This document shows, piece by piece, positions 1 to 64,000 of a stretch of 64,000 nt of DNA. How positions within the stretch are numbered: position 1 is the stretch's first letter; the number at the start of each line of letters is the position of its first letter. The notes under the pieces are model-generated. The model was not told the origin of the DNA. It saw nothing but the letters and a program-made list of their open reading frames with translations, and did no database searches. Source of the stretch: Candidatus Omnitrophota bacterium. GTDB taxonomy: Bacteria; Omnitrophota; Gorgyraeia; JAFGHF01. The stretch covers positions 892,064 through 956,063 of the forward strand of contig CP070837.1 of assembly GCA_020341815.1 (NCBI GenBank), written 5' to 3'. Both the position numbers and the translations under genes were made by a program.

Positions 1-2
1 CC

Positions 3-371
3 TCACCCATACTGGAAAAAATAGGCCTGCGCAATACTGCTCCTTTCATTGCCCTAACTATCAGAAGCTTAAGTGTGAGCGTGGCTCTATTAATAGCATT
101 GACGTGCATGGGTAAAATAAAAGATATCTTCAGTGTCGACGGCAAAACAATGACATTATTTATAGTCAGCGGAATTATGGCGGGACTCTTGGGTATGTGG
201 GCCTATTTTGGCGCGCTAAAGGCGGGTGCCACATCAAAGATAGTGCCCATAGCTGCATCTTACCCCTTAATCACTGCTCTTCTAAGTGTAATCATTCTCA
301 AGGAGGCAGTTACTCCGCTAAGATTAATAGGCACCCTGCTTATTATTGCCGGTATCTGGCTGGTTAAATAA
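3..371 (+). CDS. EamA/DMT-family transporter, C-terminal fragment (5' end lies outside the window)
   Basis: The frame is open from the window start. The hydrophobic C-terminal half carries a typical EamA-domain signature (ASYPLITALLSVIILKE...IIAGIWLV). Confidence 0.6.
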   Translation, partial: SPILEKIGLRNTAPFIALTIRSLSVSVALLIALTCMGKIKDIFSVDGKTMTLFIVSGIMAGLLGMWAYFGALKAGATSKIVPIAASYPLITALLSVIILKEAVTPLRLIGTLLIIAGIWLVK

Positions 372-388
372 TTTTTCATGTTTTTTAC

Positions 389-417
389 TTGACAAACTTT
401 TATCTATATGTTAAAAA
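389..417 (+). promoter_or_regulatory. Sigma70-like promoter upstream of the TIGR04073-like gene (TTGACA, 17 nt spacer, TAAAAA)
   Basis: TTGACA lies at 389-394, with an A/T-rich -10-like hexamer 17 nt downstream. Called by eye only. Confidence 0.35.
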
Positions 418-484
418 ATATAGAAAGGGATAATGTAAGCAATTATTTAAGCTTGCTTGAATGAAAGGGAAAGGGGGTGAAAAG

Positions 485-814
485 ATGCGTAAATTCTTTT
501 TAATTTTGGTAGCTGTCATAATGATTTCTAATTTAATTATAACGCCTTGCTCTGCTGATGATGTCCTGCGCAAGCTGGGAAGAGGCCTGGCAAACACCAC
601 AACAGGTTTCGTAGAGATCCCTAAGAAGGTTTTCCTGATCAGTAAAAATGACAATCCTCTCCTGGGTATGACCTGGGGTTGGGTTAAAGGAGCGGGAGTT
701 GGCCTGCTGCGTACAGCTGCTGGCGTATATGAGACTGTAACTTTTCCTATTCCTGCGCCTGCGAATTATGAACCAATCATACAGCCGGAGTTTGTTTTTG
801 AGGAATGGGACTAA
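485..814 (+). CDS. Small secreted protein resembling the TIGR04073 exosortase-system-associated family
   Basis: Signal peptide (MRKFFLILVAVIMISNLIITPCSA), then KLGRGLANTT...GVYETVTFPIP motifs that I recall from TIGR04073. Start placed at the internal Met after a GGGGTGAAAAG RBS. Confidence 0.55.
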   Translation: MRKFFLILVAVIMISNLIITPCSADDVLRKLGRGLANTTTGFVEIPKKVFLISKNDNPLLGMTWGWVKGAGVGLLRTAAGVYETVTFPIPAPANYEPIIQPEFVFEEWD

Positions 815-832
815 AAATAGTAAAGCGGTCAA

Positions 833-871
833 AAAGGCTCATCTTTATCTAAGAGATGGGCCTTTTAATTT
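833..871 (+). terminator. Rho-independent terminator after the TIGR04073-like gene
   Basis: AGGCTCATCT...AGATGGGCCT stem (one mismatch) followed by TTTTAATTT. Confidence 0.45.
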
Positions 872-910
872 CTGGTAATTTAGGCCGAATATTGCGCAAA
901 AGAAAAAGCT

Positions 911-2209
911 ATGTGGGCACGAAAATATACAAAATGCATAGAATGCGGAACAACAGAAATACCTCACTTTAGTAAAGGGCGCTGCAGAAGATGCTGCCAT
1001 AGGATTAGAGATAATCTGAGGATAGATAGATTAGAAATTAATAAAAGAATCGGCAGAGGTCAAAAGAAAAGATACGCATTGAAAAATAACATCAGAAATC
1101 AAATAACCAAAGATATATTAAGTGATTTATATTGTTATAGAAAAATGTCTTTCGGAGACATAGCAAAGCAATACAACTGCTCAAGAGCGTATATATTAAA
1201 GCTATGTAAATTATATAGTATTCCTATCAGAAATAAGTCCGAAGCAAGATATTTAGCACTAAAACAAGACAAGCTTCCTTTTTGTTACCACAAATTGAAT
1301 GAACAATTCTTTAAGACTTGGACTAAAGAAATGGCATATGTCCTTGGTTTACTTTATGCAGATGGCAATATGCACAAAAACAAGTCAAGCTTTTCTTTAA
1401 GCTTGAAAGAAAAAGATTTTTTAGAGCGGATTAGAAATAGCTTAGAAAGCACACATCCCATAAAGAAGAGCAAAGTCCAGGAACTCTATCATTTAACTAT
1501 CGGAAGCGGCAAAATGATTGAAGATTTGCTGAAATTAGGCTTTATCCCGAGAAAAAGCCTAAAAATCAAGTTCCCAGACATGCCAATTGCCTATATTTCC
1601 CACTTTATAAGAGGGTATTTTGATGGTGACGGAAGTATAATAAAAAAGAATGATAGCAATGTCTATAAGGCCTCTATTGTTACCGGGTCGGAAAAATTCA
1701 TTTCCAGCATAAAAATGCATTTGGAAAGACTTGTGGGTGTAAGCGTACAAAGAATCAATAAACACAAAACAGCAAACGCTTATTTCATTCATTACCACAG
1801 AAGGAGCGATATCGAGAAACTCTATAAATATTTTTATGACGAGTATACAATAAGCAATAAATTATACTTATCTAGGAAACTTTTAAAGTTTCAAGAAGCC
1901 ATTAGCAATTATAAGAAATGGGGCCTTAATCAGCTAAGGTCTTCCAGACACAACGCTAAATATAGCGCTAAGGTAAAACTGGAAAAAAATCAAACAAATG
2001 CCACAATCGAAAAGTTAATCGCCTACTGGTGTTCTTACCGCCAACTTGGCAGCAATATATCTGATTTAGCTAGATATGTCAAAGTCTCAAGGGATACGGC
2101 ATATCGTTGGTTAAACAGGAAAGCTCAGCCTAAGGAGCAAAAATTACAGCTGATTCAAGAATGGTTAAGGCAAAGGCCGAATCATCAACAAACACTTATT
2201 TATAAGTAG
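911..2209 (+). CDS. LAGLIDADG-type (double-motif) homing-endonuclease-like protein with an N-terminal C4 zinc ribbon, an internal HTH and a C-terminal AlpA/Xis-like HTH
   Basis: CxxC-x14-CxxC at the N-terminus. Two LAGLIDADG-like motifs (YVLGLLYADGNM and FIRGYFDGDGSI) about 95 aa apart. The C-terminal VSRDTAYRWLNRK...IQEWL resembles the AlpA/excisionase HTH_17 family. Confidence 0.6.
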   Translation: MWARKYTKCIECGTTEIPHFSKGRCRRCCHRIRDNLRIDRLEINKRIGRGQKKRYALKNNIRNQITKDILSDLYCYRKMSFGDIAKQYNCSRAYILKLCKLYSIPIRNKSEARYLALKQDKLPFCYHKLNEQFFKTWTKEMAYVLGLLYADGNMHKNKSSFSLSLKEKDFLERIRNSLESTHPIKKSKVQELYHLTIGSGKMIEDLLKLGFIPRKSLKIKFPDMPIAYISHFIRGYFDGDGSIIKKNDSNVYKASIVTGSEKFISSIKMHLERLVGVSVQRINKHKTANAYFIHYHRRSDIEKLYKYFYDEYTISNKLYLSRKLLKFQEAISNYKKWGLNQLRSSRHNAKYSAKVKLEKNQTNATIEKLIAYWCSYRQLGSNISDLARYVKVSRDTAYRWLNRKAQPKEQKLQLIQEWLRQRPNHQQTLIYK

Positions 2210-2233
2210 AAAGGGGAGGGTCATCGGCTAAAT

Positions 2234-2449
2234 ATGCCTCAAAATAGCTCAGAATTGGCCATATTTGAACGACTAAGGGAACATTTAGGGTTCTACAAAT
2301 ACGCGGATGTAGAACATCAATCGGTGACTGCTTTAGCCAAATATTGCAGGGTTTCAAGGAGAACTATATATAACTGGTTGAACAGCAAGACAAAGCCAAA
2401 ACAGGCTAAATTGAAGTTGATTAAGGAATGGATAGATAGTCGAATATAG
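2234..2449 (+). CDS. AlpA/Xis-like HTH protein, paralog of the C-terminus of the preceding gene
   Basis: VSRRTIYNWLNSKTKPKQAKLKLIKEWI is about 60% identical to the C-terminal 40 aa of the 432 aa protein. Good RBS (AGGGGAGGG). Confidence 0.6.
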   Translation: MPQNSSELAIFERLREHLGFYKYADVEHQSVTALAKYCRVSRRTIYNWLNSKTKPKQAKLKLIKEWIDSRI

Positions 2450-2459
2450 TATAAGGCTA

Positions 2460-2491
2460 ATAGGGCTAAAAATGGCCCTATTTTTTAATTT
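2460..2491 (+). terminator. Rho-independent terminator ending the short plus-strand gene block
   Basis: ATAGGGC-taaaaatg-GCCCTAT stem followed by TTTTTTAATTT. Confidence 0.5.
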
Positions 2492-2649
2492 CCCCCTATT
2501 TCACAGTCCTATCCATAATATATCTTATGTTAACTTCCCAATATCGGCTAAATAGGCATAACCATAGGAGAAATAGGCAGTTAAGTAATATGTAGGATAT
2601 TCTGTGGATAAACAGTTAAACGGGATATCTTGCCCCAAAAGATAAAAAA

Positions 2650-3010
2650 AGGGCCTCATTTAATTGAGTTTACTTGAACTTACTTTTGGAGGGAAACTTA
2701 CTTCCAATTAACCTTGCTTACTGCTAAAGACCCACTTAATCAGGCTTAACCAAAATTACCGCAAAAGTGTAACTTTTCTCAAGTTAACCTGGCTTACTTT
2801 TGCAAGCCAACTTAACTAAATTTCGTTACACTTACTCAAAGGACCCTATTTTACTTAGTGTTACTTTTTAGGGCTGACTTACTTATCCTTACTCAATGAG
2901 CCACGAATTACCTGTATTTACTTTTTTGAGGAAAGTTACCTGAAGTTACTCGGTGGGTTTGTTTTTACCGGAAGTTACTTGATGGGCCTATTGTTACCTA
3001 GAGTTACCTC
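2650..3010. repeat. Degenerate tandem array of about 25 TTAC(T/C)T / GTTAC(C/T) units (iteron-like) in a convergent intergenic region
   Basis: Direct reading shows GAGTTTACTT, GAACTTACTTTT, GAAACTTACTTCC, AAGTTACCTG, AAGTTACTCGG, AAGTTACTTGATG, GTTACCTAGAGTTACCTC and similar units. No ORF of 60 aa or more on either strand. Confidence 0.65.
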
Positions 3011-3014
3011 TCCC

Positions 3015-3473
3015 CTATCGCAGCGAAAATATCCTTACTCTTTCTGAACCCATATTATCTGAGTAATCGAAATCGCTGACCCAGAGGCGCACCTCTTTTT
3101 CTTGTTTCAAAGTAAAGTCTAAAGTTGCACCCACTTGACCTTCTTTTAAGGCCTGTAAAACCTCGTTTTCGGCATCGGCCTGGGAAGCTACTTTTGGGCT
3201 TGGTTCTACATATAACGTGCCTAAATTAGGCTGGTCTTGTCCGCCCAGGCAATCCGTACCTACGCATAGGCTGTAAAGCCAGCTGTAATTGGGGTGAATG
3301 GGGAAAAATAGCGCCACCGCTCCCCCGGCTGCCTCAGCGCGGTAATTGCCTTTGGGTAAGGTTATGGTTATGCCTTCGGCTTTCTCTGCCGGAACGGTAA
3401 TTGTCTTATCATACGCATAAGCAGCCGTTGAAAGCACAAGATATAACAACAGCGCAAAACTCAAAGTTTTCAT
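3015..3473 (-). CDS. Small secreted hypothetical protein
   Basis: Signal peptide MKTLSFALLLYLVLSTAAYA. RBS AAGGAG. No recognisable family. Confidence 0.6.
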   Translation of the reverse strand: MKTLSFALLLYLVLSTAAYAYDKTITVPAEKAEGITITLPKGNYRAEAAGGAVALFFPIHPNYSWLYSLCVGTDCLGGQDQPNLGTLYVEPSPKVASQADAENEVLQALKEGQVGATLDFTLKQEKEVRLWVSDFDYSDNMGSERVRIFSLR

Positions 3474-3490
3474 CTTTGTTCTCCTTCTTA

Positions 3491-3580
3491 CTCACTGAAA
3501 TCACTGAGATTATTACACTGAAGCCACTGAGACTTTATTCAGTGTTCTCAGTGTTGCTATTCAGTGTTCTCAGTGTCTCT
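3491..3580. repeat. CACTGA-rich hairpin element, copy 1 (second copy at 29101-29188)
   Basis: About 85% identical to the copy at 29101-29188. It contains direct repeats CACTGAGAACACTGAATA and their inverted complements, and overlaps the last 13 codons of the giant gene. Confidence 0.7.
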
Positions 3581-6500
3581 TGATTGATATAGTAAGTCTT
3601 ATCCTCTGTGGTTATTCTCCATACCGGGTAAAATGGTGAAGTGGTAAGCTCAGGTGAATAGACAAGCTCAGCCTTAATTTCAGCGGGCTCTTCTTCACTC
3701 TGGGCCAATACCTTCTCTATGGCTTCCTCTTTGCTAATCTGGATAAACCTTACCGGCTCATCCACCCAGGAGGCCTGTTTAAAGTAGCCCTCTTCCCTAT
3801 CAATGATTATGGCAGCATAGCTTAAGAACTGCCCCTGGAAGAAGTTGTCAAAAGGAACGAGGTAATAGTCCTTGCCTGCCTTATCCAGTCTTTGGACAGG
3901 GATAAAGCTTCTGGCAATAGAGCCCTGGATGCTTTGGGTGAACTTCTCGTCCGTAAGAAGCGAAGGGTCGATTATCTCTTTCCAGTTTATCCGGGAAGTC
4001 GCTTCGTTTTCCGGTTTGAAGATATTTAAGAGGTCTTCCTCTATGGTGTAAGAGATTAGCTCCTGCTCTTCATTAAGATTAACCACCAAGGCCCTGTCTA
4101 AAAGGTGCTTCTTGACAGGGTCGGTACTTTCTCCTGAGAGATAATCAGCTATCCTGACCAGTTCCCGGGTAGATTCATTTATTCGAGGTTCGGCTAAAGA
4201 GACCTCAGCATCACTTGGTTCAGAGGGCGGCTCAGCTACCTGAAGGTATTTGCCCTTATAATCATCTTCGGCCGTAAGAGGCAGTAGCATTGTAGCCTGG
4301 CATTCGCCAGCTGTGAGATAGTTATCCTGGCCTATGCCTTGGCCTTGCGGGTCAGTCAGCCAGAGGCCGTAGACCGTAAAGTTGCTAAGGTCTGAGAGCC
4401 GATGGTAACGGCTATGCGGCTCAAAGGGATAGGGGTTCATATCACAGGCTGCACCGTTTATCACCAGCCAGTGCCCGTATGTTCCGTAGGCAGGCACTGC
4501 AGCTGGCGTGTAGGGCTCTGCTACTAGGTCGGTTTCATCCTGGTAATTGTGCCAATCTTCCTTTGTGACAGGATAGGCTATCCAATGAGTGATGTCTCTT
4601 AGGTATTCCTTGAATTGGTCGGGTTCATACTCCTCAATGCCAAAGTTGTATCCATAGTTAGAACGACCTCCAGCTGGAGCATCACCTTCACCCAAGTTGT
4701 CATAATAATCAAAATGCCCCAAGGCATAGTCTATAGCATGAGGGTCCATTTCATCAAGGGAGGCTTTGTTGTAGGGATGGCCGTATTCATAGATCTCAAG
4801 CTGTGAGGGGGTATCATCTTCAGGACGCATCAGGTCTATAATCATCTGAGCGCTGGCTGCGCCTGATGAGGCAAAGTTATAAGGCTCAGGGAGTAACTCT
4901 TCGGCGTAATACTCAGGCAAGTCTATATGCAGAACCCAGCCTTTAAAGACTGAGATAGAGTCTTCGCCTTCGTTACCTGCTGCGTCTGTAGCAATAACCT
5001 TGACGATATTCCTCTGTCCTTCCCCTTCTATAGTTACGCCGGATGCAGAGAATGTCCCGTCACCCATATTGTCTGCCGATGAGTAATTTGTGTTAGCTCC
5101 TGTTACCTCTATTTCAACAGTTGCAGTATCATCATCTATCGTGCCTGATATGTCTATCAAGACATCATTAACTCCGGAATTATTAGCCGGATTGGTGATG
5201 GTAACCTGAGGTGCGGTCCTGTCAATGGTAAAGGAGACGCTGCCTGAGGAGCTATTGCCGGCCTCATCAGTAGCAGTTAAGGTAATAGTATAGTCTCCTT
5301 CTTCGGTATATGTATAAGTAGGAGGAAGATCATTATCACTGGTAACAACAATCTTATCCCCACTTGAACGGTCATCCTCTACTGTATAAGTTAAGGTAAC
5401 ATCCTGATTGGTCGGAGTAGATACAGGGTCAATACTGATTGTGGGTGGGGCGGTATCCGGTGAGTTCTCTAACTCCACTGTTATGCTCTGCCATGGAGAT
5501 TGATTTCCCGCTGCATCTATTGCCCGGGCTTCAAATGTTAGCGTTGAGCCGGGAGCTAAGGTGTCTGTCTGGACCAGCCCTGCCACAAAAGACCAATTGC
5601 TTATATCTTCTATGGTGACCGACACTCCTGCGTCTTCTCCATTTATCTTCGTCTCTATGGATTCCAATCCTGAATCATCTGTGGCAGTGCCGGAAAAGCT
5701 TAATGAAGTTCCTATTTGAATCTTTGCTCCGTCTTCCGGATAAGTTATAGCAACAACCGGAGGTGCGATATCTACATTGTTTACGGTTATAACGATTGTT
5801 TCCTGATTACTCCTAAGAAGTTCTTTATCGTATGCCCAGCAGGTCAATCGATAGTCTCCTCCTGCCTGGTCATATGTTGGTGTCCAACGAACAACACCTG
5901 CTTCAAACACGGCTCCTATTGGTACATCTACCCCTGCATTTTCCCATCCGTACCATACTTCCTCTCCATCGGGATCGCTGGCGGAAGGCGTAATAACTAA
6001 CTCCTGATTTTCATCTATTGTGCGATTTCCTATAGGATTTAAGATAGGCGCACGATTGACATCATTTACGGTAATCGTTACTTCTTGAGAATCAATAAAA
6101 CTGCCGTCCGAGACTGTAACTGTTACTTTATGCACTCCGGCATCATCGAATGTTGTGACATAGGTTTGCTCAATCATCCATCCAGAATAGCTATAGGTTA
6201 AAATGTCTTCTTCATCGGGGTCGGTAGCAGAAGGCGTAATAGTTATAGTCTGACCCTCAGTTACGGTTATATCGGCTATTTCATTCAGAACCGGCGGATG
6301 ATTATCGGTGAAGATAGCCTTATAATGATATCCCATATCTACCTGGTTTATATCAGGCTGAGCATTTGTACGGGTAGTATAGTTATAATTAAAGCCAAGA
6401 TTAATTGCTGCATCACTTCCTGCATCTACACAGGGTGAATATTTGTCAAGATAATATTGTCCCTGCGGTCCCTCCACAAAAAGCGGGTACATAAAGATGT

Positions 6501-8835
6501 TGCCGTCAGTATAATTACAATTACCATAATTGGCCTCTGTATTATTACAAATATTATTATAAGAAAGAGTGGGGTGGGTATTGGGAGTATAGGCATATAT
6601 CCCCCCGTTATTATTGGTTATGATGTTATTTCTGATGATCGGGCTGAAAGAAGGAGCATCGGCGATACAAACTATTCCTCCTTTACCGCCATTGCCAACA
6701 ATGGTATTATTTTCTATAATCAACTGTCCATCGGCATCAAGACCTCGACAGTAAATTCCTGCATAAGTATTATCTATTAGCAAATTATTGAATAAATTTC
6801 CGTAGGCGTTAATACTGTCAAAACCGCCTTTTTTATTTTCGGAAATTTGACAATCTCTTATCTCAAAATTAATTGAAGGCTTTCCAAAAATATAGATTCC
6901 ATACTCACTATTCTCTCTTACAATACAGTTTTCTATTGTAATTAAACAATTTGAACTACCTTCCACTCTAATGCCATGCCATGCATTTTTGATTATCTTA
7001 CAATCCTTAATAAGCATTGTAGAAGTAAGCTGTTCGTAGACATAGACACCGGACCAGGCACTCTCAGTAATGGTAACACCATCGATCACTACATCGCAGG
7101 CATTATAGAATCCTATTCCACCTTCGATAATGGTTTCGCAGAGCTCGATATTGCGTGTCCAATTAGTTGACTCATATCCGCCTAACAAAATAAATTCCTG
7201 CGGAAAGTGCGGGCTTGTTACATATGTGCCTTGAGCAACACAAATCTTTGTCCCTTTGGTGGTACGCTTCCACAAATCCTTTAAATCTTTGTATGGATTA
7301 TCCTTGCTGCCGTCTGCTTCTACTGAGGCGCTATTGGCATCCACATAAATAATAGGGATTGCCTGTTCCATATCGCTATATGTGCTGTCAATCTCAGATG
7401 TATAATAGGTATGCAGGCGATAGTAATAGACAATGCCTCCTGATTCAGCCACATCATTATCGGTAAACGTAGTAATTGCAGCATCGGATATATCGCTGCC
7501 AAGCTGAACCCAGGAAGCAGGATTTTTCGGAGTTGCAGTGCGATAAATACGGTAGAAACTAAAATCGGGATTGGTTTCCTCATCCCAGTTTAATTCTACG
7601 GAAGCTAAATCCTCTGACCATTTAACTCTTGGCTCATCTAATAACTCTTGGTTGACATTAAAATCATATCCACCATTGTAGGCAGCAATGGAATAAAAAC
7701 TTGTATCGATAAACCTTAACCACCAATCTGCATTAACACCATCCTCAGTCCAGTCTATCCAGCTACCAGTTATACCATTACCATCAGGAACAGTTTGCCA
7801 GAGACCACTTTCTTTAGCCCAAGTAAGGGCAGAATTAAGATATGACTCTTGGCCTATATCAAGCCAACAGAGTGATGCCTGAAAGGAAAACCCGGGAGAC
7901 TTCCTATTTTCCTCTGCGCCGTCATTCCAGACCACAGCCCCATCTTCTTTTTGCAGGGTATTATGTATCCACTCCCCTACCTCTTCTGAATTTACGCCCC
8001 TGCAAGGCAAATCCAGCATCTGAGGAGCATAATTAATCCATTCATGCAATCCGGGGTCTTTGGGTATTCCGTTTTCATCAATCTTTCCGTGCCAGACACC
8101 AAAATCAGAGCTCTCAGGATCATCTATATATAAGTACTCATCAATACCTTCAATTATGCGCTTTGCAGCATAATCGCAGACTTCAGAGAAGTCTGTATCA
8201 CCTTTAATCATTGCCCACTTCTGCGCTGCCTTTAATGCCTGGTAGGCATAGGCATTATCAGAAGCCCAGCGCCAGAAGCGATAAATGCCTGAGGCATCCT
8301 TGCCGCCCCCTAACAATCCGTCATCGTTACCGCCTTTATTTTCGAGTTCCTGGCAAGATATAAGATAGCCCGCACCTTTTTTCATAGAATCATATCTATC
8401 TTCCCTGTAACCCAATTTATAAAAGGCAATCATTACTTCTGCTGTCTGAGTGGGTGACTTAGCCCAATCCACGACTTCAGAGTAGCTATATTGATCGCAC
8501 CAGGCCCCATCGTCTTCTTGTTGAATGCTTATCAAATAATCGGCAGCTAATTGGGCCCTTTCTAAATAGGAAGTATCTTCTAATATATCTGAAGCCATAA
8601 TAAGTCCTAAAATCGCCATGGCATTTTCACGCGGAACTATCCAGGTTGGGCTTCCATAGACGTTATTTATACACCCGTATGCAGAGTCTGCCTGCTCCAT
8701 AAATTGACATTTAAGGATATAATCGGCCTCTGTTTTGACCAACTCTGAATCGGCAAAAGCAATACCGGAGGTGCTTGCCAAGAATAAAACTAAGCAACTC
8801 AACATTATACCTTTTAATAGATTCTTAAGTCTCAT
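3535..8835 (-). CDS. Giant secreted multidomain surface protein (about 1,767 aa): signal peptide, prenyltransferase-like alpha/alpha-toroid repeats, FN3, right-handed parallel beta-helix (PbH1 repeats), cadherin-like/Ig-like repeats and a C-terminal C39-like (Cys->Ser) domain
   Basis: Start placed at the Met of MRLKNLLKG...AFA (8835), which forms an ATGA overlap with the upstream stop. QxxDGxW repeats. FN3 motif (SVELNWDEE...FYRIYR). Many beta-helix turns (NCLITIENCIVRENSEYGIYI, IRDCQISENKKGG, IENNTIVGNGGKGGIV). DPD-rich Ig-like repeats (ITITPSATDPDEEDILTYSY). The C-terminal SSGAASAQMII...GHWLVINGA resembles a peptidase_C39_2 core with Ser in place of Cys. Confidence 0.8.
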   Translation of the reverse strand: MRLKNLLKGIMLSCLVLFLASTSGIAFADSELVKTEADYILKCQFMEQADSAYGCINNVYGSPTWIVPRENAMAILGLIMASDILEDTSYLERAQLAADYLISIQQEDDGAWCDQYSYSEVVDWAKSPTQTAEVMIAFYKLGYREDRYDSMKKGAGYLISCQELENKGGNDDGLLGGGKDASGIYRFWRWASDNAYAYQALKAAQKWAMIKGDTDFSEVCDYAAKRIIEGIDEYLYIDDPESSDFGVWHGKIDENGIPKDPGLHEWINYAPQMLDLPCRGVNSEEVGEWIHNTLQKEDGAVVWNDGAEENRKSPGFSFQASLCWLDIGQESYLNSALTWAKESGLWQTVPDGNGITGSWIDWTEDGVNADWWLRFIDTSFYSIAAYNGGYDFNVNQELLDEPRVKWSEDLASVELNWDEETNPDFSFYRIYRTATPKNPASWVQLGSDISDAAITTFTDNDVAESGGIVYYYRLHTYYTSEIDSTYSDMEQAIPIIYVDANSASVEADGSKDNPYKDLKDLWKRTTKGTKICVAQGTYVTSPHFPQEFILLGGYESTNWTRNIELCETIIEGGIGFYNACDVVIDGVTITESAWSGVYVYEQLTSTMLIKDCKIIKNAWHGIRVEGSSNCLITIENCIVRENSEYGIYIFGKPSINFEIRDCQISENKKGGFDSINAYGNLFNNLLIDNTYAGIYCRGLDADGQLIIENNTIVGNGGKGGIVCIADAPSFSPIIRNNIITNNNGGIYAYTPNTHPTLSYNNICNNTEANYGNCNYTDGNIFMYPLFVEGPQGQYYLDKYSPCVDAGSDAAINLGFNYNYTTRTNAQPDINQVDMGYHYKAIFTDNHPPVLNEIADITVTEGQTITITPSATDPDEEDILTYSYSGWMIEQTYVTTFDDAGVHKVTVTVSDGSFIDSQEVTITVNDVNRAPILNPIGNRTIDENQELVITPSASDPDGEEVWYGWENAGVDVPIGAVFEAGVVRWTPTYDQAGGDYRLTCWAYDKELLRSNQETIVITVNNVDIAPPVVAITYPEDGAKIQIGTSLSFSGTATDDSGLESIETKINGEDAGVSVTIEDISNWSFVAGLVQTDTLAPGSTLTFEARAIDAAGNQSPWQSITVELENSPDTAPPTISIDPVSTPTNQDVTLTYTVEDDRSSGDKIVVTSDNDLPPTYTYTEEGDYTITLTATDEAGNSSSGSVSFTIDRTAPQVTITNPANNSGVNDVLIDISGTIDDDTATVEIEVTGANTNYSSADNMGDGTFSASGVTIEGEGQRNIVKVIATDAAGNEGEDSISVFKGWVLHIDLPEYYAEELLPEPYNFASSGAASAQMIIDLMRPEDDTPSQLEIYEYGHPYNKASLDEMDPHAIDYALGHFDYYDNLGEGDAPAGGRSNYGYNFGIEEYEPDQFKEYLRDITHWIAYPVTKEDWHNYQDETDLVAEPYTPAAVPAYGTYGHWLVINGAACDMNPYPFEPHSRYHRLSDLSNFTVYGLWLTDPQGQGIGQDNYLTAGECQATMLLPLTAEDDYKGKYLQVAEPPSEPSDAEVSLAEPRINESTRELVRIADYLSGESTDPVKKHLLDRALVVNLNEEQELISYTIEEDLLNIFKPENEATSRINWKEIIDPSLLTDEKFTQSIQGSIARSFIPVQRLDKAGKDYYLVPFDNFFQGQFLSYAAIIIDREEGYFKQASWVDEPVRFIQISKEEAIEKVLAQSEEEPAEIKAELVYSPELTTSPFYPVWRITTEDKTYYINQETLRTLNSNTENTE

Positions 8836-9506
8836 TTTTCCTCTCCCATTCCCATTGAAAATGCTTCTTGTGCAATTTTTAACCATCTTTTATCCTTGCT
8901 AATAACGTTAAAATTCTTTAATTCAATATCTGTTGTAATCTCCTCGGCCTCTATAATTTCATTTGGGGTCCTAATGATACAATTGCCTTCGGCCAGAAGG
9001 GTTTTATCTTGATTATTCCATTTTAGTTCATTGCAAGTTAACACTCTTTTATCTTCCGTGGTCAGGGTTGCATTTCCGTAAAGCTCTACACCCTTGCTTA
9101 AGGAATTGACTACAGCTGTGCGGGCGCACGCTGTGGAAACCGCAAGGTTATTTTTATAAAAGGAGATTTTAGGCTTTTCTACTTCCATTACCTTGCCTAC
9201 ATTTATGCGAAAGATCCCGAATTTTGGGCTTTTTGTCTGTAAGCGCTCACCGGATAAGATATAGCTCTTCTCTGCCCTGCTGCTTATTTTTGCATATTCG
9301 GTAAAGCTGAAATTTCCGACATCAAGATTCTCTGCACCGGATGAGGCCCTTGAAGACTGGATGGATTCTAACCCTCTGCGGATAATTACTTCTTTGGACT
9401 TGCTTCTATTTATAATACCAATGCATAAAAGCACAATACCCAAAACAGCAATGGGTAGCACAAATATAGTTATTAGCATTTTCTTGATGTTTTCAGGATT
9501 TGTCAT
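8832..9506 (-). CDS. Membrane-anchored LptC/OstA-like protein, translationally coupled to the giant gene
   Basis: N-terminal TM helix, then a beta-rich domain with LYGNATL / AEGNCII motifs reminiscent of the LptA/LptC OstA fold. Stop TGA overlaps the downstream ATG. Confidence 0.4.
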   Translation of the reverse strand: MTNPENIKKMLITIFVLPIAVLGIVLLCIGIINRSKSKEVIIRRGLESIQSSRASSGAENLDVGNFSFTEYAKISSRAEKSYILSGERLQTKSPKFGIFRINVGKVMEVEKPKISFYKNNLAVSTACARTAVVNSLSKGVELYGNATLTTEDKRVLTCNELKWNNQDKTLLAEGNCIIRTPNEIIEAEEITTDIELKNFNVISKDKRWLKIAQEAFSMGMGEEK

Positions 9507-9531
9507 ATCTTTGTTTGGATTGGCATAGATT

Positions 9532-9582
9532 AATAAAAAGCCACTAAGGGCTCGCCTTTTTCCTCCGCCTAGTGGTTTTTTA
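9532..9582 (-). terminator. Terminator-like hairpin inside the 5' leader of the LptC-like/giant-protein operon (candidate attenuator)
   Basis: AAAAAGCCACTAaGGGC...GCCtAGTGGTTTTTT. There is a U-run on the minus-sense side, and the hairpin sits 20-70 nt upstream of the start codon and downstream of the predicted promoter. Confidence 0.35.
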
Positions 9583-9651
9583 TAAAAGTATGAATAAAGA
9601 CTATCTTGTAGGTCAAGACTTATGCAACTACTTTATAAAGTAATAAAGTAT

Positions 9652-9680
9652 AATATAGCAAAATGCAGGACATCTGTCAA
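9652..9680 (-). promoter_or_regulatory. Sigma70-like promoter (TTGACA, 17 nt spacer, TATATT) for the LptC-like/giant-protein operon
   Basis: Minus-strand TTGACA at 9680-9675 and TATATT at 9657-9652, with exactly 17 nt between them. Confidence 0.5.
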
Positions 9681-9775
9681 GAAAAATTATGAAACAATTT
9701 TTCGCAGACCTCGTGGCGAAGCTTTACGGGTCAAGGATTTTTTTTGACCGTAGAAATGTCCATCGAAAGGCAGTT

Positions 9776-10138
9776 TTAGATGCTTTTTTGGCGGTAATAG
9801 GAATAGACCCGGCCTACATCAAGGGGGTCAATGGTAATGAATTTTATACCAGTTTCATGCAAATTAATGCTTTGACCGGCTCTTTCGATTATTCCATAAG
9901 GCTTGGTCCAGACAACCTCACCCACGCCTCTAATGGCCCTCTGGGGATTGTCCGGAACGGTTATCTCCACTTCCAGTATTGTGCCTGCCTGGAGCTTCTC
10001 GGTTAAACAAACCCCCATTCCCCCGCCTCCGATATTCTGGGGCAGGGTTTCGATCTTTTCTCTATCCCGGCCCTGCACAGCATAGCGCACATTGGCAATA
10101 CCACCAAGCCGATGAAAGACTCTTCTATCTTTAGACAT
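9776..10138 (-). CDS. PilZ-domain protein (c-di-GMP receptor)
   Basis: RRVFHR (RxxxR) and NIGGGGMGV (D/NxSxGG-type) motifs. Confidence 0.8.
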   Translation of the reverse strand: MSKDRRVFHRLGGIANVRYAVQGRDREKIETLPQNIGGGGMGVCLTEKLQAGTILEVEITVPDNPQRAIRGVGEVVWTKPYGIIERAGQSINLHETGIKFITIDPLDVGRVYSYYRQKSI

Positions 10139-10150
10139 AATAACACCTCA

Positions 10151-10495
10151 TTATCTGGTATGGTAAAACTTTACCAGATGGCTGCCTTCAAAAAAAAGAT
10201 GCTGGGTTTCTGCAAGATAATCTACATTTATAGGCAAATTGGGGTAACGACCGTGATAAATCCATTCTTCCTGCACCATGCCCTGGGCATCGCTCTTGAC
10301 TACATTAACTATATCGGGGTCGCCCCACAAGGAGCGCACCTTCTCCTTGGTCATTCCTGTACGTAACGGACTTTCTCCTAATGGCTGGCGCATTATATCT
10401 TCGGGCGTAGGCGGGCTAATTTCGCTGCAGCCGGCAGAAAACAGCGCAAGAGCTAATCCTAAAAAGATTACGAGTTTATTCAGACTAAACCCCAT
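10151..10495 (-). CDS. bamE: BamE/SmpA-OmlA-like outer-membrane lipoprotein
   Basis: Lipobox FSAGC, then a GMTKEKVRSLWGDP motif typical of BamE. Confidence 0.55.
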   Translation of the reverse strand: MGFSLNKLVIFLGLALALFSAGCSEISPPTPEDIMRQPLGESPLRTGMTKEKVRSLWGDPDIVNVVKSDAQGMVQEEWIYHGRYPNLPINVDYLAETQHLFFEGSHLVKFYHTR

Positions 10496-10988
10496 TACCG
10501 CGCTCCCTCCTCTGGTTAATAAAACTGCCTAAGACAGCCTCATCTTGCGGCTCTACTTTAGTAAACTTAATTCCTGCGTTAAATAATTTTTTATCATTTC
10601 CTTCTGCACCAGGATTACCTGAGGCCTCTTTTATCCAGACTATCTCTCCTTGAGCAATGATAGTCTTCTCATTCTGCGGCAGGTTAAACTGAAGTTCCAG
10701 AAGCGTTCCGGGAAACAGCTTCTCAGTCAACCCTATACCTATGCCCCCTAAGCTAATATCCCGGCTTACAGCATCTCGCTTTTTAGCCGCATCATTGGAT
10801 AGAACTTCATAATGAACTTCAATCTCAGCGCTTACACGGGGAGTCTTCCTTCTCTCGGCTCCTTTATCCCAGACACCGTTCAGCGTTGCGCTCTTTTTAG
10901 CCAGCTTTCTTTTTCTGCGGTCGTCCTGATAAACTGCAATTAATATAAGGATTAAAAATACAATTAACCCTACCTGAACTATAATCAT
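10485..10988 (-). CDS. Membrane-anchored PilZ-domain protein
   Basis: N-terminal TM helix. RRKTPR and DISLGGIGIG motifs. Confidence 0.75.
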   Translation of the reverse strand: MIIVQVGLIVFLILILIAVYQDDRRKRKLAKKSATLNGVWDKGAERRKTPRVSAEIEVHYEVLSNDAAKKRDAVSRDISLGGIGIGLTEKLFPGTLLELQFNLPQNEKTIIAQGEIVWIKEASGNPGAEGNDKKLFNAGIKFTKVEPQDEAVLGSFINQRRERGNGV

Positions 10989-10992
10989 ATCT

Positions 10993-11442
10993 TTACTTTT
11001 CTTTGTTTAGGCGTGCAGAGACAATCTGGCTGACCAGCTTTCCATCGGCCTGCCCTTTAAAATGCGCCATGGCTGTTTTCATTACCTTACCGAAATCCGA
11101 TTTATCTTTTGCCCCTGTCTCGGCAATTACTTTATCCACCACTTTGGTAATTTCTTCGGATGAGAGCTGTTCGGGCAGATATTTTTTCAGGATTTGGAGC
11201 TCTTTGGTTTCTTTTTCTACTAGCTCCTGCCTGTTTCCCTTTTTGAATTGCTCGATGGAATCCTGATGCTGCTGCACCTGCTTGGAAATAATCTTAACAA
11301 CCTCTGCCTCCTGGAGCTTCTCGCCCTTCTTCTCAATCTGCTTATTATGGATAGCGGCCTTAAGCATCCGAAGAGTAGAGATAGCAATTGTATCTTTTCT
11401 CTTCAGGGCCTCTTTAAAATCACTTTCTATTTTCTCTATCAT
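10993..11442 (-). CDS. yqeY: GatB/YqeY-domain protein
   Basis: Full-length similarity to YqeY (ALKRKD..ISTLRML..AIHN...KE.EILKKYLP). Confidence 0.8.
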   Translation of the reverse strand: MIEKIESDFKEALKRKDTIAISTLRMLKAAIHNKQIEKKGEKLQEAEVVKIISKQVQQHQDSIEQFKKGNRQELVEKETKELQILKKYLPEQLSSEEITKVVDKVIAETGAKDKSDFGKVMKTAMAHFKGQADGKLVSQIVSARLNKEK

Positions 11443-11448
11443 CTTTGT

Positions 11449-11802
11449 TTAAATGTTTAAGTTTTTTAACTGGCTGTACATAAGATTGCATAAATATTGA
11501 AGAAAATCCTGCTTGGCTTCTTCGGAGATATGAATAAATTCTAAGCCCACGACACAACTATCCTTTCCCTCTCCGCACCAAACAACCTTGGCCTTAATTG
11601 CAACCGCATCAGATCTTGTGGGTATCTTAACATTAATATTTAAGAGGCTGCCTTTAGGTATCTCCTCTTTAACGGGGAAACTTACACCATCCGGGCTGAT
11701 ATCTTTAGTAGTGCTCTTCTGAGGCAAGGCCTCTTTCCCCTCAACAGTATAACTGACTTCTAAAGGAGTGGTCATGCGCACATATTTTCTTCTTTCTCGC
11801 AT
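11449..11802 (-). CDS. PilZ-domain protein
   Basis: RRKYVR and DISPDGVSF motifs. Confidence 0.75.
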   Translation of the reverse strand: MRERRKYVRMTTPLEVSYTVEGKEALPQKSTTKDISPDGVSFPVKEEIPKGSLLNINVKIPTRSDAVAIKAKVVWCGEGKDSCVVGLEFIHISEEAKQDFLQYLCNLMYSQLKNLNI

Positions 11803-11866
11803 TTTATTATCCTTTAGTTAAATATATTACAAAATAAATCCGAAAATCGCAAGATAAATCTTTATT

Positions 11867-12616
11867 TTAAAGAGAAAATTTCATCAAATCACTCGCGACA
11901 ACAATCTCGCCCTTAAAGGCTTTTTTGGCCTGTCTGGTTATTGCATTTGCCTCACAAACCGGATAAAGATGGGAAAGCACAAGTTTTTTACAGTTTGCTG
12001 CTTGAGCAATCTCTGCGGCCTCATAAGGCGTCAGGTGCCCTTTTACTTTCATCTCATCGGGAAAGGAGCAGTCCAAAATCAAGATATCGGCATCGCGCCC
12101 CAGCTTGACTATATTTTCGCACACATCTGTGTCACCGGAATAGACCGCTATTTTTTTACCCGACTCTATTCGGTATCCCAGGCTCTCAAGGCTATGTTGC
12201 ATCTGCGAAGTATATATCTTGTATCCGTCACCTTCAAAGAACGGCTCTTTTATTTCTCTTAAGTTAAGCTTATAAGCCTCAGGGCTTATAACATCCCCAT
12301 AAATATTCAATAATCCGTTGTAAAACTCCTGCAAGCCGCTAGGGCCAGCTAAAAGCAGTTCCTTTGTACGCAAAGATAAGGCATATTTTGCGGCGAATAA
12401 AAAAGTTGCCAGATCCAGCGTGTGGTCGGTGTGAAAATGCGTGTAAAAGATGCAATCCACATCATGATAAGTGACACCCGCCTTTAGCAGGTTCTTAATT
12501 GTTCCGGGACCCGTATCAAAAACTAAAGTCTTATTTTCTATTTTTATCAGCAAACCGGAGGCATTTCTTTTTAACGAAGGAACTCCGGTGCCTGAGCCCA
12601 GAATTGTTATTTCCAA
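11867..12616 (-). CDS. MBL-fold metallo-hydrolase (RNase Z-like)
   Basis: HFHTDH motif and an ILGSGTG..P N-terminus. Confidence 0.7.
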   Translation of the reverse strand: MEITILGSGTGVPSLKRNASGLLIKIENKTLVFDTGPGTIKNLLKAGVTYHDVDCIFYTHFHTDHTLDLATFLFAAKYALSLRTKELLLAGPSGLQEFYNGLLNIYGDVISPEAYKLNLREIKEPFFEGDGYKIYTSQMQHSLESLGYRIESGKKIAVYSGDTDVCENIVKLGRDADILILDCSFPDEMKVKGHLTPYEAAEIAQAANCKKLVLSHLYPVCEANAITRQAKKAFKGEIVVASDLMKFSL

Positions 12617-12619
12617 ATC

Positions 12620-13282
12620 TTAAACTTCCTTATCTATTTCCAAAGGACAAGTACTGCACAGCGGCTTTTTGCGGCAGAACGCTTTAGCCAGGCGCACAAT
12701 CAAGGCATGGTATTCATTGAACAGGCGCAAACTGCGAGGTAGATTTCTTTCGAATAAAGCTTGTATCTGAGCGTAAGTTGCCTGGTGCTTAATTAATTTA
12801 TGACGCGTGAGAAATCTTCTGGTGTAGGCATCTACAACGAAGACCGGCTTATCGGCCGCATACAATAAAATACTATCTGCAGTTTCAGGGCCAATTCCCT
12901 TAATCCCGAGTAATTTCTCTCTTAAAAGCGCCGGCTCCAAAGAAAACATCCGGGATAAGCTGCCCTTAAAGTCGGTAAATAAGGTTTCTAAGAAGCTTTT
13001 GATTCTGGCGGTTTTTATATTGTAATATCCGCAAGGCCTGATAGCTTCAGCTATCCTCTTTACATCGGTATGATATAACTTTTCGGGGCTGAGGAATCTT
13101 TTTTTCTTTAACTGAGAAATTGCCTTTTCTACATTTCCCCAGTTGGTATTTTGCGTAAGAATTGCACCCAGCACTACCTCAAAAGCGCTGTCTGCCGGCC
13201 ACCAATGCTGAGGACCAAAATGCGAATAAAGCTTCTTGTAAGCACCTTTTAAATATCCAGTAATATACTTATCGCGCTGCAT
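12620..13282 (-). CDS. Endonuclease III-like HhH-GPD family DNA glycosylase-related protein
   Basis: GIGPETADSILLYA HhH-GPD motif and a C-terminal Cys cluster. Confidence 0.7.
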   Translation of the reverse strand: MQRDKYITGYLKGAYKKLYSHFGPQHWWPADSAFEVVLGAILTQNTNWGNVEKAISQLKKKRFLSPEKLYHTDVKRIAEAIRPCGYYNIKTARIKSFLETLFTDFKGSLSRMFSLEPALLREKLLGIKGIGPETADSILLYAADKPVFVVDAYTRRFLTRHKLIKHQATYAQIQALFERNLPRSLRLFNEYHALIVRLAKAFCRKKPLCSTCPLEIDKEV

Positions 13283-13292
13283 CGTGCCTAAC

Positions 13293-13700
13293 TCAGGTCT
13301 CTTCCGGTGCCCCTATTTGATTAAGGAGTTCTTCCGTTGTGAAAATGGGGCATTTGGCTCTTAAGGCCAGGGCAATACTGTCACTGGGCCGGGCATCGAT
13401 GACAATCCCCTTGCCATTGTTGCCGTTCAAAACTAATTTGGCGTAAAATGTATTTTTCTGGAGCTTATCTATAATTACCTCTTTTAAACTTGCCCCCAAT
13501 CGCTCGATTGTGTTTTTGAGTAAGTCATGGGTCATCGGGCGCGGTGTGCGGATTCCGCTAATCTTGAGCTTGATGGCGGAGGCCTCAGGGATGCCAATGA
13601 TTATAGGCAGCGTGCGTTTGCCCTTCTTTTCCTTCAAGACCACCATCTGCTCCCCCCTTCTCTCGTTCATCAATATCCTGATTAATTCCATCTCTACCAT
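13293..13700 (-). CDS. Bifunctional nuclease family protein (DUF151)
   Basis: LPIIIGIPEASAI...ARPSDSIALALR signature. Confidence 0.8.
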   Translation of the reverse strand: MVEMELIRILMNERRGEQMVVLKEKKGKRTLPIIIGIPEASAIKLKISGIRTPRPMTHDLLKNTIERLGASLKEVIIDKLQKNTFYAKLVLNGNNGKGIVIDARPSDSIALALRAKCPIFTTEELLNQIGAPEET

Positions 13701-13701
13701 C

Positions 13702-14097
13702 TTAGCATTCCTGCGCTTCCTTATTATTAAAATTAGGGGATTGAAGTATGCATTGCTTAATCTTTTCTTTGTCTTTTTTGGATAAATCGGTAAAGAAAAT
13801 GGCTATATTCTGATAGGCGGTGTCTGCCTCTTTCATAATTACGGGTTCGGACCTTACCACCACTCCGTTGCATTTAACTTTTTCGGTGTTAAGCTTATTT
13901 CTGCGATAGATGGGAAGAAGCAAAATAAGGCTTATTTTGGACATCAGGGGCAGGGGTTTGTCTATGCGGCAATAGACTCCCGAACAGCTTATATTTCTGG
14001 TTTCGGTAATTACGTCTAAGCCTTTTTTGGAAATCTTAAGCGGCAGGATAGTTTGTGTACGCTGATATTTCCTTCTCTCCAGTACTGCTCTAGACAT
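13702..14097 (-). CDS. PilZ-domain protein
   Basis: RRKYQR and NISCSGVYC motifs. Confidence 0.7.
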   Translation of the reverse strand: MSRAVLERRKYQRTQTILPLKISKKGLDVITETRNISCSGVYCRIDKPLPLMSKISLILLLPIYRRNKLNTEKVKCNGVVVRSEPVIMKEADTAYQNIAIFFTDLSKKDKEKIKQCILQSPNFNNKEAQEC

Positions 14098-14127
14098 CTT
14101 TTACCTCCGCGCTTTCCAGAGCTCTCT

Positions 14128-15234
14128 TCACAAGCTCTCTGCTAAATATTTTATCGAACAGACCATCTTCTCTGCCTCTTTATAGGCGGCGGAACTCTTT
14201 CTTATCTTGTAACCGGACATCTCTCCTTGGCTATCGTAAACGCCTCTTAAATGAATAATCAAGCGATTAGCGACCAAAGGGCTAGCTTTTGGCGAATTTC
14301 CTATCTCGACTCTATAATAAAGCTTATTTCTTGTAAAAGGCCCCCACTCCTGCCGAATCTGCTCAAACAGGGAAATATCTTTTTCTTTAAAGGCCTGCAA
14401 ATTATATTTTGCGGGGTCGGCGGAAGTAATAAAACATCCGTGTTTTTTAAACACATCTATAACGGTGGAATGTATAGCTCGTTTGGAGGCGTTGATATCA
14501 ACAATTATGCTTTCCGGCTCAACCCTAACAGCTGCCTCCAGAACTTCTCCGGCCTTCTCCAACATTGCGGAGGCCTCTCTATTTTTGGGATTCAGCTTCA
14601 ATATTTCCTGGAGTTTCTCGGCGGCCAGTTCATATTCCATTTCTTTAGAATATCTCCTGGCCTGGATAAGAAGTTTCTCCACTCTATCGCGCCGGGAGGC
14701 CTTCTCTACCTTATCGAGCAATTCAAGGGCCTCTCTATTGTCCGGATCCAGCCTCAAAACCTCACCAGCCTTTTTTGTAAGCTTTAGATAATCCTTATCC
14801 TTGAAATAATCCTGGGCCTCCTTAAGAAGCTCATCTACCCTATCATGCAGAAGTTCCTTTCTCTGTTCTCGGCCAAGCATGGTCTCTTTTATGAACGGCT
14901 TTACTATATCGCCGACTTTAATAGTCTTATTTTTATAAGTACATTCTATATCGGCTCCGGTAAACTTCTTACGCACTTTCGCTGCCTTAATTTCGGCGAC
15001 TTCTGCACCCTGGCGGTAGACCCTAAAGGAGGAATCCTGCTTGATGCCGTCGTTAGCCCCTAAATCGAATATGACAAAACCCATATTTTTATCGACATAT
15101 ACAACACGCCCCGAAGACCCTTGAGCAAAACCAGATGTGCTTATAAATACAAACACAGAAATTAGCATGACAGATCTTAATAATCTCTTCATTGGTCTAA
15201 TCTCTCCTTTTGTATTCTGTACCCACAACCTCAA
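14128..15234 (-). CDS. Secreted hypothetical protein with TPR-like/coiled-coil repeats
   Basis: Signal peptide. Repeated LRLDPDNREALELL / LKLNPKNREASAML units. Has a 4 nt overlap with the upstream CobA-like gene. Confidence 0.5.
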   Translation of the reverse strand: MRLWVQNTKGEIRPMKRLLRSVMLISVFVFISTSGFAQGSSGRVVYVDKNMGFVIFDLGANDGIKQDSSFRVYRQGAEVAEIKAAKVRKKFTGADIECTYKNKTIKVGDIVKPFIKETMLGREQRKELLHDRVDELLKEAQDYFKDKDYLKLTKKAGEVLRLDPDNREALELLDKVEKASRRDRVEKLLIQARRYSKEMEYELAAEKLQEILKLNPKNREASAMLEKAGEVLEAAVRVEPESIIVDINASKRAIHSTVIDVFKKHGCFITSADPAKYNLQAFKEKDISLFEQIRQEWGPFTRNKLYYRVEIGNSPKASPLVANRLIIHLRGVYDSQGEMSGYKIRKSSAAYKEAEKMVCSIKYLAESL

Positions 15235-15740
15235 TATTCTATTCCCGCCCGGGCAACAATACCACTTTTATAATAATGCTTTAACTCTTTAATATCACTT
15301 ACCAGGTCTGCAATTTCCAAAATCTCAGGATGAGCATCTCTTCCGGTGAGAACTATCTCCAGGCGCTGGGGCCTGTTTTTTAAGATCTTTTTGAGTTCTC
15401 CGAGTTTAAACAGACCGAAGTTAAGGGCGACATTGGCTTCATCTAAAATTACTAAATCGTATTTGTCGCTTTCTATGGCTTCCTGGCTGGCGGCTAATCC
15501 CTTTTGCGCAAGCTGTTTATCTTTTAAGGACACGCTCTCGCGGCAGATTCTTTCCCCGGAGCCTGCCTGCAATATCTTAATTTTACGAAAACGGCGAAGG
15601 GCTTTTATCTCGCCGAGGTCCTTCCCTTCCTTCATAAACTGAACCAGAAAAACTCGCCTTCCCTGCCCCAGGGCCCTTAAGGCAAGCCCTATGGCTGCGG
15701 TGGTTTTGCCCTTACCGTTACCGGTATAAACTTGTAACAT
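15231..15740 (-). CDS. Cob(I)yrinic acid a,c-diamide adenosyltransferase family protein (CobA/CobO/BtuR)
   Basis: VYTGNGKGKTTAA...VQF.KEG...LDEANVAL...TGR..HPEILE.ADLVS similarity across the whole length to BtuR. Confidence 0.8.
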   Translation of the reverse strand: MLQVYTGNGKGKTTAAIGLALRALGQGRRVFLVQFMKEGKDLGEIKALRRFRKIKILQAGSGERICRESVSLKDKQLAQKGLAASQEAIESDKYDLVILDEANVALNFGLFKLGELKKILKNRPQRLEIVLTGRDAHPEILEIADLVSDIKELKHYYKSGIVARAGIEY

Positions 15741-15775
15741 TGTCTTGGGGGTGTTTTTTTATTTTCATAGAAGTT

Positions 15776-15804
15776 ATCATACAAGATAACTATTTCTTTG
15801 TCAA
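15776..15804 (-). promoter_or_regulatory. Sigma70-like promoter (TTGACA, 17 nt spacer, TATGAT) immediately upstream of the CobA-like gene
   Basis: Read from the sequence on the minus strand. Confidence 0.4.
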
Positions 15805-15845
15805 TAAAAAACGGATAAACGCGAAATACTTGCGCTCATCCGTCT
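15805..15845 (-). terminator. Intrinsic terminator hairpin downstream of GEMM riboswitch 1 (likely expression platform)
   Basis: A 12 bp stem (including two G.U pairs) ACGGAUGAGCGC...GCGUUUAUCCGU followed by UUUUUU on the minus-sense strand. Confidence 0.5.
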
Positions 15846-15997
15846 AGTCAATAATGTATGATTCCCACGAGCCGATAAAGCTAGAGGCTTTATCTCACGC
15901 ACCTCCCATGCTCCGGCAGCCCAACTACCATCTCGGAGAATGCCTGTATGTTTATTTCGACAACCTTAAAGGGAGATGTTTTTTTGGCTCCCTTTTC

Positions 15998-16092
15998 TAC
16001 ACGGCGTCCTTTTCATCTACGGCATTTCTTCCGATTTAGGCTTGCGGCTTTGCGTCCCAGCCTTTCGACTGGTTTGCCTTTATCGGCTCTAT
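15998..16092 (-). ncRNA. c-di-GMP-I (GEMM) riboswitch aptamer, copy 1
   Basis: Minus-sense AAGGCAAACCAGUCGAAAGGCUGGGACGCAAAGCCGCAAGCCUAAAUCGG... This matches the GGCAAACC-P2(GNRA GAAA)-GGGACGCAAAGCC-GCCUAAA core of V. cholerae Vc2. Confidence 0.7.
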
Positions 16093-16097
16093 AACAA

Positions 16098-16125
16098 GTA
16101 TATCACAAAAATCTTCTATCGTCAA
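16098..16125 (-). promoter_or_regulatory. Sigma70-like promoter (TTGACG, 16 nt spacer, TATACT) driving the riboswitch 1 leader
   Basis: Lies a few nt upstream of the aptamer 5' end. Confidence 0.45.
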
Positions 16126-16133
16126 GAAAACCG

Positions 16134-17294
16134 CTACTTGCCCATCCCTACCCTTTGGACAACCTGAAAGATCTTGCCCTCGGTCTGAATAGAGGGGGCA
16201 ATGATAATCTCGCTACGGTGCATCTCCTTGATATCTTTGGCCCCTATGCTGCCCATGGAGGTCTGCAGGGCCCCCATCAAGTTCTGCGAACCGTCGTCAA
16301 CCCGTGCCGGCCCAAAGAGTATCTCTTCCAGGCTACCGGCCACCCCCACCTTTATCCGTGTTCCTCGAGGGAGATTAAAATGCGGTGTAGCCATACCCCA
16401 GTGATACCCCCTGCCGGGCGCTTCATAAGTACGGGCAAAGGCCGAACCCACCATTACCGCATCTGCCCCGCAGGCAAAGGCCTTACAGATGTCTCCGCCT
16501 GTACGCATGCCTCCATCGGTAATAATGGGAACATATCTCTTGCTCTTTTTATAATAATCATCCCGGGCAGATGCTGCATCGCAAGTTGCCGTAACCTGAG
16601 GCACGCCAATGCCTAAGACACCCCTGGTCGTGCAGGCCGCCCCCGGGCCTATGCCTACCAGTATAGCACTGGCCCCTGTCTTGGCTAACTCCATGGTCAT
16701 CTCGTAAGTGACGCAGTTGCCTACAATTACGGGCATCTTGGTTTCAGTGCAGAACTTATGCAGATCTAAGGCCTTGTATTCATTGGAGATATGCTTTACG
16801 CTGCAGACAGTAGATTGCACTATGAATATATCGCAGCCTGCTTCCTGGGCAATAGAGGCAAACCTGGCGGCTTTTTGGGGTATGGCACTGACTACTGCCG
16901 GAACCCCGGCCTTTTTCACCTCTTCTATTCTCCTGGAAATAAGCTCTTCTTTTATCGGCTCAACATAAATGCTTTGGACAAGTTTCGTGGCTTCTTCAGG
17001 TTGAGCCTTGGCAATCTTGTCTAAAACCTCATTAGGGTTGTCATACCTGGTCTGCACCCCCTCTAAGTTTAAGACCGCTATACCCCCCAGCTTTCCCATC
17101 TTAATGGCAAAGGCCACATCCACTACCCCATCCATAGCCGCCGCCATAATCGGCACACTGAACTGGCGCTCGGCGATCTTCCATGTAGTATCTACCTCGC
17201 TAGGATTTATGGTCACGGAGCCGGGAACCAAGGCAACTTCATCAAATCCGTAACACCGTCGGGCTTTTCTACCCCTGCCTATAAATAATCCCAT
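16134..17294 (-). CDS. IMP dehydrogenase-family protein lacking a CBS pair (GuaB-related)
   Basis: GIGPGAACTTR catalytic-loop motif and a TIM-barrel IMPDH fold signature. 386 aa. Confidence 0.8.
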   Translation of the reverse strand: MGLFIGRGRKARRCYGFDEVALVPGSVTINPSEVDTTWKIAERQFSVPIMAAAMDGVVDVAFAIKMGKLGGIAVLNLEGVQTRYDNPNEVLDKIAKAQPEEATKLVQSIYVEPIKEELISRRIEEVKKAGVPAVVSAIPQKAARFASIAQEAGCDIFIVQSTVCSVKHISNEYKALDLHKFCTETKMPVIVGNCVTYEMTMELAKTGASAILVGIGPGAACTTRGVLGIGVPQVTATCDAASARDDYYKKSKRYVPIITDGGMRTGGDICKAFACGADAVMVGSAFARTYEAPGRGYHWGMATPHFNLPRGTRIKVGVAGSLEEILFGPARVDDGSQNLMGALQTSMGSIGAKDIKEMHRSEIIIAPSIQTEGKIFQVVQRVGMGK

Positions 17295-17366
17295 TTTTTA
17301 CCTCCATCTCATGTGAAAAATAATTATACAACTTTAACTATATTTTGTAAAGCAAAATTTCGGAGT

Positions 17367-17410
17367 AAAAAAATAAGGCCTCTTGCAGTTTAAGCCGCAA
17401 GAGGCCTTAT
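17367..17410 (-). terminator. Rho-independent terminator of groEL
   Basis: Perfect 12 bp stem AAGGCCTCTTGC/GCAAGAGGCCTT followed by a T-run on the minus strand. Confidence 0.7.
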
Positions 17411-17445
17411 ACTATGAACTATGAACTACGAACAATGAACTTATC

Positions 17446-19107
<1,662 letters not shown>

Positions 19108-19401
19108 TTACTTTATAACTGCCAGGATGTCTTCTTCTTTGACAATCAAATATTCATCGCCCTCTTTAGTAACTACCTCAGTGCCGCTATATTTGGCAAA
19201 GAGGACTTTATCGCCTACCTTTACTTCCAGGGGCTTTATTGCGCCGCCTTCAGAAGCCTTACCTTTACCCACAGCTACCACTTCACCCTCCTGGGGCTTT
19301 TCTTTGGCTGTGTCAGGCAATACTATTCCGCCTTTTGTCTTGGATTCTGCTTCTAGTACCTTAAGTAAAACACGATCTCCTAATGGTTGAATTCCTGCCA
19401 T
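19108..19401 (-). CDS. groES: Co-chaperonin GroES
   Basis: Canonical GroES sequence. Confidence 0.95.
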
Positions 19402-19435
19402 TTACTTACCTCCTTCTACTTTATTTATTTTATCT

Positions 19436-19462
19436 TTAGCACTCTCAAGGTATGAGTGCTAA
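19436..19462. promoter_or_regulatory. CIRCE operator (HrcA binding site) upstream of groES
   Basis: Perfect TTAGCACTC-N9-GAGTGCTAA. Confidence 0.9.
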
Positions 19463-19554
19463 TTTTAACCGATTACCTGCAAAAAAGCAAGTCTTATTTT
19501 GGAATATTATAGACAATTATAGGCCAAAATAGGCAATTATCAGGAAAAATTGGC

Positions 19555-20346
19555 CTATTTTCGCTCTTTTTTAATTATTTTCTCGCTCTTCCTCCCTTCT
19601 AATGCTGCCTCCATCAGGCCTTCCAGGGTTAAATTTTCATTAATCTTATTAATAGAGCGGCAATAAGGCAGCATTAAAGAAGCTCCGCCTCCTGTAGATA
19701 CGACATAAGGGCGCCCTTTTAATCCCTTTTTTAGTTCTTTTAATATCCCCTCTATCATAAAGCTATATCCGTAAACAAGCCCGCTTCTCATGCTGGAAAT
19801 CGTCTGGCGACCTAAAAGCGCCTTGGGGCGGCTTAGCTTTACCTCAGGCAATAAGTCGGCCTTGCCGGTTAAGGCCCTTAAGGAAAGCTCCATTCCGGGA
19901 ACAATCACCCCTCCCAGATAACCTCCTCTTGCCGTTACTACATCAAAGGTAACGGCAGTGCCAAAGTCCACCACAATTACCGGACCCGCATATCTCTTAA
20001 ATGCCGCCGCGGCATTGGCCAGCCTATCCTGACCGACTTCTTTCGGCTTTTTATAAAGATTCTTAATGGGGGCCGGGATATCCTCACCCAAAACCAGAGG
20101 CTTGGTCTTTAGAATAAGAAAAAGGGCCCGTTTAACTATCCTGGTAAGCTTAGGCACCACACTGCAAATGATAACCTCATCTATGGTATCAGCCTTCTGC
20201 TTTGCAAGAAGCTTTCTTAAAAGCTTTGTATAGTACTTAAGATTGGCTGCTTTATTAGTAGCCAGCCTCCAGGTGCGCATAAGCCTCTTTCCTTTAAATA
20301 GGCCCATCTTTATATTGGTGTTGCCGATATCCACTGCCAGAAGCAT
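19555..20346 (-). CDS. coaX: Type III pantothenate kinase
   Basis: MLLAVDIGNTNIKMGLF N-terminus and acetate/sugar-kinase fold motifs. Confidence 0.9.
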   Translation of the reverse strand: MLLAVDIGNTNIKMGLFKGKRLMRTWRLATNKAANLKYYTKLLRKLLAKQKADTIDEVIICSVVPKLTRIVKRALFLILKTKPLVLGEDIPAPIKNLYKKPKEVGQDRLANAAAAFKRYAGPVIVVDFGTAVTFDVVTARGGYLGGVIVPGMELSLRALTGKADLLPEVKLSRPKALLGRQTISSMRSGLVYGYSFMIEGILKELKKGLKGRPYVVSTGGGASLMLPYCRSINKINENLTLEGLMEAALEGRKSEKIIKKERK

Positions 20347-20403
20347 CTGTTTAAGTCCTTTTTAATAGACCTTTTACGAACAGGCGAAGGATTTGCTATG
20401 TGG

Positions 20404-20964
20404 TCACGTTATAATCTTAAGAATTTCATTTATACTAAGACCAAATTCTTTTGCCAAATTTATAAATAAACTTAAGAGTTGAACTACATTTGACACAGAG
20501 CCAAGTGAGCTTTTAAATCTTTGCAAGAAACTTCTTTCTTTACTCCCTTCTCTGTAACTAGGAAGTTTCTCATCAACTTTACTTTGAATATCAAGAAGCA
20601 TTTGAACATAAAAAGATTGGTTTTGCTGCTGACTTTGGCTTATGACTGTATTTGGACCACCACTAAAAGGTGCAGGTTCATTAGCAAAATACTCACCATG
20701 AAGGTTTGTAATTAAACCGCCTAACTTCTGTCGGTATGTAATAAGCGGCAAGGCTTCATTGCCGCTAGGTAAACGTTGAGGGTTAACACAAAAACGGTTA
20801 TAATCTTTTCCCGAAGTCTGGCTAACTAAGCTTACGCAGTTATTATATTGTTCCCATACAGATTTGTCGTATATATAAACATTGGGGTTTTCTGGAATTC
20901 CTGGTGCTTGTGAAAGATATCCTTGCAATTCTGAATATAAAGGTCTTAAGTTTTCTTTTTCCAT
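20404..20964 (-). CDS. Hypothetical protein, AT-rich island gene 2
   Basis: No recognisable family. Markedly lower GC than the flanking genes. Confidence 0.6.
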   Translation of the reverse strand: MEKENLRPLYSELQGYLSQAPGIPENPNVYIYDKSVWEQYNNCVSLVSQTSGKDYNRFCVNPQRLPSGNEALPLITYRQKLGGLITNLHGEYFANEPAPFSGGPNTVISQSQQQNQSFYVQMLLDIQSKVDEKLPSYREGSKERSFLQRFKSSLGSVSNVVQLLSLFINLAKEFGLSINEILKIIT

Positions 20965-21013
20965 GTAATTGTTCTCCTGAACCTAACTAAGGGTTTGCTA
21001 TGCGGACACTATT

Positions 21014-21718
21014 TTACAAATTCTTGAGATATCCAATCAAATTTTGTTGTATAATGGAGCGCCCTTTTAAAAAGCCTTTAAGAATACTATTTAATTGTGA
21101 AAGTCGTATAAATTTTTCTTCGTCGTCAAATTGATGCAAATTTTCTTTCATTATTAATAAATCATATTTTTTATTTGGAAATAAGGCTACTGCAACATAT
21201 GGAGCTCTTGAGTGTAGAAAAAGATTTCGATGTATGTCTAAAATAGCAAACCATTCATACGACTCCCCAGATTCTTCAATCATTTCTTGAATTCTTTTAC
21301 CGACATCTTTTTTTTGTAAGCTTTCACCGGTATGCAAATATATCTGTTGCAGAAACTTCGCCATTAATTCACAGCATGAATTAAATTCAAATAGAAAAGA
21401 ATCGATATCAATCAGTAACTTATATTTAAGTGTGTCATCGACCTTAAATGCATAACCAACTTTAGTCGGTGTTGAAATGTATTTATGATCTATGTTTGCT
21501 ATCTCTTTACATAATTTTCTATATTTTTCATTTATTCTCTTTATAATCCTAGGAAACATATTCGACCTGGTAGAAATAGATAACCCAAGTTGACCAAAAT
21601 CCTGGGGAAATTTTTTAATTTTTCCCCTCTTGAAGGCATCATTGATTGCTGAATAAATTGGTAAAACCCATGGATCACCACCCACTTCCATTATATGCAC
21701 CCACTGATTAATTTTCAT
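21014..21718 (-). CDS. Hypothetical protein, AT-rich island gene 1 (possible HEPN-like Rx4H motif RNLFLH)
   Basis: No recognisable family. AT-rich. An Rx4H motif lies in an alpha-helical-looking C-terminal half. Confidence 0.6.
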   Translation of the reverse strand: MKINQWVHIMEVGGDPWVLPIYSAINDAFKRGKIKKFPQDFGQLGLSISTRSNMFPRIIKRINEKYRKLCKEIANIDHKYISTPTKVGYAFKVDDTLKYKLLIDIDSFLFEFNSCCELMAKFLQQIYLHTGESLQKKDVGKRIQEMIEESGESYEWFAILDIHRNLFLHSRAPYVAVALFPNKKYDLLIMKENLHQFDDEEKFIRLSQLNSILKGFLKGRSIIQQNLIGYLKNL

Positions 21719-21973
21719 TATGCTATTTTTTCCTTCTATGAATTCTTTTCAAATCCTTCTTTTTCAGGCACAATTTTTACAAGTATTGGGGGTTATGGTT
21801 GGCTTGGTATGGTTCAAAGCGGGGTGTGTTTTGGTCGAGCGGGCAAGGTTTCGCTCTGTTTTGGAGCTCTGCGAAGAGCGAGACCAAAACCTCAAGCGAA
21901 GTTTTGCCACGCTGGGGCAAAACAAGCGTCCCCGCGTGAACCATGCCAAGTCAATCATTAACTCTACCTATCT

Positions 21974-23008
21974 TCACCCAGCCCTCCCAATCTCAACCGC
22001 CAGTTTAATCGCCTCTATCATTGAGCCGGGATTGGCCTTGTTCTTTCCTGCTATATTGTAAGCGGTTCCGTGGTCGGGTGAAGTGCGCACAAAAGGAAGC
22101 CCCAGGGTAAGATTTACCCCCTGATGAAAGGCCTGCATCTTCAAAGGAATTAGCCCCTGGTCATGATACATAGCCACCACAGCGTCAAATTTACCCTGCA
22201 GGGCGGAATAAAAAATAGTGTCTGATGGCAAGGGCCCCTCTATAGAAGCTAAAGCTTTTGCCTTTATTACTGCCGGCCGGATAATCTTGATCTCCTCCTG
22301 CCCCAAGGTCCCTTCATCCCCGCTATGGGGATTCAGGCCGCAAACAGCAATACGCGGACGGCGAATTCCAAAGTATTGCTTAAGGTAAGAGGCGCTCAAG
22401 GCTAAGGTCTCATATATCTTCTCTGTGCTTAAAGACCCGGCCACTTCTTTTAAGGGGACGTGCCTGGTTACCAGTACTACTTTAAGAGGCCCTCCTATTA
22501 ACATCATAGCAAACTTTTTGGTTTTTGTGGCCCGGGCAAGATATTCCGTATGTCCCGTAAAGACTTCGTCCACGGGACTACCCCGTGATGCGCAGCATTT
22601 TACGGGGTGCCCTTGGAAGAAAGTTCCTGTCTGGCTGATGGTATGCTTATTCACCGGCGCAGTTACCAGGACATCTATCTTTTTGGCTTTAACCAACCTT
22701 AAAGCCTCATCGATGCAATCCAAGGCCAATCTTCCATAAGCCGGGGTGCCGCGGCCAAAGACTAAACGCGATGTCTCCCCCACATCCGATAAAGCGACAT
22801 CCTTATTTAGCTTTATTCTGCACTTTCTGGCTGTCTGTTCCATTACTGAGGAGTTGCCGATAATCAGGAAGTTCGCTAGTTTCTGGACACTCTTGTCCCT
22901 AAGGGCCTTAAGAATTACTTCCGGCCCGATGCCGGCGGCATCTCCCATGGTAATACCACAGGTCAATTTATCTTTATATAAGCGCTTTGCTTTAATTCTC
23001 CCACCCAT
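21974..23008 (-). CDS. pdxA: 4-hydroxythreonine-4-phosphate dehydrogenase
   Basis: ITMGDAAGIGPEV and HSGDEGTLG motifs. Confidence 0.9.
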   Translation of the reverse strand: MGGRIKAKRLYKDKLTCGITMGDAAGIGPEVILKALRDKSVQKLANFLIIGNSSVMEQTARKCRIKLNKDVALSDVGETSRLVFGRGTPAYGRLALDCIDEALRLVKAKKIDVLVTAPVNKHTISQTGTFFQGHPVKCCASRGSPVDEVFTGHTEYLARATKTKKFAMMLIGGPLKVVLVTRHVPLKEVAGSLSTEKIYETLALSASYLKQYFGIRRPRIAVCGLNPHSGDEGTLGQEEIKIIRPAVIKAKALASIEGPLPSDTIFYSALQGKFDAVVAMYHDQGLIPLKMQAFHQGVNLTLGLPFVRTSPDHGTAYNIAGKNKANPGSMIEAIKLAVEIGRAG

Positions 23009-23889
23009 TCTCTAAACAACTCCACAAACTTTTCTTTATAGAGAAACTCTCTGATTATATCCTGGCTTTCCGAAAAATCCAGAGGCTCAGCGGGTTCTTT
23101 CTTATCCACCTTAAAAATACGATACCCCTGAGGACTCTTTATTACATCGCTAAACTCACCAATCTGCAGGCTAAAAATAGCCTTATCTATCTCTTCAATT
23201 AACTGGTCCTTCTGCACAACACCCAAATCCCGCTCCAATTCCTCAAAGGTTTCGCCATTTCTCAGGCGCTCAAGAATACTCTTGGCCTTTTGCAAGGCCG
23301 CGTATTCACTCTGCTGTTCATCCTTCTGGATAAAGATGCTTTTGACGTGGGCCTTCTCGGGCCGTTTAAGTTCGCTTTTGTGCGACTGATAAAATTTCTC
23401 TATCTCTATGGGGTCAATTTTGATTTTAGACCTTACAAAATAATCAACGGCCTTTTTCATAGTCTCCTGGGCGCTAAATCTATCCCGCAGGTCTCCTAAC
23501 GTAAGGCCCTGGTCTTCGATGGCCCACTCAAAGTCCCGTTCGCTGGGAAAGGTCTGCTTGATTTGCTCTATGCGCGCATCTATCACGCTCTCATCAATCT
23601 TGATATCATATTTTTTGGTCTCACAGAGGATAAGCTTTTCCTCCAGCATCTGACTAATAACGTTTTCTTTTGCCTGAAGAAACTTCTCGCTAAACTCCTC
23701 GGGATCCGTATAAATGATTTTGTATTCGGTCTCAATTGTAGCTAAGACTCTGTCCACATCCGTCTGGGCAATTACTTCATCATTTACAACGGCAACTATT
23801 CTGTCGATTGTCTCTGCCGCCAAAGGCTGCATAAAAAGTAAACCCAAGCTCAAGATCAACAAAATCTGTAATTTATTTTGTCTAGTCAT
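22963..23889 (-). CDS. surA: SurA-like periplasmic chaperone/peptidyl-prolyl isomerase
   Basis: Signal peptide, SurA N-terminal-like domain and PpiC-type PPIase (SPQGYRIFKV). surA-pdxA synteny as in enterics. Confidence 0.7.
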   Translation of the reverse strand: MTRQNKLQILLILSLGLLFMQPLAAETIDRIVAVVNDEVIAQTDVDRVLATIETEYKIIYTDPEEFSEKFLQAKENVISQMLEEKLILCETKKYDIKIDESVIDARIEQIKQTFPSERDFEWAIEDQGLTLGDLRDRFSAQETMKKAVDYFVRSKIKIDPIEIEKFYQSHKSELKRPEKAHVKSIFIQKDEQQSEYAALQKAKSILERLRNGETFEELERDLGVVQKDQLIEEIDKAIFSLQIGEFSDVIKSPQGYRIFKVDKKEPAEPLDFSESQDIIREFLYKEKFVELFREWVGELKQSAYIKIN

Positions 23890-25783
23890 TTTTGGAAACC
23901 TCGCTTATAGTCTCTCTGAGTAAACGGCAGTACAGGTCGAAACCTACAGCCTGAATCCAGCCGTGTTGCTGCGTACCCAGGAGGTTGCCTGCTCCGCGAA
24001 TCTGCAGGTCTTCCAGGGCAATCTTAAATCCCGAACCAAGCGCAGCAAAACGCTCAATTGCCTTAAGCCGCTTTAAGGCAGTCTCTCCCCAGGCATACTT
24101 GCGCGGAATAAGAAAGTAGGCGTAGGCCTTATATTTAAAGCGCCCGACTCTGCCCCTTAACTGGTAAAGCTCAGCCAGGCCAAAGCGGTCGGCGCGGTTG
24201 ACAATAAGTGTGTTGGCATTGGGTATATCGATACCCGACTCTACTATTGTGGTAGAGACCAATACATCGATATTGCCCTTGATAAATGATAGCATAATTT
24301 CTTCAAGCTCTCTCTCGGCCATCTGGCCATGAGCGCTTGCGATTTTTGCCTGCGGGACAATAGTCTCAATTCTTTTGGTAACCTTATCTATATCCTTGAC
24401 CCTGTTATGGATGAAAAAACACTGGCCGTGCCGGGTGAGTTCTTTGTTTATACTCCTTTTGATTAAATCCTCATCATATTCTACGACACGCGTCTCAATA
24501 GGCACTCTGCCCAGGGGCGGCGTATTTATTATGGACATATCACGCGCGCCCATCAGGGACATATATAAGGTGCGCGGGATAGGCGTAGCAGTCAGGGTCA
24601 ATACATCCACCAGGAGCCTGAAGCGTTTCAGGCTCTCTTTGTGCTTTACGCCGAAACGCTGCTCTTCATCGATAATAACCAGCCCTAAATCCTTAAATTT
24701 TATATCCGCCGAAAGCAACCTATGGGTGCCGATGATTATATCTACCTTACCCGCTCTGATCTCAGCAATAATCGCATCCTGCTCTTTAGCGCTTTTGAAT
24801 CTGCTGAGCATCTGCACATTTAGGGGAAAATCCTTCAGCCTCTGGCTGAAGGTATAATAGTGCTGCTCGGCAAGGATAGTGGTGGGCACAAGCATTGCCA
24901 CCTGTTTATTATCCATTACCGCCTTAAAAGCGGCGCGCAGGGCAACCTCTGTTTTTCCGTATCCCACCTCCCCGCAAATCAACCTGTCCATGGGCCGTTC
25001 GGACTCCATATCCCGTTTCACCTGGCGCATAGATTCAGTCTGGTCGGGCGTATCCTGATAAGGAAAAGACTTCTCCAGCTGTCTCTGCCAATCATTGTCG
25101 CGAGCAAAGCGATGTCCCTTTAAGGCATAACGGGCCGCCTGCATCCTTAAAAGTTCCGTAGCCATCGAAACAATACCCTTTTTGGTTCTGTTTTTTATGC
25201 CCTGCCAGGTCTTTGTGCCCAGCTTGGAAAGCTTCAAAGGACGCCTGCCGAGAAAAGCAATATATTTGTTGACCAGGTGCATCTCGCCGGTGGGCACATA
25301 AAGCTTATCCCCATCGGCATATTCAATCAGCATATGGTCAAGGTACTTTCCCCCTGACTTTATCTTTTTTATTCCCTGATACCTGCCGATGCCGTGATTG
25401 ACATGGACCACATAATCGCCCAGCTCCATATCAAGGAAATTATCAATGGGCAGCTTCTGTCCCAGATGGGCATAATTTTTTTTGACCTGGCCGTTTTTGA
25501 AAACATAGCGCGGCAGGATAATCACCAGATTATGCCTGTCCAGGGTTCGGCCGGAAATTACATCAAAACTGCGGATAGAGTTTATCCGCTCACCCATAAA
25601 CTCAAGACGCACCGGCCCTTCAAAGGTTACCGGAAAGATATCCAGTATTCCCCCGCGCAGGCAAAAGTCGCCCTCCTGATTAACCTCTGCAGAGGATTGA
25701 TAATTATATTCCACCAGGGTACGGACTAAGTCTTTAGGCGGGATACTTTCTTTAACATATAGTTTAAGAGAGGAAAACATCAC
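23882..25783 (-). CDS. mfd: Transcription-repair coupling factor Mfd, N-terminally truncated form (633 aa; lacks the D1a/D2 UvrB-homology module)
   Basis: CarD-like RNAP-interaction domain (DYVVHVNHGIGRY) and SF2 helicase motifs (GYGKTEVA, DEEQRFGV, QLRGRVGR). The start abuts the argS stop, so there is no room for the missing N-terminus. Confidence 0.8.
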   Translation of the reverse strand: MMFSSLKLYVKESIPPKDLVRTLVEYNYQSSAEVNQEGDFCLRGGILDIFPVTFEGPVRLEFMGERINSIRSFDVISGRTLDRHNLVIILPRYVFKNGQVKKNYAHLGQKLPIDNFLDMELGDYVVHVNHGIGRYQGIKKIKSGGKYLDHMLIEYADGDKLYVPTGEMHLVNKYIAFLGRRPLKLSKLGTKTWQGIKNRTKKGIVSMATELLRMQAARYALKGHRFARDNDWQRQLEKSFPYQDTPDQTESMRQVKRDMESERPMDRLICGEVGYGKTEVALRAAFKAVMDNKQVAMLVPTTILAEQHYYTFSQRLKDFPLNVQMLSRFKSAKEQDAIIAEIRAGKVDIIIGTHRLLSADIKFKDLGLVIIDEEQRFGVKHKESLKRFRLLVDVLTLTATPIPRTLYMSLMGARDMSIINTPPLGRVPIETRVVEYDEDLIKRSINKELTRHGQCFFIHNRVKDIDKVTKRIETIVPQAKIASAHGQMAERELEEIMLSFIKGNIDVLVSTTIVESGIDIPNANTLIVNRADRFGLAELYQLRGRVGRFKYKAYAYFLIPRKYAWGETALKRLKAIERFAALGSGFKIALEDLQIRGAGNLLGTQQHGWIQAVGFDLYCRLLRETISEVSKND

Positions 25784-27462
25784 ATCTTCTCTGGCGTCGA
25801 GACGGATAAAAGGCGCAATCCATTATTAAGAACAATCCTTGCCGCATCCGCCAATACTAATCTGGCGGAAGTAAGCTGCGCCTCATCCGTGACTACCTTA
25901 TGTTTCTCATAATAATGATGAAAGGCCCGGGCAAGCTCCTGTAAATAAGCAGTAATTCCGTGCGGCTCGAGATTAAGCGCGCAGGAAGCTACCATAGTCG
26001 AAAACTTGCCCAATACCTGAACAAGATTCAATTCCTCCGGTTTATTCAGTAAGGACAAATCCACTTTTTTATCGATAACTCTTTTGTAACCTTCGGCGCT
26101 TTTTGCAAACTTTAAGATATTTACGATGCGGGCATGGGCATACTGAATATAATAGACCGGGTTCTCCAGCGAGTGCTTCTTAGCCAGCTCTAAATCAAAC
26201 TGCAGGTGCGAGTCTCGTTTTCTCATCAGAAAGAAAAACCTGGCCATATCCTTGCCCACCGCCTGAATAATATCGCGCAGGCTGACAAATTGTCCCTGCC
26301 TTGTAGACATGGGGATAATTTTATCGGCGGAAGACAAACTAACAAGCTGAACTATTAAAACTTCCAAACACTTAACATCGTGCCCCAGGGCGCTGACTAC
26401 GGCCTTGATTCGAGGGATATAGCCGTGGTGGTCGGGCCCCCAGACATTGAGCATTTTGGAAAAACGGCGTTTGTATTTAGTCTGGTGATAAGCGATATCG
26501 GGAGCTATATAAGTAAGCGTAGAGTCGCTTTTAATCGCTACCCTGTCTTTATCATCTCCGAATCTGCTGGTAGCCAGCCACCAGGCGCCTTCTTTTTGAT
26601 AGAGAAAGCCTTTTTTCTTCAGGAACTCCAAGACGTTAGCAATCTTGCCTGTTTTGTTTAGATGCCTCTGGCTAAACCAACAATCGTATTCTACTCCGAA
26701 CTCTTTTAATTCTTCTTTTATTTCTTTTAGTATCTTGCTGTAAGCAAAGCGGGAAAAAAAGGATAGGTTTTTATCGGCATCTTTGGTGAGTTTGCGGCCG
26801 TATTTTTGCACAAGCTCACCTGCCAAGTCATCAATATATTTTCCCCTGTATCCTGCCTGAGGGAACTCTGCCGCCAACCCCAGAAGCTGAAAATATTTAG
26901 CGCGAACCGAAGCGCCCAAAATATCTATCTGCACCCCTTCGTCGTTCAGGTAATACTCCCTGAACACCCTGTATCCTGAAAACTGCAAAATATTTGCCAG
27001 GGTATCGCCAAATGCCGCCTGGCGAGCGTGGGCTACATTAAGGGGGCCTGTGGGATTGGCGCTGACAAACTCCAGATGAACCTTTTTGCCCTTGCCGAGT
27101 GATGTCCGGCCGAAATTACTTTTTTTCTTTCTTATCTCCAGGAGAACCCGATACAGATAGTCCTTGCTCAGGAAGAAATTCAGAAAACCTCCCCCGGCAA
27201 CCTCAACCCTTTCGATCTCCCCGCCAAGCATTGAACGCTTTAGCTCCTCTTCGAGCGCCTGGCGCATCTTGCGGGCAATTTCTAAAGGGGGTTTGCCCGT
27301 TTTTTGGGCAATACTTAAGGCAATATTACAAGAGATATCTCCAAATTTCTTAAGCCTGGGGCGGGATAGCGTTATAGAAAGAACTTCCTTCAATAGGCTA
27401 AACTCCTCGCTCTTTTTTATTACTTTTTTAAGCAGTTCTTCTATTCTTTTCTCGATATCCAT
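25780..27462 (-). CDS. argS: Arginine--tRNA ligase
   Basis: Full-length ArgS with an anticodon-binding DALR C-terminus. Confidence 0.95.
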   Translation of the reverse strand: MDIEKRIEELLKKVIKKSEEFSLLKEVLSITLSRPRLKKFGDISCNIALSIAQKTGKPPLEIARKMRQALEEELKRSMLGGEIERVEVAGGGFLNFFLSKDYLYRVLLEIRKKKSNFGRTSLGKGKKVHLEFVSANPTGPLNVAHARQAAFGDTLANILQFSGYRVFREYYLNDEGVQIDILGASVRAKYFQLLGLAAEFPQAGYRGKYIDDLAGELVQKYGRKLTKDADKNLSFFSRFAYSKILKEIKEELKEFGVEYDCWFSQRHLNKTGKIANVLEFLKKKGFLYQKEGAWWLATSRFGDDKDRVAIKSDSTLTYIAPDIAYHQTKYKRRFSKMLNVWGPDHHGYIPRIKAVVSALGHDVKCLEVLIVQLVSLSSADKIIPMSTRQGQFVSLRDIIQAVGKDMARFFFLMRKRDSHLQFDLELAKKHSLENPVYYIQYAHARIVNILKFAKSAEGYKRVIDKKVDLSLLNKPEELNLVQVLGKFSTMVASCALNLEPHGITAYLQELARAFHHYYEKHKVVTDEAQLTSARLVLADAARIVLNNGLRLLSVSTPEKM

Positions 27463-27495
27463 GTTATGAACACCCGGAGAGTGAATTTTTTAGGA

Positions 27496-28584
27496 TTATT
27501 GGGGTAGCGCAAGCCCCTGCGCCTTCAAAAAGGCATTAACGACTCTGGGATCAAATTGCGTGCCGGAACACCTTTTTAATTCGCTACAGGCCTCTTCGCT
27601 GGAAAAAGCTTTGCGGTAGGGACGGCGGGAAACCATAGCTTCATAGGCATCGGCCACAGCCAAAATTCGCGAGCCGATAGGAATCTTTCTATATCTCATA
27701 TTTTTATCGGGATATCCACCGCCTGCGTAACGGGCATGGTGATGCAAAATTATGGGCACCAGATTACTTAAGCTGCCGATATTATTGATTATTTTCGCAC
27801 CTACCCGGGGATGTCTATAGATACTCCTCCACTCGGTTTTACTGAGCTTCCCGGGCTTTCTTAGTGTATTGATATCAACGCAGACTTTACCTAAATCGTG
27901 AAGATAGCCCGCATATTGCAGGGCGTCTTTCTGTAGCTCAGACAGCCTCAATTCAGAGGCAATCTCCAAAGCCAGGGCCGCTACTTTTTCTGAGTGGCCG
28001 GCGGTGCAGGAGTCTTTGGCATCCAGGGCATTTGCCAGAAATTTTATGGCGCCGATATAATTCTCGCGCGCCTTTTCATATAATCTGGCATTAGAAATAG
28101 AAACTGAAGCACCCGCGGCAAAAATGGAAAGAAGCTTGACGTCCTCTTTATGAAAATGATGAGGAGCTTCGCTGTAAACACTCAAGACCCCGAAGGCCTT
28201 ACCTCTGTCCACCAAAGGCACCGATAGAAGCGAACGCAAATTTTCCTTCTGAGCAATAAAGGCATGTTGATAGCGGGAATCTTTAAATAAGTCCTTGACG
28301 ATATAGTAGTGATTTTCCTTTACTACCCTGCCGGCAATACTTTCACCGACTTTTATGCCGCCCTTACGCAGGTGAGAACGCTTATCTAACCCATAATGAG
28401 CCTTGAGAATTAATTCCTTCTTATTTCTATGAAGTAATCTTAAGGAACACCCTTCAGCCTGCATAATTTGGCAGGCCTTTTTGGTTATCAGCTTCAATAC
28501 CTGACTCAACTTCAAGCTTGAGGTGATAGATTTATTTATCTCATAAAGCGCTGTAAACTCTTCAGTCTGATTATTTCGAGCCAT
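27496..28584 (-). CDS. GAF-domain HD-GYP phosphodiesterase (c-di-GMP hydrolase family)
   Basis: N-terminal GAF. HD motifs (HSEKVA, LHDLGKV) and HHHARYAGGGYPD. Confidence 0.8.
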   Translation of the reverse strand: MARNNQTEEFTALYEINKSITSSLKLSQVLKLITKKACQIMQAEGCSLRLLHRNKKELILKAHYGLDKRSHLRKGGIKVGESIAGRVVKENHYYIVKDLFKDSRYQHAFIAQKENLRSLLSVPLVDRGKAFGVLSVYSEAPHHFHKEDVKLLSIFAAGASVSISNARLYEKARENYIGAIKFLANALDAKDSCTAGHSEKVAALALEIASELRLSELQKDALQYAGYLHDLGKVCVDINTLRKPGKLSKTEWRSIYRHPRVGAKIINNIGSLSNLVPIILHHHARYAGGGYPDKNMRYRKIPIGSRILAVADAYEAMVSRRPYRKAFSSEEACSELKRCSGTQFDPRVVNAFLKAQGLALPQ

Positions 28585-28990
28585 GGTCTTTTAAAGTTAT
28601 CTGCGGGACATCCCCCCACAAGCGTTCCAGATCGTAAAAATCTCTAACGGGAGCGTGGAAAACATGTACCACTATATCGCCGCAATCCAATAATACCCAA
28701 AGCGCGTGGTTATATCCCTCGATATGTCCGGCTCTTTGCCCTTGCTCTTTTAGCCTCTCAATAATATGATCGGATATAGCTTTAACCTGGCGGGCCGAAG
28801 TGCCGCTACAGATAATAAAAAAATCTGTAATGCCGGAGGCCTTCCTTATATCCAATATTACTATATCCTGCGCCTTTTTGTCCTGGGCAGTTTTAGCGAT
28901 AAACAGCGCTTTGGAACGGGACTTTATTTTGCCACCCCTTCCAGTTAACCCTTCATAATCCTGAAAAGAGAGGTCCCGCATACGGGGCAT
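28571..28990 (-). CDS. rsfS: Ribosome silencing factor RsfS (Iojap)
   Basis: DIVILDIRK...FFIICSG signature. The 5' end overlaps the small zinc-ribbon ORF, so the true start is uncertain. Confidence 0.8.
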   Translation of the reverse strand: MPRMRDLSFQDYEGLTGRGGKIKSRSKALFIAKTAQDKKAQDIVILDIRKASGITDFFIICSGTSARQVKAISDHIIERLKEQGQRAGHIEGYNHALWVLLDCGDIVVHVFHAPVRDFYDLERLWGDVPQITLKDHGSK

Positions 28991-29085
28991 TTGCCCTTCA
29001 TTGCCTTGCGACCGTTCTTCAAGGTCACCTCTTTGGCATCCTTCATTTCCTTCTTGGCTTTACACTTGACACAATATGCTTGCAT
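28945..29085 (-). CDS. Unannotated 46 aa zinc-ribbon protein (DUF5679-like: MQAYCVKCKAKKEMKDAKEVTLKNGRKAMKGKCPVCGTSLFRIMKG)
   Basis: Strong RBS AAAAGGAGGTGTAAG-ATG. CxxC...CxxC motif. Not in the ORF track because it is shorter than 60 aa. Confidence 0.6.
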   Translation of the reverse strand: MQAYCVKCKAKKEMKDAKEVTLKNGRKAMKGKCPVCGTSLFRIMKG

Positions 29086-29100
29086 CTTACACCTCCTTTT

Positions 29101-29188
29101 ACCACTGAAATCACTGAAATTGTTACACTGAAACCACTGAAGTTTTATTCAGTGTTCTCAGTATTATTTACTCAGTGCTCTCAGTGTT
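29101..29188. repeat. CACTGA-rich hairpin element, copy 2
   Basis: About 85% identical to 3491-3580. It supplies the stop codon and last codons of nadD and precedes the RBS of the zinc-ribbon ORF. Confidence 0.7.
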
Positions 29189-29786
29189 TCTTTATTTTAA
29201 CATGATATAGTCTTTTTTTCAATATGTATTTTCTAACTCGTTCGGGAACAAGATAGCGGATAGATTCACCGCGCTTCAGGCGCCTGCGGATATCGCTGGA
29301 TGAAATATCCAGCGACACAGTCGGTATCCTTATTGCCTGCATCTTCGCAAGGGGCTTCTTAAACGGAAAACCGGGACGCTCGGCAATCGCAAATTTGCAG
29401 ATTTTACTGAGTTTATCTACATCCTTCCACCGGGAAAACTCTTTCAAGAAATCCGAGCCCACAATAAAATATAGATTAGCCTCAGGAAAAATAGATTTGA
29501 GCTCTCTCACCGTCTGAAGCGAATAAGATATGCCACCTCGAGCAAGCTCTAAGCTGCAGGCCTCAAAATAGGGATTGGACTTTAAGGCCTGGGCAACCAT
29601 ATAATATCTCTTTTTCGCCAACTCAAGCCTCTTTTGCCTTCTTTTATGCGGACTGATATTGGTGGGAATAAATATCACCTTATCTAAGCGCAGATGCTCC
29701 CTGGCCTGCTCTGCCAGGACCAAATGGCCCATATGTATAGGATTAAAGGTCCCTCCCAATATGCCAATTTTCCTGGACTTAGACAT
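29181..29786 (-). CDS. nadD: Nicotinate-nucleotide adenylyltransferase
   Basis: GILGGTFNPIHMGHL motif. Confidence 0.9.
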   Translation of the reverse strand: MSKSRKIGILGGTFNPIHMGHLVLAEQAREHLRLDKVIFIPTNISPHKRRQKRLELAKKRYYMVAQALKSNPYFEACSLELARGGISYSLQTVRELKSIFPEANLYFIVGSDFLKEFSRWKDVDKLSKICKFAIAERPGFPFKKPLAKMQAIRIPTVSLDISSSDIRRRLKRGESIRYLVPERVRKYILKKRLYHVKIKKH

Positions 29787-29788
29787 TA

Positions 29789-31045
29789 CTAACTCCTGAT
29801 TTGGCCGCGGCCGAATATTTCATACTTGTAGGTGGTCAGCTCCTCCAAACCCATTGGTCCGCGGGCATGCAGCTTATCTGTGCTAATACCCATCTCCGCA
29901 CCCAAACCAAATTCGTATCCATCGGTAAATCTCGTGGAGGCATTGACGTAGACGCAGGCGCTGTCTACTTTAGTCAAAAACTCCTTTGCCTTTGTGCGAT
30001 TCTCTGTAATTATGGCGTCGGAGTGCCCCGAGCCGTAGCGGCTAATGTGCTCTAAGGCCTCTTTTAAGTCGCGCACAACCTTTACGGATAAAATTAAATC
30101 AAGGTATTCCGTTGACCAATCCCTTTCTGTAGCTCTTTTTGCTGCCTTATTCATCTTGCACACCTGCGCGTCTGCTCTTATCTCTACGCCGGCAGCTTGT
30201 AAGTCGTTGAGCATAATCGGCAAAAATTCTCTGACCAGCGCCTGATGCACAAGGAGCGTCTCCATAGCGTTGCAAACTCCTGGACGCTGGACTTTTGCAT
30301 TAAAGACCACCTTGCGGGCAAGGGATAAGTCTGCCTGGTTATCCACATAGATATGGCAGATGCCTTTATAGTGCTTAATCACCGGAATCATGGACTTTCT
30401 CTCAACCAGCTCGATAAGGCCCTGGCCCCCGCGCGGTATAACCAAATCAATAAACTCTTTTAAGCTCAAAAGGATATCTATGGCCTTCCTGTCGGTAGAC
30501 TTTACTAAATTAATTGCTGCGGGAGGCAACTTATATTTAACTAAACACCTGCGAAGAATATTGAAGATGGCAATATTTGAATTGATGGCTTCTCTGCCTC
30601 CGCGCAGGATTACGGCATTGCCTGATTTCAAGCACAGCCCGATACTGTCGCTGGTAACACCCGGGCGGGCCTCATAAATAATGGCCACTACCCCTATAGG
30701 CACCCTGACTTTTTTTATTAATAGCCCGTTCGGACGTCTGGTGCTTTTAATTACTTCGCCCACGGGGTCCTTCAAGGTAGCAACACTCTTAAGGGATTCG
30801 CTCATCTGGGCGATACGTTTTTCATTAAGTACTAATCTATCTAAAAAGGCTGAAGGCTTCCCCCGTCTCTTCGCCTGATGAAGGTCCTTTTCATTTGCCC
30901 GGATTAAACCGGCGGTATTTTTAATCAAACTATCGGCCATGCATAATAATGTCTTATTCTTTACCGTCTCAGACACAACCGCCAGGACCCGGGAAGCCTT
31001 TTTAGCTTTTTTTGCTATGTTCAGAATTTCTTGTTTGTTATCCAT
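29789..31045 (-). CDS. proA: Glutamate-5-semialdehyde dehydrogenase
   Basis: Full-length ProA. Confidence 0.95.
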   Translation of the reverse strand: MDNKQEILNIAKKAKKASRVLAVVSETVKNKTLLCMADSLIKNTAGLIRANEKDLHQAKRRGKPSAFLDRLVLNEKRIAQMSESLKSVATLKDPVGEVIKSTRRPNGLLIKKVRVPIGVVAIIYEARPGVTSDSIGLCLKSGNAVILRGGREAINSNIAIFNILRRCLVKYKLPPAAINLVKSTDRKAIDILLSLKEFIDLVIPRGGQGLIELVERKSMIPVIKHYKGICHIYVDNQADLSLARKVVFNAKVQRPGVCNAMETLLVHQALVREFLPIMLNDLQAAGVEIRADAQVCKMNKAAKRATERDWSTEYLDLILSVKVVRDLKEALEHISRYGSGHSDAIITENRTKAKEFLTKVDSACVYVNASTRFTDGYEFGLGAEMGISTDKLHARGPMGLEELTTYKYEIFGRGQIRS

Positions 31046-31057
31046 TTTTCTTTCAAG

Positions 31058-32164
31058 TTAAAGTATGACTAAGTTATTGCGATGAATTACCTCATCATAA
31101 TATTTATAGCCCAGGATTGCCTCAATACGGCTGCTGCTTTCGCCTTTGATTTTATTCAGCTCTTCCGAAGAATAGTTAATTAATCCGCGGGCAAATTCGC
31201 AATTTTTGCTATCTAAAACGCTTACCATATCCCCCGCGGCAAAATTTCCATTCAGATTGACTATCCCCTTGGCAAGCAGGCTTTTTTTCATTTTTACTAA
31301 TGCCTGTTTTGCCCCTTCGTCTACAACAATCTTACCCGCAGCCTTAGCGCTGAACCCAATCCACCTCTTCCTGGCCACAAGCCTCTGCTGTTTTCCGGGA
31401 AGAAACAAGGTGCCCACATCCTGCTCGTCTAATATTTTATCTAAAATATTTCCCGTTTTGCCGTTGGCAACAATACAGGCAATACCCGCTGCAGCACATA
31501 TTTTCGCCGCCTGCACTTTACTGGCCATGCCTCCGGTACCTAAAGCACCCCTCTTTGAGGCCCCGGCCAACTTTTCAATCTCACTGGTGATTTTTTCCAC
31601 TTTGCGGATGACTTCACCCGCCTGATCATAAAGGCCGTCGACATCGGAAAGGATAATCAATAACTCCGCCTGCGCAAGGGCTGCCACCTCGGCCGACAAC
31701 CTGTCATTATCGCCGAACTTTATCTCATCTACGGAAACAGTATCGTTTTCATTAATCACAGGCACTACCTTGTAACTCAGCAGGGTAAAAAGGGTGTTCT
31801 TGGCATTGAGATATCTTCTGCGATTATTCAAATCCTCGCGCGTCAGGAGAATTTGCGCGCAAAGAAGCTCATGTTCCCTGAAAAGGGTATCATATATCTT
31901 CATTAGCTGGCTCTGGCCGATAGCGGCTGTGGCCTGCTGTTGAGGCAGGAGCTTGGGCCTTGACTTCAAACCCAGCATGCCCATGCCTGAGGCAATGGCT
32001 CCGGAAGTAACCAAAATCACTTCCATATTTTTATTGATTAAAGCGGCAATCTGCGCCAGGAACTTTTTAATCCAGGTTTTGTTGAGGCGATAACCGTCCG
32101 TGAGAATGCCGCTGCCTACCTTAACTACAATTCTTTTAGGTCTAAGCGGCAAGCTTCTCTTCAT
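31058..32164 (-). CDS. proB: Glutamate 5-kinase (with PUA domain)
   Basis: Full-length ProB. Confidence 0.95.
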   Translation of the reverse strand: MKRSLPLRPKRIVVKVGSGILTDGYRLNKTWIKKFLAQIAALINKNMEVILVTSGAIASGMGMLGLKSRPKLLPQQQATAAIGQSQLMKIYDTLFREHELLCAQILLTREDLNNRRRYLNAKNTLFTLLSYKVVPVINENDTVSVDEIKFGDNDRLSAEVAALAQAELLIILSDVDGLYDQAGEVIRKVEKITSEIEKLAGASKRGALGTGGMASKVQAAKICAAAGIACIVANGKTGNILDKILDEQDVGTLFLPGKQQRLVARKRWIGFSAKAAGKIVVDEGAKQALVKMKKSLLAKGIVNLNGNFAAGDMVSVLDSKNCEFARGLINYSSEELNKIKGESSSRIEAILGYKYYDEVIHRNNLVIL

Positions 32165-32178
32165 CGCAATAACCTCCT

Positions 32179-33135
32179 CTAAAGTAATCCTCTTATGCCC
32201 TCAAGCACTTCTTCAATCCCCAGCGAACCTTTTGCAGAAACAGGATAAATCTTTTCCTTGATTTTAAAAGAAAACTTCTTTAAATTGTTTTCGGCCTCAG
32301 GCAAATCCATCTTATTGGCAATAAGGAGTTGCGGCTTAGCGCAAAGCCCCCTATCATAATCTTTAAGCTCCTGGTTTAGATTATGATAATCTTCACAGGG
32401 GTCTCTTCCCTCTGAACCTGCCATATCGATTAAATGGAGTAAGAGCTTAGCCCTTTCGGCATGACGCAAGAATTGTGCGCCCAGGCCCTTACCTTGATTT
32501 GAGCCCTTGATTAATCCGGGAATCTCTACTGCAGTCAAGAGAGGCAACTCTTCTGAAAGTTCCAGAGGCCCCAAGATGGGAGAGGTAGTCGTAAAGGGGT
32601 AGGCGGCAATCTTTGGAGAACATGAGGATATTTTGGTAAGAAATGTGGATTTGCCGCTGTTAGGATATCCGATTAGTGCTATCTCGGCAACAAGCTTCAG
32701 CTCCAGTGAAAGTTCTTTTTCTTCTCCGGGTAAGCCGCGTGTTGCCGCTTGAGTTTTCGTATTCGCCCTGCCACCCTCTCCTGCTTTGGCCGCCAGCAAT
32801 TCCTGATCCGGCTCTGTAAGCTCCCCCAGAAGAAGATTGTTTCCTACATCGCGAATAATTGTTCCCGGGGGCACTCTAATAATACAGGGGCGACTGTCCG
32901 CCCCTTTTTTCTTGTTTCCCGAGCCGTCTTTGCCCTTTTCGGCCCGAAAATGCTGTTTGCCCCGAAACTCCTTAAGCTCCCGAATATTCTTATCCACCCT
33001 GATGAGCACATCGGCACCCCTGCCTCCGCTTCCGCCATCAGGATGATGTGATCTTGTAAATTTTACCCCTTTAAAACTGTTGCAGCCGCTGCCTCCGTCT
33101 CCGGCCTTTACGTATATCCTTGCCCTGTCAATCAT
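32179..33135 (-). CDS. obg: GTPase Obg/CgtA (short form)
   Basis: Obg-fold glycine-rich N-terminus plus GYPNSGKST G-domain. Confidence 0.9.
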   Translation of the reverse strand: MIDRARIYVKAGDGGSGCNSFKGVKFTRSHHPDGGSGGRGADVLIRVDKNIRELKEFRGKQHFRAEKGKDGSGNKKKGADSRPCIIRVPPGTIIRDVGNNLLLGELTEPDQELLAAKAGEGGRANTKTQAATRGLPGEEKELSLELKLVAEIALIGYPNSGKSTFLTKISSCSPKIAAYPFTTTSPILGPLELSEELPLLTAVEIPGLIKGSNQGKGLGAQFLRHAERAKLLLHLIDMAGSEGRDPCEDYHNLNQELKDYDRGLCAKPQLLIANKMDLPEAENNLKKFSFKIKEKIYPVSAKGSLGIEEVLEGIRGLL

Positions 33136-33141
33136 TACCGC

Positions 33142-33381
33142 TTAAGGTAACACGCTAATCACACGGGACTTATTAAAGGCAACTTTCCCTCGAATTTTGG
33201 CAAAAAGCGTATGGTCTCTTCCCATACCCACATTCAGTCCGGGGAAAAATTTTGTCCCCTTCTGCCTGATGAGAATACTGCCGGCACTGACAAGCTCTCC
33301 GGCAAAGCGCTTGAGGCCTAATCGTTGCGAACGGCTGTCACGGCCGTTACGCGAGCTGCCCATTCCTTTCTTATGCGCCAT
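33142..33381 (-). CDS. rpmA: 50S ribosomal protein L27
   Basis: [16 protein letters not shown]-terminus. Confidence 0.95.
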
Positions 33382-33403
33382 TTTTTACTTCCTCCGTATC
33401 AGA

Positions 33404-33724
33404 TTATGCACTCTTGGTAACTATCTCTTTTACTTTTATCAATACCTGCTTCTGCCGATGCCCTCTCTTGGATTGAGAGCTTTTTCTGCGGCGAAACTTA
33501 AAAGCAATCTTCTTTTTATCTTTCGTATGAGCAAGCACCTCGCACTCAAGCTTGGCATTTTTTACATATGGGTTGCCGACCTTGACATCTTTGCCCTTGG
33601 CAGTCAGCAACACCTTATCCAAAACCAACTTGTGTGTGCGGGCAGGGACTGCCTTTTCTATCAGAATTTCGTCTTTTTCGGCAACCTTATATTGCCTGCT
33701 TCCTACTTCTACTATAGCATACAT
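33404..33724 (-). CDS. rplU: 50S ribosomal protein L21
   Basis: MYAIVEVGSRQYKV start. Start codon moved to the internal Met. Confidence 0.9.
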   Translation of the reverse strand: MYAIVEVGSRQYKVAEKDEILIEKAVPARTHKLVLDKVLLTAKGKDVKVGNPYVKNAKLECEVLAHTKDKKKIAFKFRRRKSSQSKRGHRQKQVLIKVKEIVTKSA

Positions 33725-33784
33725 AGCACACTCCATCTATTTTGTCCTGACATAGTAGCACAATCACGGCATACTGTCAAGCCT

Positions 33785-35299
33785 TTAGACTACTTCTATC
33801 TTGAACTCCTCTATATGCAGCCTGGGGTTGTCTCTGACTAAAATCTTGGTCTTAAACTTGGCTTCCAGGTTATGAATGGCCTGCCTATCCTCGTTTACAA
33901 CCTGAGTTACTACATTCGGATGGGCAAAGACAAGGATTGTTTTCTTATTTGCCTTCTGCAGTCTCTTTCTTATCTCCCTCAAAACCAAAATAGCCATGGT
34001 AGCGGGCGACTTCACCAGGCCTCTTCCCTGGCAATATGCGCAAGACTGATAAGCCACGCTCTCCAGGCTTCTCCTGACCCTTTGCCTGGTCATCTCTATC
34101 AATCCCAGTTCAGATACGGTTGAGATATCCGTCTTGGCATGATCGCGCCTCAAAGCCTCATTTAAGGCATCAAATACCCGCTGGCGGTGTCTAGCCCGCT
34201 TCATATCGATAAAATCGATTATAATTATCCCTCCTATATCCCGCAGTCTCATTTGCCTGGCAATCTCCCTGGCCGCCTCTAAATTGACCTGACAGGCGGT
34301 TTCTTCAGGGTCTTTCTTGCGCGTAAACTTGCCGCTGTTTACATCAATGGCCACCAGACCCTCGGTGGGCTCTATCATTATATAGCCTCCGGAGGGTAAA
34401 GATACCTTGCGGTCATAGATTTTAATAATCTCATCCTCCACGCCCCTCCTCTCAAACATAGGCACGTCGGAGCGATAAAGCTGAACCCGGGAGCGCAGAT
34501 TTGGCGAGATAATACTTAAGAATCGCATAATTCTTTTATATTCTTCTTTTGAATCTATCCATAATTTATTGGCCTGAAGAGTAAAATTGTCTCTGATTGT
34601 GCGCAGGATAAGGTCATACTCCTCATGAATCAAGGCCGGTGCGTGCTTTCTGTGCGCAGACACTCTTATTCTGCGCCATAGATTGGTCAAATAACGTAAA
34701 TCCTGCAAAAATTCCCTTTTTGTGCCACCGGCGCCGGCAGTACGCACTATCAAACCCATATTACGGGGAATATTTAAGCTTTTAAGCAGCTCTTTCAGGC
34801 GAGCCCTTTCTTTAACGTCTTTAATCCGGCGGGAAATACCCAGGTGGCTATCGCAGGGCATCAGCACGAGGTAGCGTCCGGGCAAGGCGATGTGTGTAGT
34901 CAGGCGCGCGCCTTTTGTCCCCAGGGGTTCTTTGACAATCTGCACCAGAATCTCCTGGCCAACCTTGAGCTTATCTTTAATTTCGGTATGGGCCTGAACG
35001 TGATTGTTGTCGCTGACTGTGCCTTCATAGGCATAAGGCTTATCTATAATTTCGGCCATCTTTTCATAATCCGGACGCTCTAAGTCCTGGACATATAAAA
35101 ATCCGTTTTTGGGCAAACCTATCTTTACAAAGGCTGCCCCTATAGCCGGCACAAGTGTCTCCACTACTCCTTTATAAATATTTCCTACCAGTCTCTGGGC
35201 GCCCTGCCTTTCTACATAGAACTCTTCCAAACTTCTTCCTTCGGTAATGGCTACCCTTTTCTCCTGAAGCTCTACATTAATCAGTATTTCTTGATACAT
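33785..35299 (-). CDS. rng: Ribonuclease G/E family (RNase G-length, 504 aa)
   Basis: S1 domain plus RNase E/G catalytic domain motifs. Confidence 0.85.
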   Translation of the reverse strand: MYQEILINVELQEKRVAITEGRSLEEFYVERQGAQRLVGNIYKGVVETLVPAIGAAFVKIGLPKNGFLYVQDLERPDYEKMAEIIDKPYAYEGTVSDNNHVQAHTEIKDKLKVGQEILVQIVKEPLGTKGARLTTHIALPGRYLVLMPCDSHLGISRRIKDVKERARLKELLKSLNIPRNMGLIVRTAGAGGTKREFLQDLRYLTNLWRRIRVSAHRKHAPALIHEEYDLILRTIRDNFTLQANKLWIDSKEEYKRIMRFLSIISPNLRSRVQLYRSDVPMFERRGVEDEIIKIYDRKVSLPSGGYIMIEPTEGLVAIDVNSGKFTRKKDPEETACQVNLEAAREIARQMRLRDIGGIIIIDFIDMKRARHRQRVFDALNEALRRDHAKTDISTVSELGLIEMTRQRVRRSLESVAYQSCAYCQGRGLVKSPATMAILVLREIRKRLQKANKKTILVFAHPNVVTQVVNEDRQAIHNLEAKFKTKILVRDNPRLHIEEFKIEVV

Positions 35300-36695
35300 T
35301 CATCTCTGCCTGTTCTTCTAATTCCTGTAATTCCGGAACTCCTGAATCATCCAGGAGTCTTACCGTAACGAAAATAATTAAATCGGTTGTATCTACATCT
35401 TTCTCCGTCTTGCTAAATACATATTTTAATAAAGGCAAATCACCCAAAATAGGGACCTTCTTTACATAGTTCACAGTTTCTTCCTTGATTAATCCGCCGA
35501 TAACTATGGTCTGGCCATCCTTAACCATAACCTGCGTGCTTGACTGGCGGGAAGCAAACCTGGGCGCCTGGATTGTTCCTGTGCCGGTAGTAAAATAATC
35601 CCAGCCGCTGAAAGAGCTCACCTCGGGACTCAGGTCTATAACGATGTAGCCCTCCGGATTGACATGGGGCGTTACCGTTAATTTAACCCCAATGTCCTTT
35701 TCGCTATACCCGGATACCACCAGGCGTCCCGTATCGGAATCCACTTCGTATTTGGGTATATTAAAGGTCTCGGTAACACCGATCACCGCCTCCTGGTTAT
35801 TCAAAGTGGTAATTCGCGGATTGGAAAGGGTCTTTGTATCACTGCGGGATTTCAGAATCTCAAGCGCAAATTGCAATTGTGTAAAATCCAAGGTACCGAA
35901 TGTAAAATCATCTTTTACCGCAAAGGGAAAACCCTGCTGCAGGCTATCCGTAAAATCGGATTGAGTGGTATCTACCCTGGGGAAATATTCTATGCCGGTT
36001 TTGCCGTAAGTTTTTTGGGTGGAAAAAGGCACAACCATCGGTCGTTGTGAGCCCGACCCGGCACTCTCCAGGGTCCAGTCAATCCCCAGGTCTTCGTTCT
36101 CGTCAAGAACCGTTTCGATAATCTTGGCCTCAATCACTACCTGATTAGTCTTTTTATCCAATTTCTCAATCACCTTACTGATTTTGTATAAATTGGTAGG
36201 GATGTCGGTAACCACCACCTGATTTGTGCGGTCGTCGAACTTCACTTTACCCCTATCGGAAATTATCTCGCCAATGGCCTCGGAAACTTCTTCGGCCTTA
36301 GCGTAATTTAAGATGAATACCTGAGTGGAAACCTCTTCTTTGCTTAAGTTTTCCACCGTGGTAACCCTGATAATATCTTCCTCTCTTTCATAAACAAAAC
36401 CGTTATTTTTCAGGATAACATCCAGCGCGCGTTCCCAGGGTACATCCACCAACCTTATGGTTACTGCCCCTGAGACATCCCTGCCGGCAACTATATTAAC
36501 TCCGCTTTTATAAGAAATAATCTTTAAAACACTGTGTATATCGGCCTCCTTGAAATCCACAGTGATATTACCTGCATCCGTCACCTCTTCTTCACCAGCG
36601 ATTTCCTGAGTAAGCGCAACATCATGAAAAGAAAAAATAAAAATTCCCAATAAAAGCATAAGCGGTAATTTCATCCATCCGGTCTTTCTCTGCAT
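35277..36695 (-). CDS. pilQ: Type IV pilus secretin PilQ
   Basis: Secretin C-domain in the context of pilNOP. Confidence 0.8.
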   Translation of the reverse strand: MQRKTGWMKLPLMLLLGIFIFSFHDVALTQEIAGEEEVTDAGNITVDFKEADIHSVLKIISYKSGVNIVAGRDVSGAVTIRLVDVPWERALDVILKNNGFVYEREEDIIRVTTVENLSKEEVSTQVFILNYAKAEEVSEAIGEIISDRGKVKFDDRTNQVVVTDIPTNLYKISKVIEKLDKKTNQVVIEAKIIETVLDENEDLGIDWTLESAGSGSQRPMVVPFSTQKTYGKTGIEYFPRVDTTQSDFTDSLQQGFPFAVKDDFTFGTLDFTQLQFALEILKSRSDTKTLSNPRITTLNNQEAVIGVTETFNIPKYEVDSDTGRLVVSGYSEKDIGVKLTVTPHVNPEGYIVIDLSPEVSSFSGWDYFTTGTGTIQAPRFASRQSSTQVMVKDGQTIVIGGLIKEETVNYVKKVPILGDLPLLKYVFSKTEKDVDTTDLIIFVTVRLLDDSGVPELQELEEQAEMNVSRNTD

Positions 36696-36696
36696 A

Positions 36697-37068
36697 TTAT
36701 TGCTCCTTTTTTTCTTCTTCTATAGATAGTCTCATGATATATTCTTTTCCATTCTTATAGATAACAACCTTATCTTTGCTTATATCCTGCACCATAAATC
36801 CGGAGATTGATTCTCCAACCCTTAATACCTCATCGTTAATCAACGCAGAGCTTTTCCCTTCGGGATCCCATAAAATACCAAATAGCTTAAGCTCATCGAA
36901 AGAATAAAGCGTGCCTATATCCAGTAAATAATGCCCATCTTTATCCACAAGAGGGACAAAAGGGTCCCTTTTTCCTTTATCATCATAGATAAAGGGCTCC
37001 TCCGCCGCCAGAGGTGCCAAGCTGAACATAAAGATTAAAAGTACCGACAATCGGACAAAATTATTCAT
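36697..37068 (-). CDS. pilP: Pilus assembly lipoprotein PilP-like
   Basis: Signal peptide, KRDPFVPL motif, position between pilO and pilQ. Confidence 0.6.
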   Translation of the reverse strand: MNNFVRLSVLLIFMFSLAPLAAEEPFIYDDKGKRDPFVPLVDKDGHYLLDIGTLYSFDELKLFGILWDPEGKSSALINDEVLRVGESISGFMVQDISKDKVVIYKNGKEYIMRLSIEEEKKEQ

Positions 37069-37652
37069 TTAGTCATCACATAGGTTACCACGATAAGTTC
37101 CACATTATGAATGCCTACTTTTTCGGGATCGGCTTCTATTTTAATATTATCTATTCTCATAAATCTATCGGCATTTTCCAGCTTGTTTAAAAAACGGCCC
37201 AATTGATGGTATCCGCATTCGGCCTTTAGCAAAATAGGCGCTTTATAATATATGGAAGGGGTAGCAGCCTTATCTTTCTCTTCTATGACAGGCCTGATTT
37301 CGGTTATTCTCACCTTTAATTCTTTGGCCGCATCGGAAAGATATTCCAATATAGCGGGTATCTCTTTTTCCCCGGGTAGACTTTTTTCGTAAGCAGCCAA
37401 TTTTTCATCCGAACGTGCAATCTGCTCATTAAAGGAATCGATATTTGCCCATTCTTTCTCTATATTAGTAATCTGCGATTTTAATTGTGAGGCCTCCGGC
37501 AAGAGACGAAATGTATTTCTTATTGCGGGAAATACCAATAGAATTAGATAAAAGAGCATAAGTAAAAAAGGAACCAGGGGCATAAAACTGCTGAATTTCT
37601 TAAATTGGGGGACTTTTTGAAAAAGCTCTTTAATTTTTTGCAAATCTTGCAT
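37065..37652 (-). CDS. pilO: Type IV pilus assembly protein PilO
   Basis: TM helix plus coiled-coil plus periplasmic domain. Synteny. Confidence 0.65.
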   Translation of the reverse strand: MQDLQKIKELFQKVPQFKKFSSFMPLVPFLLMLFYLILLVFPAIRNTFRLLPEASQLKSQITNIEKEWANIDSFNEQIARSDEKLAAYEKSLPGEKEIPAILEYLSDAAKELKVRITEIRPVIEEKDKAATPSIYYKAPILLKAECGYHQLGRFLNKLENADRFMRIDNIKIEADPEKVGIHNVELIVVTYVMTK

Positions 37653-37666
37653 AAATAGGCCTTCTG

Positions 37667-38311
37667 TTATTTTTTAAACCGGCCGGTCAGGATAAAATCC
37701 ATCACCTCTATCTGCTCTATTCGTCTCTCTTTAATGGGCCCTAACTCGATACCCGTAAAATCGGAAGAAAACGAAGCATCGCTTTTCAGGTTTTGCATAA
37801 ACCTGCCGATGAGGGCAGGTTCATCCTTGCCCCGCGAGGCACAGCTTCCTTCAATTATCAGATATTTTAAAACTTTGGGTTTGGCGGCCGGGGGTTTTAC
37901 CTTTGTTCTGGCAATTGCCCGGGGTTGCGCCTCTTCTTTTATTTCCAAAGAAAGCTCATTTAACCATACCCCCGGAACTGCCAGTTCGCTGATTTGATTT
38001 AATTTTTTTGACCAGAGTATCCTCTCTCTCATCAATTGCTCAATCAAAGGAATCTTCGCGTTAATCTCCTTCAGCTGGGCCTTTATTTGGTTAAGTTTTT
38101 CTCTTTTTAAAGCAATGCTTTGCCAGCTCTTCTTAAGGCTCTTCAGGCGGATTTTAGTTATGGCATTTAGGGAAATAAAAAGCAGATGAAATAACACCAG
38201 CCCTCCAAAGACCACTAGCGGTATTTTTTTATTAAAACTGAATTCGAAAGAAGGCGCCTTCTTTTTTTTCTTTTTTTGTAATTCTACAGGTAAAAGATTA
38301 ATCTCTATCAT
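37667..38311 (-). CDS. pilN: Type IV pilus assembly protein PilN
   Basis: MIEINLLP start, TM helix, coiled coil. Confidence 0.7.
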   Translation of the reverse strand: MIEINLLPVELQKKKKKKAPSFEFSFNKKIPLVVFGGLVLFHLLFISLNAITKIRLKSLKKSWQSIALKREKLNQIKAQLKEINAKIPLIEQLMRERILWSKKLNQISELAVPGVWLNELSLEIKEEAQPRAIARTKVKPPAAKPKVLKYLIIEGSCASRGKDEPALIGRFMQNLKSDASFSSDFTGIELGPIKERRIEQIEVMDFILTGRFKK

Positions 38312-38319
38312 CTTAAAAT

Positions 38320-38634
38320 TTATTTGCCTTTGCTTTTAAGTAAGGCCAGCAGCTTCTTTCCGAAAGTAATTGCTACAATAATCAGGATTATGGCAATCGT
38401 TACCTCTCTGGCAACACTGGTTGAGGGTCCTTTGGCTGCTTCAGGCAGAGAAAGCGCAGGTATTTCTTCTTTCCCTGTGAGCGGACGGCCTTCTTCGAAT
38501 GTCAGCTTCTCTCTGAGTGCTTCTCTTTCTTTTTCCTCCTGCCTAATTTTTATCTTTTCTCTTTCTTGCTCGGCCCACTTCTTAACTTCCTCCGGACTGG
38601 CATCGTCCCTATAGAGAACGAAAAGATCGTTCAT
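38320..38634 (-). CDS. Small Lys/Glu-rich tail-anchored membrane protein, unknown function
   Basis: C-terminal TM helix (VTIAIILIIVAITFG). Encoded within the pilus operon. Confidence 0.5.
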   Translation of the reverse strand: MNDLFVLYRDDASPEEVKKWAEQEREKIKIRQEEKEREALREKLTFEEGRPLTGKEEIPALSLPEAAKGPSTSVAREVTIAIILIIVAITFGKKLLALLKSKGK

Positions 38635-38635
38635 C

Positions 38636-40351
38636 TCAATCCTCCCTCCAGCTTATTGTTTCAGGCGGAGACAATTCTATCAAGACCGGTAAATATAAAC
38701 GATCGCGTTCGGTCTTTGCCCGAAGATCATGATTCATTATAATCTTACTGGTATAGATAATGGCTTCGTCCCGGCAGACAATATTGCCATTTACGGTGAA
38801 CTTCCCAACCCTTCCGGTAAAAGCGTGATTGTTATAGCTGACCGCATCCAGCGTAGTAATCTTGTTAGATGCCTCGGATATACTATCGATAAGCTCATCC
38901 GACAAAGATGATTCGTAATATTTTCTGGGCTCTTCCCCTCCCGTGCCGTCATCTTTCGCTCCTCCGTCAGCGTTTGTATAGATTCCGTCAAAATAGGGGT
39001 TGCCTTCTGCGTCATAGCCGGTGACATAACCGATATCCGCATCTTCAGCTTCAACGGTATAAGCACTGGTAAAAGGCGGCTGGAGATAATTTCCCACCGT
39101 CGACTGCCAGTCGGAAGTAGTGTAGTTGCCAAGAACCAGATTGCCTCGGCTGGCCAGACCAATAAAGTCTTTTTCGGCATTGGTCTCATCGGTCGTATCG
39201 GGGTTAACATCGGGCTTGGGCCAGGCCGGCGGATCTGCATAGGTAATATTGCCTACCACGTGGGTATTTCTGCCGCTATAGATTGTCCCCTGACCCGTTA
39301 CCACTCCTCTGATTACCACATCTCTTTCTATAACCACAGGCCCGCTAATCTCTATGGGCTCATCCTCTGTGCCGATTAAAACAACGCATCCGTCATCGGG
39401 AGTCCCCTCGATGCCATCAGGCCCTGCCTCACTGGCGTCATCGCCATAGACGGCATTTACTATCGTATCCCCTCCCTGAGAAAGGGTTCCGCCTTCGGCC
39501 ACAGCCAGGTCTCTATAGCTCTGCAGGTCACTCAGATAAGGCATTACTATTAAAGGCTGGCCGGGAAAACGCTCGCTGTCTCCGTCATAGCCATCGGGAT
39601 AACTGTAATCACCCGGCCCATCGGCAGTAGGATTGGTAGGCCGGGCCTGAAGATCGGCGCCAGCCCGATAAGCAGCTATGCTATCATTTTTGGTAACACC
39701 TGAAATATCTCCGTCGACTCCCAGTTCAGGATTTGCCGAAGCGTAAATATCGCCGTTTACCGTAGGGCTGCCATTGAAAGAAAAATCACCGTTAGAGCGG
39801 ATATTACCGTTTGCTATAATTCCCGTTCCCCAGAACCAACCCAGGTTATTAACGAAATAAGGATAGTCAAAGACCTCTGCGGGCCGCGAACCATAGCGAA
39901 GCACGGTTCTGACAGTGCGAGAGACGTTGGTGGCGCCAATAGTTCCTGTTGATTCCAAGACAACATCTGCGCCCCCTGCAGCATCTACGGTTGCAGAAAC
40001 AATGGTTACCGTATATGTCCCATCACCTAAAGAAGCGTCTGTCGGAGGACCGTCGTAATGTGGCTCAGGGGGGTTATCACCGCGAGGCTCGTTAAGTAGG
40101 TTAAACCAGTTAAAATCATCGGGTTGGGGATTAGGAAAGTTACCTGCAAACGTAACATATATTCCTCTGGCTGCATCATCTATTCCTGCCTCGGCCAGGT
40201 AAAGGGCCTTAATGGTATCTCTTTCTCTTTCGGCAATCCTCTTCTCCCCCACGCTTCGGATCAAAAAGGCGCTCCCTAAAATCGAAAGGACCACAACTAC
40301 AAGGTAGCAGGCGATAAGCATTATACCTTTTTTATCTTTTAAGGGCATCAT
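38636..40351 (-). CDS. Large PilX_N-family pilus-associated protein (571 aa; possible tip/adhesin component)
   Basis: N-terminal hydrophobic helix plus ERDTIKALYLAEAGID (PilX N-terminal domain pattern). Gly/Asp-rich beta region. Confidence 0.6.
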   Translation of the reverse strand: MMPLKDKKGIMLIACYLVVVVLSILGSAFLIRSVGEKRIAERERDTIKALYLAEAGIDDAARGIYVTFAGNFPNPQPDDFNWFNLLNEPRGDNPPEPHYDGPPTDASLGDGTYTVTIVSATVDAAGGADVVLESTGTIGATNVSRTVRTVLRYGSRPAEVFDYPYFVNNLGWFWGTGIIANGNIRSNGDFSFNGSPTVNGDIYASANPELGVDGDISGVTKNDSIAAYRAGADLQARPTNPTADGPGDYSYPDGYDGDSERFPGQPLIVMPYLSDLQSYRDLAVAEGGTLSQGGDTIVNAVYGDDASEAGPDGIEGTPDDGCVVLIGTEDEPIEISGPVVIERDVVIRGVVTGQGTIYSGRNTHVVGNITYADPPAWPKPDVNPDTTDETNAEKDFIGLASRGNLVLGNYTTSDWQSTVGNYLQPPFTSAYTVEAEDADIGYVTGYDAEGNPYFDGIYTNADGGAKDDGTGGEEPRKYYESSLSDELIDSISEASNKITTLDAVSYNNHAFTGRVGKFTVNGNIVCRDEAIIYTSKIIMNHDLRAKTERDRLYLPVLIELSPPETISWRED

Positions 40352-40360
40352 CCTCTCCTC

Positions 40361-40879
40361 CTAATTCCTCAAAGTAACCTGGAAATTCAGACTTGATTGT
40401 ATGGTCCGGCCCTGAAGAATATCCTTTTGGGCAGTAATATCTATTCTTATTTCCGAGGCAGAGACAGCGGTAAAGGAAAGCGCGCTGACATTATTAGTCA
40501 AAGCCCGTTCAAGATTTACCTGTTCGACATCGGCTCCATCAAAAACTTCCCTCAAGACCTCTCCATTACTCAACGAGTATTTAATATACCAGCCTGCGTT
40601 ACCTTCGGCCCCCCAGTCAGGATTGTCATTGATAGCAACCTGCAAGGTAAGGCTACCGTCTGGAGCAATGTTCACTTGGCTAGAGCCGGATCGGCGCAAC
40701 TCCCTGCTCATCCAATCCATCGCCCTTCTTACCTCCTGCTGCAGTTCAACTTCGGCCGTGTTCGTAAACCAGGACTGTCTGCCTGCGGTTAAAACTCCAT
40801 ATATTGCCCCCAAGACAACCGCGAAAGTGAATATGACAACCATCACTTCTACTAAGGTTAACCCCGCCCTTCTTTTCAT
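40361..40879 (-). CDS. Minor (pseudo)pilin with a prepilin-type N-terminal cleavage/methylation motif
   Basis: MKRRAG|LTLVEVMVV. Start relocated to the ATG inside the repeat element, with a good RBS. Confidence 0.7.
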   Translation of the reverse strand: MKRRAGLTLVEVMVVIFTFAVVLGAIYGVLTAGRQSWFTNTAEVELQQEVRRAMDWMSRELRRSGSSQVNIAPDGSLTLQVAINDNPDWGAEGNAGWYIKYSLSNGEVLREVFDGADVEQVNLERALTNNVSALSFTAVSASEIRIDITAQKDILQGRTIQSSLNFQVTLRN

Positions 40880-40930
40880 TACCTTCACCCTTAACTCTTG
40901 TGTAAGGCCTGGTTTTAAGAAGGGCGGGGT
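40861..40930. repeat. CCCCGCCCTTC...GAAGGGCGGGG hairpin element, copy A (embeds the RBS and start of minor pilin 1)
   Basis: One of four copies. Spacer subfamily shared with copy B. Confidence 0.7.
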
Positions 40931-40953
40931 AAATCCTTTTGAAAAATAGCTTC

Positions 40954-41493
40954 TCACCGCTCTGTCACCAATGTGGTTATCTGGGCCGGAGAGCTCAAAA
41001 CTCCATCATTGTTATCGTCCTCGCCGGCATCTAATATGCCGTCTAAATCGGTATCTTCGCCGATTTGACGGCCGCCTTTCTGAAACCAGGTAACTACAAT
41101 CCTCACCTGATAAATATCGGCATCGGGGGGCGCACCGAAGGGCGAAATGAACATTGCCCCGGCGCCATTAAGCGGAGAATCCAAAACTCCATTACCGTTA
41201 TCATCCTCACCGGCATCCAATACACCGTCTAAATCATCGTCTTCTCCGGCGGGATCAAAGAGATTAGGGGAGCCATTGACGAAAAAGTCATTAGCAATCA
41301 TATCAAAATCATCATAATTGCGAATTACCTCCAGCTGCTCCTGGGCTCCATACATGGCAATGGTGAGATTTCTTGAGGTCTCATTCAAGTTAGCGCAACC
41401 GATAAATACCCCTAAAAGACCCAGGAGCACCGCGACCAAGAGCGCCACCGCAACCATAAGTTCAACCAGGGTAAACCCCGCCCTTCTTTTCAC
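40954..41493 (-). CDS. Minor pilin with an Asp-rich DxDxDG calcium-binding-like repeat region
   Basis: (V/M)KRRAG|FTLVELMVAV. Four D-x-D-(L)-D-G-(I/V)-L-D-A-G-E-D-D-N-x-(D/N)-G-V-L repeats. Putative GTG start inside the repeat element. Confidence 0.65.
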   Translation of the reverse strand: MKRRAGFTLVELMVAVALLVAVLLGLLGVFIGCANLNETSRNLTIAMYGAQEQLEVIRNYDDFDMIANDFFVNGSPNLFDPAGEDDDLDGVLDAGEDDNGNGVLDSPLNGAGAMFISPFGAPPDADIYQVRIVVTWFQKGGRQIGEDTDLDGILDAGEDDNNDGVLSSPAQITTLVTER

Positions 41494-41544
41494 TGCCTTC
41501 GCCCTTATCTCTCGCACAAGGCCTGATTTTAGGAAGGGCGGGGT
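41475..41544. repeat. CCCCGCCCTTC...GAAGGGCGGGG hairpin element, copy B (embeds the RBS and start of minor pilin 2)
   Basis: See copy A. Confidence 0.7.
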
Positions 41545-41558
41545 AAATGCGCCTTTTT

Positions 41559-42569
41559 TCACTTATTGCTTACCCCTCTTAAAGCCAGACCGCAACCTAC
41601 CGCCAGCGTCGGAGAAACCTCATTCAACTTGGCGCTGTCGATGCCTGTAGAGTTGCCAAGCAATTTCTCCAGAGGATTCCATGTCTTAATCTCTCTGCCT
41701 AACTCGGCTTTAAAGAACTCAAGCAACCCAGGGATTTGAGCCCCTTCGCCGCTAATATAAACTACGCCTACCTGTCTTTCGAATTCACTTTCATAATAAT
41801 CAATAGAAACCCTTATCTCGCGAATTAGATTTGTCAAAAGCGGCTTTATCGTCTCAAAAAGCCCTTTTTCTTTGTTTTCCTCCTGCTGCTGCTGTTGTTG
41901 TAACAGTAGGAAATCTTCCAAGACAGAGAGGTCGCGGCTAAAAAATGGCATCTCTCCCTGAAGGATGCCTATATTCACCAAATCGAATTCCAGATTAATC
42001 AGGGCCGCCACATCCTCTTCTTTTAGCTGTGGGCCATTTACCTGAAAACAGTTTATTAAAGAAAAGATATTTACGTCGATAATATTGGGCTCAAGCCCGG
42101 CCTCGTGAATAAGCTCGACGAACTCCATTATTGCCTGCTTTTTAGCGGCCACCAGGAAAACTTTCATCCTATTGGAAGAACTCGCCACCCGAGGCGTAAG
42201 GATATGGTAATCCAGAACCACCTCTTCCATCTTAAAAGGGATATATTGTTGTGCTTCGTATGCCAGGGCCTGCCCGAGTTCCTCTCGACTCATCTTGGGT
42301 AAATTGATATACCTGACGATAACCGATTCACCCGAAACACCGATATTTACGGGATGAGCGGAAATCCCTTTTTCCTGGGCAATCTTTTTCAATGCCTCAA
42401 GCTTTTCTTCTCTGTTCTGTGGGGATTTAAGCGCAACACTGGCAAAATCAACAAGCTTAGGCCCGCCGGCAGAAGCGGTTAATTTCACCATATTGATTCG
42501 CCGCTTGCCTATATCTAACCCTATAGAAATAGCGGCCTTTCTCTTGAATATCAGATCTATCGCTTTCAA
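41559..42569 (-). CDS. pilM: Type IV pilus assembly protein PilM (actin-like ATPase fold)
   Basis: ISIGLDIGKRRINMVKL start motif and an FtsA/actin-like fold. Confidence 0.85.
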   Translation of the reverse strand: MKAIDLIFKRKAAISIGLDIGKRRINMVKLTASAGGPKLVDFASVALKSPQNREEKLEALKKIAQEKGISAHPVNIGVSGESVIVRYINLPKMSREELGQALAYEAQQYIPFKMEEVVLDYHILTPRVASSSNRMKVFLVAAKKQAIMEFVELIHEAGLEPNIIDVNIFSLINCFQVNGPQLKEEDVAALINLEFDLVNIGILQGEMPFFSRDLSVLEDFLLLQQQQQQEENKEKGLFETIKPLLTNLIREIRVSIDYYESEFERQVGVVYISGEGAQIPGLLEFFKAELGREIKTWNPLEKLLGNSTGIDSAKLNEVSPTLAVGCGLALRGVSNK

Positions 42570-42594
42570 ATTTACTTATCCTTACTTATTTTAG

Positions 42595-42623
42595 AATATA
42601 GCATAAAATAATTACTCTGTCAA
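42595..42623 (-). promoter_or_regulatory. Sigma70-like promoter (TTGACA, 17 nt spacer, TATATT) upstream of pilM
   Basis: Consensus -35 and near-consensus -10 with optimal spacing. Confidence 0.5.
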
Positions 42624-42674
42624 CACCTTTTGCTATCTTTCCTTTGCGGGCTTCTGAAGATGAATAAGGATTTT

Positions 42675-43157
42675 TCAATATGGTGCGGGCGGGCTGCTTG
42701 CGTCAGGTTCCTCTGCGTTGGTAGCGGTATAAGTGAGCTGGCCCGTTTCCATTATAAAGAAATTCTTGGCCCCCGTGCGGCCAAAAGAGCTTGGCCAGGC
42801 AACTATGGTAAAAGACTCATTGTCTGCTCCCAGCGTGTAAACATAATAATACCCCTGCATCGCCGTATTGGCTGTGATGGCATTGGCTAAGGGAATGGAA
42901 ATAAAAGGCGGGTCGGAGATGGGCAAGGTCAAATCGGTTAAGGCATTCGGATAGGTATGCGGAATGTTGGCACCATAATATCCCAGGCAGGCCTTATAAA
43001 GCGTGCGCATATTGCCGACTGCGGCCACTTCATTGGCATTTACTCTTGAACGAGCCATCTGAGGAATGGTGATAGTAGCTAAAAGCGCAATCAAGGCAGC
43101 TATTATCATTATCTCGACTAAAGTAAAGCCCCTATGTCTAGTTATAAATATTTTCAT
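42675..43157 (-). CDS. Type IV major-pilin-like protein, paralog of PilA
   Basis: MKIFITRHRG|FTLVEIMIIAALIALLA, and ...IPQMARSRVNANE parallels PilA. Confidence 0.8.
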   Translation of the reverse strand: MKIFITRHRGFTLVEIMIIAALIALLATITIPQMARSRVNANEVAAVGNMRTLYKACLGYYGANIPHTYPNALTDLTLPISDPPFISIPLANAITANTAMQGYYYVYTLGADNESFTIVAWPSSFGRTGAKNFFIMETGQLTYTATNAEEPDASSPPAPY

Positions 43158-43202
43158 TAAGCTACTCCCCCTATCCTTTTCCCCTTATTTTATTATCTTA
43201 TT

Positions 43203-43235
43203 ATAATATAATACACGAAATTTTTCAAACGTCAA
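43203..43235 (-). promoter_or_regulatory. Promoter-like region (TTGACG...TATATT/TATAAT) for the second major-pilin paralog
   Basis: By-eye match. Spacing is ambiguous. Confidence 0.35.
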
Positions 43236-43295
43236 GAAAAATCTGCTCGCGGAAGAAGCTAACCTATTATGCCGACGAGGAATGTCCTGTAGAAA

Positions 43296-43331
43296 TAAAA
43301 AAGCCCTGTACCGTACGGTACAGGGCTTTTT
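43296..43331 (-). terminator. Strong bidirectional Rho-independent terminator after pilA
   Basis: AAAAAAGCCCTGTACCGTACGGTACAGGGCTTTTTC. Perfect 12 bp stem with A-run and T-run flanks. Confidence 0.85.
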
Positions 43332-43360
43332 CAACAATCTCTGATTGTCTCGTATCCGCC

Positions 43361-43921
43361 TTATTCGGCTACCACCCAACCTGCGGCTATCAGCGCTGCA
43401 GCGCCATAGGCACCTGCAGGCACATCAAGTGTATCCAGACCATAGACTACGCCTTGTTCGTCAATATAAAAACAGCGTACGCCTGAGGTCTGGTATGCAA
43501 GCGGAGTAGCATCTATCCAGAACCGCTCAATTATAGCGTCACCGTCTGAGTCCTGAGGGTTGTAGGTAAAATCATAACCCGACCTTCTCGGTGGGTTATT
43601 AGGACCTGCAATCTCACTCCACTGCAACTCAAGATACGGCGGCTCAGGGGGAGCAATCGAATTTGAAGTCAAGGCATCAAACCCGGCTCCGGCTGCTCCT
43701 GCTGCACCCGGATAGGTAGGTACGCCCTGAGTGATATTAGCTCCGGCAAATGAATTGAGACCAGCACAAAGGGTCTTCAAAGTATTTACCGTAGCGTTCT
43801 CATTGGCGTTAAGCCTGGCTCTGAGCAAGTTCGGGATAGCAATCGCGGCTAATAAAGCTATGATAGCAACGACAATCATGATTTCTACTAACGTAAAGCC
43901 TTTGCGATTTAGCTTAGACAT
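43361..43921 (-). CDS. pilA: Type IV major pilin PilA
   Basis: MSKLNRKG|FTLVEIMIVVAIIALLAAIAIPNLLRAR. Own terminator. Confidence 0.85.
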   Translation of the reverse strand: MSKLNRKGFTLVEIMIVVAIIALLAAIAIPNLLRARLNANENATVNTLKTLCAGLNSFAGANITQGVPTYPGAAGAAGAGFDALTSNSIAPPEPPYLELQWSEIAGPNNPPRRSGYDFTYNPQDSDGDAIIERFWIDATPLAYQTSGVRCFYIDEQGVVYGLDTLDVPAGAYGAAALIAAGWVVAE

Positions 43922-44040
43922 CCTCGTTTACCTCCTTCCTTCCCAAATGGGTTACACTGGATGCCGCCTTCTCGAGAATTTGACGCCAAAAGCCTATTTA
44001 TTATAACCCGCATCTCGTTCACGCCCTACGGCAACTCAGC

Positions 44041-44066
44041 GTAGAAGGACACACCCGTCCTTCTAC
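44041..44066 (-). promoter_or_regulatory. Perfect 10 bp stem hairpin in the pilC-pilA intergenic / pilA leader
   Basis: GTAGAAGGAC-acaccc-GTCCTTCTAC. No U-tract, so it is not a canonical terminator. Confidence 0.3.
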
Positions 44067-44143
44067 CATAGAGTGTATCACCCAATATTTCCTCTGTCAA
44101 GGACTTTTTAAGGTCGTGATCTATTATATAATTATATAATATA

Positions 44144-45337
44144 TTATAACAACCTGCTAATCGTAAGGATAGGCAGAAACATCGCCGCCACAATACCCCC
44201 TACCACTACGCCTAAAAACACAATAACTATCGGCTCGATCAGGGAGGTTAAGCTGCTAACGGCAGTATCTACCTGCTCTTCGTAAAACTCGGAAATCTTG
44301 GTCAACATCTTCTCCAATTCCCCTGTCTGCTCACCCACCCCGATCATCCGGGTAACCATCGGCGGAAAGACCCCGCTTCTGGCTAAGGGCTCGGCGATAT
44401 TTTCTCCCTCACGGATATTTGTACGCACCGCATTCACCGCCGTCTCAATCACCTTATTTCCTGATGTCCTGGCGGTAATCTCCAAAGCATTGAGAATGGG
44501 CACCCCGCTCCTGACCAGCGTGGATAAGGTGCGGGAAAACCGGGCAATAGCTACTTTTCGCAAAAGGATACCGACGACGGGTAGCCGCAACATTGTCTTA
44601 TCCAGCTGTATCCGCGCCTTTTCAGTGCGAATAATTCTTGAAAGAAGGAAGCCGAAGAAAAACAGACCTCCGAAAAGAACAGGCGCACTGCGTCGGGCGA
44701 AATTACTAACGGCGATCAGTGCCTGCGTAATCTTAGGCAACTCTCCCCCTAAGGTGTCAAATATTCCTTTAAACGTGGGCACTACTTTAAAAATCAAGAT
44801 ACCGGTAATAAGCGCTGCCATTGAAACAACCAGAGCCGGATAAATAAAGCTTGACTTTACCTTATGCACAAGCGCGCTGCTTTTCTCTAAATAGCTGGCT
44901 AATCTCTCCAGGATATCGTCGAGCGTTCCACTGGACTCACCAGCCCTGACCATATGCACAAAAAGTTCGGAAAAGATTTGCGGATGGTGCGACAAGGCCT
45001 CGGACAGGCTGCTGCCTGTCTCTATATTATCTCTCAAACTGGCAATCACTGCCCGAAAATCGGGCTTTTGAATTTGCTCAACCAAAACATCCAGAGCCTG
45101 AACCAAGGGGATACCGCTATCCACCATTGTAGCCAACTGCCGGGAAAAAATCACCAAATCATCTATCTTTACCTTTGCCTTGGAGGCCAGCTTCAAGGTT
45201 TTTGTCTCTGTCACCGAAATAACAATCAGGCCCTTTTTGCGCAGCAAATCAATCAGGGTAGCCTGATCTTTACATTGCAGGGTGGCGATAATGGTTCTTG
45301 CTCGCTGGTCTTTGGCTACATATTTGAAATTCGGCAT
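44144..45337 (-). CDS. pilC: Type IV pilus inner-membrane platform protein PilC (GspF family)
   Basis: Full-length GspF/PilC. Confidence 0.9.
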   Translation of the reverse strand: MPNFKYVAKDQRARTIIATLQCKDQATLIDLLRKKGLIVISVTETKTLKLASKAKVKIDDLVIFSRQLATMVDSGIPLVQALDVLVEQIQKPDFRAVIASLRDNIETGSSLSEALSHHPQIFSELFVHMVRAGESSGTLDDILERLASYLEKSSALVHKVKSSFIYPALVVSMAALITGILIFKVVPTFKGIFDTLGGELPKITQALIAVSNFARRSAPVLFGGLFFFGFLLSRIIRTEKARIQLDKTMLRLPVVGILLRKVAIARFSRTLSTLVRSGVPILNALEITARTSGNKVIETAVNAVRTNIREGENIAEPLARSGVFPPMVTRMIGVGEQTGELEKMLTKISEFYEEQVDTAVSSLTSLIEPIVIVFLGVVVGGIVAAMFLPILTISRLL

Positions 45338-45357
45338 TTTTTCAGCCCCCCTAAAAA

Positions 45358-47055
45358 TTACTCATCGGCAGTCATTCGCAATACCTCTTCCAGGGTTGTC
45401 TCACCCCGAATGAATTTCTCTAATCCGTTCTCACGCAGAACCTTCATCCCCTGTCTACGGGCATAATCTTTAATCTGGTTACTGGGGGCACCTTTGATGA
45501 TCATTTCACGAAGCTTATCGTCCATAACCAGGACTTCCAATGTACCCATACGGCCGTAATAACCCGTCTGATTACACCTGGCGCATCCCTTTCCGTGATA
45601 GAATTTACTATCCTTTGCCACTTTCACTCCCAGCTTATCCAGCGTTGCCCGGGGTACATCGACAGGCTCTTTGCAATTCGGACATATGCGCCGGCAGAGC
45701 CGCTGTGCGGCTATCAGAATTACCGATGAGGCAATCAAAAAAGGCTCCACCCCCATATCGATTAAGCGGGTAACTGCCGAGGCGGCATCATTTGTATGTA
45801 ATGTACTTAAGACCAGCTCCCCCGTTAAGGCGGCTTTCACGGCAATATCCGCAGTTTCTCCATCGCGAATCTCCCCCACCATAATCACGTCCGGGCTCTG
45901 TCTCAAAAGTGCGCGCAGACCATTGGCAAAGGTAAGGCCGATTTCCGGCTTGGTCTGGATTTGGGTAACCCTCTCCACCTGGTATTCCACGGGGTCCTCT
46001 ATGGTAATGATATTCTTATCTGTAGTATTCAATTGGCTGAGGACCGAATAAAGGGTGGTTGATTTCCCGCAACCCGTAGGCCCAGTCAAAAGAATCATTC
46101 CGTATGGCTTGGCAATAGCATCCTTAAAAGCCTCAAGAGAAGCGGGCAGAAATCCCAAATTATCAAGCCCCAGAGATAAATTTGACTTATCCAGCGCCCT
46201 TAAAACACATTTGCCGCCAAAGCTTGTGGGTAAAAATGAGACACGAAAATCGATTTCTTTCTGGCCCATGCTAACCTTAAAGCGGCCGTCCTGAGGAAGG
46301 CGCTTCTGGGTAATATCCAGATTGGACATAATTTTCAGCCTGGTAATAAGGGCATTTTGCAGCTTTTTGGGTAGAGCATAAAACTCATGTAAAATGCCAT
46401 CGATGCGGTAACGAATACGCAGCCTGTCCTCAAAGGGTTCAAGATGAATATCGCTGGCCCGGCTCTTCAAGGCCTCATTGATAATTACATCTACCAATTT
46501 TATAATCGGGGCCTCTTTACCATCTTTGGTCATCTCAGCCAAATCGGCAATATTCAATCCCGCTACGGTTTTTTTTCGCTCTTTCTTTACTATGTCGGCC
46601 ATCTCCTCCATGCCCGGCGCATAATACCTCTCGATAGCCTGGAGAATATCATCGGCGGTGGTAACCATAGTCTGCACTTCCGATTTGGTCAATGCCTTAA
46701 CATCATCCAGGGCAAAGATATTTAAGGGGTCACTCATTGCCACGCTGACTACATTTTTAATCTTAGAAACAGGTATCACCAGATAATGGCGCGCTACGCG
46801 TTCGGGAATAAGCTTAACCACCGCAGGATCTATTTTGTACCTGGAGAGATTTATCGGAGGGATGCCCAATTGCGCGCCCAGACAAACCATCAAGTCCTTC
46901 TGGGATACCATCTTTTGCTCAATCAAGATTTTGCTTAGACTGCCTCCTTCTTCCTTCTGAATCTTTAAGGCCTTCTTGAGATCTTTCTCGCTAAGCAGGT
47001 TATTCTTCAGAAGCACTTCATTAATTTTCTTCTTTAGAGCAATTAGCTTGGGCAT
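45358..47055 (-). CDS. pilB: Type IV pilus assembly ATPase PilB (GspE family, N-terminal MshEN domain)
   Basis: Walker A GPTGCGKSTT, Asp/His boxes, tetracysteine. N-terminal LxxxxLxxxxLxxALxxQ repeats. Confidence 0.9.
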   Translation of the reverse strand: MPKLIALKKKINEVLLKNNLLSEKDLKKALKIQKEEGGSLSKILIEQKMVSQKDLMVCLGAQLGIPPINLSRYKIDPAVVKLIPERVARHYLVIPVSKIKNVVSVAMSDPLNIFALDDVKALTKSEVQTMVTTADDILQAIERYYAPGMEEMADIVKKERKKTVAGLNIADLAEMTKDGKEAPIIKLVDVIINEALKSRASDIHLEPFEDRLRIRYRIDGILHEFYALPKKLQNALITRLKIMSNLDITQKRLPQDGRFKVSMGQKEIDFRVSFLPTSFGGKCVLRALDKSNLSLGLDNLGFLPASLEAFKDAIAKPYGMILLTGPTGCGKSTTLYSVLSQLNTTDKNIITIEDPVEYQVERVTQIQTKPEIGLTFANGLRALLRQSPDVIMVGEIRDGETADIAVKAALTGELVLSTLHTNDAASAVTRLIDMGVEPFLIASSVILIAAQRLCRRICPNCKEPVDVPRATLDKLGVKVAKDSKFYHGKGCARCNQTGYYGRMGTLEVLVMDDKLREMIIKGAPSNQIKDYARRQGMKVLRENGLEKFIRGETTLEEVLRMTADE

Positions 47056-47072
47056 CTTTAAACCTCTCCTCT

Positions 47073-48794
47073 TTAAGATAATTTCTCATCCGGCACAGTA
47101 ACCCTGAGCACCTCTTCTAAAGAGGTCTCACCCCTGATTACTTTGGCCAGGCCGTTTTCCCGCAATGTGGTCATTCCTTCCCGGCGAGCGGCGTTCTTTA
47201 TCTGTACCTCAGGCGCCTTTTGAGCAATCAAGTCCTTTATCTTAGGCGTTATTCTTAAGATTTCCATAATCGCTATGCGGCCTTTGTAGCCTGTGTTATT
47301 ACACTTAGGGCAACCCTTGGGGCGATAGAACGTCAATTCTTTATTATCCTTTAAATTCAACTTTTCTTTTAAGGCCGGCGAGACTTTATAGGCCTCTTTG
47401 CAGTCGGGACAGAGAAGCCTTACCAGCCTTTGCGCCCCAACCATAAGGACTGAGGCGGTAATCAAAAAAGGCTCTACCCCCATATTGGCCAGGCGCACCA
47501 AAGAACCGGCGGCATCGGTGGTGTGCAAGGTACTTAACACCAGGTGCCCCGTGAGCGCTGATTTGATGGCGATATCTACTGTATCGTAATCACGAATCTC
47601 TCCTATCATAATTACATCGGGATCCTGACGTAAGATTGAACGTAAAGCATTGGCAAAAGTCAACCCAATTTCCGGAAGAGCAGTTACCTGATTTATACCG
47701 TCCAGCTGATATTCGATGGGGTCTTCTACGGTTACCAAATTCTTTTCTATGGAATCCACGCGCTTAAGGATAGAATATAACGTGGTGGTTTTGCCGCATC
47801 CGGTCGGACCGCAAATCAATATCATTCCATGCGGACGAAGGGTACATTCTTTTAATACCTTAAGCGGCGTCTCTTCGAAGCCGAGTTTTTCCAGATCAAG
47901 GAGCAACGTGCTTTTATCCAGAATACGTAAGGCAAGCTTCTCTCCAAAGCTGGAGGGAAGCACCGAAACGCGAAAATCCACTTCTTGTTTTCTGGCTGAG
48001 CCGTATTTAAATCTTCCGTCTTGAGGCAACCTGTGTTCGGCCACATTAAGCCTGGACATTACCTTTATTCTGGTAACAATGGCCTCATGCATACTCTTTG
48101 GCGGAGCCTGGCCCATCTGGAGAACCCCATCCACGCGGTAACGCACCTGCATAATCTTCTCTAAGGGTTCAATGAGAATATCGCTCGCCCGGCGTTTAAT
48201 TCCTTCCTCTAAAATCATATTGGTTATCTTTACCAGAGGAGCCCCTTTAACCAGCTCCATAAGGCTTTCTGTATCCAATTCCTCTTCTTTCTTCTTGGAA
48301 GGCTCTGTTACTACTGCGGTCCTGCGCTCAATTGCATCTTTGATGATTTCCTGGGCATCTGCGGAATAATATCGGCGAATAGCCTCTTTGATATCTACCT
48401 CGGTACTAAGGACGGTTTTGACTTTATATTTGGTAAGGGCGCGAATATCGTCCAGGGCCACGATATTTAAAGGGTCACTTACAGCAACAGTTAGGTTATC
48501 CCCAATCCTGGAGACCGGAATCAACTGATAATGCTGGGCTACCTGCTGAGGGATAAGCTTTATTACTTCCGGCTTAATCTTTAATTTTTCCAGGTTTACG
48601 GGCGGAATGTGCAAACTTTTACTTAGCGCTATCATCAAATCCCTCTCATCCACCAGGTTTAGGGACACCAAAATACTGCTTAGCCTTCCCCCTTTTTGCT
48701 TTTGAATATCCAATGCCTTATCCAACTCATCAGGAGTAAGGAGCTTATTTTCCGTAAGAATATTAACCAACTGTTCTTTAAGTGACTTAGCCAT
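47073..48794 (-). CDS. Second PilB/GspE-family ATPase paralog (N-terminal MshEN domain)
   Basis: Same motif set (GPTGCGKTTT, CPKC). About 50% identity by eye to the adjacent PilB. Confidence 0.85.
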   Translation of the reverse strand: MAKSLKEQLVNILTENKLLTPDELDKALDIQKQKGGRLSSILVSLNLVDERDLMIALSKSLHIPPVNLEKLKIKPEVIKLIPQQVAQHYQLIPVSRIGDNLTVAVSDPLNIVALDDIRALTKYKVKTVLSTEVDIKEAIRRYYSADAQEIIKDAIERRTAVVTEPSKKKEEELDTESLMELVKGAPLVKITNMILEEGIKRRASDILIEPLEKIMQVRYRVDGVLQMGQAPPKSMHEAIVTRIKVMSRLNVAEHRLPQDGRFKYGSARKQEVDFRVSVLPSSFGEKLALRILDKSTLLLDLEKLGFEETPLKVLKECTLRPHGMILICGPTGCGKTTTLYSILKRVDSIEKNLVTVEDPIEYQLDGINQVTALPEIGLTFANALRSILRQDPDVIMIGEIRDYDTVDIAIKSALTGHLVLSTLHTTDAAGSLVRLANMGVEPFLITASVLMVGAQRLVRLLCPDCKEAYKVSPALKEKLNLKDNKELTFYRPKGCPKCNNTGYKGRIAIMEILRITPKIKDLIAQKAPEVQIKNAARREGMTTLRENGLAKVIRGETSLEEVLRVTVPDEKLS

Positions 48795-48798
48795 TTTA

Positions 48799-49263
48799 TT
48801 ATTTATCGGCCTTTCCCTGGGTATAAATACGTTCGATCGCTTCTTTTATTTCGGTAGAGGTACCCAGAAAGACCTCTATCTTGCATTTAGTCAATGCCTC
48901 GATTTCCTTAATTGCCTCTTCATCCAGAGGATTGGCCATAACCACGGTTAAGATATCGCTCATTTTATCCACAGCTAAAACGTGATATTTACTGGCTAAA
49001 CTCTCCGGAATTAATTTTGCTACTTCAAAATCGATTTCATAATTGGCCAAAGGCAAATAAGGTAAATCGTGCTGAAGAGCCAGAATTTGAACTATATCCT
49101 CCTCCGTAACAAAACCCAGTTTTACCAAGGCCTCTCCCATGAGAATCCCTTCTTTTTTCTGAAGCTGCAAGGCCTGCTCTAACTGTTCGGGGGTAATCTT
49201 ACCCCTTTGAATCAAGAGTTGGCCTATCTGTTCTTTTGGCGTATTTTTCTTAAATGGAGTCAT
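48799..49263 (-). CDS. Standalone MshEN / T2SSE_N-domain protein (putative c-di-GMP binding)
   Basis: LEQALQLQKKEG...GEALVKLGFVTEEDI motif organisation like the PilB/MshE N-domain, with no ATPase domain. Confidence 0.65.
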   Translation of the reverse strand: MTPFKKNTPKEQIGQLLIQRGKITPEQLEQALQLQKKEGILMGEALVKLGFVTEEDIVQILALQHDLPYLPLANYEIDFEVAKLIPESLASKYHVLAVDKMSDILTVVMANPLDEEAIKEIEALTKCKIEVFLGTSTEIKEAIERIYTQGKADK

Positions 49264-49267
49264 CTTA

Positions 49268-50332
49268 TTATGCCTTTTTAAATAGCCTCTGTAAGTCCTG
49301 AACTTCTGTGGTATAGCCTAAGGCTTCCTCTTCTGTAATAATACCTCTCTGGCAAAGCTCATAAAGCGCCTGATTCATTGTGCGCATACCTTCTTTCTGC
49401 CCTGTCTGTATTGCCGAATAGACCTGATGCGCCTTTCCTTCCCGAATTAAACTGCGCACAGCATGATTGGCAGACAATACTTCCGTAGCCAGGACTCTTC
49501 CGCCTTTCTTACTGGGAATCAACTGCTGCGATAAAACACCCAGGAGAACAAAAGATAACTGCGCGCGCACCTGCTGCTGCTGGTGAGCCGGAAAGACATC
49601 CACCACCCTGTTGATTGTCTGCACGCTGTCGGAGGTATGCAGGGTAGCAAAGACCAGATGCCCTGTCTCGGCAATATTTAAAGCGGCCTGAATAGTCTCC
49701 AAGTCTCTCATTTCCCCGATAAGAATTACATTGGGGTCCTCCCTCAATATGTGCCTGAGGGCCTGGGAAAAAGAACGGGTGTCAGCCCCCACCTCCCGCT
49801 GTTCTATAACAGCCTTGATATTTTTAAAAGTGTATTCGATGGGGTCCTCAACGGTAATAATATGACAATGCCTTTCCTGATTAATCATATTTATCATCGC
49901 CGCTAAGCTTGTAGACTTTCCGCTCCCCGTTGCCCCGGTAACTAAAACCAGACCCTTGGACCTGCGGCAGAAGTCCTTAACTGCCTTCAGCGGCAAACCG
50001 CATTCATCAGGCGTCATAATCTGATAAGGAATCCTTCTTATGGCGCAGCCCACAGCCCCTCTCTGCTGATAAACATTCAGACGAAAGCGGCTTAACCCTT
50101 CGATTCCGAAGGACATATCCAATTCTAAATTTTCCTCAAATTCTTTTATCGCCTCTTTGCTCAACAGGCCGTAAGTCAATTCTTTCGCCCTTTGAGCCGT
50201 AAGGACCTTTTCTTCGGCATTAACCAGCTTGCCGTCTATGCGTAATTGGGGCGGCGCCCCGGCAGTAATATGCAAATCGGACGCCTTTTTTTCGACCATT
50301 ACCTTTAATAGCTTCTCCATAGCTTCAATCAT
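49268..50332 (-). CDS. pilT: Twitching-motility retraction ATPase PilT
   Basis: GATGSGKSTSLAAMI Walker A, PilT-length (354 aa). Confidence 0.9.
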   Translation of the reverse strand: MIEAMEKLLKVMVEKKASDLHITAGAPPQLRIDGKLVNAEEKVLTAQRAKELTYGLLSKEAIKEFEENLELDMSFGIEGLSRFRLNVYQQRGAVGCAIRRIPYQIMTPDECGLPLKAVKDFCRRSKGLVLVTGATGSGKSTSLAAMINMINQERHCHIITVEDPIEYTFKNIKAVIEQREVGADTRSFSQALRHILREDPNVILIGEMRDLETIQAALNIAETGHLVFATLHTSDSVQTINRVVDVFPAHQQQQVRAQLSFVLLGVLSQQLIPSKKGGRVLATEVLSANHAVRSLIREGKAHQVYSAIQTGQKEGMRTMNQALYELCQRGIITEEEALGYTTEVQDLQRLFKKA

Positions 50333-50344
50333 ATTCTGGCTCCT

Positions 50345-51766
50345 TTAAGAAAGGACAATTTTATTTTGTCCTCCGTTCTTGGATTTTTCGGTATAATGCA
50401 ATGCCCTGTTGATCAATTCTACCGCCGTCCTTCCGTCCACAGGAACAGCGCTGATGCCTGCACTTAACGTAAGAGAAATGCCGCCTTTAAGGGCAGCCTG
50501 CGTTAGCTTGCGTCTTTTCATCTCGCTGCATACACCTTCGGCAACATTCAATGACTGCTCTTTATTTTTCTCCGGCAGAAGCACAGCAAACTGGTGGTCG
50601 GAAAATCTGGCTGCTTTATCGATGTCTCCAGTAGCATCTTTTAAAGTCTGGGCCATTTTCTTTAAAGTGACCTCGGCTGCTTGCGCCCCCGCAACATCGC
50701 GATAGCGTTCAAAGTTAGCCACCTCAAAAATAAGAAAAGAACACGGTCTCTGGTAGGAAATCGCCCTTCTGATCTCCTCTTCTAAGCGGGTGCGTATATA
50801 GTTTTCGTTATAGAGCCCGGTAAGCTCATCGCGCACGTTTAACTCTTCTGTCTTGCGCAAAAGGATATCGTTTTCTACGGCCACAGCTACCTGTTTGGCA
50901 AAGACCCCTATCAACTCTTTCTCATCTTTGGCAAAGACAAAGTTCTCCGTGTTATTGCCCACCCCTAAAAGGCCGATGATGGTGCCAAAAGAAGTAACTG
51001 GCACAAGCAGCATATTCTTTGTTTGTAAAAGTTTTCTCAAATCTCCATCTGCGGCCTTCAGTTTATTCTGCTTATCTATAACTAAAGGCGTGGGATGGGC
51101 AAACAGCTTACCCAGGGGCCCCTGGCCGACTTTAACCTTGATGCGTCCTATCTCGGTGGCCTCTATGTTTACCTTCGCGCGCATAAGCAATTCGCCTGAT
51201 TCCTCCTCCCGAAACACAATAAAGGCACCTCCGGACTCCAGTTGAGAAAGCTTCTCTACAATTAAGCCAAAGACCTCGTCTAATTTAGCGTTGGCGGTCA
51301 TAAGGTTACCGATCTGCAATAGCGCAGAAAGGGCAAAGACCTTTTTATTGATTTCCATATTTATCTGCTTAATCTTCTCTCCGTAGGAATGAAGCTCGGA
51401 CATATTTTCCTTAAGTCTTCTGGAGAGCCGGTTTAAGGAACCGCTCAGCTCACCCACTTCATCCTCTGCCTCTATAGTTGCCTCTTCAACCAGTCTTCCT
51501 TCGGCAATCCCCTTGGCATAGGCACTGATGCTGGCAACAGGATAAACAATCTTTCTGGTCAGGTAGTAGCCCATGAGCATAAGGAAAATAGTAATGATAA
51601 AAATTAAGGAAATATTCCACAGGCTATCTATCGTAGGGAAGATATAATAGATAATCAGATAGCCGCAAACCAGCATCGGGATAACAGACATAAGAGCAAA
51701 GGCCACAACCAGCTTATGTTTTATACCCCTGCGTGTTAAGGATAGGTTTTTAAGTAGGTCTCTCAT
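50345..51766 (-). CDS. Membrane HAMP-GAF protein with a degenerate GGDEF domain (GGDEF replaced by SDHQF; likely non-catalytic)
   Basis: TM helices, HAMP, GAF, then a GGDEF-fold (DELTGLYNENY...RFSDHQFAVLLPE). Confidence 0.75.
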   Translation of the reverse strand: MRDLLKNLSLTRRGIKHKLVVAFALMSVIPMLVCGYLIIYYIFPTIDSLWNISLIFIITIFLMLMGYYLTRKIVYPVASISAYAKGIAEGRLVEEATIEAEDEVGELSGSLNRLSRRLKENMSELHSYGEKIKQINMEINKKVFALSALLQIGNLMTANAKLDEVFGLIVEKLSQLESGGAFIVFREEESGELLMRAKVNIEATEIGRIKVKVGQGPLGKLFAHPTPLVIDKQNKLKAADGDLRKLLQTKNMLLVPVTSFGTIIGLLGVGNNTENFVFAKDEKELIGVFAKQVAVAVENDILLRKTEELNVRDELTGLYNENYIRTRLEEEIRRAISYQRPCSFLIFEVANFERYRDVAGAQAAEVTLKKMAQTLKDATGDIDKAARFSDHQFAVLLPEKNKEQSLNVAEGVCSEMKRRKLTQAALKGGISLTLSAGISAVPVDGRTAVELINRALHYTEKSKNGGQNKIVLS

Positions 51767-52043
51767 TTTCCCCCTCTACTTTCTTTTGTTTTTTCATTGC
51801 CTCCATGGCCCTCTTTTCCAGCTCTTTCTTGGAATGCAGGCCTGTGCCGTCAATGCCTAATTTCCGCATTACGTTGACTATTGCCGAAATTATCTTGCTT
51901 CTTGAGAGCTTAGTCCCTGCACTAAAGAGGGCATCCTTGCCAATCTTATCCAGGAAGTCCACCTCATCCCTGGTAAGAAAGGTAATCACACGATGGGCAT
52001 TATTGCCCTGATTATCTGATTGCGTATGCGGCCTTTTGCTCAC
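51750..52043 (-). CDS. Small ribbon-helix-helix-like protein, first gene downstream of GEMM riboswitch 2
   Basis: GTG start with RBS AGAAGGAG. RVITFLTRDEVDFLDKI beta-strand/helix pattern. The longer ORF-track version would run into the riboswitch terminator. Confidence 0.5.
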   Translation of the reverse strand: MSKRPHTQSDNQGNNAHRVITFLTRDEVDFLDKIGKDALFSAGTKLSRSKIISAIVNVMRKLGIDGTGLHSKKELEKRAMEAMKKQKKVEGENERPT

Positions 52044-52060
52044 CTGGTGCTCCTTCTGGC

Positions 52061-52100
52061 AATAAAAAAGCCTTTGGCGCCTGTTACAAGCCAAAGGCCA
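52061..52100 (-). terminator. Intrinsic terminator forming the expression platform of GEMM riboswitch 2
   Basis: GGCCUUUGGC-uuguaacaggc-GCCAAAGGC followed by UUUUUUAUU, about 20 nt after the aptamer. Confidence 0.55.
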
Positions 52101-52117
52101 TAAACTCTCTTTTTATT

Positions 52118-52200
52118 CGTCTGGCAACCCAGCCATCCCTAACTCTAAGGACCTGTTGGCTTTGCGCCCCCCGACTTTCGCCGGGGTTTGCCTTTTTCAA
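52118..52200 (-). ncRNA. c-di-GMP-I (GEMM) riboswitch aptamer, copy 2
   Basis: Minus-sense GGCAAACC-CCGGC-GAAA-GUCGGGG-GGCGCAAAGCC-...-GGGUUGCC. P1 closing GGCAA/UUGCC and P2 with GNRA loop match GEMM-I. Confidence 0.7.
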
Positions 52201-52228
52201 ACGTATTTTGTTACTTTGTACAACCAGA

Positions 52229-52277
52229 AGTATAGCACAAAAAGCAGCATTTGTCAACTTGACAAATGTGCTTTTTT
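52229..52277 (-). promoter_or_regulatory. Promoter (TTGACA, 17 nt spacer, TATACT) overlapped by a 10 bp perfect palindrome CATTTGTCAA-G-TTGACAAATG; also a rodA terminator-like hairpin
   Basis: The -35 hexamer lies inside the palindrome. A-run and T-run flanks give it terminator character for rodA. Confidence 0.5.
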
Positions 52278-53382
52278 ACCTCCTCATCCCCACGTTCAGG
52301 ACCAGGGCTACGGCAACCATGGTGCTGACCAAAGAGGACCCCCCATAGCTTATCAGGGGAAGCGGCAGCCCCACCACAGGCAGCAGGCCCATGGTCATAG
52401 CAATATTTATCACGACCTGGAAAGAAAGCAGGGCAATTATGCCGTAGACGAGCAGTCTTCCCGATGAGTTTAAGGTCTGCTGGATGCAGGAAAAAGCCCG
52501 CCAGATTAAGGCAAAATACAGGGCCAGGAGCAAGGTAGCCCCCAAAAAGCCCCATTCCTCACCCACTACCGAAAAGATAAAGTCTGTGTGGCGTTCAGGC
52601 AGGAAATTCAGCTGGTTTTGCGTGCCGGCTAACCAGCCCTTCCCAAGCAGGCCCCCCGAACCAATGGCAATTTTAGACTGAATTACGGTATATCCTGCGC
52701 CCAAAGGGTCCATATTGGGGTTAATAAATACCAGTATTCTCCTCTTTTGGTAGTCCTTGAGCAGCTGCCACAAGAAAGGTGTGGTTAGTCCGAAACCCAG
52801 AAAGATTAAGATTAAGGTCCGCAGACGCGCCCCCCACCCATAAAGCACGCCGAAAAGAATGGGAACCAAAATCAGGGCAGTGCCCAAATCCGGCTGCTTA
52901 ACAATTAAAAGAAAGGGCAGGCCGATTATTAAAAAAGAGGCTATCAGGTCCTTTGCAGAAACATTCTCTTTTTGCCCCAGATACCGCGCCAGGGTCAAAA
53001 TAATCACAAGTTTGCTGAATTCCGAAGGCTGAAAGGCTATGCCGCCAAAAGTAATCCACCTTTGAGCGCCTAACCTGGTAGCCCCTGAAACCAAGACAAA
53101 AAGTAAAAGAATAAAATTTATTGCGTATAAGGGATAGGCCAGCTCCAGCCATTTTTGATACTCTACCTTAAGGACAACTACTCCAATTAAAAGAGCCAGC
53201 ATAAACCAGACAATCTGCCTCAGAAGAAAACTCTGCGGTAAGCTTCCACTATACTTATAAGCATGATGGTAAGTTGCACTATAGAGAAAGGTAAGTCCTA
53301 TAGCAAAGATAATAAGCACTATAAAAAGCAATGCAAAATCGAAGTTTCTTAATCTATTGTAGCTGAGCATAAAAATCCACAA
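52276..53382 (-). CDS. rodA: Rod shape-determining protein RodA (SEDS family)
   Basis: FtsW/RodA fold, adjacent to mrdA. Confidence 0.9.
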   Translation of the reverse strand: MWIFMLSYNRLRNFDFALLFIVLIIFAIGLTFLYSATYHHAYKYSGSLPQSFLLRQIVWFMLALLIGVVVLKVEYQKWLELAYPLYAINFILLLFVLVSGATRLGAQRWITFGGIAFQPSEFSKLVIILTLARYLGQKENVSAKDLIASFLIIGLPFLLIVKQPDLGTALILVPILFGVLYGWGARLRTLILIFLGFGLTTPFLWQLLKDYQKRRILVFINPNMDPLGAGYTVIQSKIAIGSGGLLGKGWLAGTQNQLNFLPERHTDFIFSVVGEEWGFLGATLLLALYFALIWRAFSCIQQTLNSSGRLLVYGIIALLSFQVVINIAMTMGLLPVVGLPLPLISYGGSSLVSTMVAVALVLNVGMRR

Positions 53383-55084
53383 TCTGTTTGGCCATCACGG
53401 CCGGTACATCTCCCCCGCTTCCCCCGTATTCCAAAAATACCAGCACCGAAATACGCGGCTCGTCAAAGGGGTAAAAGGCTCCGAACCATCCGTGGGCAGG
53501 ACGAGACTCCAGGGCTTGGGCGGTTCCGGTTTTGGCTGCCCACTCGACTCCGGCAATCCTCGCCCTGTGGCCCGTTCCCCGTTCATCGCCAATAACCCGG
53601 CGCATACCTTCTTTAATTATCTCTAAGGTCTCTTCCTTTAAACCTATCTTTTTCCGCGAAACAGCAGCTTCTTCCTCCCCTATCCTTTTTACTATATGCG
53701 GCCGCACAAGGTAACCTCCGTTTGCTACCGCAGAAATCAATTGCGTAATCTGTAAAGGAGTAACCAAAAGATATCCCTGCCCGATAGAAAAATTGGCCGT
53801 CTCTCCATCATACCATTTTTCCTTCTTGACTTTATACTTCCAGCTCTTGGAAGGAACAAGCCCTGTTGACTCATATGGCAAATCTACGCCTGTAGCAGAG
53901 CCTAATCCGAATCTGCGGGCAAAAGAGGATATTTTATCCGGGCCAACGGCCAATCCTAATCTATAAAAGAAGACGTTGCAGGAATGGCAAAGCGCAGAGT
54001 GTATATCTTCATTTCCGTGGCCGTCAAGATTCCAGCAGAAAAATTCGCGCCTGCCCACTTTAAAGCAACCTGGACAGTTAAACTTTTCATCAATAGTAAT
54101 CTTGCCTGTTTCCAATGCTGCTGCGGCTACCACAATCTTAAAGATTGAACCGGGAGGGTAAGTCCCTGAGATAGCTCGATTAACTAAAGGCGCCTCTTTG
54201 GAAGTAAGCAGCTCACTTATCTGTCTGCCGGCCTTAAGGTTTCCATTAAGGGCTGTAATAAACATATTGGGATCGAAATCGGGCTTGCTCACCATGGATA
54301 AAATTTCGCCACGCTCTACATCCATCACGATACAGACGCCTTTTTTTTCCTCCAGGAGACCTTCAACATACCTCTGCAGGTCTGCGTCAATGGTCAAATA
54401 AAGCTTCTCACCCGAAAGAGGCTCCCGCAGGCCCAGAACCTTGACCAGATGACCCCGGCTATCTACTTCTACCTGCTTCCCGCCCCTTTCGCCTCTTAAA
54501 TAAGCATCGAAGGCCTCCTCCACACCACTTCTGCCCACCAAGTCCTCAATCCCTCCCAAACCATATGTCTTAACTCTTTTCAATTCCTCTTCTCTGAGTC
54601 TGCCTAAATATCCAAGAATATGAGAGAAGCTCCTCCGGCTCCGATAATCCCTGAGAGACTCGGTGCGAACAACCAGTCCCGGAATGTCCGATTCCCTGCA
54701 TTCCAAGACAACAGCCTTTTCTTTAGGAATATCGCAGGCAAGGACTACCGGAATAAAGGGGGCGGAAAAGTTTCTCTTAAATTGGCGTAAGAGTCTCTGT
54801 TCGGAGATGTTTAAGATAGGGCTTAAAGCTTTGATGCTCTTTTCGATATTTCTGGTTTCCTGGGGAAGCACAGCCGCATTGAAAATAAGCCTGCGCCCGG
54901 CCAGAATCTTTCCCTTGCGGTCATAAATCTCACCGCGCGCAGCACTCAGCTTAACGAGCTTAATTCTATTATTCTGGCTTAATCTAAAATAGTAAGATTC
55001 TTTGATGAGCTGGTTATAGGCGCAAGCCGCACACAAGAGAAGGAAAAAGATAAAAATTATTTTTTTTAATAACTGGGCGCGCAT
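53354..55084 (-). CDS. mrdA: Penicillin-binding protein 2
   Basis: Transpeptidase SxxK, SxN and KTG motifs. Signal anchor. Confidence 0.9.
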   Translation of the reverse strand: MRAQLLKKIIFIFFLLLCAACAYNQLIKESYYFRLSQNNRIKLVKLSAARGEIYDRKGKILAGRRLIFNAAVLPQETRNIEKSIKALSPILNISEQRLLRQFKRNFSAPFIPVVLACDIPKEKAVVLECRESDIPGLVVRTESLRDYRSRRSFSHILGYLGRLREEELKRVKTYGLGGIEDLVGRSGVEEAFDAYLRGERGGKQVEVDSRGHLVKVLGLREPLSGEKLYLTIDADLQRYVEGLLEEKKGVCIVMDVERGEILSMVSKPDFDPNMFITALNGNLKAGRQISELLTSKEAPLVNRAISGTYPPGSIFKIVVAAAALETGKITIDEKFNCPGCFKVGRREFFCWNLDGHGNEDIHSALCHSCNVFFYRLGLAVGPDKISSFARRFGLGSATGVDLPYESTGLVPSKSWKYKVKKEKWYDGETANFSIGQGYLLVTPLQITQLISAVANGGYLVRPHIVKRIGEEEAAVSRKKIGLKEETLEIIKEGMRRVIGDERGTGHRARIAGVEWAAKTGTAQALESRPAHGWFGAFYPFDEPRISVLVFLEYGGSGGDVPAVMAKQIVDFYAQLQ

Positions 55085-55090
55085 AATGGC

Positions 55091-55576
55091 TTATTGTATA
55101 TAAAAAACCGTTTTCAAAAAATAAAATAAAACAGGTGAAACGGCTGCAGTATAAAAAGAGGCGGGTAAAATGACGGATATCAAACTGTTAAATATAGATA
55201 GATTTGCGCCGGAGGCCTGCAAAAGAAAAAATAGAAAAAAATAAATTACAAAACTAAAAATAAAAGATATGCTCATCTGGCCTAAGGCCCGCAGGCCTAA
55301 AACCCATCTGCCAAGCTGACCTAAGATGAACCCCCCGAAAGAATAGAGAAATACTACCGCAGCCGTAGGCACCGCAGACGTTGCTTCGCTGAAAAGCCCG
55401 CAAAGGGCCCCTACCACCAGGCCATAAATCCGGCCGTAATAGAAACTGAAAAAAATTACCAAAAGAAGCAGGATGTCAGGTTTGATTCTGAAAATCCGGA
55501 TATAATTAAGCAATGTAGCCTGCAAAACTGCAAATAAAATAACCAAAGAGAGAATTAATAGCTTGTTTGGCTTCAC
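55091..55576 (-). CDS. mreD: Rod shape-determining protein MreD
   Basis: Polytopic small membrane protein downstream of mreC. GTG start. Confidence 0.7.
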   Translation of the reverse strand: MKPNKLLILSLVILFAVLQATLLNYIRIFRIKPDILLLLVIFFSFYYGRIYGLVVGALCGLFSEATSAVPTAAVVFLYSFGGFILGQLGRWVLGLRALGQMSISFIFSFVIYFFLFFLLQASGANLSIFNSLISVILPASFYTAAVSPVLFYFLKTVFYIQ

Positions 55577-55646
55577 CCCGCCCTTCCTTTTCTATTACCC
55601 TCGCCCATATCTCTTATGCAAAGCTTAGTGTCTGGAAGGGCGGGGT
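55575..55646. repeat. CCCCGCCCTTC...GAAGGGCGGGG hairpin element, copy C (between mreC stop and mreD start)
   Basis: See copy A. Spacer subfamily shared with copy D. Confidence 0.7.
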
Positions 55647-56447
55647 TCATTGGTTGGTGATAATCATGAGCTCTTCTAAACTTGAGAAGTCAACTGCCGG
55701 GGTAATCTCGGCTATTTTATAGAGCTCGTCTTTATCCTCTTCCACGGCAGAAACTTTTCCAATCGAAAGACCCTTGGGATAAATTTCGCCCAGGCCTGAT
55801 GAAATAATTTCATCGCCTATCTCTACTGTGCCTTGAAGGTATTTCATCTTGCAAATCGCGCGGCCACCTTCGACAGTTCCAAAGACTATACCTTCTTCGC
55901 GGCTGCGTAAAATTTTAGCAGGAATCTTGGAATTACAATCGACAATCAAGGCAACCTTGCTGACGAAAGGATGGGCCTCGATGACTCTACCTGCTAAATT
56001 TGCTCCCAAGACCGCAGGCATACCTCTTTTTATGCCGCTCGATGTTCCTTTATTAATTATGGCAACCTGGGTCCAGTTGGAAGAATCCTTACCGATTAAA
56101 AGAGCTGCCTCTGCATCGTAAAGCTCCTGTTGCGGCAGAGATAAAAGAGCCCTCAGGCGCTGATTTTCCAAGTGCGCCTCCTCTAATCGACGCAACTCTA
56201 CCTTCAACAAATCAAGTTCGACGTTAAGTCTTTTATTTTCTCCGGATAGATCCTGGAATTTCAGGAATTGTCTGGCGCTGGCAGATACGCCTTCGCAAAG
56301 CCTCAAAGGCGGTAAGATGAGAGACGCTACTGCAGGTTTTATATATTTAGAAAGGGAGATGTAGAGAGTTAAAGAAAGGAATATTCCTCCTGATAAAACA
56401 AGAGTTTGAATAGTGGGCTTTAAATTTTTGAACCACCCTAGCCTCAC
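55647..56447 (-). CDS. mreC: Rod shape-determining protein MreC
   Basis: Coiled-coil plus beta domain typical of MreC. Confidence 0.85.
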
Positions 56448-57520
56448 GACTCTACCTTTGTGGGAACAAGGAGCTTCTTGAGGTAATGTATCTCGTCCAA
56501 GACTTTCCCTGTTCCCAAGGCCACAGAAGTTATAGGGTCTTCGGTCACATGAACAGGAAGCCCCGTCTCCTCAGAAAGCAATTTATCGATACCGCGCAGA
56601 AGCGAACCGCCCCCGGCCATGACTATTCCCCGCTCAATCAAATCCGCGGAAAGTTCAGGCGGAGTTCTCTCCAGGGCAACCCGGGCCGCCTCCACAATGG
56701 CATTAATGGGAGTGGATAAGGCCTCTCTTACTTCTTCGGAAGAAATACTGATTAATTTGGGAAGTCCCGCTACCAGGTCCCGGCCCCTGACTTCCATGGT
56801 CAGCTCTTCATCCAAAGGAAATGCCGAGCCGATTTTTATTTTTATTTCTTCTGCGGTTCTTTCTCCAACCATAAGGTTGTAGGTCTTCTTCAGATGTTCG
56901 ATAATGGCCTCATCCATCTCGTCGCCGCCAATCCTGATGCATTTGGCATAGACGATACCGGCCAAAGAAATCACCGCCATCTCCGTTGTGCCGCCGCCGA
57001 TATCGACAATCATATTACCCGCCGGCTCCTGAATAGGCATACCCACGCCTACCGCAGCGGCAATAGGCTCTTCCACCAAAAACACTTCACGCGCACCGGC
57101 GTGCTCTGCGGAATCTTTTACTGCGCGCTTCTCCACTTCCGTAATCCCCGAAGGAACGGCAATAATCATTCGCGGGCGCACAAGGACTCGTCGGTGATGG
57201 ACCTTTTTTATAAAGTAACGCAACATATTTTCCGTAATTTCGAAATCGGCTATCACGCCGTCTTTCATCGGCCGGATGGCTACGATACTGCCCGGTGTGC
57301 GTCCCAGCATTCTCTTGGCCTCCTCCCCTACCGCCAAGACACGGGAAGAGCCTTTTTGTATAGCTACTACCGAAGGTTCGCAAAGCACGATACCTTCGTC
57401 TTTAACAAAAACTAAAGTTGAAGCCGTACCCAAGTCAATGCCCATATCATTAGAAAACAACCCCATTAAATAATTTACTCCCTTAACCAGTTGTTTCCAT
57501 ATCTTTAATAAAATGTTCAT
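56444..57520 (-). CDS. mreB: Rod shape-determining protein MreB
   Basis: Canonical MreB. Confidence 0.95.
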
Positions 57521-57612
57521 TGCCTTTTCACTCCTTGAGTTTGGGTTTTGCTTATTCTATCAAACCTAAGGTCTATTGTCAAGTTAAGGATTTAATATTG
57601 AGTAAAAAATTA

Positions 57613-58917
57613 TTACAGCTTTGAAAGCTCTTCAAAGAAGTTGGGATATGAAGTAAAAACACAATCCGTATTTTTGATGGTCGTGCGACCAGAGGCGCAA
57701 AGAGCGGCAACAGCCATACACATAGCCGTGCGATGGTCGCCGAAACTTTCGACAATACTGCCGCTCAGTTTCGAAGGACCGCGGATAATTATATCATTGC
57801 CGCGACTTTCAATATCCGCTTTCATCCTGGTTAAATTAGAAATCATGGAATTAATTCTATCTGTCTCTTTAACTCTCAATTCATCTGCGCCGGCAATTAT
57901 ACTCTCGCCTTCCGCCTGCGTTGCCGCTACCATTAGAATAGGAAGTTCATCGATAAGGGAAGGAATTTCATCGGAACCGATAGTAAAAGCCTTGAGAGAG
58001 CTATACTTTGCCGTTATCTCTCCCTTTAATTCCTGGCTATAATCGCCGGAGGCGGCCTTATCATTTTCATAATTCCAGCGGATAGAGGCCCCCATTTTTT
58101 GCAATACATTTAAAAAAGCTGTGCGCGTGGGATTAAGGCCTACCGATTTTATCGAGACTCTTGAGCCTTTAGAAATGCAGGCTGCTACCAGAAAAAAACT
58201 TGCGCCAGAGGCGTCCCCCGGGATGTCTACGTCTTTAGCGATTAAATCGGCCCTGCCACTTACGGAAACCGAAAGCCCCTCCGGAGAAATATCCGCGCCG
58301 AATTTTTTCAGCATCCTCTCCGTATGGTCTCTGGATTTGGCGGACTCGATTACTTTTGTAATACCCTCGGCATAAAGGCCGGCTAAAAGGATAGCGGATT
58401 TTACCTGCGCGCTGGCTATGGGCATTTCATAAGAAATCGGTTTTAATGTTCGTCCCCGCACGGTCAAAGGGGCAAACTCATTCCCTTGGCGGCCTTTAAT
58501 TTCTGCTCCCATTAAGGACAACGGCTCAATTACCCTTTTCATCGGCCTCTTGGAAAGCGAGGCATCTCCTTCCAGTTCACTGCTAAATCGCTGAGCTGCC
58601 AGGATTCCCAACAAAAGGCGCATAGAAGTGCCGGAGTTACCCAAGTAAAGCTTACCCTTGGGTTTATGCAGACCAATTAATCCTCTTCCTTCGATATAAG
58701 AAAACTCTCCCGACTTAGTTACGGCAATGCCCATATTTTTAAAGGCATCTATGGTGCGCAGGCAGTCTTCGCAACTGGAGAGATTTTTTATTTGTGTCTT
58801 GCCGGAGGCAATAGATGCAATAATAACTGCCCGGTGGGAAATAGATTTGTCGGCAGGAGGCGTAATTTGACCGGATATTTTTTTGGCTTCAATGGTAATA
58901 TTGGACATTTTTTTCAC
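57613..58917 (-). CDS. aroA: 3-phosphoshikimate 1-carboxyvinyltransferase (EPSP synthase)
   Basis: Full-length AroA. Confidence 0.95.
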   Translation of the reverse strand: MKKMSNITIEAKKISGQITPPADKSISHRAVIIASIASGKTQIKNLSSCEDCLRTIDAFKNMGIAVTKSGEFSYIEGRGLIGLHKPKGKLYLGNSGTSMRLLLGILAAQRFSSELEGDASLSKRPMKRVIEPLSLMGAEIKGRQGNEFAPLTVRGRTLKPISYEMPIASAQVKSAILLAGLYAEGITKVIESAKSRDHTERMLKKFGADISPEGLSVSVSGRADLIAKDVDIPGDASGASFFLVAACISKGSRVSIKSVGLNPTRTAFLNVLQKMGASIRWNYENDKAASGDYSQELKGEITAKYSSLKAFTIGSDEIPSLIDELPILMVAATQAEGESIIAGADELRVKETDRINSMISNLTRMKADIESRGNDIIIRGPSKLSGSIVESFGDHRTAMCMAVAALCASGRTTIKNTDCVFTSYPNFFEELSKL

Positions 58918-59834
58918 TTATGAGAGCAGTATAACATAAAATTCTCGGGAACGCCAGATTGAAATTCAACAAATTTCCCTGTGCGAGGATGCTGAAAACC
59001 CAATACCTTTGCATGTAGCGCCAGGCGTTCGAAGTCGCCTCCTCTGCCATAGCGGGTATCTCCCAGAATTGGGTGGCCGTGAAATTTCAAATGAACCCTT
59101 AACTGATGCGTGCGGCCGGTGTGCGGGATAAGCTCAAGCAAGGTTGCACTTTTAAGCCTTTTTAGAACTTTATATCTGGTTAAGGCCGGGCGGCTTTTTT
59201 TATGAAAGCTTACCGCCATCTTCTGGCGATGGTGGGGGTCCCTGGCGATAGGCATCTCTATCTGCCCTTCATCATGGGCAACCTTTCCTTTGACCAGGGC
59301 TATATATTTGCGCCTAACAGTATGGCTGCGAAACTGCTTGGCCAGGCCCAAATGAGCAAAATCGTTTTTGGCAATAACCAAAAGCCCTGTTGTATCTTTA
59401 TCCAGGCGATGCACTATCCCCGGCCTTAAAGGGCCGTTGACCGTAGAAAGCGGACATCCGTAATGCAATAAGGCATTTACTAAAGTCCCGGAATAACACC
59501 CTGCGGCCGGATGCGTAACCATACCCGAAGGCTTATTTATTACCAGGATATCCTCATCCTCAAAGACGATATCCAGCGGTATCTCCTCAGGTGAAACTTG
59601 CATGCTGGGCTGAACCGGAGGAATATTGACGCGCAGCGCGTCATTTTCTCTAACCTTATAATGGGCCTTGGCGGGCTTTTCGTTTACGAAAACCATTCCC
59701 GTCTTTATCAGCCGCTGGATTCGCGAACGGGAGATAGGAAGTTCCAGGTTTTTGATTATAAAGTGGTCCAGCCTTAACCCCTTATCTGCGCTGCTTACTT
59801 TGAAAGTAACCTCTTGCATATTTGCACCAGGCAC
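58914..59834 (-). CDS. rluD: RluA-family 23S rRNA pseudouridine synthase (RluD-like, S4 domain)
   Basis: HRLDKDTTG motif and N-terminal S4. Confidence 0.85.
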   Translation of the reverse strand: MPGANMQEVTFKVSSADKGLRLDHFIIKNLELPISRSRIQRLIKTGMVFVNEKPAKAHYKVRENDALRVNIPPVQPSMQVSPEEIPLDIVFEDEDILVINKPSGMVTHPAAGCYSGTLVNALLHYGCPLSTVNGPLRPGIVHRLDKDTTGLLVIAKNDFAHLGLAKQFRSHTVRRKYIALVKGKVAHDEGQIEMPIARDPHHRQKMAVSFHKKSRPALTRYKVLKRLKSATLLELIPHTGRTHQLRVHLKFHGHPILGDTRYGRGGDFERLALHAKVLGFQHPRTGKFVEFQSGVPENFMLYCSHK

Positions 59835-59846
59835 GTAAAGACGCCT

Positions 59847-60641
59847 TCAGCGTCCACGTGCCAGTCTCGTGATGCGAAGCATTTTACGAGACCAGATTAA
59901 AGATGAGACTATAAAAATTACTGCGCTAATCAATTGATGCAGAGTCAAATTTGCCCATAACGGCAAATTATCACCGCGTAAATATTCCATAAAAAATCGC
60001 GATACGCTATAAAGCAGGCAGTATAAAAGAAAGACCTCGCCCGGAAAATATGCCTTTTCCTTTTTTCTCTTCGCCTGAAACATTCTTAAAATAACAAAAA
60101 TTACCAACAGATTAAACGAAGCATAAAGCTGCACGGGATGACGGCCTATATTTTCTGCGGGCCTTCCGTAACAGCAGCCGTTTAGAAAACAGCCAATTCT
60201 GCCGATTGCCTGAGCCAGGGCCAGATAAGGACAAACTATATCGAATATCTTTATGACGGAAAGTCTTTGCCTCTTCAAAAAAATGACTGCGGAAATTGTC
60301 GCCAGGATGAGCCCGCCATAAAAACTTAAGCCCCCTCTCTGAAGCATAAATATGGCGCCGGGATATTCAATATAAAACTTTAGATTCTGCAATACATAAA
60401 GCGCTCGCGCCCCTAATATTGCCGAAATCGCCAGCACCAAAGAAAGGTTTACTATTACATCGGGCTCCACATCTTGCCTTGCTGCCTCAAGGCGCGCTAA
60501 ATATGCGCCGAGGATAAAGGCAACGGCCACCATAAAGCCGTAGGAATATATTTTAAGAGGGCCTATTTCGAAAAGGATAGGGTGCATAGCTAACTTAATG
60601 TTTATGTTTGAGTATGTGTAATACCAATAAGGCCGTGCCAA
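59847..60641 (-). CDS. lgt: Prolipoprotein diacylglyceryl transferase
   Basis: Lgt signature (GRIGCFLNGCCYG). Confidence 0.9.
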   Translation of the reverse strand: MARPYWYYTYSNINIKLAMHPILFEIGPLKIYSYGFMVAVAFILGAYLARLEAARQDVEPDVIVNLSLVLAISAILGARALYVLQNLKFYIEYPGAIFMLQRGGLSFYGGLILATISAVIFLKRQRLSVIKIFDIVCPYLALAQAIGRIGCFLNGCCYGRPAENIGRHPVQLYASFNLLVIFVILRMFQAKRKKEKAYFPGEVFLLYCLLYSVSRFFMEYLRGDNLPLWANLTLHQLISAVIFIVSSLIWSRKMLRITRLARGR

Positions 60642-61065
60642 TGGTAATAGCGCTATCGGCTATATTAAAAACCGGCCAGATACGAAAATCCAGAAAATCG
60701 ATTACGAAACCAAAACGTATCCGGTCAATCAGATTACCCACTGCCCCGGCCAAAATCAGGGATAGAAAAATCTGCCTCAACTGCCGGGGGCCTTTAGCCG
60801 TCCCTTTGCCAAAAAACTCCTTATAGAAAAAAAGGGTAAAGGCAATTATTACAATGGAGACGTAGATAATCCATGCAAAGGAAGATCTTGAGTTTCCAGA
60901 GAACAGACCGAAGGCCAAGCCCTTGTTGCAGACAAGGCTGATATGAAAAATATTCTTGATTACGGGGAAAGATTGAAAAGGCTGGAAGTTCTTAAGGATA
61001 ATAAACTTGCTTAGCTGATCAAGAATTAATATCCCAAAGAAAAAGGAAACGGCCCTTTTCTTCAT
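60595..61065 (-). CDS. lspA: Lipoprotein signal peptidase II
   Basis: Canonical LspA (NIADSAITIG). Confidence 0.9.
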   Translation of the reverse strand: MKKRAVSFFFGILILDQLSKFIILKNFQPFQSFPVIKNIFHISLVCNKGLAFGLFSGNSRSSFAWIIYVSIVIIAFTLFFYKEFFGKGTAKGPRQLRQIFLSLILAGAVGNLIDRIRFGFVIDFLDFRIWPVFNIADSAITIGTALLVLHILKHKH

Positions 61066-61071
61066 AAATTT

Positions 61072-61140
61072 ACCCCGCCCTTCTTTTTATTGCCTCCGCC
61101 CATATCTATTTATACAAAGCAGGTATTAGGAAGGGCGGGG
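61072..61140. repeat. CCCCGCCCTTC...GAAGGGCGGGG hairpin element, copy D (between dksA-like stop and lspA start)
   Basis: See copy A. Confidence 0.7.
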
Positions 61141-61551
61141 CTAAGAGGCCTTCGGCTTAGCCTCTTCCTTTCTCTGGCAATCTATGCAGAGCACAGCATA
61201 GGGTACGGCCTGCAGGCGCTTGCGGGTGATAGCCTTATTACATTTCGAGCATCGGCCGTAACTCTTATCCTTTATTCTTCCCAGGGCCTCATCGATTGCA
61301 AAAATCACCTTTTGATTGTCGCTTGCCAGGTTTAAAGAAAACTCCCGGTCGTAATTATCTGAGGCCTGATCGGCCATATGGAAAGAATACCCCGAGAGGT
61401 CTCCGGAGGCCTCTCTTTGCGACTTGCTTAATGTGTCTTTGGTGATATTATTCATTTCCGAAATCAGGTCTTCTCTTTTCTTCAGAAGAATCTTTTTGAA
61501 TTTCTCCAAATCCCTTTTATTCATCTTGACTGCCTTTGCCATCTTATTCAT
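61141..61551 (-). CDS. dksA: DksA/TraR-family C4 zinc-finger protein
   Basis: C-terminal CSKCNKAI...CIDCQ zinc finger and a coiled-coil N-terminus. Confidence 0.75.
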   Translation of the reverse strand: MNKMAKAVKMNKRDLEKFKKILLKKREDLISEMNNITKDTLSKSQREASGDLSGYSFHMADQASDNYDREFSLNLASDNQKVIFAIDEALGRIKDKSYGRCSKCNKAITRKRLQAVPYAVLCIDCQRKEEAKPKAS

Positions 61552-64000
61552 CTCCTTTTTCTATAACTTCTACGCACCTCTGGCACAATGAAGGGTGCGT
61601 ATTGCTTTTCCCTACCGAAGACCGGTAATTCCAGCAACGCTGGCATTTGGGATAATTTATCTTTTCTATCCTTATTTCCAAATTCGCAATATCTCCGGAG
61701 GCATCCGAGTGAGATTCTGCGGAAGAAACCTCTGGACGCCCTACGGAAACATCGGAAACTATAAAGATTGAAATAAGCAACCCCTGGCTTGCCTTTAAGA
61801 ATTGAAATAATTCATCTGTGCGGGCAAAAAGCAGGACTCTGGCCTCCAGGGCGCTATGAATTAAGCCCTTTTCTCTTTCGTTTTCAATTGCCTTAAGCAC
61901 CGCTTCGCGCAACTTGACCAATCTCTTCATTTTCTCATCCAAAGCCGGATTAACCCACCTGCGCCCTATCTCGGGCCAGCGATGCAGCATGATTGACTCT
62001 ATTTTCTCTTCCCTCAGCACCTTGGAAAGACGCCCCCAGATTTCCTCAGCGGTGAAACTAAGTATAGGGGCAAGCATCTTTGTAAGCGCGCTAAGAATCT
62101 CACAAATTGCAGTCTGCGCCGAACGGCGCGGGAGGCTATTTCTGCCAAATGTATAGAGCCTGTCTTTGAGGACATCCAGATAAAAAGAAGACATCTCGGT
62201 TACGCAAAAATTATGCAGCCTTCGGAATATCTTATAATAACCGAAGTCGTCAAAGTCATCGCTTACGCCCTTCACTAATCTTGCCAGAGAAGACAGGGCC
62301 CATTTGTCCAGCTCCTCAAGTTCCCCGTATTTTACTTTTTTATCGGGCGTGAAGTCACAAAGGTTACCTATAAGGAAACGCAAGGTGTTACGAACCTTGC
62401 GGTAGGCATCGGAGACGCCGGATAAAATGCGGGGGGAAATCCTGACATCCTCACCATAATAGCAAGAAGCAACCCAGAGCCTTAATATCTCTGCGCCGAA
62501 TTTTTCGGTTATCTCCTCAGGCGTTATTACATTGCCCCTGGACTTGGACATCTTCTTACCCTCTCCGTCCATAACAAAGCCGTGGGTTAGCACATTAAGA
62601 TATGGGGCCTTGCCGGTTAAAGGCACAGAGGTCAAAAGCGCGGTCTGAAACCACCCGCGATGCTGGTCGCTCCCTTCAAGATAGAGCGAAGCCGGAAAAG
62701 CTAATTCCTTAGAGTTAGCCAAAACCGCCTGATGGCTGACGCCGGAGTCAAACCAGACATCGATAATATCTTCTTCCTTTGTAAACTCTTCTTCCTTGCA
62801 GCTAGGACAATGCGCCTTCCCACCCAGAAGCTCATCTACGCTTTTGCTAAACCAGGCGTCTGTCCCCTCCTCTGAAACAATTCCGGCAACCCGCTCCATT
62901 ATATCCATCTGCAAGAGTTCTTTTCCGCAGCTTTTACAATAAAATACGGGGATAGGCACGCCCCAGAATCTCTGGCGGGAAAGACACCAGTCAGGACGCA
63001 TTTGGAGCATACTCAAGATGCGCCTCTGGCTCCCTTCAGGGATCCAGCGGACTTTTCTTACCTGCTTTAATGCCTTTTCCCTTAGCTGCTTGTGCTCAAC
63101 ATTAATAAACCACTGCTTGGTGCTTCTGGTAATCAAGGGGGTTTTGCATCTCCAGCAATGAGGGTAAGAATGCAGCGTCTCTGATGCATGAAGCAGGGAC
63201 TTGTTCTTCCTCATTTTATCTATAATTAATTCATTGGCCTCAAAGACCTTCGAGCCTGCAAACTCTGTGCAGGTTTTGTCAAACCTGCCTTTCTCATCCA
63301 CCGGCATTATTACAGGCAGCTTGTATTTTAAGCCGGTCAGGTAATCCTCTTGCCCGTGTCCGGGAGCGGTATGCACACAACCCGTCCCCTCATCATTAGA
63401 AACATAATCTGCCAGGACCAGGTGCGACCGACGCTCAAGGAACGGATGAACTGCCTCTATATTTTCTAAAGCACGCCCTTTTACCTCGCCTATTTTTCTG
63501 TAATCTTTAATTCCTGTCTCATGCATTACCTTCTCTGCCAGCTCCTCAGCCAAAATCATAATTTCTTTAAGTCCATTGGGCGCAGAGGTCTCTACCAGAG
63601 AATACTTAAACTTAGGATGCACGGCAACAGCCACATTAGACATAAGGGTCCAGGGCGTAGTAGTCCAGATGAGAAAATAGACCTTATCCGGTATTTCGTA
63701 TCCCTTATCTTTTATCCAGGGCCTTACAATCTCTTTCGCATTTAAAAGGGGGAACTTTACATAAATGGATGGGGAGCGGCGGTCTTCATACTCCACCTCC
63801 GCCTCAGCCAGGGCAGTCTCACATCCTATACACCAGTTAATCGGCTTAAGACCGTGATAGATATATTTGCCCTTGGCAAGCCTGGCAAAAGCGCGGATAA
63901 TTTCCGCCTCATAAGCAAAGTCCAGGGTTAAATACGGCTTTTGCCAGTCGGCAACCAGACCCAGTTTTTTGAACTGCTCTCTCTGGATGTTTACAAACTT
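61544..64000 (-). CDS. ileS: Isoleucine--tRNA ligase (3' two-thirds; 5' end beyond the window)
   Basis: KMSKS motif. The frame stays open to the window edge and encodes ...KPINWCIGCETALAEAEVEY. The C-terminal zinc-binding tail is present. Confidence 0.95.
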   Translation of the reverse strand, partial: KFVNIQREQFKKLGLVADWQKPYLTLDFAYEAEIIRAFARLAKGKYIYHGLKPINWCIGCETALAEAEVEYEDRRSPSIYVKFPLLNAKEIVRPWIKDKGYEIPDKVYFLIWTTTPWTLMSNVAVAVHPKFKYSLVETSAPNGLKEIMILAEELAEKVMHETGIKDYRKIGEVKGRALENIEAVHPFLERRSHLVLADYVSNDEGTGCVHTAPGHGQEDYLTGLKYKLPVIMPVDEKGRFDKTCTEFAGSKVFEANELIIDKMRKNKSLLHASETLHSYPHCWRCKTPLITRSTKQWFINVEHKQLREKALKQVRKVRWIPEGSQRRILSMLQMRPDWCLSRQRFWGVPIPVFYCKSCGKELLQMDIMERVAGIVSEEGTDAWFSKSVDELLGGKAHCPSCKEEEFTKEEDIIDVWFDSGVSHQAVLANSKELAFPASLYLEGSDQHRGWFQTALLTSVPLTGKAPYLNVLTHGFVMDGEGKKMSKSRGNVITPEEITEKFGAEILRLWVASCYYGEDVRISPRILSGVSDAYRKVRNTLRFLIGNLCDFTPDKKVKYGELEELDKWALSSLARLVKGVSDDFDDFGYYKIFRRLHNFCVTEMSSFYLDVLKDRLYTFGRNSLPRRSAQTAICEILSALTKMLAPILSFTAEEIWGRLSKVLREEKIESIMLHRWPEIGRRWVNPALDEKMKRLVKLREAVLKAIENEREKGLIHSALEARVLLFARTDELFQFLKASQGLLISIFIVSDVSVGRPEVSSAESHSDASGDIANLEIRIEKINYPKCQRCWNYRSSVGKSNTHPSLCQRCVEVIEKGDE

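Follow-up and report, generated by a model that had tools for sequence, protein, structure and literature searches.

A conserved gene pair for an LptC-fold membrane protein and a secreted β-helix protein in Omnitrophota

In the uncultured Candidatus Omnitrophota bacterium of assembly GCA_020341815.1 (contig CP070837.1), a gene for an LptC-like protein of 224 amino acids lies immediately upstream of a gene for a secreted β-helix protein of 1,766 amino acids, and an LptC-like gene is found in the same position, directly 5′ of a homologous FN3-like and β-helix gene, in eight of nine loci compared. Because of this recurrence the pair looks like an undescribed cell-envelope module and not like a chance neighborhood. 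The stretch of DNA that was analyzed, called here the window, is 64,000 nucleotides long and was annotated by HMM between 9.7 and 27.5 kb and between 41.5 and 52.1 kb, and by eye in the remainder. All features of the locus are on its minus strand.

The loci compared were the window, L001, L002, L006, L010, L012, L013, L014 and L015. The partner gene is directly downstream in six of the seven loci that were reached through the LptC-like protein alone (L001, L002, L010, L012, L014 and L015), and L006, reached through its β-helix partner, has the LptC-like gene upstream. In L013 the LptC-like gene stands alone and adjoins rpmH-rnpA and dnaA. The earlier note on this DNA had held that unlinked orthologs would speak against the association, but the pair is kept together at all loci but one. 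The ATGA overlap between the two genes, also described there, is borne out by the coordinates: the ATG of the large reading frame (8835–8833) overlaps the TGA (8834–8832) of the 224-residue one, and a Shine-Dalgarno-like run, GGGAGAGG, is located just 5′ of this ATG. A longer reading frame starting at 8886 was rejected in favor of 8835 on the grounds of the Shine-Dalgarno sequence, the ATGA starts of the orthologs and the NCBI record of 1,766 residues. The ATGA overlap is also present in L001, L002 and L014, while the two genes overlap by 13 nt in L006 and are separated by gaps of 13–33 nt in L015 and L012. In BLAST comparisons, the FN3-like and β-helix core shares 32–45% identity with its counterparts in other loci, the LptC-like proteins of the paired loci share 24–55% identity, and the identities of the two proteins rise and fall together across loci (r = 0.88; 4/720 in an exact Mantel test). 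The LptC-like neighbor is absent from L003–L005 and L009, whose proteins share the N- or C-terminal modules only. Scans of GTDB genomes and JGI metagenomes with the LptC-like alignment gave no confirmed additional locus.

The gene pair is preceded by a putative sigma-70-like promoter (TTGACA-17-TATATT, 9680–9652), which carries a TG before the −10 hexamer and scores 11 of 12. It is followed, as had been proposed, by a GC hairpin with a U-run. Including its A-tract, this leader element spans 9582–9535 and ends 28 nt before the ATG, with an 8+2 bp stem and a 14-nt loop in the hairpin proper (9575–9541) and a U5 run at 9539–9535. Folding of the hairpin yields a ΔG of −15.7 kcal/mol with a z-score of −2.15; the fold of the whole leader has a z-score of −1.4, which is not significant, and no alternative pairing is present in its MFE structure. 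A known riboswitch was ruled out by the lack of any Rfam match, and a conserved leader sequence or aptamer was rejected because the leaders cannot be aligned. Among the three loci with long leaders (the window, L006 and L013), all three possess a hairpin and U-run, located 24–32 nt before the ATG in L006 and L013; it is the architecture alone that recurs, without sequence conservation. The attenuation that the earlier note suggests for this leader is thus no more than a possibility. Near-consensus promoters are also found 5′ of the LptC-like gene in L006, L010, L012, L014 and L015.

It is scarcely credible that the adjacency of the two genes is accidental and that the promoter and the hairpin are chance matches. 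In a 9-kb stretch, promoter-like sites number 25 against 19.3 expected from shuffles and terminator-like sites 12 against 8.6, neither being enriched, so that the window's promoter and hairpin each fall, taken alone, within chance expectation, and the non-significant fold of the leader agrees with this. However, the preservation of the pair across the loci with overlapping reading frames contradicts chance as far as the genes are concerned, and the recurrence of near-consensus promoters upstream of LptC-like genes argues against it for the signals.

The 224-residue protein (8832–9506) is a bitopic inner-membrane protein of the LptC fold, comprising a transmembrane helix at approximately residues 4–32, an OstA-type β-jellyroll at residues 62–202 and a C-terminal helix at residues 207–219. 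It scores 23.0 bits against the Pfam LptC family (PF06835, cut-off 21) and 39.1 bits against TIGR04409 (cut-off 38), and is thus above both cut-offs by the narrow margin of 1–2 bits. Its top structural matches are full-length LptC chains (e.g., PDB codes 6mjp_C and 6mit_C); a search of the PDB by sequence with the LptC-like profile returned nothing useful. The earlier note had called this protein a membrane-anchored LptC-like protein and had suggested fold prediction as a check. The family scores and the predicted fold, which is that of LptC, both uphold the call, with the N-terminal helix as the membrane anchor. The role of anchor to the large protein, also given to it there, is a possible one. 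Two relatives, P0002 and P0003, score 35.2 bits (under the cut-off) and 42.5 bits (over it) against TIGR04409. The family is small (201 clusters), all of its named members belong to Omnitrophota, and examination of the window and of all retrieved loci revealed no second LptC-like paralog.

The TIGR04409 equivalog model is matched by 58 of 89 members of the family, and the protein could for this reason simply be the phylum's housekeeping LptC. It would then be an ordinary subunit of LptB2FGC, and the β-helix gene would lie downstream either through an action on LPS or O-antigen or by mere operon history. This explanation is considered unlikely. It is in line with the passing of both the Pfam and the TIGR04409 cut-offs, the name LptC assigned by PGAP, the structural matches, the size and taxonomic range of the family, which would fit a phylum-specific ortholog set, and the stand-alone copy in the housekeeping neighborhood of L013. 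On the other hand, the scores barely exceed the cut-offs, lptA, lptB, lptF/G and kds genes are present in the flanks of none of the nine loci, and several of the neighborhoods are those of polysaccharide or protein secretion systems. To our knowledge, LptC is known almost solely from the LPS exporter, of which it is a subunit, and we know of no other lptC that is tightly coupled to one specific protein family, as is the case here over 24–55% identity.

The large gene (3535–8835) encodes a Sec-exported mosaic β-helix protein starting at MRLKN, with a signal peptide, read from the sequence, of residues 1–28 that ends in AFA before an Asp. A giant secreted protein of about 1,767 residues had been described, with prenyltransferase-like repeats, an FN3 domain, a PbH1 β-helix, Ig/cadherin-like modules and a C39-like core with Ser in place of Cys. 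The size, the export and this list of domains hold in the main, with the prenyltransferase-like repeats and the FN3 domain as putative assignments; the β-helix shows around eight clear repeats plus caps and not the claimed ten or more turns.

The N-terminal domain, a putative α/α-repeat (7651–8748, residues ~30–395), is squalene-cyclase/prenyltransferase-like and promiscuous, being common to more than 70 proteins with 42–68% identity and varied partner domains. A profile of 63 sequences of this family matches squalene-hopene cyclase repeats via several repeat units (E 1.8e-6). The part of the protein that co-occurs with LptC-like genes (6316–7641) consists of an FN3-like sandwich (residues ~399–495) and a right-handed β-helix (residues ~496–840). 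The latter matches Beta_helix PF13229 (E 7e-32, 110.6 bits, cut-off 25.9) and NosD PF05048 (E 9e-11, 42.1 bits, cut-off 23.6) and displays a conserved NNxI/N ladder. No recognizable catalytic motif is found in the β-helix, its invariant residues being mostly structural (the Asn ladder, Gly and Ile). The FN3-like region has no Pfam match at E ≤ 10, and its profile matches to Ig/FN3 structures in the PDB are weak and non-significant (E 0.013–0.7). An array of Ig-like domains follows (4942–6303, residues 845–1298), assigned by Pfam as PKD_4/Big_9, He_PIG, Big_7, Big_13/PKD and Glucodextran_B. Pfam gave no match at E ≤ 10 for residues 1–395, 396–520 and 1296–1530, and searches of the PDB by sequence returned nothing useful for the two terminal parts of the large protein or for the N-terminal domain of the partner family.

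The 3′ end of the gene runs into a palindromic intergenic element (3493–3579) with four direct and four inverted copies of CACTGA, which extends as far as the next gene's Shine-Dalgarno sequence. The extreme C-terminus of the protein had been attributed to this element, and indeed the last 14 codons and the stop codon lie inside it. The RNA hairpin of the element has a ΔG of −41 kcal/mol and a z-score of −4.7, and a second copy, 85% identical, is located at 29100–29190.

The domain composition and some of the neighborhoods are reminiscent of a surface adhesin or a cell-wall-degrading weapon secreted by the T2SS for attachment to a host or prey, in the manner of the giant Omnitrophota proteins, with the LptC-like protein acting as a cargo-specific export adaptor or pilot and not as a lasting anchor. 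An Ig/PKD/cadherin-like array and a CASH-type β-helix are typical of adhesins and glycan-active surface proteins. In L015 the pair is placed directly after a complete T2SS operon and before a GH5 mannosidase gene, in L012 it follows a gene of more than 3,186 amino acids, and in the window a cluster resembling type IV pilus/T2SS genes lies some 30 kb from the pair. However, the pair lacks T2SS neighbors in the window and in L001, L002, L006 and L014, the large protein bears neither an adhesin-type anchor nor a sorting signal, and the OstA/LptC fold has no known role in the recognition of T2SS cargo, which makes such a function rather improbable. A C-terminal sorting signal, PEP-CTERM or other, was likewise not seen on the β-helix partners. 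Several copies of the pair end Wza/Wzc (Eps-type) polysaccharide-export operons or T2SS operons: the neighbors in L014 and L001 are an EpsL-like porin, EpsE/Wza and a Wzc-type tyrosine autokinase, and L006 has an EpsD-like PPIase. In the window, no Wza/Wzc or lpt genes are located near the pair.

The C-terminal part of the large protein contains a domain with a papain-like fold of the C39 type (4216–4941, residues ~1299–1540). Its core helix begins at residue 29 of the model, and Ser1324 is placed at the N-terminus of this helix, that is, in the position of the nucleophile, accompanied by His1455 and an invariant Asp1495. The catalytic Cys is absent from this position, which is occupied in 46 homologs by Ser (34), Thr (10) or Arg (1), and the His is conserved in 39 of the 46. 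The window's own domain does not match Pfam C39 families at E ≤ 10, the 25 Pfam families listed as most frequent in the 46 homologs (E ≤ 1) include no C39 family, and the family profile found no C39 chain in the PDB. The domain is followed by a helical linker and PepSY-like α/β domains (3580–4215, residues ~1541–1752), which do not score above the cut-off of the PepSY HMM (PF03413). This architecture is fixed in 45 homologs with 31–68% identity. Directly 3′ of the large gene, a secreted protein of 152 residues (3015–3473) is encoded, a conserved partner of the C39-fold/PepSY module, which matches no family HMM and is 46–50% identical to products of 151 and 158 residues in L003 and L005. The genes for the latter are directly 3′ of, and overlap, genes for proteins with Ig domains and the C-terminal module. 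This locus is the basis for a family of Cys-less C39-fold domains that is widespread in Omnitrophota and has a small partner protein of its own; these domains are probably binding domains or atypical enzymes.

A C-terminal enzyme fold with a small gene for a signal-peptide protein tightly linked behind it has the anatomy of an effector and its immunity protein, and the papain-fold domain could be imagined as a polymorphic-toxin-like effector, with the 152-residue protein providing periplasmic immunity and the remainder serving as a delivery scaffold. This is very unlikely: the nucleophilic Cys is replaced by Ser or Thr across the family, the module is not polymorphic, given its fixed architecture, and the PepSY-like domains come after the papain fold within the same protein.

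The window protein is a derived mosaic: two conserved modules of two genes each are combined with a promiscuous module at the N-terminus. The helical N-terminal domain usual for the β-helix family is replaced in this copy by the squalene-cyclase-like α/α module, and a second conserved unit, comprising the C39-fold and PepSY-like domains with the 152-residue partner, is fused on at the 3′ end; the modules at both ends of the protein are mobile ones in Omnitrophota.

The favored reading, held tentatively, is that of a three-gene envelope operon, in which an LptC-fold inner-membrane partner or tether acts together with a β-helix protein that binds or processes an envelope glycan. The promoter at 9680–9652 would drive the unit, the leader hairpin may damp read-through, and translational coupling would keep the ratio of the two proteins constant. 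The LptC-fold protein would serve the β-helix protein, which has no anchor of its own, as a dedicated partner or tether in the inner membrane, and possibly as a lipid-binding hand-off point. In the periplasm or on its way to the surface, the complex might bind or process an exopolysaccharide or a cell-wall polymer, a role modeled by analogy on the AlgK/AlgG periplasmic scaffold of alginate export. A broader proposal, possible if somewhat doubtful, is that the LptC-fold family was recruited from LPS transport, or serves in addition to it, to form a two-component envelope module with the secreted FN3 and β-helix protein. In this module the lipid-binding jellyroll would hold a glycan-active scaffold close to Wza/Wzc or T2SS machines or pass a lipid-linked glycan on to it.

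If true, the Lpt bridge fold would have been put to a new use, and a conserved, coupled LptC-fold/β-helix pair next to export genes and never next to lptA or lptB would be a new context for it. The pair would give a concrete handle on the envelope biology of an uncultured, possibly predatory or parasitic phylum, and its modular evolution is visible in a single protein, where two modules of two genes each, independent of one another, are joined to a promiscuous N-terminal domain. Should the 224-residue protein be a housekeeping LptC after all, the locus would carry a warning for annotation, since LptC calls that exceed the cut-offs by 1–2 bits in this phylum are thin evidence. The literature search brought up no paper connecting Lpt with Omnitrophota or with β-helix partners.

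Compared with the known LptC of LptB2FGC, the 224-residue protein has the additional C-terminal helix (residues 207–219), and its gene is translationally coupled to an FN3 and β-helix gene, with lptA, lptB and kds genes adjoining it in no examined locus. A precedent for a non-LPS cargo of the Lpt system is provided by Borrelia, where Lpt homologs serve surface lipoproteins (bioRxiv 10.1101/2022.12.21.521298). The cargo discussed here differs in that it is not a lipoprotein (no lipobox), and only the LptC-like component is linked to it.

The replacement of the catalytic Cys, here by Ser or Thr, in a conserved fold is shared with the C39-like domain of HlyB and with Ser papain-fold proteins such as SERA5 of Plasmodium, and the His is largely kept in the window's family. 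Unlike the HlyB domain, the window domain is not fused to an ABC transporter and lies toward the C-terminus of a protein that is secreted. It differs from both HlyB and SERA5 in being followed by PepSY-like domains and then by a dedicated 152-residue partner, and in having no sequence match to the Pfam C39 families.

Giant proteins of Omnitrophota have been reported to adjoin T2SS-like loci, and that report makes no mention of the LptC-like gene that is conserved upstream here (West-Roberts et al., bioRxiv 10.1101/2023.11.21.568195). They are similar to the present protein in phylum, in modular secreted design, in carbohydrate and adhesion domains and in a C39-type domain, and L015 and L012 share with them the T2SS or very large gene as a neighbor, although 1,766 residues is a far smaller size.

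The closest functional parallels are AlgK/AlgG and the NosD protein of NosDFY, where a periplasmic β-helix of the CASH/NosD type works with a membrane export machine. The orthologous partners have a helical N-terminal domain before the β-helix, as if an AlgK-like and an AlgG-like protein were fused, and the Wza/Wzc neighbors in L001 and L014 are a further likeness to the alginate scaffold. The similarity to AlgG is not significant (E 0.13), and the epimerase/lyase motif was not found in the β-helix. In both known systems the β-helix cooperates with an ABC permease or a TPR lipoprotein, whereas the partner in the Omnitrophota pair is a protein of the LptC fold.

All relevant genes of the LptC-like/beta-helix region lie on the minus strand of a 1.55-Mb contig from a Candidatus Omnitrophota metagenome-assembled genome (MAG). 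The gene for the 224-aa LptC-like protein (8832-9506) is followed by that for a 1,766-aa beta-helix protein (3535-8835), whose start ATG overlaps the preceding TGA stop (ATGA) and lies just 3' of a Shine-Dalgarno-like run, GGGAGAGG. NCBI names the two proteins LptC and right-handed parallel beta-helix repeat protein. A start at 8886 from a mechanical ORF list was rejected for the large ORF, since orthologous partners begin at the overlapped ATG and the NCBI record has 1,766 aa.

The smaller protein is LptC-like, as the earlier note had proposed. It passes narrowly the cut-offs of Pfam LptC (23.0 bits vs 21) and of the NCBIfam equivalog TIGR04409 (39.1 bits vs 38), and its modelled fold agrees, with an N-terminal transmembrane helix, a beta-jellyroll and a short C-terminal helix (pLDDT 87.9, alignment of 89 relatives as input). 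The family is small (201 clusters at E <= 1e-3 in a profile search of 1.84 billion representatives), and its named members are all Omnitrophota. The main rival explanation is that this is simply the housekeeping LptC of the phylum; on its side may be counted the TIGR04409 match, shared by 58 of the 89 relatives scanned, and on the other the gene neighbourhood, as no lpt or kds genes adjoin the pair at any of the nine loci compared (the window, L001, L002, L006, L010 and L012-L015).

The linkage to a beta-helix partner, also claimed in the earlier note, is kept among orthologs. The LptC-associated part of the large protein is its FN3 and beta-helix core (residues ~394-860), and a homologous partner lies directly downstream in six of the seven loci reached through the LptC-like protein alone (L001, L002, L010, L012, L014 and L015), with L010 counted on an N-terminal partner fragment only, and with L001 and L014 close relatives (partners 80% identical) and not fully independent counts. 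The exception is L013, where the LptC-like gene stands alone between rpmH-rnpA and dnaA. L006, reached via the partner, has a 215-aa LptC-like gene overlapping the partner's start by 13 nt. The ATGA junction occurs in the window, L001, L002 and L014, and gaps of 13-33 nt are found in L015 and L012. Where two LptC-like proteins are more alike, so are their partner cores (pairwise identities, r = 0.88, exact Mantel 4/720); such co-divergence would be expected if the pair is inherited as a unit, but equally from the shared phylogeny of the organisms.

The promoter (TTGACA-17-TATATT, 9680-9652, minus, 11/12 match with TG) and the leader hairpin with A- and U-tracts (9575-9541, minus; U-run 9539-9535), both noticed earlier, are present, and neither is beyond chance when taken individually. 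No Rfam family matches the leader. The hairpin feature ends 28 nt before the ATG; only ~25 nt separate the U-run from the LptC-like start, so transcripts reaching this gene must read through the hairpin. The long leaders (136-158 nt; window, L006 and L013) each contain a hairpin and U-run ending 24-32 nt before the ATG, and in L013 there is no co-directional upstream gene for it to terminate. No such element occurs in the four short-leader loci, and leaders do not align across loci. A reasonable hypothesis would be that the leader acts by attenuation or yields a promoter-proximal small RNA of ~100-125 nt. A seven-codon mini-ORF, ATGCCAATCCAAACAAAGATATGA (9504-9527, minus), lies between the U-run and the LptC-like gene, its TGA overlapping the ATG of the latter, and is not conserved in L006 or L013. 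In L014, a perfect 12/12 promoter (TTGACA-18-TATAAT, 4341-4380) lies directly against the TTG called as start of the LptC-like gene, which implies either that the mRNA is leaderless and begins at the ATG 9 nt further on, or that the start was miscalled. In L013 (1912-2285), a GACAAATAAAATAAAT motif is duplicated in the rpmH/rnpA-dnaA intergenic region, where the stand-alone LptC-like gene lies, and may be connected with the replication origin.

The large protein is a mosaic. HMM matches securely place Beta_helix and NosD (residues 583-770), PKD_4/Big_9 (845-922), He_PIG (929-1019), Big_7 (1026-1083), Big_13/PKD (1138-1205) and Glucodextran_B (1209-1298), bearing out the beta-helix and Ig-type domains first read from the sequence; the beta-helix has no recognisable catalytic motif. 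A putative FN3 domain at ~399-495 is plausible from the sequence pattern, with no Pfam hit there and weak, non-significant Ig/FN3 hits in the PDB. The N-terminal ~365 residues (N-module) have no Pfam or PDB match of their own; a 63-homolog profile matches squalene-hopene cyclase (E 1.8e-6) via repeated QxxDGxW units, giving the prenyltransferase-like alpha/alpha reading sequence-level support. For the C-terminal 471 residues, no family was found at the sequence level. Their description as a C39_2 core with Ser is right as to fold, because Ser1324, at the N-terminus of the core helix, sits at the nucleophile site of papain-fold enzymes within a conserved Ser/Thr, His and Asp pattern, but not as to C39 membership, the catalytic Cys being absent and no family HMM matching. 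Across the family of this C39-fold/PepSY-like C-module, the Ser1324 position is occupied by Ser 34 times, by Thr 10 times and by Arg once; His1455 is kept in 39 of 46 homologs, and Asp1495 is invariant.

The N-module is found in more than 70 proteins at 42-68% identity, fused to FG-GAP, LamG, sialidase-like, dockerin and other domains, with some hosts being archaea. The C-module occurs in 58 proteins, most of ~660-690 aa with Ig domains, including a 61% identical paralog encoded in the same genome. Several proteins of 780-890 aa fuse the N-module directly to the C-module (in Omnitrophota P0072, P0076, P0080, P0083, P0092, P0097, P0105 and P0113), so the N- and C-terminal ends of the protein in the window may cooperate also where no beta-helix lies between them. 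An LptC-like gene is absent from the Ig + C-module loci examined and from the fusion locus L009. The other partners of LptC-like proteins have a common N-terminal helical domain of ~370 aa (motif GKxELF...HPQANFW) with no detectable relatives; this domain is missing from the window's protein, which is thus a derived copy.

Downstream, beyond an 87-nt palindromic repeat, lies an ORF for a 152-aa protein with a signal peptide (3015-3473, minus). In the two loci examined, L003 and L005, an Ig + C-module gene is followed by an overlapping gene of 151 or 158 aa with 46-50% identity to this ORF, and the small secreted protein is for this reason a conserved partner of the C-module. These genes belong to a recurrent four-gene Omnitrophota cassette (L003 6959-10495; L005 3602-7132) of two small secreted proteins (~177 aa; 139-162 aa), the ~680-aa Ig + C39-fold/PepSY protein and the overlapping ~151-158-aa partner; nearby genes encode S8 or C14 peptidases and an RHS/Tc-toxin-like protein. 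In the window, downstream of the gene for the 152-aa protein, a stretch of lower G+C (0.37) contains iteron-like direct repeats (2660-3010; GTAAC-N5-GGTAA units, several at 29-nt spacing, and 41-nt TTAC-rich repeats), adjoining a LAGLIDADG/HTH ORF (911-2209, plus) and a small HTH ORF (2234-2449, plus).

In the palindromic CACTGA element (3493-3579), the motif occurs four times in direct and four times in inverted orientation, and the RNA is predicted to fold into a strong hairpin (dG -41 kcal/mol, z -4.7). The large ORF takes its stop and its final 14 codons (ETLRTLNSNTENTE) from this element, to which the earlier note had already traced the extreme C-terminus of the protein. Homologs have nothing that corresponds to these residues, and the structure model gives them low confidence. 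A second copy (29100-29190, 85% identical) likewise provides the stop of the ORF before it, and both copies (~90 nt) run up to the Shine-Dalgarno sequence of the following gene. The element resembles a REP-like intercistronic element.

The neighbourhoods of the pair differ. In L014, it is preceded by an EpsL-like outer-membrane protein, an EpsE/Wza-type exporter and a Wzc-type tyrosine autokinase (TIGR01007, 203.9 bits vs 108); in L001, the gene for this kinase overlaps that for the LptC-like protein. L006 has a weak EpsD-like PPIase upstream of the pair, and L012 a gene of >3,186 aa. L015 has a full T2SS operon (GspF, G, K, L/M-like, C, D) upstream and a GH5 mannosidase downstream. Upstream in the window are a BamE-like lipoprotein, housekeeping genes and, within 4.5 kb directly before the operon, four single-domain PilZ proteins (9776-10138, 10485-10988, 11449-11802 and 13702-14097, minus), suggesting dense c-di-GMP effector signalling. 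A c-di-GMP-I riboswitch (15912-16088, minus; RF01051, 69.8 bits) lies 5' of the gene for a CobO-like adenosyltransferase; its span of 177 nt compares with 87 positions in the model. Another (52120-52202, minus; 59.7 bits) is followed by a 114-aa ORF, a HAMP/GAF/GGDEF protein and, ~30 kb from the pair, the type IV pilus/T2SS-like cluster it controls (41.5-52.1 kb; MshEN/T2SSE ATPases, T2SSF, pilins, PilM).

A second rival explanation makes the large protein a T2SS-secreted adhesin or weapon and the LptC-like protein its export adaptor; the secretion operon of L015 and the cluster in the window speak for it, and against it is that no T2SS genes adjoin the pair in the window, L001, L002, L006 or L014. 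The partner proteins have no sorting signal. In the reading proposed here, the beta-helix protein, which has no anchor of its own, would have in the LptC-fold protein a dedicated partner or tether in the inner membrane, or a lipid-binding hand-off point, and the two would act on an envelope glycan beside machines that export polysaccharide or protein. Overall, the observation of the earlier note is confirmed and its interpretation supported in part.

Published work on Omnitrophota giant genes places T2SS-like loci and C39 domains nearby and leaves Lpt unmentioned, and no paper describing an LptC-like/beta-helix pairing was found in the literature. Two features appear to be undescribed, namely the conserved operon of LptC-fold and beta-helix genes and the C39-fold module that lacks the catalytic Cys and comes with a 152-aa partner; all folds in the region are of known kinds.

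Follow-up and report, generated by a model that had tools for sequence, protein, structure and literature searches.

Riboswitch aptamers of the GEMM-I class bind c-di-GMP. In the canonical GEMM-I fold, the nucleotides G11-G14 form a short helix (P1), which lies directly beside the pair formed by C92 and the ligand, and A47 is a nucleotide that contacts the ligand. In the GEMM-Ib riboswitches of Geobacter, which sense 3′,3′-cGAMP, an A replaces the G at position 20. Riboswitches also occur in the control of regulatory RNAs: EutX and Rli55 are regulatory small RNAs controlled by AdoCbl riboswitches, and their target is the protein EutV. The roles and the numbering of G14, G20 and C92 have been described for the Vc2 aptamer (PMC11705072). 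Two GEMM-I systems are closest to the RNA considered here. One is the massively expressed riboswitch RNA (merRNA) of Bdellovibrio bacteriovorus, an RNA of 445 nt defined by RNA-seq and reported as not conserved outside Bdellovibrio, for which a role as a sponge or store of c-di-GMP has been proposed (PMC3627812). The other is Bc1 of Bacillus thuringiensis, which has two terminators 28 bp apart: T1 responds to c-di-GMP, and the constitutive T2 masks the downstream effect (PMC11218506). The aptamer class is known already, as are a stand-alone (merRNA) and a dual-terminator (Bc1) GEMM-I RNA, with a single precedent each; a limited literature search, which covered the GGC variant and stand-alone c-di-GMP small RNAs, gave merRNA and Bc1 as the only precedents.

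The RNA described here is encoded in a 64,000-nucleotide stretch of DNA from a Candidatus Omnitrophota bacterium (the window, from the first letter of which all positions are counted). A Candidatus Omnitrophota MAG encodes a protein (locus tag JSV30_04825) identical to the TPR protein of the window, the gene for which is at 15234-14128 on the minus strand; for the CobA-like protein of the window, an exact look-up gave no entry. The relevant genes at the locus are all on the minus strand, and the intergenic region between an IMPDH-like gene and a CobA-like gene is 393 nt long. The features of the locus are as follows.

groES, groEL and an IMPDH-family gene (17294-16134), minus strand: genes upstream of the RNA region
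16097-16125, minus strand: putative promoter of the RNA unit, TTGACG (16125-16120), 17-nt spacer, TATACT (16102-16097), with TG at 16105-16104; 10 of 12 matches
15806-16089, minus strand: predicted primary transcript (about 284 nt), whose first nucleotide would also be the first of the closing helix and whose end would be the U-run of T2, placed by promoter spacing and terminator
16078-16089, minus strand: 5′ strand GAGCCGAUAAAG, common to the local P1 and the distal closing helix, which are mutually exclusive
15912-16088, minus strand: GEMM-I aptamer, full RF01051 model; the ortholog L056 scores 59.8 bits
15937-16029, minus strand: 93-nt distal extension of P2, a cmscan insertion in the distal P2 loop that folds as a continuous extension
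15910-15915, minus strand: 3′ strand of the local P1, CGGAGC (C93-C98), which pairs with G9-G14 in the canonical, ligand-competent form
15883-15906, minus strand: extra hairpin GGAGG(UG)...CCUCU, between the aptamer and the distal strand
15869-15880, minus strand: distal strand CUUUAUCGGCUC of the 12-bp closing helix, from the minimum free energy (MFE) fold and conservation
15806-15843, minus strand: predicted intrinsic terminator T2, stem 15843-15832/15822-15811, loop 15831-15823, U-run 15811-15806; −19.2 kcal/mol alone
15776-15804, minus strand: putative operon promoter, TTGACA (15804-15799), 17 nt, TATGAT (15781-15776); 11 of 12 matches
15740-15231, minus strand: CobA/BtuR-like gene, Pfam 201 bits
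10485-15740, minus strand: downstream operon, in the order CobA/BtuR-like, secreted TPR protein with signal peptide, PilZ, bifunctional nuclease, HhH-GPD, MBL-fold protein, PilZ, YqeY, PilZ

The minus-strand RNA is, by its sequence, a genuine aptamer of the GEMM-I class, and is predicted to bind c-di-GMP. Searching Rfam with cmscan gave a match to RF01051 (c-di-GMP-I, GEMM-I) at 16088-15912 on the minus strand (69.8 bits, gathering score 35, E 1.3e-11, model positions 1-87), and RF00174, the cobalamin family, had no match in 15700-16200 even at E <= 10, which rules out a cobalamin riboswitch. A sequence-only reading of this stretch had arrived at GEMM-I rather than cobalamin, and had counted two GEMM-I aptamers in the window; both statements are borne out, the second aptamer being at 52202-52120 (59.7 bits). 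The core that it had quoted, GGCAAACC...AAAUCGG, is present on the minus strand at 16078-16031. Its extent for the aptamer, 16092-15998, has to be corrected: only the 5′ half of the aptamer lies inside, and the Rfam span of 16088-15912 includes a 93-nt insertion. As delimited by the Rfam model, the aptamer appears to be about twice as long as had been assumed, and its 3′ half, CCGAGAUGGUAGUUGGGCUGCCGGA at 15936-15912, had been counted as expression platform.

The anatomy is that of a GEMM-I aptamer. The P1a hairpin, CCAGUC-GAAA-GGCUGG (16072-16057), has a GNRA-type GAAA tetraloop, and the halves of a tetraloop receptor are found in P2 as CCUAAA (16040-16035) and GAUGG (15932-15928), where the tetraloop would dock. 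In the cmscan alignment, the nucleotides that contact the ligand (Vc2 numbering) are G20 at 16078, A47 at 16051 and C92 at 15916. The A20 that marks GEMM-Ib is absent: position 20 is G in the window and in all relatives (it lies inside an invariant 19-mer), which points to c-di-GMP rather than cGAMP as the ligand.

The MFE fold of the region of 311 nt is well below that of shuffled controls (z = −5.3) and reproduces the GEMM-I architecture. The P2 extension comprises two stems, UCGGA/UCCGA and AUGCC/GGCAU, then an A-rich internal loop, in which the motifs GCCGUAGAU and UACAGGC are conserved, and finally an inner stem and a terminal hairpin. It is homologous in the related loci L056, L057 and L088, and absent from the syntenic ortholog L082, in which the insert is only about 20 nt. 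In the extra hairpin, AGGAGGUG is invariant in five members of the lineage, and the hairpin is 100% paired, with changes only between G-C and G-U. A small ORF behind AGGAGGUG, which is a perfect Shine-Dalgarno-like sequence, was rejected after a conserved start codon or reading frame was not found among the relatives. The structure is kept in the five RNA-bearing sequences, with 93.6% standard pairs as opposed to 31-44% after sliding of the partners; double-sided changes affect seven pairs (n = 5 RNAs), which lie in the base of P2, the first stem of the insert (UCGGA/UCCGA) and the terminator.

The most unusual element of the fold is a helix that joins the ends of the RNA. As the sequence-only reading had noticed, the 5′ flank of the aptamer is complementary to a downstream segment: GAGCCGAUAAAG (16089-16078) and CUUUAUCGGCUC (15880-15869) form 12 perfect pairs, which are present in the MFE fold, and we estimate the chance expectation for a perfect 12-mer complement in 300 nt as about 0.003. 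The distal strand lies 35 nt past the aptamer, and the helix (the clamp) encloses the aptamer, the P2 extension and the extra hairpin. The 5′ strand is identical in L056, L057 and L088, which are loci retrieved via their proteins and not via this sequence. The clamp could give no covariation: its sequence does not vary among the relatives retrieved via proteins, and elsewhere the search pattern fixes it.

The clamp and the canonical local P1 (G14-C93, C13-G94, C12-G95, G9-C98) are mutually exclusive. The local P1 was read from the sequence, and its numbering was checked against Vc2 (PMC11705072) and against the second aptamer of the window, in which the canonical P1 is G14-C93, U13-A94, U12-G95, U11-A96 and G10-C97. 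The clamp occupies G11-G14, and its inner four pairs take the pocket residues A17-G20. Because nucleotides of the canonical P1 and some of those of the ligand pocket are taken up by the clamp, it is probably in competition with the binding of c-di-GMP. Despite the clamp, the partner strand of the local P1 has been kept, as CCGGAGC in the window and CCGAAGC in most relatives. The clamped MFE fold has an energy of −101.6 kcal/mol and the fold forced to have a local P1 and a free pocket (G14-C93, C13-G94, C12-G97 and G11-C98 paired, G95-A96 bulged, A15-G20 unpaired) one of −86.9 kcal/mol. The gap of 14.7 kcal/mol is of the order of the binding energy of c-di-GMP to Vc2, with a Kd in the picomolar to nanomolar range; a toggle between the clamped and the bound form, either driven by the ligand or trapped co-transcriptionally, is therefore plausible on the folding models, and such a toggle would explain the sequence freezing of both strands. 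A local hairpin GAUAAAGC/GCUUUAUC (15895-15873), which forms in the forced fold of the window and L056 and has only a weak analogue in L088, was rejected as a switch partner of the distal strand, as it is not conserved in L057 and L082. The complementarity had been proposed earlier as the alternative pairing of a switching expression platform. This holds in so far as it excludes the local P1, but not for a terminator/antiterminator pair, because T2 is intact in both folds; as modelled, the clamp is a conserved closing helix around the whole aptamer.

Upstream of the clamp, both boxes of the promoter that had been read as TTGACG-16-TATACT are present, although the spacer is 17 nt and not 16. 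Its −10 ends 7 nt before G16089. The stop codon of the IMPDH-like gene is at 16134, the −35 of this promoter follows 8 nt on, and there is no hairpin in the gap. At the other end, a terminator with a 12-bp stem and a U-run had been described about 150 nt past the aptamer; it is present at 15843-15806, but since the 3′ end of the aptamer is at 15912 according to Rfam, it is only about 70 nt downstream. The ends of the transcript, as we infer them from consensus predictions of promoters, start site and terminator, would be G16089 and the U-run of T2.

The T2 hairpin is conserved with compensatory changes. Forcing the ligand-competent fold leaves it intact and identical to its form in the MFE fold, so the mutually exclusive terminator and antiterminator folds for which structure prediction had been suggested are not seen: T2 is free-standing in both conformers, and no alternative pairing reaches it. 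Nor was a conserved pairing to T2 found across the window, L057, L082 and L088. One candidate antiterminator, GCCGAUAAAGGC against the 3′ strand of T2, has 10 of 12 matches in the window; in L057 the sequence of T2 is unrelated while the 5′ strand is the same, so this pairing is not conserved and was rejected. The −35 of the operon promoter lies right next to the U-run of T2, and for this reason some coupling of the RNA and the operon may occur via leaky termination or promoter occlusion.

The promoter TTGACA-17-TATGAT, which had been noted before the CobA-like gene, was found there (11/12 matches) and is present in all 11 related loci (window, L056, L057, L082, L084-L089 and L001). In the gene calls for 13 of 29 CobA homologs, its −10, TTGTATGAT, is read in frame as an N-terminal MYDK.../...ILYD.... 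L056 and L057 were retrieved via proteins, and six further loci were chosen from CobA homologs that are 62-67% identical. The operon order is syntenic in L056 and L057. In L056, the TPR protein is 77% identical, and the RNA recurs with an insert of 92 nt (59.8 bits). L057, in which the TPR protein is 38% identical, aligns along the entire intergenic region and shares promoter 1, the 20-nt 5′ flank, the insert motifs AUGCCGUAGAU and UACAGGCAU, GGAGGUG, the distal strand and promoter 2; its terminator has an entirely different sequence from that of the window. Two additional hairpins, inserted behind the GAC bulge, reduce the score of L057 to 30 bits. L088, among the six loci chosen from CobA homologs, has the full RNA with both kinds of insertion and is below the Rfam gathering threshold. 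Besides correcting the boundaries of the aptamer, the comparison shows that Rfam misses these relatives with extra hairpins (L057 and L088, both below the gathering score).

The RNA is present in 5 of the 11 loci (window, L056, L057, L082, L088). L086 has a deletion remnant (..GCCGAAAGGCTGGGACAGCAAAGC..) fused to the terminator, and in the other five loci the RNA is wholly missing. Of these, L087 and L089 contain the terminator together with promoter 2. In L084 and L085, promoter 2 is the only element present and immediately follows the upstream gene, which in L085 is a different gene; in L001, an Omnitrophota SAG, there is likewise just TTGACA-17-TATGAT after the IMPDH-like gene. With promoter 2 in 11 of 11 loci and the RNA in five plus a remnant, the RNA unit appears to be an optional module; promoter 2 is universal in the clade as sampled, and the terminator is frequent and independent of the RNA. 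The RNA had been taken for a leader that switches the CobA-like/secreted-protein/PilZ block, which does not agree with a block that has its own promoter in all 11 loci, five of them without the RNA. Comparison of the sequences is what establishes the identity and anatomy of the aptamer, the conservation of its elements, and the independence of the operon promoter and the terminator from the RNA. GEMM-I as a general neighbour of CobA genes was also considered and rejected, the Rfam search giving 0 of 18 loci (18 of the 55 GTDB loci of CobA relatives, best identity 58%). In the distant relatives L004 (5036-5225) and L054 (4484-4633), a match to RF00174 lies just downstream, not upstream, of the CobA-like match.

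The clamp is also found outside this lineage. A metagenome scan with the exact 19-mer GAGCCGATAAAGGCAAACC returned 25 loci, comprising 9 chance matches in ORFs, 3 ordinary-sized GEMM-I leaders (L063 and L072, with a Shine-Dalgarno sequence and ATG, and L075, with an adjacent terminator) and 13 clamped RNAs; with the window, L056, L057 and L088, this gives 17 clamped RNAs, a small and biased sample in which the 5′ strand of the scanned members is identical by construction. The distal strand (..AUCGGCUC) offers at least 7 contiguous pairs, or at least 8 counting G-U, in the 16 tabulated clamped RNAs, and was recognized by eye in L064. The P2 inserts of the clamped RNAs are 60-110 nt long and non-homologous between lineages. 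A sigma-70-type promoter, with its −10 ending 6-9 nt (mostly 7) before G9/GAGCC, precedes 14 of the 16 RNAs for which there is upstream sequence, and with the spacing of mostly 7 nt the RNA would start at the first base of the helix; in L082, a recognizable promoter of its own was not found. Directly 3′ of the distal strand there is a U-run in about 11 of the 17 (e.g., GGCUCUUUUUAUUU), including L082 and L088, and a separate strong hairpin terminator is found in 14 clamped RNAs. Those lacking the U-run (window, L056, L057, L073, L079) each have a hairpin terminator and those lacking the hairpin terminator (L062, L078, L069) each have a U-run, i.e., each clamped RNA has at least one of the two, a U-run right after the helix or a separate strong terminator. 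In the window, what follows the distal strand is GUGGGAAUCAUACA without a U-run, which leaves T2 as the only element that qualifies as a terminator. A new promoter follows the RNA in L073 (TTGACA-17-TAATAT), L083 (TATAAT, 7 nt, ATG) and L082. L059 and L069 are followed by a convergent gene, which would leave these copies without a target in cis, and the downstream context is not conserved in the lineage of L059, L068 and L069. It is possible, and we suggest it tentatively, that autonomous, clamped and heavily decorated GEMM-I RNAs form a family in Omnitrophota and further uncultivated bacteria and act as ligand-gated RNAs in trans or as c-di-GMP buffers rather than as leaders, with the lineage-specific P2 extensions as effector or protein-binding modules. 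Each RNA would start at the clamp and end at its terminator, and c-di-GMP would pry the 5′ strand into P1 and the pocket.

For the window, our preferred reading, on which our own judgement is evenly divided, is that 16125 to 15806 is a self-contained c-di-GMP-binding RNA unit in which binding competes with the clamp, and that the operon runs on its own promoter. The sigma-70-type promoter would fire about 7 nt after TATACT, starting the RNA at G16089; the first 12 nt would pair with 15880-15869 and clamp the 5′ end to the 3′ region; transcription would stop at the strong and structurally independent terminator at 15843-15806; and the CobA-like/TPR/PilZ operon would be driven by its own promoter at 15804-15776. 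The product, a small RNA of about 284 nt, would be a buffer or sponge for c-di-GMP or a ligand-gated RNA, and probably no attenuator of the operon. This agrees with the view of merRNA as a stand-alone GEMM-I sink for c-di-GMP (PMC3627812), and with Bc1, in which a ligand-responsive GEMM-I RNA can be uncoupled by a constitutive second terminator from the genes downstream (PMC11218506). In the clamped state, the distal strand would be paired with A17-G20 of the pocket and with G11-G14; in the canonical state, the same residues would form the local P1 and the pocket, and the distal strand and the 5′ end would be freed. We infer such a ligand-dependent toggle, and with it a function in trans, in which the toggle would alter the stability of the RNA or its binding partners. 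The strict conservation of two mutually exclusive pairings, as seen in the sequences, implies a switch with some output, and this counts against the stand-alone reading.

The position of the RNA invites a different interpretation. In the lineage of the window, it is always directly upstream of and co-oriented with the same PilZ-rich operon, which looks like a cis-regulator: a real aptamer precedes an operon with three PilZ genes, the arrangement is kept in L056, L057, L082 and L088, and the other GEMM-I aptamer of the window, at 52.1 kb, forms a leader of the canonical kind, next to its terminator. As a classical cis-acting transcriptional riboswitch, the RNA would let c-di-GMP alter the passage past 15806 of polymerases that started at 16090, adding to a basal expression from promoter 2. 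However, no segment of the RNA competes with the stem of T2, which is intact in both conformers; in L057 the terminator sequence is wholly different while the switching strands are invariant, with no conserved antiterminator pairing; and T2 and the operon promoter occur without the RNA (L087, L089), as does the promoter alone (L084, L085, L001). A functional riboswitch has an expression platform in which the pairing of a terminator or RBS excludes the ligand-bound aptamer, and none was found at T2. We consider control of the operon in cis unlikely. Continuity with the upstream genes has been weighed as well, because no terminator lies between the IMPDH-like stop codon (16134) and the RNA, and readthrough transcripts would carry the aptamer at their 3′ ends. 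The RNA might then be a 3′-UTR or terminator element of the groES-groEL-IMPDH-like operon, by which c-di-GMP could affect the stability of an mRNA for a guanine-nucleotide enzyme. It follows an IMPDH-like gene in the window, L056, L082 and L088 and a partial IMPDH-like ORF in L057, and L082 has no promoter of its own. Yet 14 of 16 members, in unrelated contexts, have a near-consensus promoter at a fixed 7 nt from the helix, the clamp requires a 5′ strand that is free or terminal, and synteny alone explains the adjacency, all of which makes this very improbable.

The clamp itself could be part of a terminator. With a U-run after it, the helix would be a regulated long-range terminator T1 that is masked by a constitutive T2, and by holding the 5′ strand in the local P1, c-di-GMP would keep T1 from forming; the window copy of T1 would have lost its U-run and be vestigial or repurposed. 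In about 11 of the 17 clamped RNAs, the close relatives L082 and L088 included, the distal strand runs straight into a U-run, which accords with this, as do the mutual exclusion of local P1 and clamp, the gap of 14.7 kcal/mol (taken as being of the order of Vc2 binding energy) and the decayed copy in L086, which shows the element to be dispensable. There is also a precedent in Bc1, where T1 is opened by c-di-GMP and T2 masks the effect (PMC11218506). Against it, the five RNAs without a U-run (window, L056, L057, L073, L079) have kept the clamp in full, so termination cannot be the sole role of the helix; a regulated T1 followed by a constitutive T2 has no obvious regulatory output; and terminator stems around some 200 nt of structure are not established. 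We hold it to be rather improbable for the window, and return to the self-contained RNA unit as the preferred reading.

In a limited literature search, we did not find descriptions of a clamp that starts from the first transcript base, encloses the aptamer and overlaps the pocket; of three tolerated insertion sites; of a recurrent promoter-RNA-terminator(s)-promoter layout; or of gain and loss of such an RNA beside an unchanged operon promoter. It is a habit of annotation to assume that an aptamer controls the downstream gene. The comparative evidence here argues for an RNA that is uncoupled from the PilZ-rich operon and built like a stable small RNA. If the preferred reading is true, merRNA would not be a lone case in Bdellovibrio but one of a class of second-messenger-binding small RNAs in candidate phyla, the window RNA would be a natural example of a ligand that competes with an end-to-end clamp helix, and caution would be called for in inferring c-di-GMP regulons from GEMM-I matches alone.

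How, then, does this RNA compare with known systems? With Vc2 and the RF01051 family it shares the full covariance model, the P1a GAAA hairpin, the CCUAAA/GAUGG receptor, G20, A47 and C92, and a possible local P1 with G14-C93. Unlike Vc2, it has a structured 93-nt extension of P2 and an extra hairpin 3′ of the aptamer; a 12-bp long-range helix from the predicted first transcript nucleotide competes with the local P1 and pairs A17-G20; and there is no expression platform overlapping the aptamer, the downstream operon having its own promoter.

The likeness to Bc1 lies in L082 and L088, which have T1 (clamp and U-run) and T2 in tandem. Tandem terminators of this type are absent from the window and present in these two and about nine other relatives. 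Both Bc1 terminators are local hairpins of the ordinary kind, within the long leader of the genes that are regulated, whereas the T1 considered here would be a long-range helix around the aptamer, with its U-run lost in the window, and T2 is followed by a separate promoter. EutX and Rli55 are similar in that the aptamer is in a non-coding RNA and the regulated output is the form or activity of this RNA rather than a downstream ORF; they differ in the class of ligand, in having a protein target (EutV) and in their logic of short versus long isoforms.

There is also a likeness to merRNA, in which a GEMM-I aptamer resides in a discrete non-coding transcript that is untied from the control of a downstream ORF. 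In the window, such a transcript is predicted, with a putative promoter 7 nt before the helix and an independent predicted terminator on either side of the aptamer; the separate promoter of the operon and the convergent genes at L059 and L069 speak for a similar independence from downstream genes, and the constant co-orientation with the operon in this lineage speaks against it. The window RNA differs from merRNA in being known by prediction, in being clamped 5′ to 3′, in its lineage-specific insertions and in having a family in many metagenomes. The hosts are also alike, as Bdellovibrio has an unusual lifestyle, and so do many Omnitrophota.

The window holds a second GEMM-I (c-di-GMP-I) aptamer, which is a canonical leader and serves as a useful internal contrast beside the clamped RNA of the same window, i.e., the GEMM-I RNA closed by a long-range helix.

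52202-52120, minus strand: second GEMM-I aptamer, 59.7 bits (context 52260-49268)

Its promoter is TTGACA-17-TATACT, its local P1 is contiguous, and a terminator (GGCCUUUGGC...GCCAAAGGCC followed by U6) lies about 25 nt 3′ of the aptamer, followed in turn by a Shine-Dalgarno sequence and a GTG. The genes downstream are, in order, a small ORF, a 473-aa signalling protein, which by eye appears to be GGDEF-like, and a PilT-like ATPase.

Related locus L086 is direct evidence that loss of the RNA element need not disturb the operon promoter: in it a decayed copy of the RNA (330-400), of which only ..GCCGAAAGGCUGGGACAGCAAAGC.. is left, is fused to the terminator and the operon promoter. The operon itself (10485-15740, minus strand, in the window) begins with a CobA/BtuR-like adenosyltransferase gene, the product of which is a CobA-family P-loop protein, and contains no further cobalamin genes; its other products include three PilZ proteins, a bifunctional nuclease, a HhH-GPD glycosylase and an MBL-fold protein, the last of which matches Anti-Pycsar (Apyc1) weakly. 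This gene order is kept in five related loci (L056, L057, L086, L087 and L089). A cobalamin riboswitch is found directly downstream of the CobA-like gene in two distant relatives (L004 5036-5225 and L054 4484-4633), one of them an Omnitrophota MAG and the other a Pirellulales MAG; this position would make it the leader of the next gene.

In two relatives the start codon follows the operon promoter by just 7-9 nt (L082, about 590-567, minus strand, TATGAT-AAAGGGCAG-ATG; L083, about 6440-6460, TATAAT-GCCCATC-ATG), and because of this short distance the sequences suggest that the mRNAs of L082 and L083 may be leaderless. The corresponding spacing in the window is 35 nt, in which there is no obvious Shine-Dalgarno sequence. 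A perfect complement to the 16S anti-Shine-Dalgarno sequence, AGGAGGUG, is found at 15906-15900 (minus strand); all five lineage RNAs have it unchanged (with equivalents in L057, L082 and L088), yet it pairs with CCUCU in some and with CUUCC in others. In the lineage RNAs it is not followed by a conserved start codon, and the motif might be a Shine-Dalgarno mimic or a tertiary contact.

In two relatives a U-run and a second terminator accompany the clamped GEMM-I RNA, and a new promoter comes next.

L071 214-650: clamped RNA, U-run, second terminator, new promoter
L067 23-470: the same layout

In L071 the new promoter is TTGTTT-17-TATACT, and 3′ of it a second GEMM-I-like sequence of ordinary size can be read by eye; L067 has only a degenerate GAUAAACC-type start past the clamped RNA. 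These layouts would be separate units in tandem, rather than tandem aptamers.

Two additional small hairpins are present in three relatives (L057, 560-600; L088, about 2748-2785; L070, minus strand). They are inserted directly 3′ of the GAC bulge, in the stretch that separates P1a from the closing G-C pairs, and their stem sequences differ among the three. This insertion lowers all three RNAs to or under the Rfam gathering score (L057, 30 bits; L088, no match; L070, 41.6 bits). Thus, decorated GEMM-I RNAs are under-detected by standard annotation.

The window RNA carries a decoration of its own, the 93-nt extension of P2.

16021-16011 and 15948-15941, minus strand: strands CC-GUA-GA-UG and UA-CA-GG, foot of the P2 extension

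Both strands are kept in L057 and L088, and the L059 and L068 inserts, which are otherwise unrelated, contain a comparable GUAGAU...CAUAC pair. As read from its sequence, the foot of the extension resembles a kink-turn, having a C-stem, a 3-nt bulge and a G.A pair, with a 2b.2n pair that is non-standard.

Follow-up and report, generated by a model that had tools for sequence, protein, structure and literature searches.

An AT-rich segment between pdxA and coaX

The window analysed here is a 64-kb stretch of the 1.55-Mb contig of a Candidatus Omnitrophota MAG, on whose minus strand the genes follow in the order surA, pdxA (ending at 21974), gene A, gene B, coaX (starting at 20346), groES and groEL, with spacers of 255 nt between pdxA and A, 49 nt between A and B, and 57 nt between B and coaX. 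The first-pass annotation had delimited A and B as two open reading frames of 234 and 186 aa lying in a block of housekeeping genes, and both were recovered at exactly its positions on the minus strand (Table 1); they match the NCBI records JSV30_04860 and JSV30_04855, and their N-termini agree with those of their homologues.

Table 1. Coordinates of the features at the locus (window positions) and of two integrons that carry a gene A homologue (positions in the named locus).
Feature	Coordinates	Strand	Description
Inserted segment	20347-21973	-	Between pdxA stop codon and coaX start codon; lineage-specific
Repeat copy 2	20387-20407	-	GTGACCACATAGCAAATCCTT; at the coaX-proximal insert end; includes the TGA stop of B
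Gene B	20404-20964	-	186 aa; predicted stand-alone all-helical protein, two halves and a conserved Pro/Gln-rich linker
GTTAGGT core	20980-20986	-	Perfect match to the attC/attI core consensus GTTRRRY; followed by the ribosome-binding site AGGAGA
Repeat copy 1	20989-21009	-	GTGTCCGCATAGCAAACCCTT; starts 5 nt past the TAA stop of A
Gene A	21014-21718	-	234 aa; predicted stand-alone HEPN protein: short N-terminal extension, four-helix HEPN core, beta-hairpin insert
Imperfect hairpin, 164 nt	21795-21958	.	Between pdxA stop and gene A; GC-rich, 52%
Complete chromosomal integron, L017	627-10086		IntI and attC array
Complete chromosomal integron, L035	1588-9699		IntI and attC array

Compared with the 50 non-overlapping ORFs of at least 150 aa in the window, which served as the composition reference (mean GC 44.9%, sd 4.3), the GC contents of A and B were only 30.8% and 34.8% (z = -4.1 and -3.0), ranking lowest and third-lowest among the 50, and their GC3 values of 0.26 and 0.24 deviated even more from those of the window's genes (z = -4.6 and -5.0). 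The whole segment has 35% GC versus 44.9% in the window. This bears out the earlier remark that the two genes are much more AT-rich than their neighbours, by 3-5 sd in GC and GC3.

The corresponding region was inspected in five loci (L126-L130) representing three lineages of related Omnitrophota, whose CoaX proteins are 60-70% identical. In all five, pdxA abuts coaX with a gap of -10 to 91 nt within the common order argS-(mfd)-surA-pdxA-coaX-groES-groEL-IMPDH-like-cobO, and neither A nor B is found there. Since pdxA directly adjoins coaX in these relatives, the segment is a lineage-specific insertion, so that the housekeeping block is indeed interrupted by foreign DNA, as had been supposed. 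The ~20 nt adjoining coaX (TTAAACAG and an AGGA ribosome-binding site) look native, and the pre-coaX sequence TTAAACA[C/G]..ATG, with an AGGA-type ribosome-binding site before it, is common to the window and the relatives; therefore, the boundary of the foreign DNA lies some tens of bases upstream of coaX, near the B-proximal repeat copy.

The hairpin between pdxA and A is an inverted repeat with 22-nt outer arms and a predicted RNA fold of -77.5 kcal/mol (z = -7.9). It had no match in Rfam, and no further copies occur in the 64-kb window or in any fetched locus. An attC identity was ruled out, as GTT lies on its 5' arm and AAC on its 3' arm, the inverse of attC, and no attC model matched it. 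Its candidate identities are a native terminator, a MITE-like relic or a portion of the insert.

The protein families of gene A and gene B

Gene A had been thought compatible with a HEPN-type RNase on account of RNLFLH, which occupies its residues 164-169. All 34 members of the A family share R164, and at least 90% of them keep N165 and H169, i.e. the motif takes the RNxxxH form of the HEPN signature Rx4-6H, with its polar residue (N/D/H) right after R, and the long helix preceding it carries E111 (invariant) and E117. A confident AlphaFold2 model (pLDDT 88.7, pTM 0.83) places R164-N165-x3-H169 at the end of helix 3, after the helix at 155-163 and before the loop to the last helix. According to the description of HEPN domains in PMC3710099, the motif closes helix 3 and helix 2 bears a conserved acidic residue, and A agrees with this description on both points. 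The N-terminal extension of A comprises ~35 residues with conserved W6, H8 and GDPW[V/I]LPI, and the beta-hairpin insert (174-190) lies between helix 3 and helix 4.

HEPN_Cthe2314 (PF18730) was the only Pfam family matched by more than two A members (5 of 34); the matches cover residues 128-208, the motif included, the best one reaching 18.1 bits (E 0.003) against a gathering threshold of 27.1 bits that no A member attained, and the window's own A protein had no match to PF18730. Searches of Pfam, NCBIfam, PADLOC and PHROGs with A and B gave no match at a meaningful E-value, PADLOC-DB 2.0 gave none at E <= 10, and both profiles returned noise only from the PDB sequences, in agreement with the earlier statement that the two proteins have no recognisable family; neither was placed in a mundane metabolic family. 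The motif, the fold and the weak PF18730 matches thus make A a predicted divergent, stand-alone HEPN protein: the HEPN part of the original suggestion, resting on fold and motif, holds, and an RNase activity is proposed by analogy. As known for HEPN RNases, A would dimerise and thereby join two R-N-x3-H motifs, and the dimer would cleave RNA without a metal ion, leading to growth arrest upon a phage or stress trigger, with both activity and trigger being putative.

Among known systems, A is like the Cthe_2314-like HEPN family (PF18730; Anantharaman et al. 2013, PMC3710099), for which 'architecture: none detected' is recorded (PMC3710099), in being a stand-alone bacterial HEPN with a conserved Rx4H and no fixed partner, but is unlike it in having the helix 3-helix 4 beta-hairpin insert and the conserved N-terminal W/GDPW(V/I)LPI, and in that its family members match PF18730 below the gathering score. 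At the level of its family, A is also a solo HEPN-type protein found on integron cassettes, like the 'Integron cassette HEPN' family (PDB 3jrt) listed in PMC3710099 and like Esos and Taranis, the single-gene HEPN-like anti-phage cassettes of the Vibrio cholerae superintegron (bioRxiv 10.1101/2024.07.02.601686), for which growth arrest or phage defence has been proposed or shown; a relation between A and 3jrt was not detectable. Unlike the HEPN-MNT type II/VII toxins (PDB 7ae2, 8xdj, 5yep, 1jog; YutE/DUF86 1ylm), A has no MNT nucleotidyltransferase beside it, either in the window or in the fetched relatives, and is ~100 residues longer.

Homologues of A with 35-52% identity were found in Nitrospirae, Planctomycetales, Desulfobacterota-type MAGs, Acidobacteriota, Beta- and Gammaproteobacteria, Ignavibacteriaceae and Paenibacillus. 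The plasmid search yielded one relative, a distant homologue on the megaplasmid p1 of Cupriavidus necator (NZ_CP068436.1 113988-114668; L131 12001-12681) with 30% identity over 97% of the query (E 2e-24). This replicon measures 1.19 Mb, its PLSDB gene table, which is incomplete, lists no feature at the A homologue, and no attC occurs within 12 kb on either side.

Gene B belongs to a widespread family, an exhaustive profile search having collected 499 representative clusters at 50% identity, nearly all of 180-195 aa and a few up to 283 aa. Its model (pLDDT 86.5, pTM 0.52) has a linker, PAPFSGxPxTVIxQxQQQxQS, that is strongly conserved yet disordered. Among the same-length relatives of B that the deep profile search returned there was no informative fusion, and the plasmid search returned no relative; the homologues are distributed in Omnitrophota, TA06, Planctomycetes, CPR groups, Latescibacterota and others. 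The nearest relatives of B lie outside integrons, in neighbourhoods of restriction-modification or defence genes. Three B homologues are immediately preceded by a small gene for an XRE-family HTH protein, located at 4079-4270 in L123 and at 3769-4053 in L125, which are among the closest relatives of B, and at ~2150-2360 in the more distant L073. It is surrounded by restriction-modification, SLFN-like helicase and HNH/SRA genes, a hint that expression may be regulated within defence islands. The surroundings of the family as a whole, i.e. integron cassettes, restriction-modification or defence islands and sometimes the upstream XRE-HTH gene, suggest that B plays an accessory role related to conflict.

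Integron cassettes carrying A and B homologues

Many homologues are flanked by canonical attC sites: an inverse core, typically [A/C/G]CATAAC, coincides with the stop codon or closely follows it, and a GTTRRRY core precedes the next start codon by 10-50 nt. Twenty-four hand-picked sites next to homologues were taken as attC seeds, with their arms aligned in fixed register as fixed-length arm pairs, and displayed the canonical layout (R'' 7 nt, spacer 5, L'' 8 with one bulged base, L' 7, spacer 5, R' 7). Pairing was found in 76.8% of the cells versus 58.7% in shuffles, and the covariation score was 0.437 versus 0.149 in shuffles, being much lower as well when the 3' partners were slid by one to three columns. 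Two covariance models were used at E <= 1, R1 built from the seeds and R2 rebuilt from the matches of R1. With R2, the A loci yielded 50 attC sites and the B loci 30, every one of the 80 on the same strand as the gene, and 61 kb of control loci yielded zero. RNAalifold had found no structure on a MAFFT alignment of the full-length seeds because the 3' arms were out of register, which the fixed-length arm pairs solved. An RNA-folding attC finder was dropped for giving as many matches in shuffled as in real sequence, and two stricter scoring schemes, specific but missing most of the sites visible by eye, gave way to the covariance models.

By R2, attC directly flanks A in 9 of 30 distinct loci (L001, L003, L005, L017, L023, L024, L034, L035 and L036) and B in 11 of 71 (L055, L069, L072, L083, L085, L089, L091, L097, L100, L105 and L109), so that, by the model, the attC-flanked share is just 30% for A and 15% for B, with many copies outside integrons. 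Two A homologues, those of L017 (a Desulfatiglandales MAG) and L035 (a Smithellaceae MAG), are each a single cassette within an array that counts 10 or more attC sites, and an integron integrase is encoded just upstream on the opposite strand (TIGR02249, 443 and 411 bits at a cut-off of 265), each forming a complete chromosomal integron (Table 1). The array of L003 (Betaproteobacteria) also includes BrnT, TIR and DUF433 cassettes. At the family level, homologues of both A and B thus occur as single genes in attC-bounded arrays with the attC orientation, and both gene families are recurrent integron cassettes that move between phyla singly. No relatives of A or B were present in 2.9 million viral contigs and B had no viral structural match, by which a phage origin was ruled out.

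The first-pass annotation had further proposed that A and B form an undescribed paired defence or toxin-immunity system, and the distribution of the families speaks against it. The two genes co-occur in 0 of the 125 loci fetched via homologues (34 via A, 91 via B), many of them short contigs. Clustering of 165 flanking ORFs yielded only two recurrent neighbours, each in three loci and both upstream of B, namely the XRE-HTH gene (L073, L123, L125) and a ~270-aa protein without Pfam match (L053, L068, L101). By hhalign, the probability that A and B are related is 0.3%. Because no co-occurrence, conserved partner or profile similarity was found, the A-B adjacency in the window is unique so far. 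The attC-bounded cassettes of ~0.8 kb hold A alone and the B cassettes hold B alone, so each gene is complete by itself; the homologues of both are of constant length, spread over many phyla, all unnamed and without Pfam domains. The PADLOC check also returned no defence model for either protein.

Several loci showed further variation around the homologues. L005 and L006 (JGI 3300057048 and 3300057049) have identical cassette arrays by the A homologue save one block, comprising a HigB-like toxin, HTH_3 and a cupin, and this difference suggests a recent cassette gain or loss. In a Planctomycetales MAG (L016, 5830-6780) the short repeat GGTGYCCCTTTGGGRAACGTCCC takes the place of attC around the homologue, in L124 (450-1590) the flanking repeat CAAAGTGTCC(C/G)NGGG(A/G)CAG does so, and AAAAGGTGTCRGGTACCATT occurs in L007 (3060-9040), in a 9-kb run of small same-strand ORFs that lies between argS and ileS. 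Judged from these sequences, cassette-like boundaries other than attC may exist.

The 21-nt repeats and the origin of the insertion

A 21-nt repeat had been described as lying 3' of each gene and flanking the island. The repeat is real, its two copies being identical in 18 of 21 bases and the degenerate pattern having exactly two occurrences in 64 kb (0.01 expected by chance), and its position at the 3' end of each gene was confirmed, with copy 2 starting at the third base of B's final sense codon. The flanking did not stand, as no copy lies at the pdxA-proximal end and the repeats do not bracket the island; thus, of the two readings offered earlier, a target duplication of the island is not supported, while a cassette boundary is reasonable given that both families are recurrent integron cassettes. 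The repeat sits exactly where R'' sits in real cassettes, and its heptamer (A/G)CATAGC is one base off the commonest R'' of the seeds, with AGC instead of AAC, a resemblance that is confined to the heptamer. None of the 131 fetched loci (867 kb) contains the 21-mer, even with up to 4 mismatches allowed, so it is a local feature and not one of the families. In the A-B spacer, the GTTAGGT core ends 15 nt upstream of the ATG of B, its G being 22 nt from the A of ATG, and A and B homologues in genuine cassettes carry this core at 10-50 nt ahead of their own start codons; we estimate the chance occurrence of a GTTRRRY core in a 49-nt spacer at ~4%.

No hairpin potential was detected at the repeats or gene junctions (folding versus shuffles, z = +0.4 to +0.8). 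The attC model did not match repeat copy 2, nor copy 1, where the best local alignment (5.2 bits) paired AGCAAAC with GTTAGGT across almost nothing, and it gave nothing useful when the 21-mers were treated as truncated 5' half-sites, with the searched stretch ending just past them. With all filters off, neither R1 nor R2 found attC near the island (20300-22000), the best matches in the 64 kb (13-16 bits, E 0.4-0.8) lying away from it, and tblastn with the IntI of L017 and L035 (E <= 1e-3) found no IntI-like tyrosine recombinase in the window. At most, the 21-nt repeat represents a cassette boundary that has decayed. A and B are like integron cassettes in being small, promoter-less-looking, same-strand single-gene units, in having attC-bounded homologues, two of them in complete integrons with IntI, and in carrying here GTTRRRY before B and a repeat after each stop. 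By IntegronFinder-type criteria they are unlike an integron, a CALIN or a single attC site, as the window copies have no detectable attC and no IntI within 64 kb, the latter being needed for a complete integron and not for a CALIN.

On this evidence, the segment is probably a horizontally acquired insertion of two independent single-gene modules from widespread, often cassette-borne families rather than one system. A and B would most likely have arrived jointly, as adjacent cassettes of an AT-rich donor array, and would now be stranded in a non-integron site, without integrase or functional attC, in which case the 21-nt repeats and the GTTAGGT before B would be the decayed, collapsed or truncated remains of attC; we read the island as a fossil. 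It is unlikely, though conceivable, that a non-integron mobile element brought the island, with the 21-nt repeats as its sites or duplications and the 164-nt hairpin as a MITE-like or transposon end. The missing attC and IntI, the long GC-rich hairpin at the pdxA-proximal end, GA(G/C)TTAA at both insert ends, the repeats other than attC flanking other A or B loci (e.g. L016, L124 and L007) and the uniqueness of the 21-mer to the island would all suit such an element, but no transposase, integrase or tRNA gene is present in or near the island, no tRNA gene as an integration target occurs in the 64-kb window, the hairpin is single-copy in the window and all loci, the repeats follow each gene, and no clear terminal inverted repeat or target duplication surrounds the whole segment.

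That A and B constitute one two-gene toxin-immunity or defence system, with A as a HEPN toxin and B as its antitoxin, sensor or partner, is highly improbable and has been largely refuted by the distribution of the families: the two genes are adjacent on the same strand, 49 nt apart, with a foreign composition and a 3' repeat in common, and HEPN toxins usually come with a neutralising partner (PMC3710099), but none of the 125 loci has both, the attC-bounded cassettes carry one or the other alone, and the proteins have no profile similarity, common neighbours or PADLOC match. The idea that they are native, fast-evolving or low-expression genes whose composition is a local quirk has next to no probability left and is refuted by synteny and composition; the ORFs are intact with plausible ribosome-binding sites and all family-invariant residues kept, but both genes are missing at the same site in the five relatives, GC3 lies 4.6-5.0 sd below that of the window's genes, and the nearest homologues are in other phyla. 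It is also doubtful, though worth stating, that each gene is an uncharacterised single-gene conflict module like those now emerging from integron cassettes, A a new HEPN family of self-contained abortive-infection RNases and B a new, widespread ~185-aa defence or anti-defence family, and that the 21-nt repeat and the repeats other than attC around relatives (L016, L124, L007) mark a second, undescribed type of cassette boundary in uncultivated phyla.

With two independent cassette-type modules as the preferred reading, what appeared to be a novel two-gene defence island becomes more ordinary, consisting of stranded, independently mobile, integron-type single-gene modules, and nothing in the current understanding is overturned. 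These would be cassette genes fossilised in a housekeeping locus of an uncultivated Omnitrophota with no detectable integron within 64 kb. The analysis defines two orphan families without a Pfam model, a predicted divergent stand-alone HEPN and a helical family of ~185 aa, both widespread in sediment and groundwater bacteria, often as integron cassettes. In the Vibrio cholerae superintegron, ~18% of the tested unknown-function cassettes (at least 10% of all its cassettes) are reported to protect against phages (bioRxiv 10.1101/2024.07.02.601686), which makes both families sensible choices for functional screening. The decayed-cassette reading would be backed by attC sites beginning (A/G)CATAGCAAAYCC elsewhere in the genome, and the 15-mer CATAGCAAAYCCTT offers a handle for tracing the donor array in metagenomes.

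The window has a second AT-rich patch at 911-3000. Its 911-2209 part encodes a 432-aa LAGLIDADG_3 and HTH protein (GC 0.345, Pfam E 5e-14), the C-terminal HTH of which is repeated in a 71-aa ORF at 2234-2449, and 2640-3000 is dense in short TTACTT/GTTAC repeats and has a weak attC-like palindrome at 2767-2831 (11 bits, E 4).

Follow-up and report, generated by a model that had tools for sequence, protein, structure and literature searches.

In the 64-kb window (the whole stretch of DNA analysed), the genes from pilM to pilQ make up the assembly half of a Candidatus Omnitrophota type IVa pilus (T4aP) system encoded at a single locus, and pilM is separated from pilN-pilO-pilP-pilQ by four genes. 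This split is best read as a hybrid operon because the PilM and PilN/PilO lineages differ and because relatives hold both sets in tandem. The hybrid probably arose from the reductive merging of two adjacent pilus sets, with loss of pilN1-pilO1-pilP1-pilQ1 and pilM2.

Gene organization of the pilus locus

An open reading frame check of the window places nine tightly packed genes on the minus strand, the strand of all features described here, in the order of pilM, the minor pilin genes mpA and mpB, a gene for a 571-aa protein, a gene for a 104-aa protein (s104), pilN, pilO, a pilP-like gene and pilQ. The four-gene separation of pilM from pilN-pilO-pilP-pilQ, which the original prediction had reported, agrees with both the reading frame coordinates and independent assemblies of the closest relatives. 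The full locus runs from a c-di-GMP riboswitch through genes for GGDEF, PilT, two PilB, PilC, two pilins and PilM to the tip cassette and PilN-O-P-Q. The riboswitch, of the c-di-GMP-I class (Rfam RF01051, 59.7 bits), lies at 52120-52202, and Pfam matches in the upstream part of the supercluster (44144..52202) identify a HAMP-GAF-GGDEF protein, a PilT-like ATPase, an MshEN-only protein, two PilB proteins and PilC. Two pilin genes encoding 160 and 186 aa (42675..43921; N_methyl matches) lie directly upstream of pilM, and the same pilin pair is found 5' of the M1-type pilM in loci L004, L005, L087, L089 and L091. The conserved downstream neighbour of pilQ is rng, encoding RNase G (33785..35299; TIGR00757, 505 bits), and the pilQ-rng adjacency is seen in L001, L004, L015, L016, L019, L033, L087, L088, L090, L091 and L092.

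Co-transcription of pilM to pilQ as one unit is plausible from gene spacing, because the pilM/mpA and mpA/mpB junctions are 4-nt GTGA overlaps, the remaining junctions inside the run are gaps of 1-14 nt and pilQ overlaps rng by 23 nt. The run does continue into rng on the same strand, but the lack of a strand break, to which the original prediction had pointed, carries little weight because nearly all genes of the window are on the minus strand. A promoter-like site, TTGACA-17-TATATT with TG (42595..42623), lies in the 105-nt gap upstream of pilM and matches the consensus at 11 of 12 positions; it is only a candidate, and the consensus scan overall is not above chance (27 sites found versus 24.2 expected).

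PilM and PilN/PilO appear to belong to different paralogous lineages

PilM (41559..42569), a 336-aa cytoplasmic actin-like assembly protein of the M1 type, matches TIGR01175 with 181 bits (cutoff 133) and PF11104 with an E value of 1.5e-41. PilN (37667..38311), an N2-type protein of 214 aa with one transmembrane helix, has the N-terminus MIEINLLP, the PilM-binding motif. The window PilN alone has no Pfam match; its family profile matches M. xanthus PilN 3jc8 at an E value of 1.8e-6 and 4bhq at 0.011, and PF05137 is weakly matched by eight of the ten family members. PilO (37065..37652), of the set-2 type, matches PF04350 (E value 1.4e-19). The pilP-like gene (36697..37068) encodes a 123-aa periplasmic protein that has a signal peptide, lacks a lipobox Cys and matches only the GspC HR domain, weakly, and its position between pilO and pilQ is conserved in all loci. 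PilQ (35277..36695) is a secretin with Secretin (E value 2.6e-45), Secretin_N and STN domains, which scores 273 bits against TIGR02515 (cutoff 284).

By sequence identity, the PilM homologues form two discrete groups, one at 48-69% and one at 40% or less. The window PilM is 62% identical to M1 of L004 versus 36% to its M2, and 62-68% identical to the M1-type PilM proteins of L004, L005, L008 and L087. PilN, PilO and PilP are 53, 58 and 53% identical to set 2 versus 37, 29 and 39% to set 1, PilP being assigned to set 2 by pairwise identity alone. In neighbour-joining (NJ) trees of 16-26 sequences from metagenome-assembled genome fragments, with deep nodes not resolved, the M1 clade with the window PilM and the N2 clade with the window PilN each have bootstrap values of 60/60, and the window PilO falls among the set-2 PilO proteins of two-set loci in a tree computed without bootstrap. 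M2 does not clearly join the PilM proteins of type-2-only loci in the NJ tree. These comparisons indicate that the window PilM derives from lineage 1 and its PilN and PilO from lineage 2.

Both sets stand in tandem in several related loci. L090 has the order M1N1O1P1Q1/M2N2O2P2Q2, L004 and L092 have M1..Q1/M2 N2 (cassette) O2 P2 Q2, and L089 is also a two-set tandem locus. These loci share their flanks with the window, namely pilB-pilC-pilA-pilA on one side and rng-rplU-rpmA-obg on the other. Single-set hybrids also occur elsewhere, with M1 (cassette) N2... in L091 and M1 N2 (cassette) O2... in L088. In two word-filtered searches, no other hit from the 1.55-Mb contig pointed to another pilM or another gene for the 571-aa protein outside the 64 kb analysed.

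The four genes between pilM and pilN form a tip/priming module

The four genes constitute a core tip/priming module. As predicted, two minor pilins follow pilM, and both pass the N_methyl gathering score. MpA (40954..41562), in the GspI/PilV position, scores 28.9 bits, has weak GspI/XpsI/PilV/ComGE matches and carries the class III signal ...KRRAG/FTLVE. Its long-leader start GTG at 41562 overlaps the pilM stop (GTGA), and an alternative short-leader start GTG is at 41493. The calcium-binding-like DxDxDG repeats attributed to one minor pilin are present in MpA, by motif count, as four EF-hand-like loops of the form Dx[DN]x[DN]GxxD, arranged as two tandem repeats, and the gene contains a 76-nt internal direct repeat (40987-41062 / 41173-41248). 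MpB (40361..40957), in the GspJ/PilW position, scores 29.8 bits, has weak matches to GspJ and Verru_Chthon cassette C, and carries the signal ...KRRAG/LTLVE. Its long-leader start GTG at 40957 overlaps the mpA stop, and the short-leader start ATG at 40879 gives the 172-aa NCBI call; its AF2 model, with a pLDDT of 41.7, is too poor to give a fold. A hairpin repeat is found at the pilM/mpA junction (41466..41552; MFE -43.9 kcal/mol, z -3.0), with a 14-bp stem of ACCCCGCCCTTCCT / AAGAAGGGCGGGGT whose 3' arm encodes the leader KRRAG, and a further copy at the mpA/mpB junction (40852..40938; MFE -42.9 kcal/mol, z -4.0).

The 571-aa protein (38636..40351) is a large minor pilin with the N-terminus ...KKG/IMLIA, lacking Glu+5. 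Its designation as a PilX_N-family protein does not hold at the level of Pfam, where the match of 19.3 bits is under the gathering score of 25.5, but its predicted structure (pLDDT 87) supports a GspK/PilX-class pilin with a ComZ-like beta-solenoid insert, the best structural match being ComZ, followed by GspK and XcpX. The identity to ComZ of Thermus thermophilus (PDB 6qvi; PMC6561018) is only 11-14% and the TM-scores are low (0.29-0.33), so that the domain geometry differs. The N-terminus is PilX_N-like without Glu+5, and, unlike GspK, XcpX and PilX, the model has the beta-solenoid in place of the alpha-helical GspK insertion domain.

The Lys/Glu-rich s104 protein (38320..38634) has a C-terminal transmembrane helix, as expected for the tail-anchored protein that was proposed, but it belongs to a family linked to the cassette, of which it is a truncated version. 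It has no Pfam or NCBIfam match. In about 20 Omnitrophota loci, an HMM finds this family directly 3' of the homologue of the 571-aa protein, and all other members have an N-terminal signal peptide (...GYC/LFRDD...) in addition to the C-terminal helix. The window copy is short by about 21 codons, and sequence comparison identifies it as a family member whose signal peptide has been lost.

Across PVC phyla, 288 genome loci contain the mpA-mpB-X571 cassette, which may or may not include a fourth, s104-like gene and whose usual place is directly upstream of a contiguous pilMNOPQ. Therefore, its nearness to the alignment genes is normal in the lineage and not, as had been supposed, unusual. Related Omnitrophota loci have the order pilB-pilC-pilA-pilA-mpA-mpB-X571-(s104)-pilM-pilN-pilO, and the cassette followed by the alignment genes is colinear with gspG-H-I-J-K-L-M of type II secretion systems. 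Within the lineage of the window, the cassette can precede M, separate M from N or separate N from O. Comparison of synteny shows that the nearest relatives, represented by the independent assemblies L005/L007, L008 and L087, keep the split order with identical flanks.

Origin of the split

The original prediction regarded the order as a new co-transcribed arrangement in which a tip/priming module was inserted into a contiguous cognate pilMNOPQ. The gene order itself fits such an insertion, more distant relatives do have a contiguous pilMNOPQ with the cassette outside, and the dispersed hairpin repeats at the pilM/mpA and mpA/mpB junctions could mark recombination. However, the paralogue trees disfavour an insertion into an intact set, with PilM belonging to set 1 and PilN/PilO to set 2. 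The s104/pilN boundary has no copy of the hairpin repeat, scanning for mobile-element signatures of a recent insertion found neither a transposase nor a tRNA, the GC3 of the cassette is ordinary with no compositional anomaly, and relatives at 58-68% protein identity have the order as well, which shows that it is not recent. Such an insertion is thus improbable. There is a small but real chance that the hybrid single set (M1-cassette-N2-O2-P2-Q2) is ancestral and that two-set loci later gained a pilN1-O1-P1-Q1-pilM2 block, which a type-1 lineage like that of L018 could have donated. Consistent with this, the L091 hybrid is basal in Rng and PilC proxy trees, and the two-set loci fall between it and the crown hybrids. 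However, such a gain demands that a circularly permuted N-O-P-Q-M block was inserted precisely behind pilM1, and deleting one contiguous block is a simpler event. Furthermore, M1 groups with the L018-type PilM (52/60), as do N1 and O1 with L018, suggesting that M1 has the same origin as N1/O1 and not N2/O2.

The source is a metagenome-assembled genome, but a misassembly, a binning error or a chimeric contig is virtually inconceivable: the contig is 1.55 Mb long, the gene junctions are tight and in frame, and other samples have yielded at least three independent assemblies with the same order and flanks. It is very unlikely that the locus encodes a type II secretion system (T2SS) with a gsp-like organization. 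[quoted passage not shown] The window also resembles a gsp operon in that minor (pseudo)pilins in I-J-K order share the operon with assembly-platform genes and the K-type subunit lacks Glu+5. However, the cluster encodes a PilT-like retraction ATPase, PilM is above its TIGR01175 cutoff, the secretin scores higher as PilQ (273 bits) than as GspD (214 bits), and separate PilM and PilN proteins stand for a single GspL. Unlike in a T2SS, pilM lies upstream of the I-J-K genes, and the K-type subunit, which carries a beta-solenoid, is double the size of GspK. In addition, expression of T4aP has been reported for V. archaeovorus, a species of Omnitrophota (PMC10066038).

Reductive merging would start from two tandem sets between the same flanks and, through loss of pilN1-O1-P1-Q1 and pilM2, leave one hybrid set; the direction of change would be losses and not gains. 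To arrive at the window order, either the two-set ancestor must have had its cassette between M2 and N2, an arrangement seen in none of the loci, or pilN or the cassette must have moved in a further step. The INLLP motif is kept in both N1 and N2, and PilM1 may dock on this conserved N-terminus of PilN2. The I-J-K-like pilins may assemble first on the platform, thereby setting the solenoid protein at the pilus tip, where it could serve as an adhesin or receptor; ComZ has been argued to be a tip-located pilin (PMC6561018). The stop/start codon overlaps may couple translation of mpA and mpB to that of pilM.

Comparison with known pilus systems

The window has the same five components as the canonical pilMNOPQ of Pseudomonas aeruginosa and Myxococcus xanthus and the pilMNOWQ of Thermus, including the INLLP N-terminus of PilN, the PF04350 domain of PilO and the STN, Secretin_N and Secretin domains of the secretin, with PilT and PilB ATPases and PilC encoded nearby. 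In contrast to these operons, pilM and pilN do not adjoin, their products derive from different paralogous sets, and a lipobox is missing from the PilP-like protein. A single locus holds all the components, whereas described T4aP systems are usually spread over about four operons (10.1101/576694). The Akkermansia Amuc_1098-1102 cluster is likewise a PVC-group pilus system. The window PilM and PilN align to positions 7-179 and 355-490 of the Amuc_1101 model (NCBIfam NF045709, 608 positions), with 134 and 28 bits, far under the family cutoff of 650. Amuc_1101 family members combine PilM-like and PilN-like parts in one polypeptide, whereas the window encodes them in separate genes 3.2 kb apart.

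What is new here is the origin of PilM and PilN/PilO in different paralogous lineages. The arrangement looks like a leftover of two merged neighbouring gene sets and not a new kind of machine, and the pilus is a variant of a known system.

Organization of the pilus locus

Nearly all genes of the 64-kb window are carried by the minus strand, including every feature of the pilus locus described here. The pilus supercluster is headed by a c-di-GMP-I riboswitch (RF01051, 59.7 bits; 52120-52202), which is followed by a small ORF of 114 aa (51750-52094), a HAMP-GAF-GGDEF protein (50345-51766), a PilT-like ATPase (49268-50332), a stand-alone MshEN-only protein (48799-49263), two MshEN-bearing PilB paralogues (47073-48794 and 45358-47055), PilC (44144-45337) and two pilins (43361-43921 and 42675-43157). 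A riboswitch of this type together with GGDEF and MshEN domains suggests c-di-GMP control of the pilus. A second c-di-GMP-I riboswitch (15912-16088, minus strand, 69.8 bits) lies upstream of the genes for a CobA/BtuR-type corrinoid adenosyltransferase (15231-15740), to our knowledge an unusual partner for this type of riboswitch, and for a protein of 368 aa that matches no Pfam family (14128-15234). Elsewhere on the same strand, a 1783-aa protein with a right-handed beta-helix, PKD and bacterial Ig domains (3535-8886), probably a surface adhesin or enzyme, is followed by an LptC-like gene.

The original prediction that four genes separate pilM from pilN-pilO-pilP-pilQ is borne out by the ORFs. 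PilM (41559-42569) is followed by minor pilin A (mpA; 40954-41562), minor pilin B (mpB; 40361-40957), a 571-aa protein (38636-40351), a 104-aa protein (38320-38634), PilN (37667-38311), PilO (37065-37652), a PilP-like protein (36697-37068), PilQ (35277-36695) and RNase G, the rng product (33785-35299), and then by rplU, rpmA, obg, proB and proA. The unit mpA-mpB-571-aa protein, with or without the small protein, is referred to as the cassette. GTGA stop/start overlaps join pilM to mpA and mpA to mpB, pilQ and rng overlap by 23 nt (35277-35299), and the other gaps from pilM to rng are 1-14 nt. The 105-nt gap 5' of pilM contains one promoter-like site. From this candidate site and the tight spacing we infer that pilM-rng may be co-transcribed; over the scans as a whole, the counts of promoters (27 sites versus 24.2 in shuffled sequences) and terminators (26 versus 18.3) show no useful excess. 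In every Omnitrophota locus with DNA downstream of pilQ, pilQ adjoins rng, and rng is followed by rplU-rpmA-obg-proB wherever the locus extends far enough (down to 29789 in the window), so that the pilus operon is anchored to a housekeeping block.

Components of the alignment complex

PilM, the actin-like cytoplasmic component, matches TIGR01175 with 181 bits (cutoff 133) and PF11104 with an E value of 1.5e-41. In T4aP alignment complexes, PilN is a bitopic protein whose conserved N-terminal INLLP peptide binds PilM. The N-terminus of PilN in the window, MIEINLLP, contains this peptide. PilN alone gives no Pfam match; its family profile matches Myxococcus xanthus PilN (3jc8, E = 1.8e-6), and PF05137 is weakly matched by 8 of 10 family members. 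PilO matches PF04350 (E = 1.4e-19, 71 bits). PilP of such complexes is an inner-membrane lipoprotein whose HR domain contacts the N0 domain of the secretin. The PilP-like protein of the window has a conserved position and a signal peptide, lacks the lipobox Cys and gives only weak matches to the HR region of GspC (E = 0.004). PilQ contains the Secretin (E = 2.6e-45), Secretin_N and STN domains and scores 273 bits against TIGR02515, slightly below the cutoff of 284. The GC3 values of pilO (0.36) and pilP (0.40), located together at 36697-37652, are markedly below the window mean of 0.485 (sd 0.048).

A probable hybrid of two alignment gene sets

Loci of Omnitrophota and other PVC relatives (L001-L092) were compared with the window. 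A metagenome scan with PilM gave a single 3-kb locus, and genomic contexts were taken through protein searches and contig look-ups. The PilM search distinguished a class, M1, of 48-69% identity and about 320 aa that matches PF11104 only; all other hits have at most 40% identity, and nearly all of them are about 340 aa long with an extra FtsA-domain (PF14450) match. M1-type pilM is always located 3' of pilB-pilC-pilA-pilA. In several relatives, a complete contiguous set headed by M1 (set 1) and then a second complete set (set 2) lie between the same flanks. The order is M1 N1 O1 P1 Q1, M2 N2 O2 P2 Q2, rng in L090, and L004 and L092 have the same order with a cassette between N2 and O2. L089 carries M1 to Q1 and M2 up to the contig end. 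L088 carries M1 and N2, a different cassette, and O2 P2 Q2.

The window has no contiguous cognate pilM-N-O-P-Q operon: four genes lie between pilM and pilN, and the products of these two genes come from different paralogue lineages. PilM of the window is 62% identical to the set 1 protein and 36% identical to the set 2 protein of L004, whereas the corresponding values are 37% and 53% for PilN, 29% and 58% for PilO, and 39% and 53% for PilP. Neighbor-joining trees assign PilM to the M1 clade and PilN to the N2 clade (bootstrap 60/60 for both), and PilO joins the set 2 PilO of two-set loci in a tree without bootstrap. N1 (60/60) and O1 form separate clades, each joining the single set of L018. 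The operon thus appears to be a hybrid of the two sets, composed of M1 and N2 O2 P2 Q2. Since the INLLP motif is kept in both N1 and N2, PilM of one set could plausibly dock on PilN of the other set.

The minor pilin cassette

Both minor pilins have a class III signal peptide with Gly-1 and Glu+5 (KRRAG/FTLVE in mpA and KRRAG/LTLVE in mpB), and their N_methyl matches of 28.9 and 29.8 bits, respectively, are above threshold. In NCBIfam, the N-terminus of mpA weakly matches GspI/PilV-type models and that of mpB GspJ-type models. PDB profile searches with mpA and mpB gave no meaningful matches, and the AF2 model of mpB has a pLDDT of 41.7, so that the GspJ-like identity of mpB is unproven. mpA contains four EF-hand-like Dx[DN]x[DN]GxxD loops that arose from an internal tandem duplication; one or two such loops are found in 13 of 60 homologues and none in the others. 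At the DNA level, a 76-nt direct repeat (40987-41062 and 41173-41248, 79% identity) doubles a pair of these loops.

The assignment of the 571-aa protein to the PilX_N family does not hold at the family threshold, since PF14341 scores 19.3 bits (E = 0.0012), below the gathering value of 25.5; some homologues (P0002, P0007 and P0010) carry a precomputed PF14341 match. Its N-terminus, KKG/IMLIA, is of the Gly-cleavage type without Glu+5. The AlphaFold model is confident (pLDDT 87.3) and predicts a GspK-like pilin fold which, together with the missing Glu+5, points to a K-type subunit. As in ComZ-like solenoid pilins, a beta-solenoid domain is predicted to be built into a type IV pilin framework. 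A tip location in the pilus has been argued for ComZ, a pilin with a built-in beta-solenoid (PMC6561018). The identity between ComZ and the 571-aa protein is 11-14% in structural alignments, and Pfam and NCBIfam searches and these alignments revealed no sequence-family link between the two. The signal peptides, the weak GspI- and GspJ-type matches and the features of the 571-aa protein suggest that mpA, mpB and the 571-aa protein make up a core minor-pilin set of the I-J-K type, arranged in the usual order and with a K subunit that resembles ComZ.

Members of the 104-aa family directly follow a 571-aa homologue in about 20 Omnitrophota loci. All other members consist of an N-terminal signal peptide (GYC/LFRDD), a charged linker, a C-terminal transmembrane helix and a basic tail. 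The window copy lacks about 21 signal-peptide codons that homologues in L001, L003, L004, L005, L008 and others keep. The description as tail-anchored therefore applies to a derived, possibly impaired copy that has lost its signal peptide. The topology or function of this copy may differ, or it may be decaying. Family database searches with the 104-aa protein and its full-length homologues found nothing.

The alignment of the 571-aa family was used for locus retrieval, and HMMs built from the window proteins were then mapped on 92 loci. The family comprises 878 representatives at 50% identity (E <= 1e-3) and is found in 288 genome loci of Omnitrophota, Planctomycetota, Kiritimatiellota, Lentisphaerota and Verrucomicrobiota. 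In the 92 loci, mpA-mpB-571-aa protein recurs as a conserved module, the small protein being present or absent, and is often alone or tandem-duplicated. Modules linked to alignment genes are usually found directly 5' of contiguous pilM-N-O-P-Q-rng, as in L001, L015, L016, L019, L026 and L033 and in many loci of Verrucomicrobiota and Lentisphaerota. This order is colinear with gspG-H-I-J-K-L-M of the type II secretion system. The T4aP loci of model organisms are scattered (10.1101/576694). Linkage of tip and alignment genes is therefore the rule in this group and not, as had been proposed, an unusual property of the window. Many Omnitrophota loci carry tandem cassettes (L006, L009, L016, L017, L022 and L023) or pairs of adjacent 571-aa paralogues (L003/L011/L014, L001 and L018), often far from any pilMNOPQ.

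Synteny supports the split itself: the pilM/cassette/pilN order is shared with the nearest relatives L005/L007, L008 and L087 (whose 571-aa protein or PilM is 58-68% identical to that of the window), and it is confined to these loci and the window. L091 has a smaller cassette at the same place between pilM and pilN. The third cassette gene is swapped in close relatives (L088, 11654-14851; L091, 10969-13036; L092, 15133-17156), for a 716-aa LamG/DUF2341 protein in L088 and for shorter proteins of 334-348 aa in L091 and L092. The putative tip subunit is the exchangeable part of the cassette.

A hairpin repeat at cistron junctions

A hairpin repeat of about 75 nt, with a GC-rich 14-bp stem (ACCCCGCCCTTCYT / AAGAAGGGCGGGGT) and a loop of 42-44 nt, occurs in four copies, all on the minus strand and all at cistron junctions: pilM/mpA (41466-41552), mpA/mpB (40852-40938), mreC/mreD (55566-55654) and DksA-like gene/lspA (61063-61149). 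At mreD and lspA, the 5' arm directly adjoins the stop codon of the preceding gene, and a Shine-Dalgarno-like GGAAGG/GAAGGG within the 3' arm lies beside the start codon, the geometry that would be expected if hairpin melting coupled translation. At mpA and mpB, the 3' arm codes for KRRAG of the leader and stops at the codon for Gly-1. The 5' ends of minor-pilin genes in L001 also have hairpins in this register (6255-6323 and 6757-6824); one of these copies is read in another frame, and in one hairpin-bearing gene the sole start lies upstream and yields a leader of 27 aa. In L005 (about 6199-6312), the stem in this register is perfect, 18-20 bp long and different in sequence. No same-register minor-pilin hairpins were found in L087, L008 and L004. 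Rfam has no family for the repeat, and a sub-threshold match to snoR110 on the opposite strand was rejected as the chance match of a hairpin. The repeat may be a translational-coupling or regulatory RNA element, a small mobile repeat, or both.

Origin of the split operon

The simplest origin of the hybrid would be the loss of a pilN1-O1-P1-Q1-pilM2 block from a tandem two-set locus. These genes form one contiguous run in L090, and removing them from a locus of the L004 type gives exactly the order of L088. The window order would further require a cassette between pilM and pilN. Even L087 and L088, which pair as sisters in the Rng tree, differ in cassette position and content. The Rng and PilC proxy trees place the hybrid L091 at the base, with the two-set loci between L091 and the crown hybrids, implying either two losses or a gain followed by a loss. 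Because M1, N1 and O1 share the outgroup L018, and because precise insertion of a permuted N-O-P-Q-M block after pilM1 is less likely than its deletion, we favour losses, although the direction of change is not proven.

The gene order of the original prediction is therefore confirmed, but its interpretation is only partly supported, as the split points to a hybrid origin rather than an insertion. Recent horizontal insertion was rejected on the GC3 of the cassette (0.44-0.51), which agrees with the window mean; the 571-aa gene owes its higher total GC to codon positions 1 and 2, and the window contains no mobile-element genes or tRNA. Simple relocation of a cognate pilM was likewise rejected, on the paralogue trees. 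Alternatively, the variable cassette position and the repeated M1 + N2O2P2Q2 hybrids might reflect active module exchange rather than neutral scars, PilM being selected to drive the PilNOPQ of another machine and the hairpin being a coupling element of a new class or a site of cassette recombination. The hairpin lies exactly at cistron junctions, with the 3' arm ending at the minor-pilin Gly-1 codon in three genomes with different stem sequences. We consider such module exchange improbable. The split locus represents a variant, specific to this lineage, of a known system.

Implications for pilus function and evolution

In the proposed pilus, PilB/PilC and PilM1-PilN2-PilO2-PilP-PilQ would form the assembly machine, and the I-J-K-like pilins would prime the filament and display the solenoid protein at its tip, where it would serve as an adhesin or receptor. 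The interest of the locus lies in its probable hybrid origin and in the widespread ComZ-like tip pilin family rather than in a new mechanism. PilM is apparently exchangeable between paralogous alignment complexes, which fits a contact limited to the conserved N-terminal peptide of PilN. The ComZ-like solenoid pilin family is largely unannotated and widespread in PVC bacteria, and pilus gene order in this lineage appears to change through loss and cassette shuffling, not insertion. Current models of pilus assembly are not overturned; the locus is useful as an evolutionary case and suggests ways to probe PilM-PilN compatibility. Since T4aP are nearly universal in Omnitrophota and have been proposed to mediate host attachment of the ultra-small cells (PMC10066038), the make-up of the tip and assembly modules helps to interpret the host-attachment lifestyle of these bacteria.
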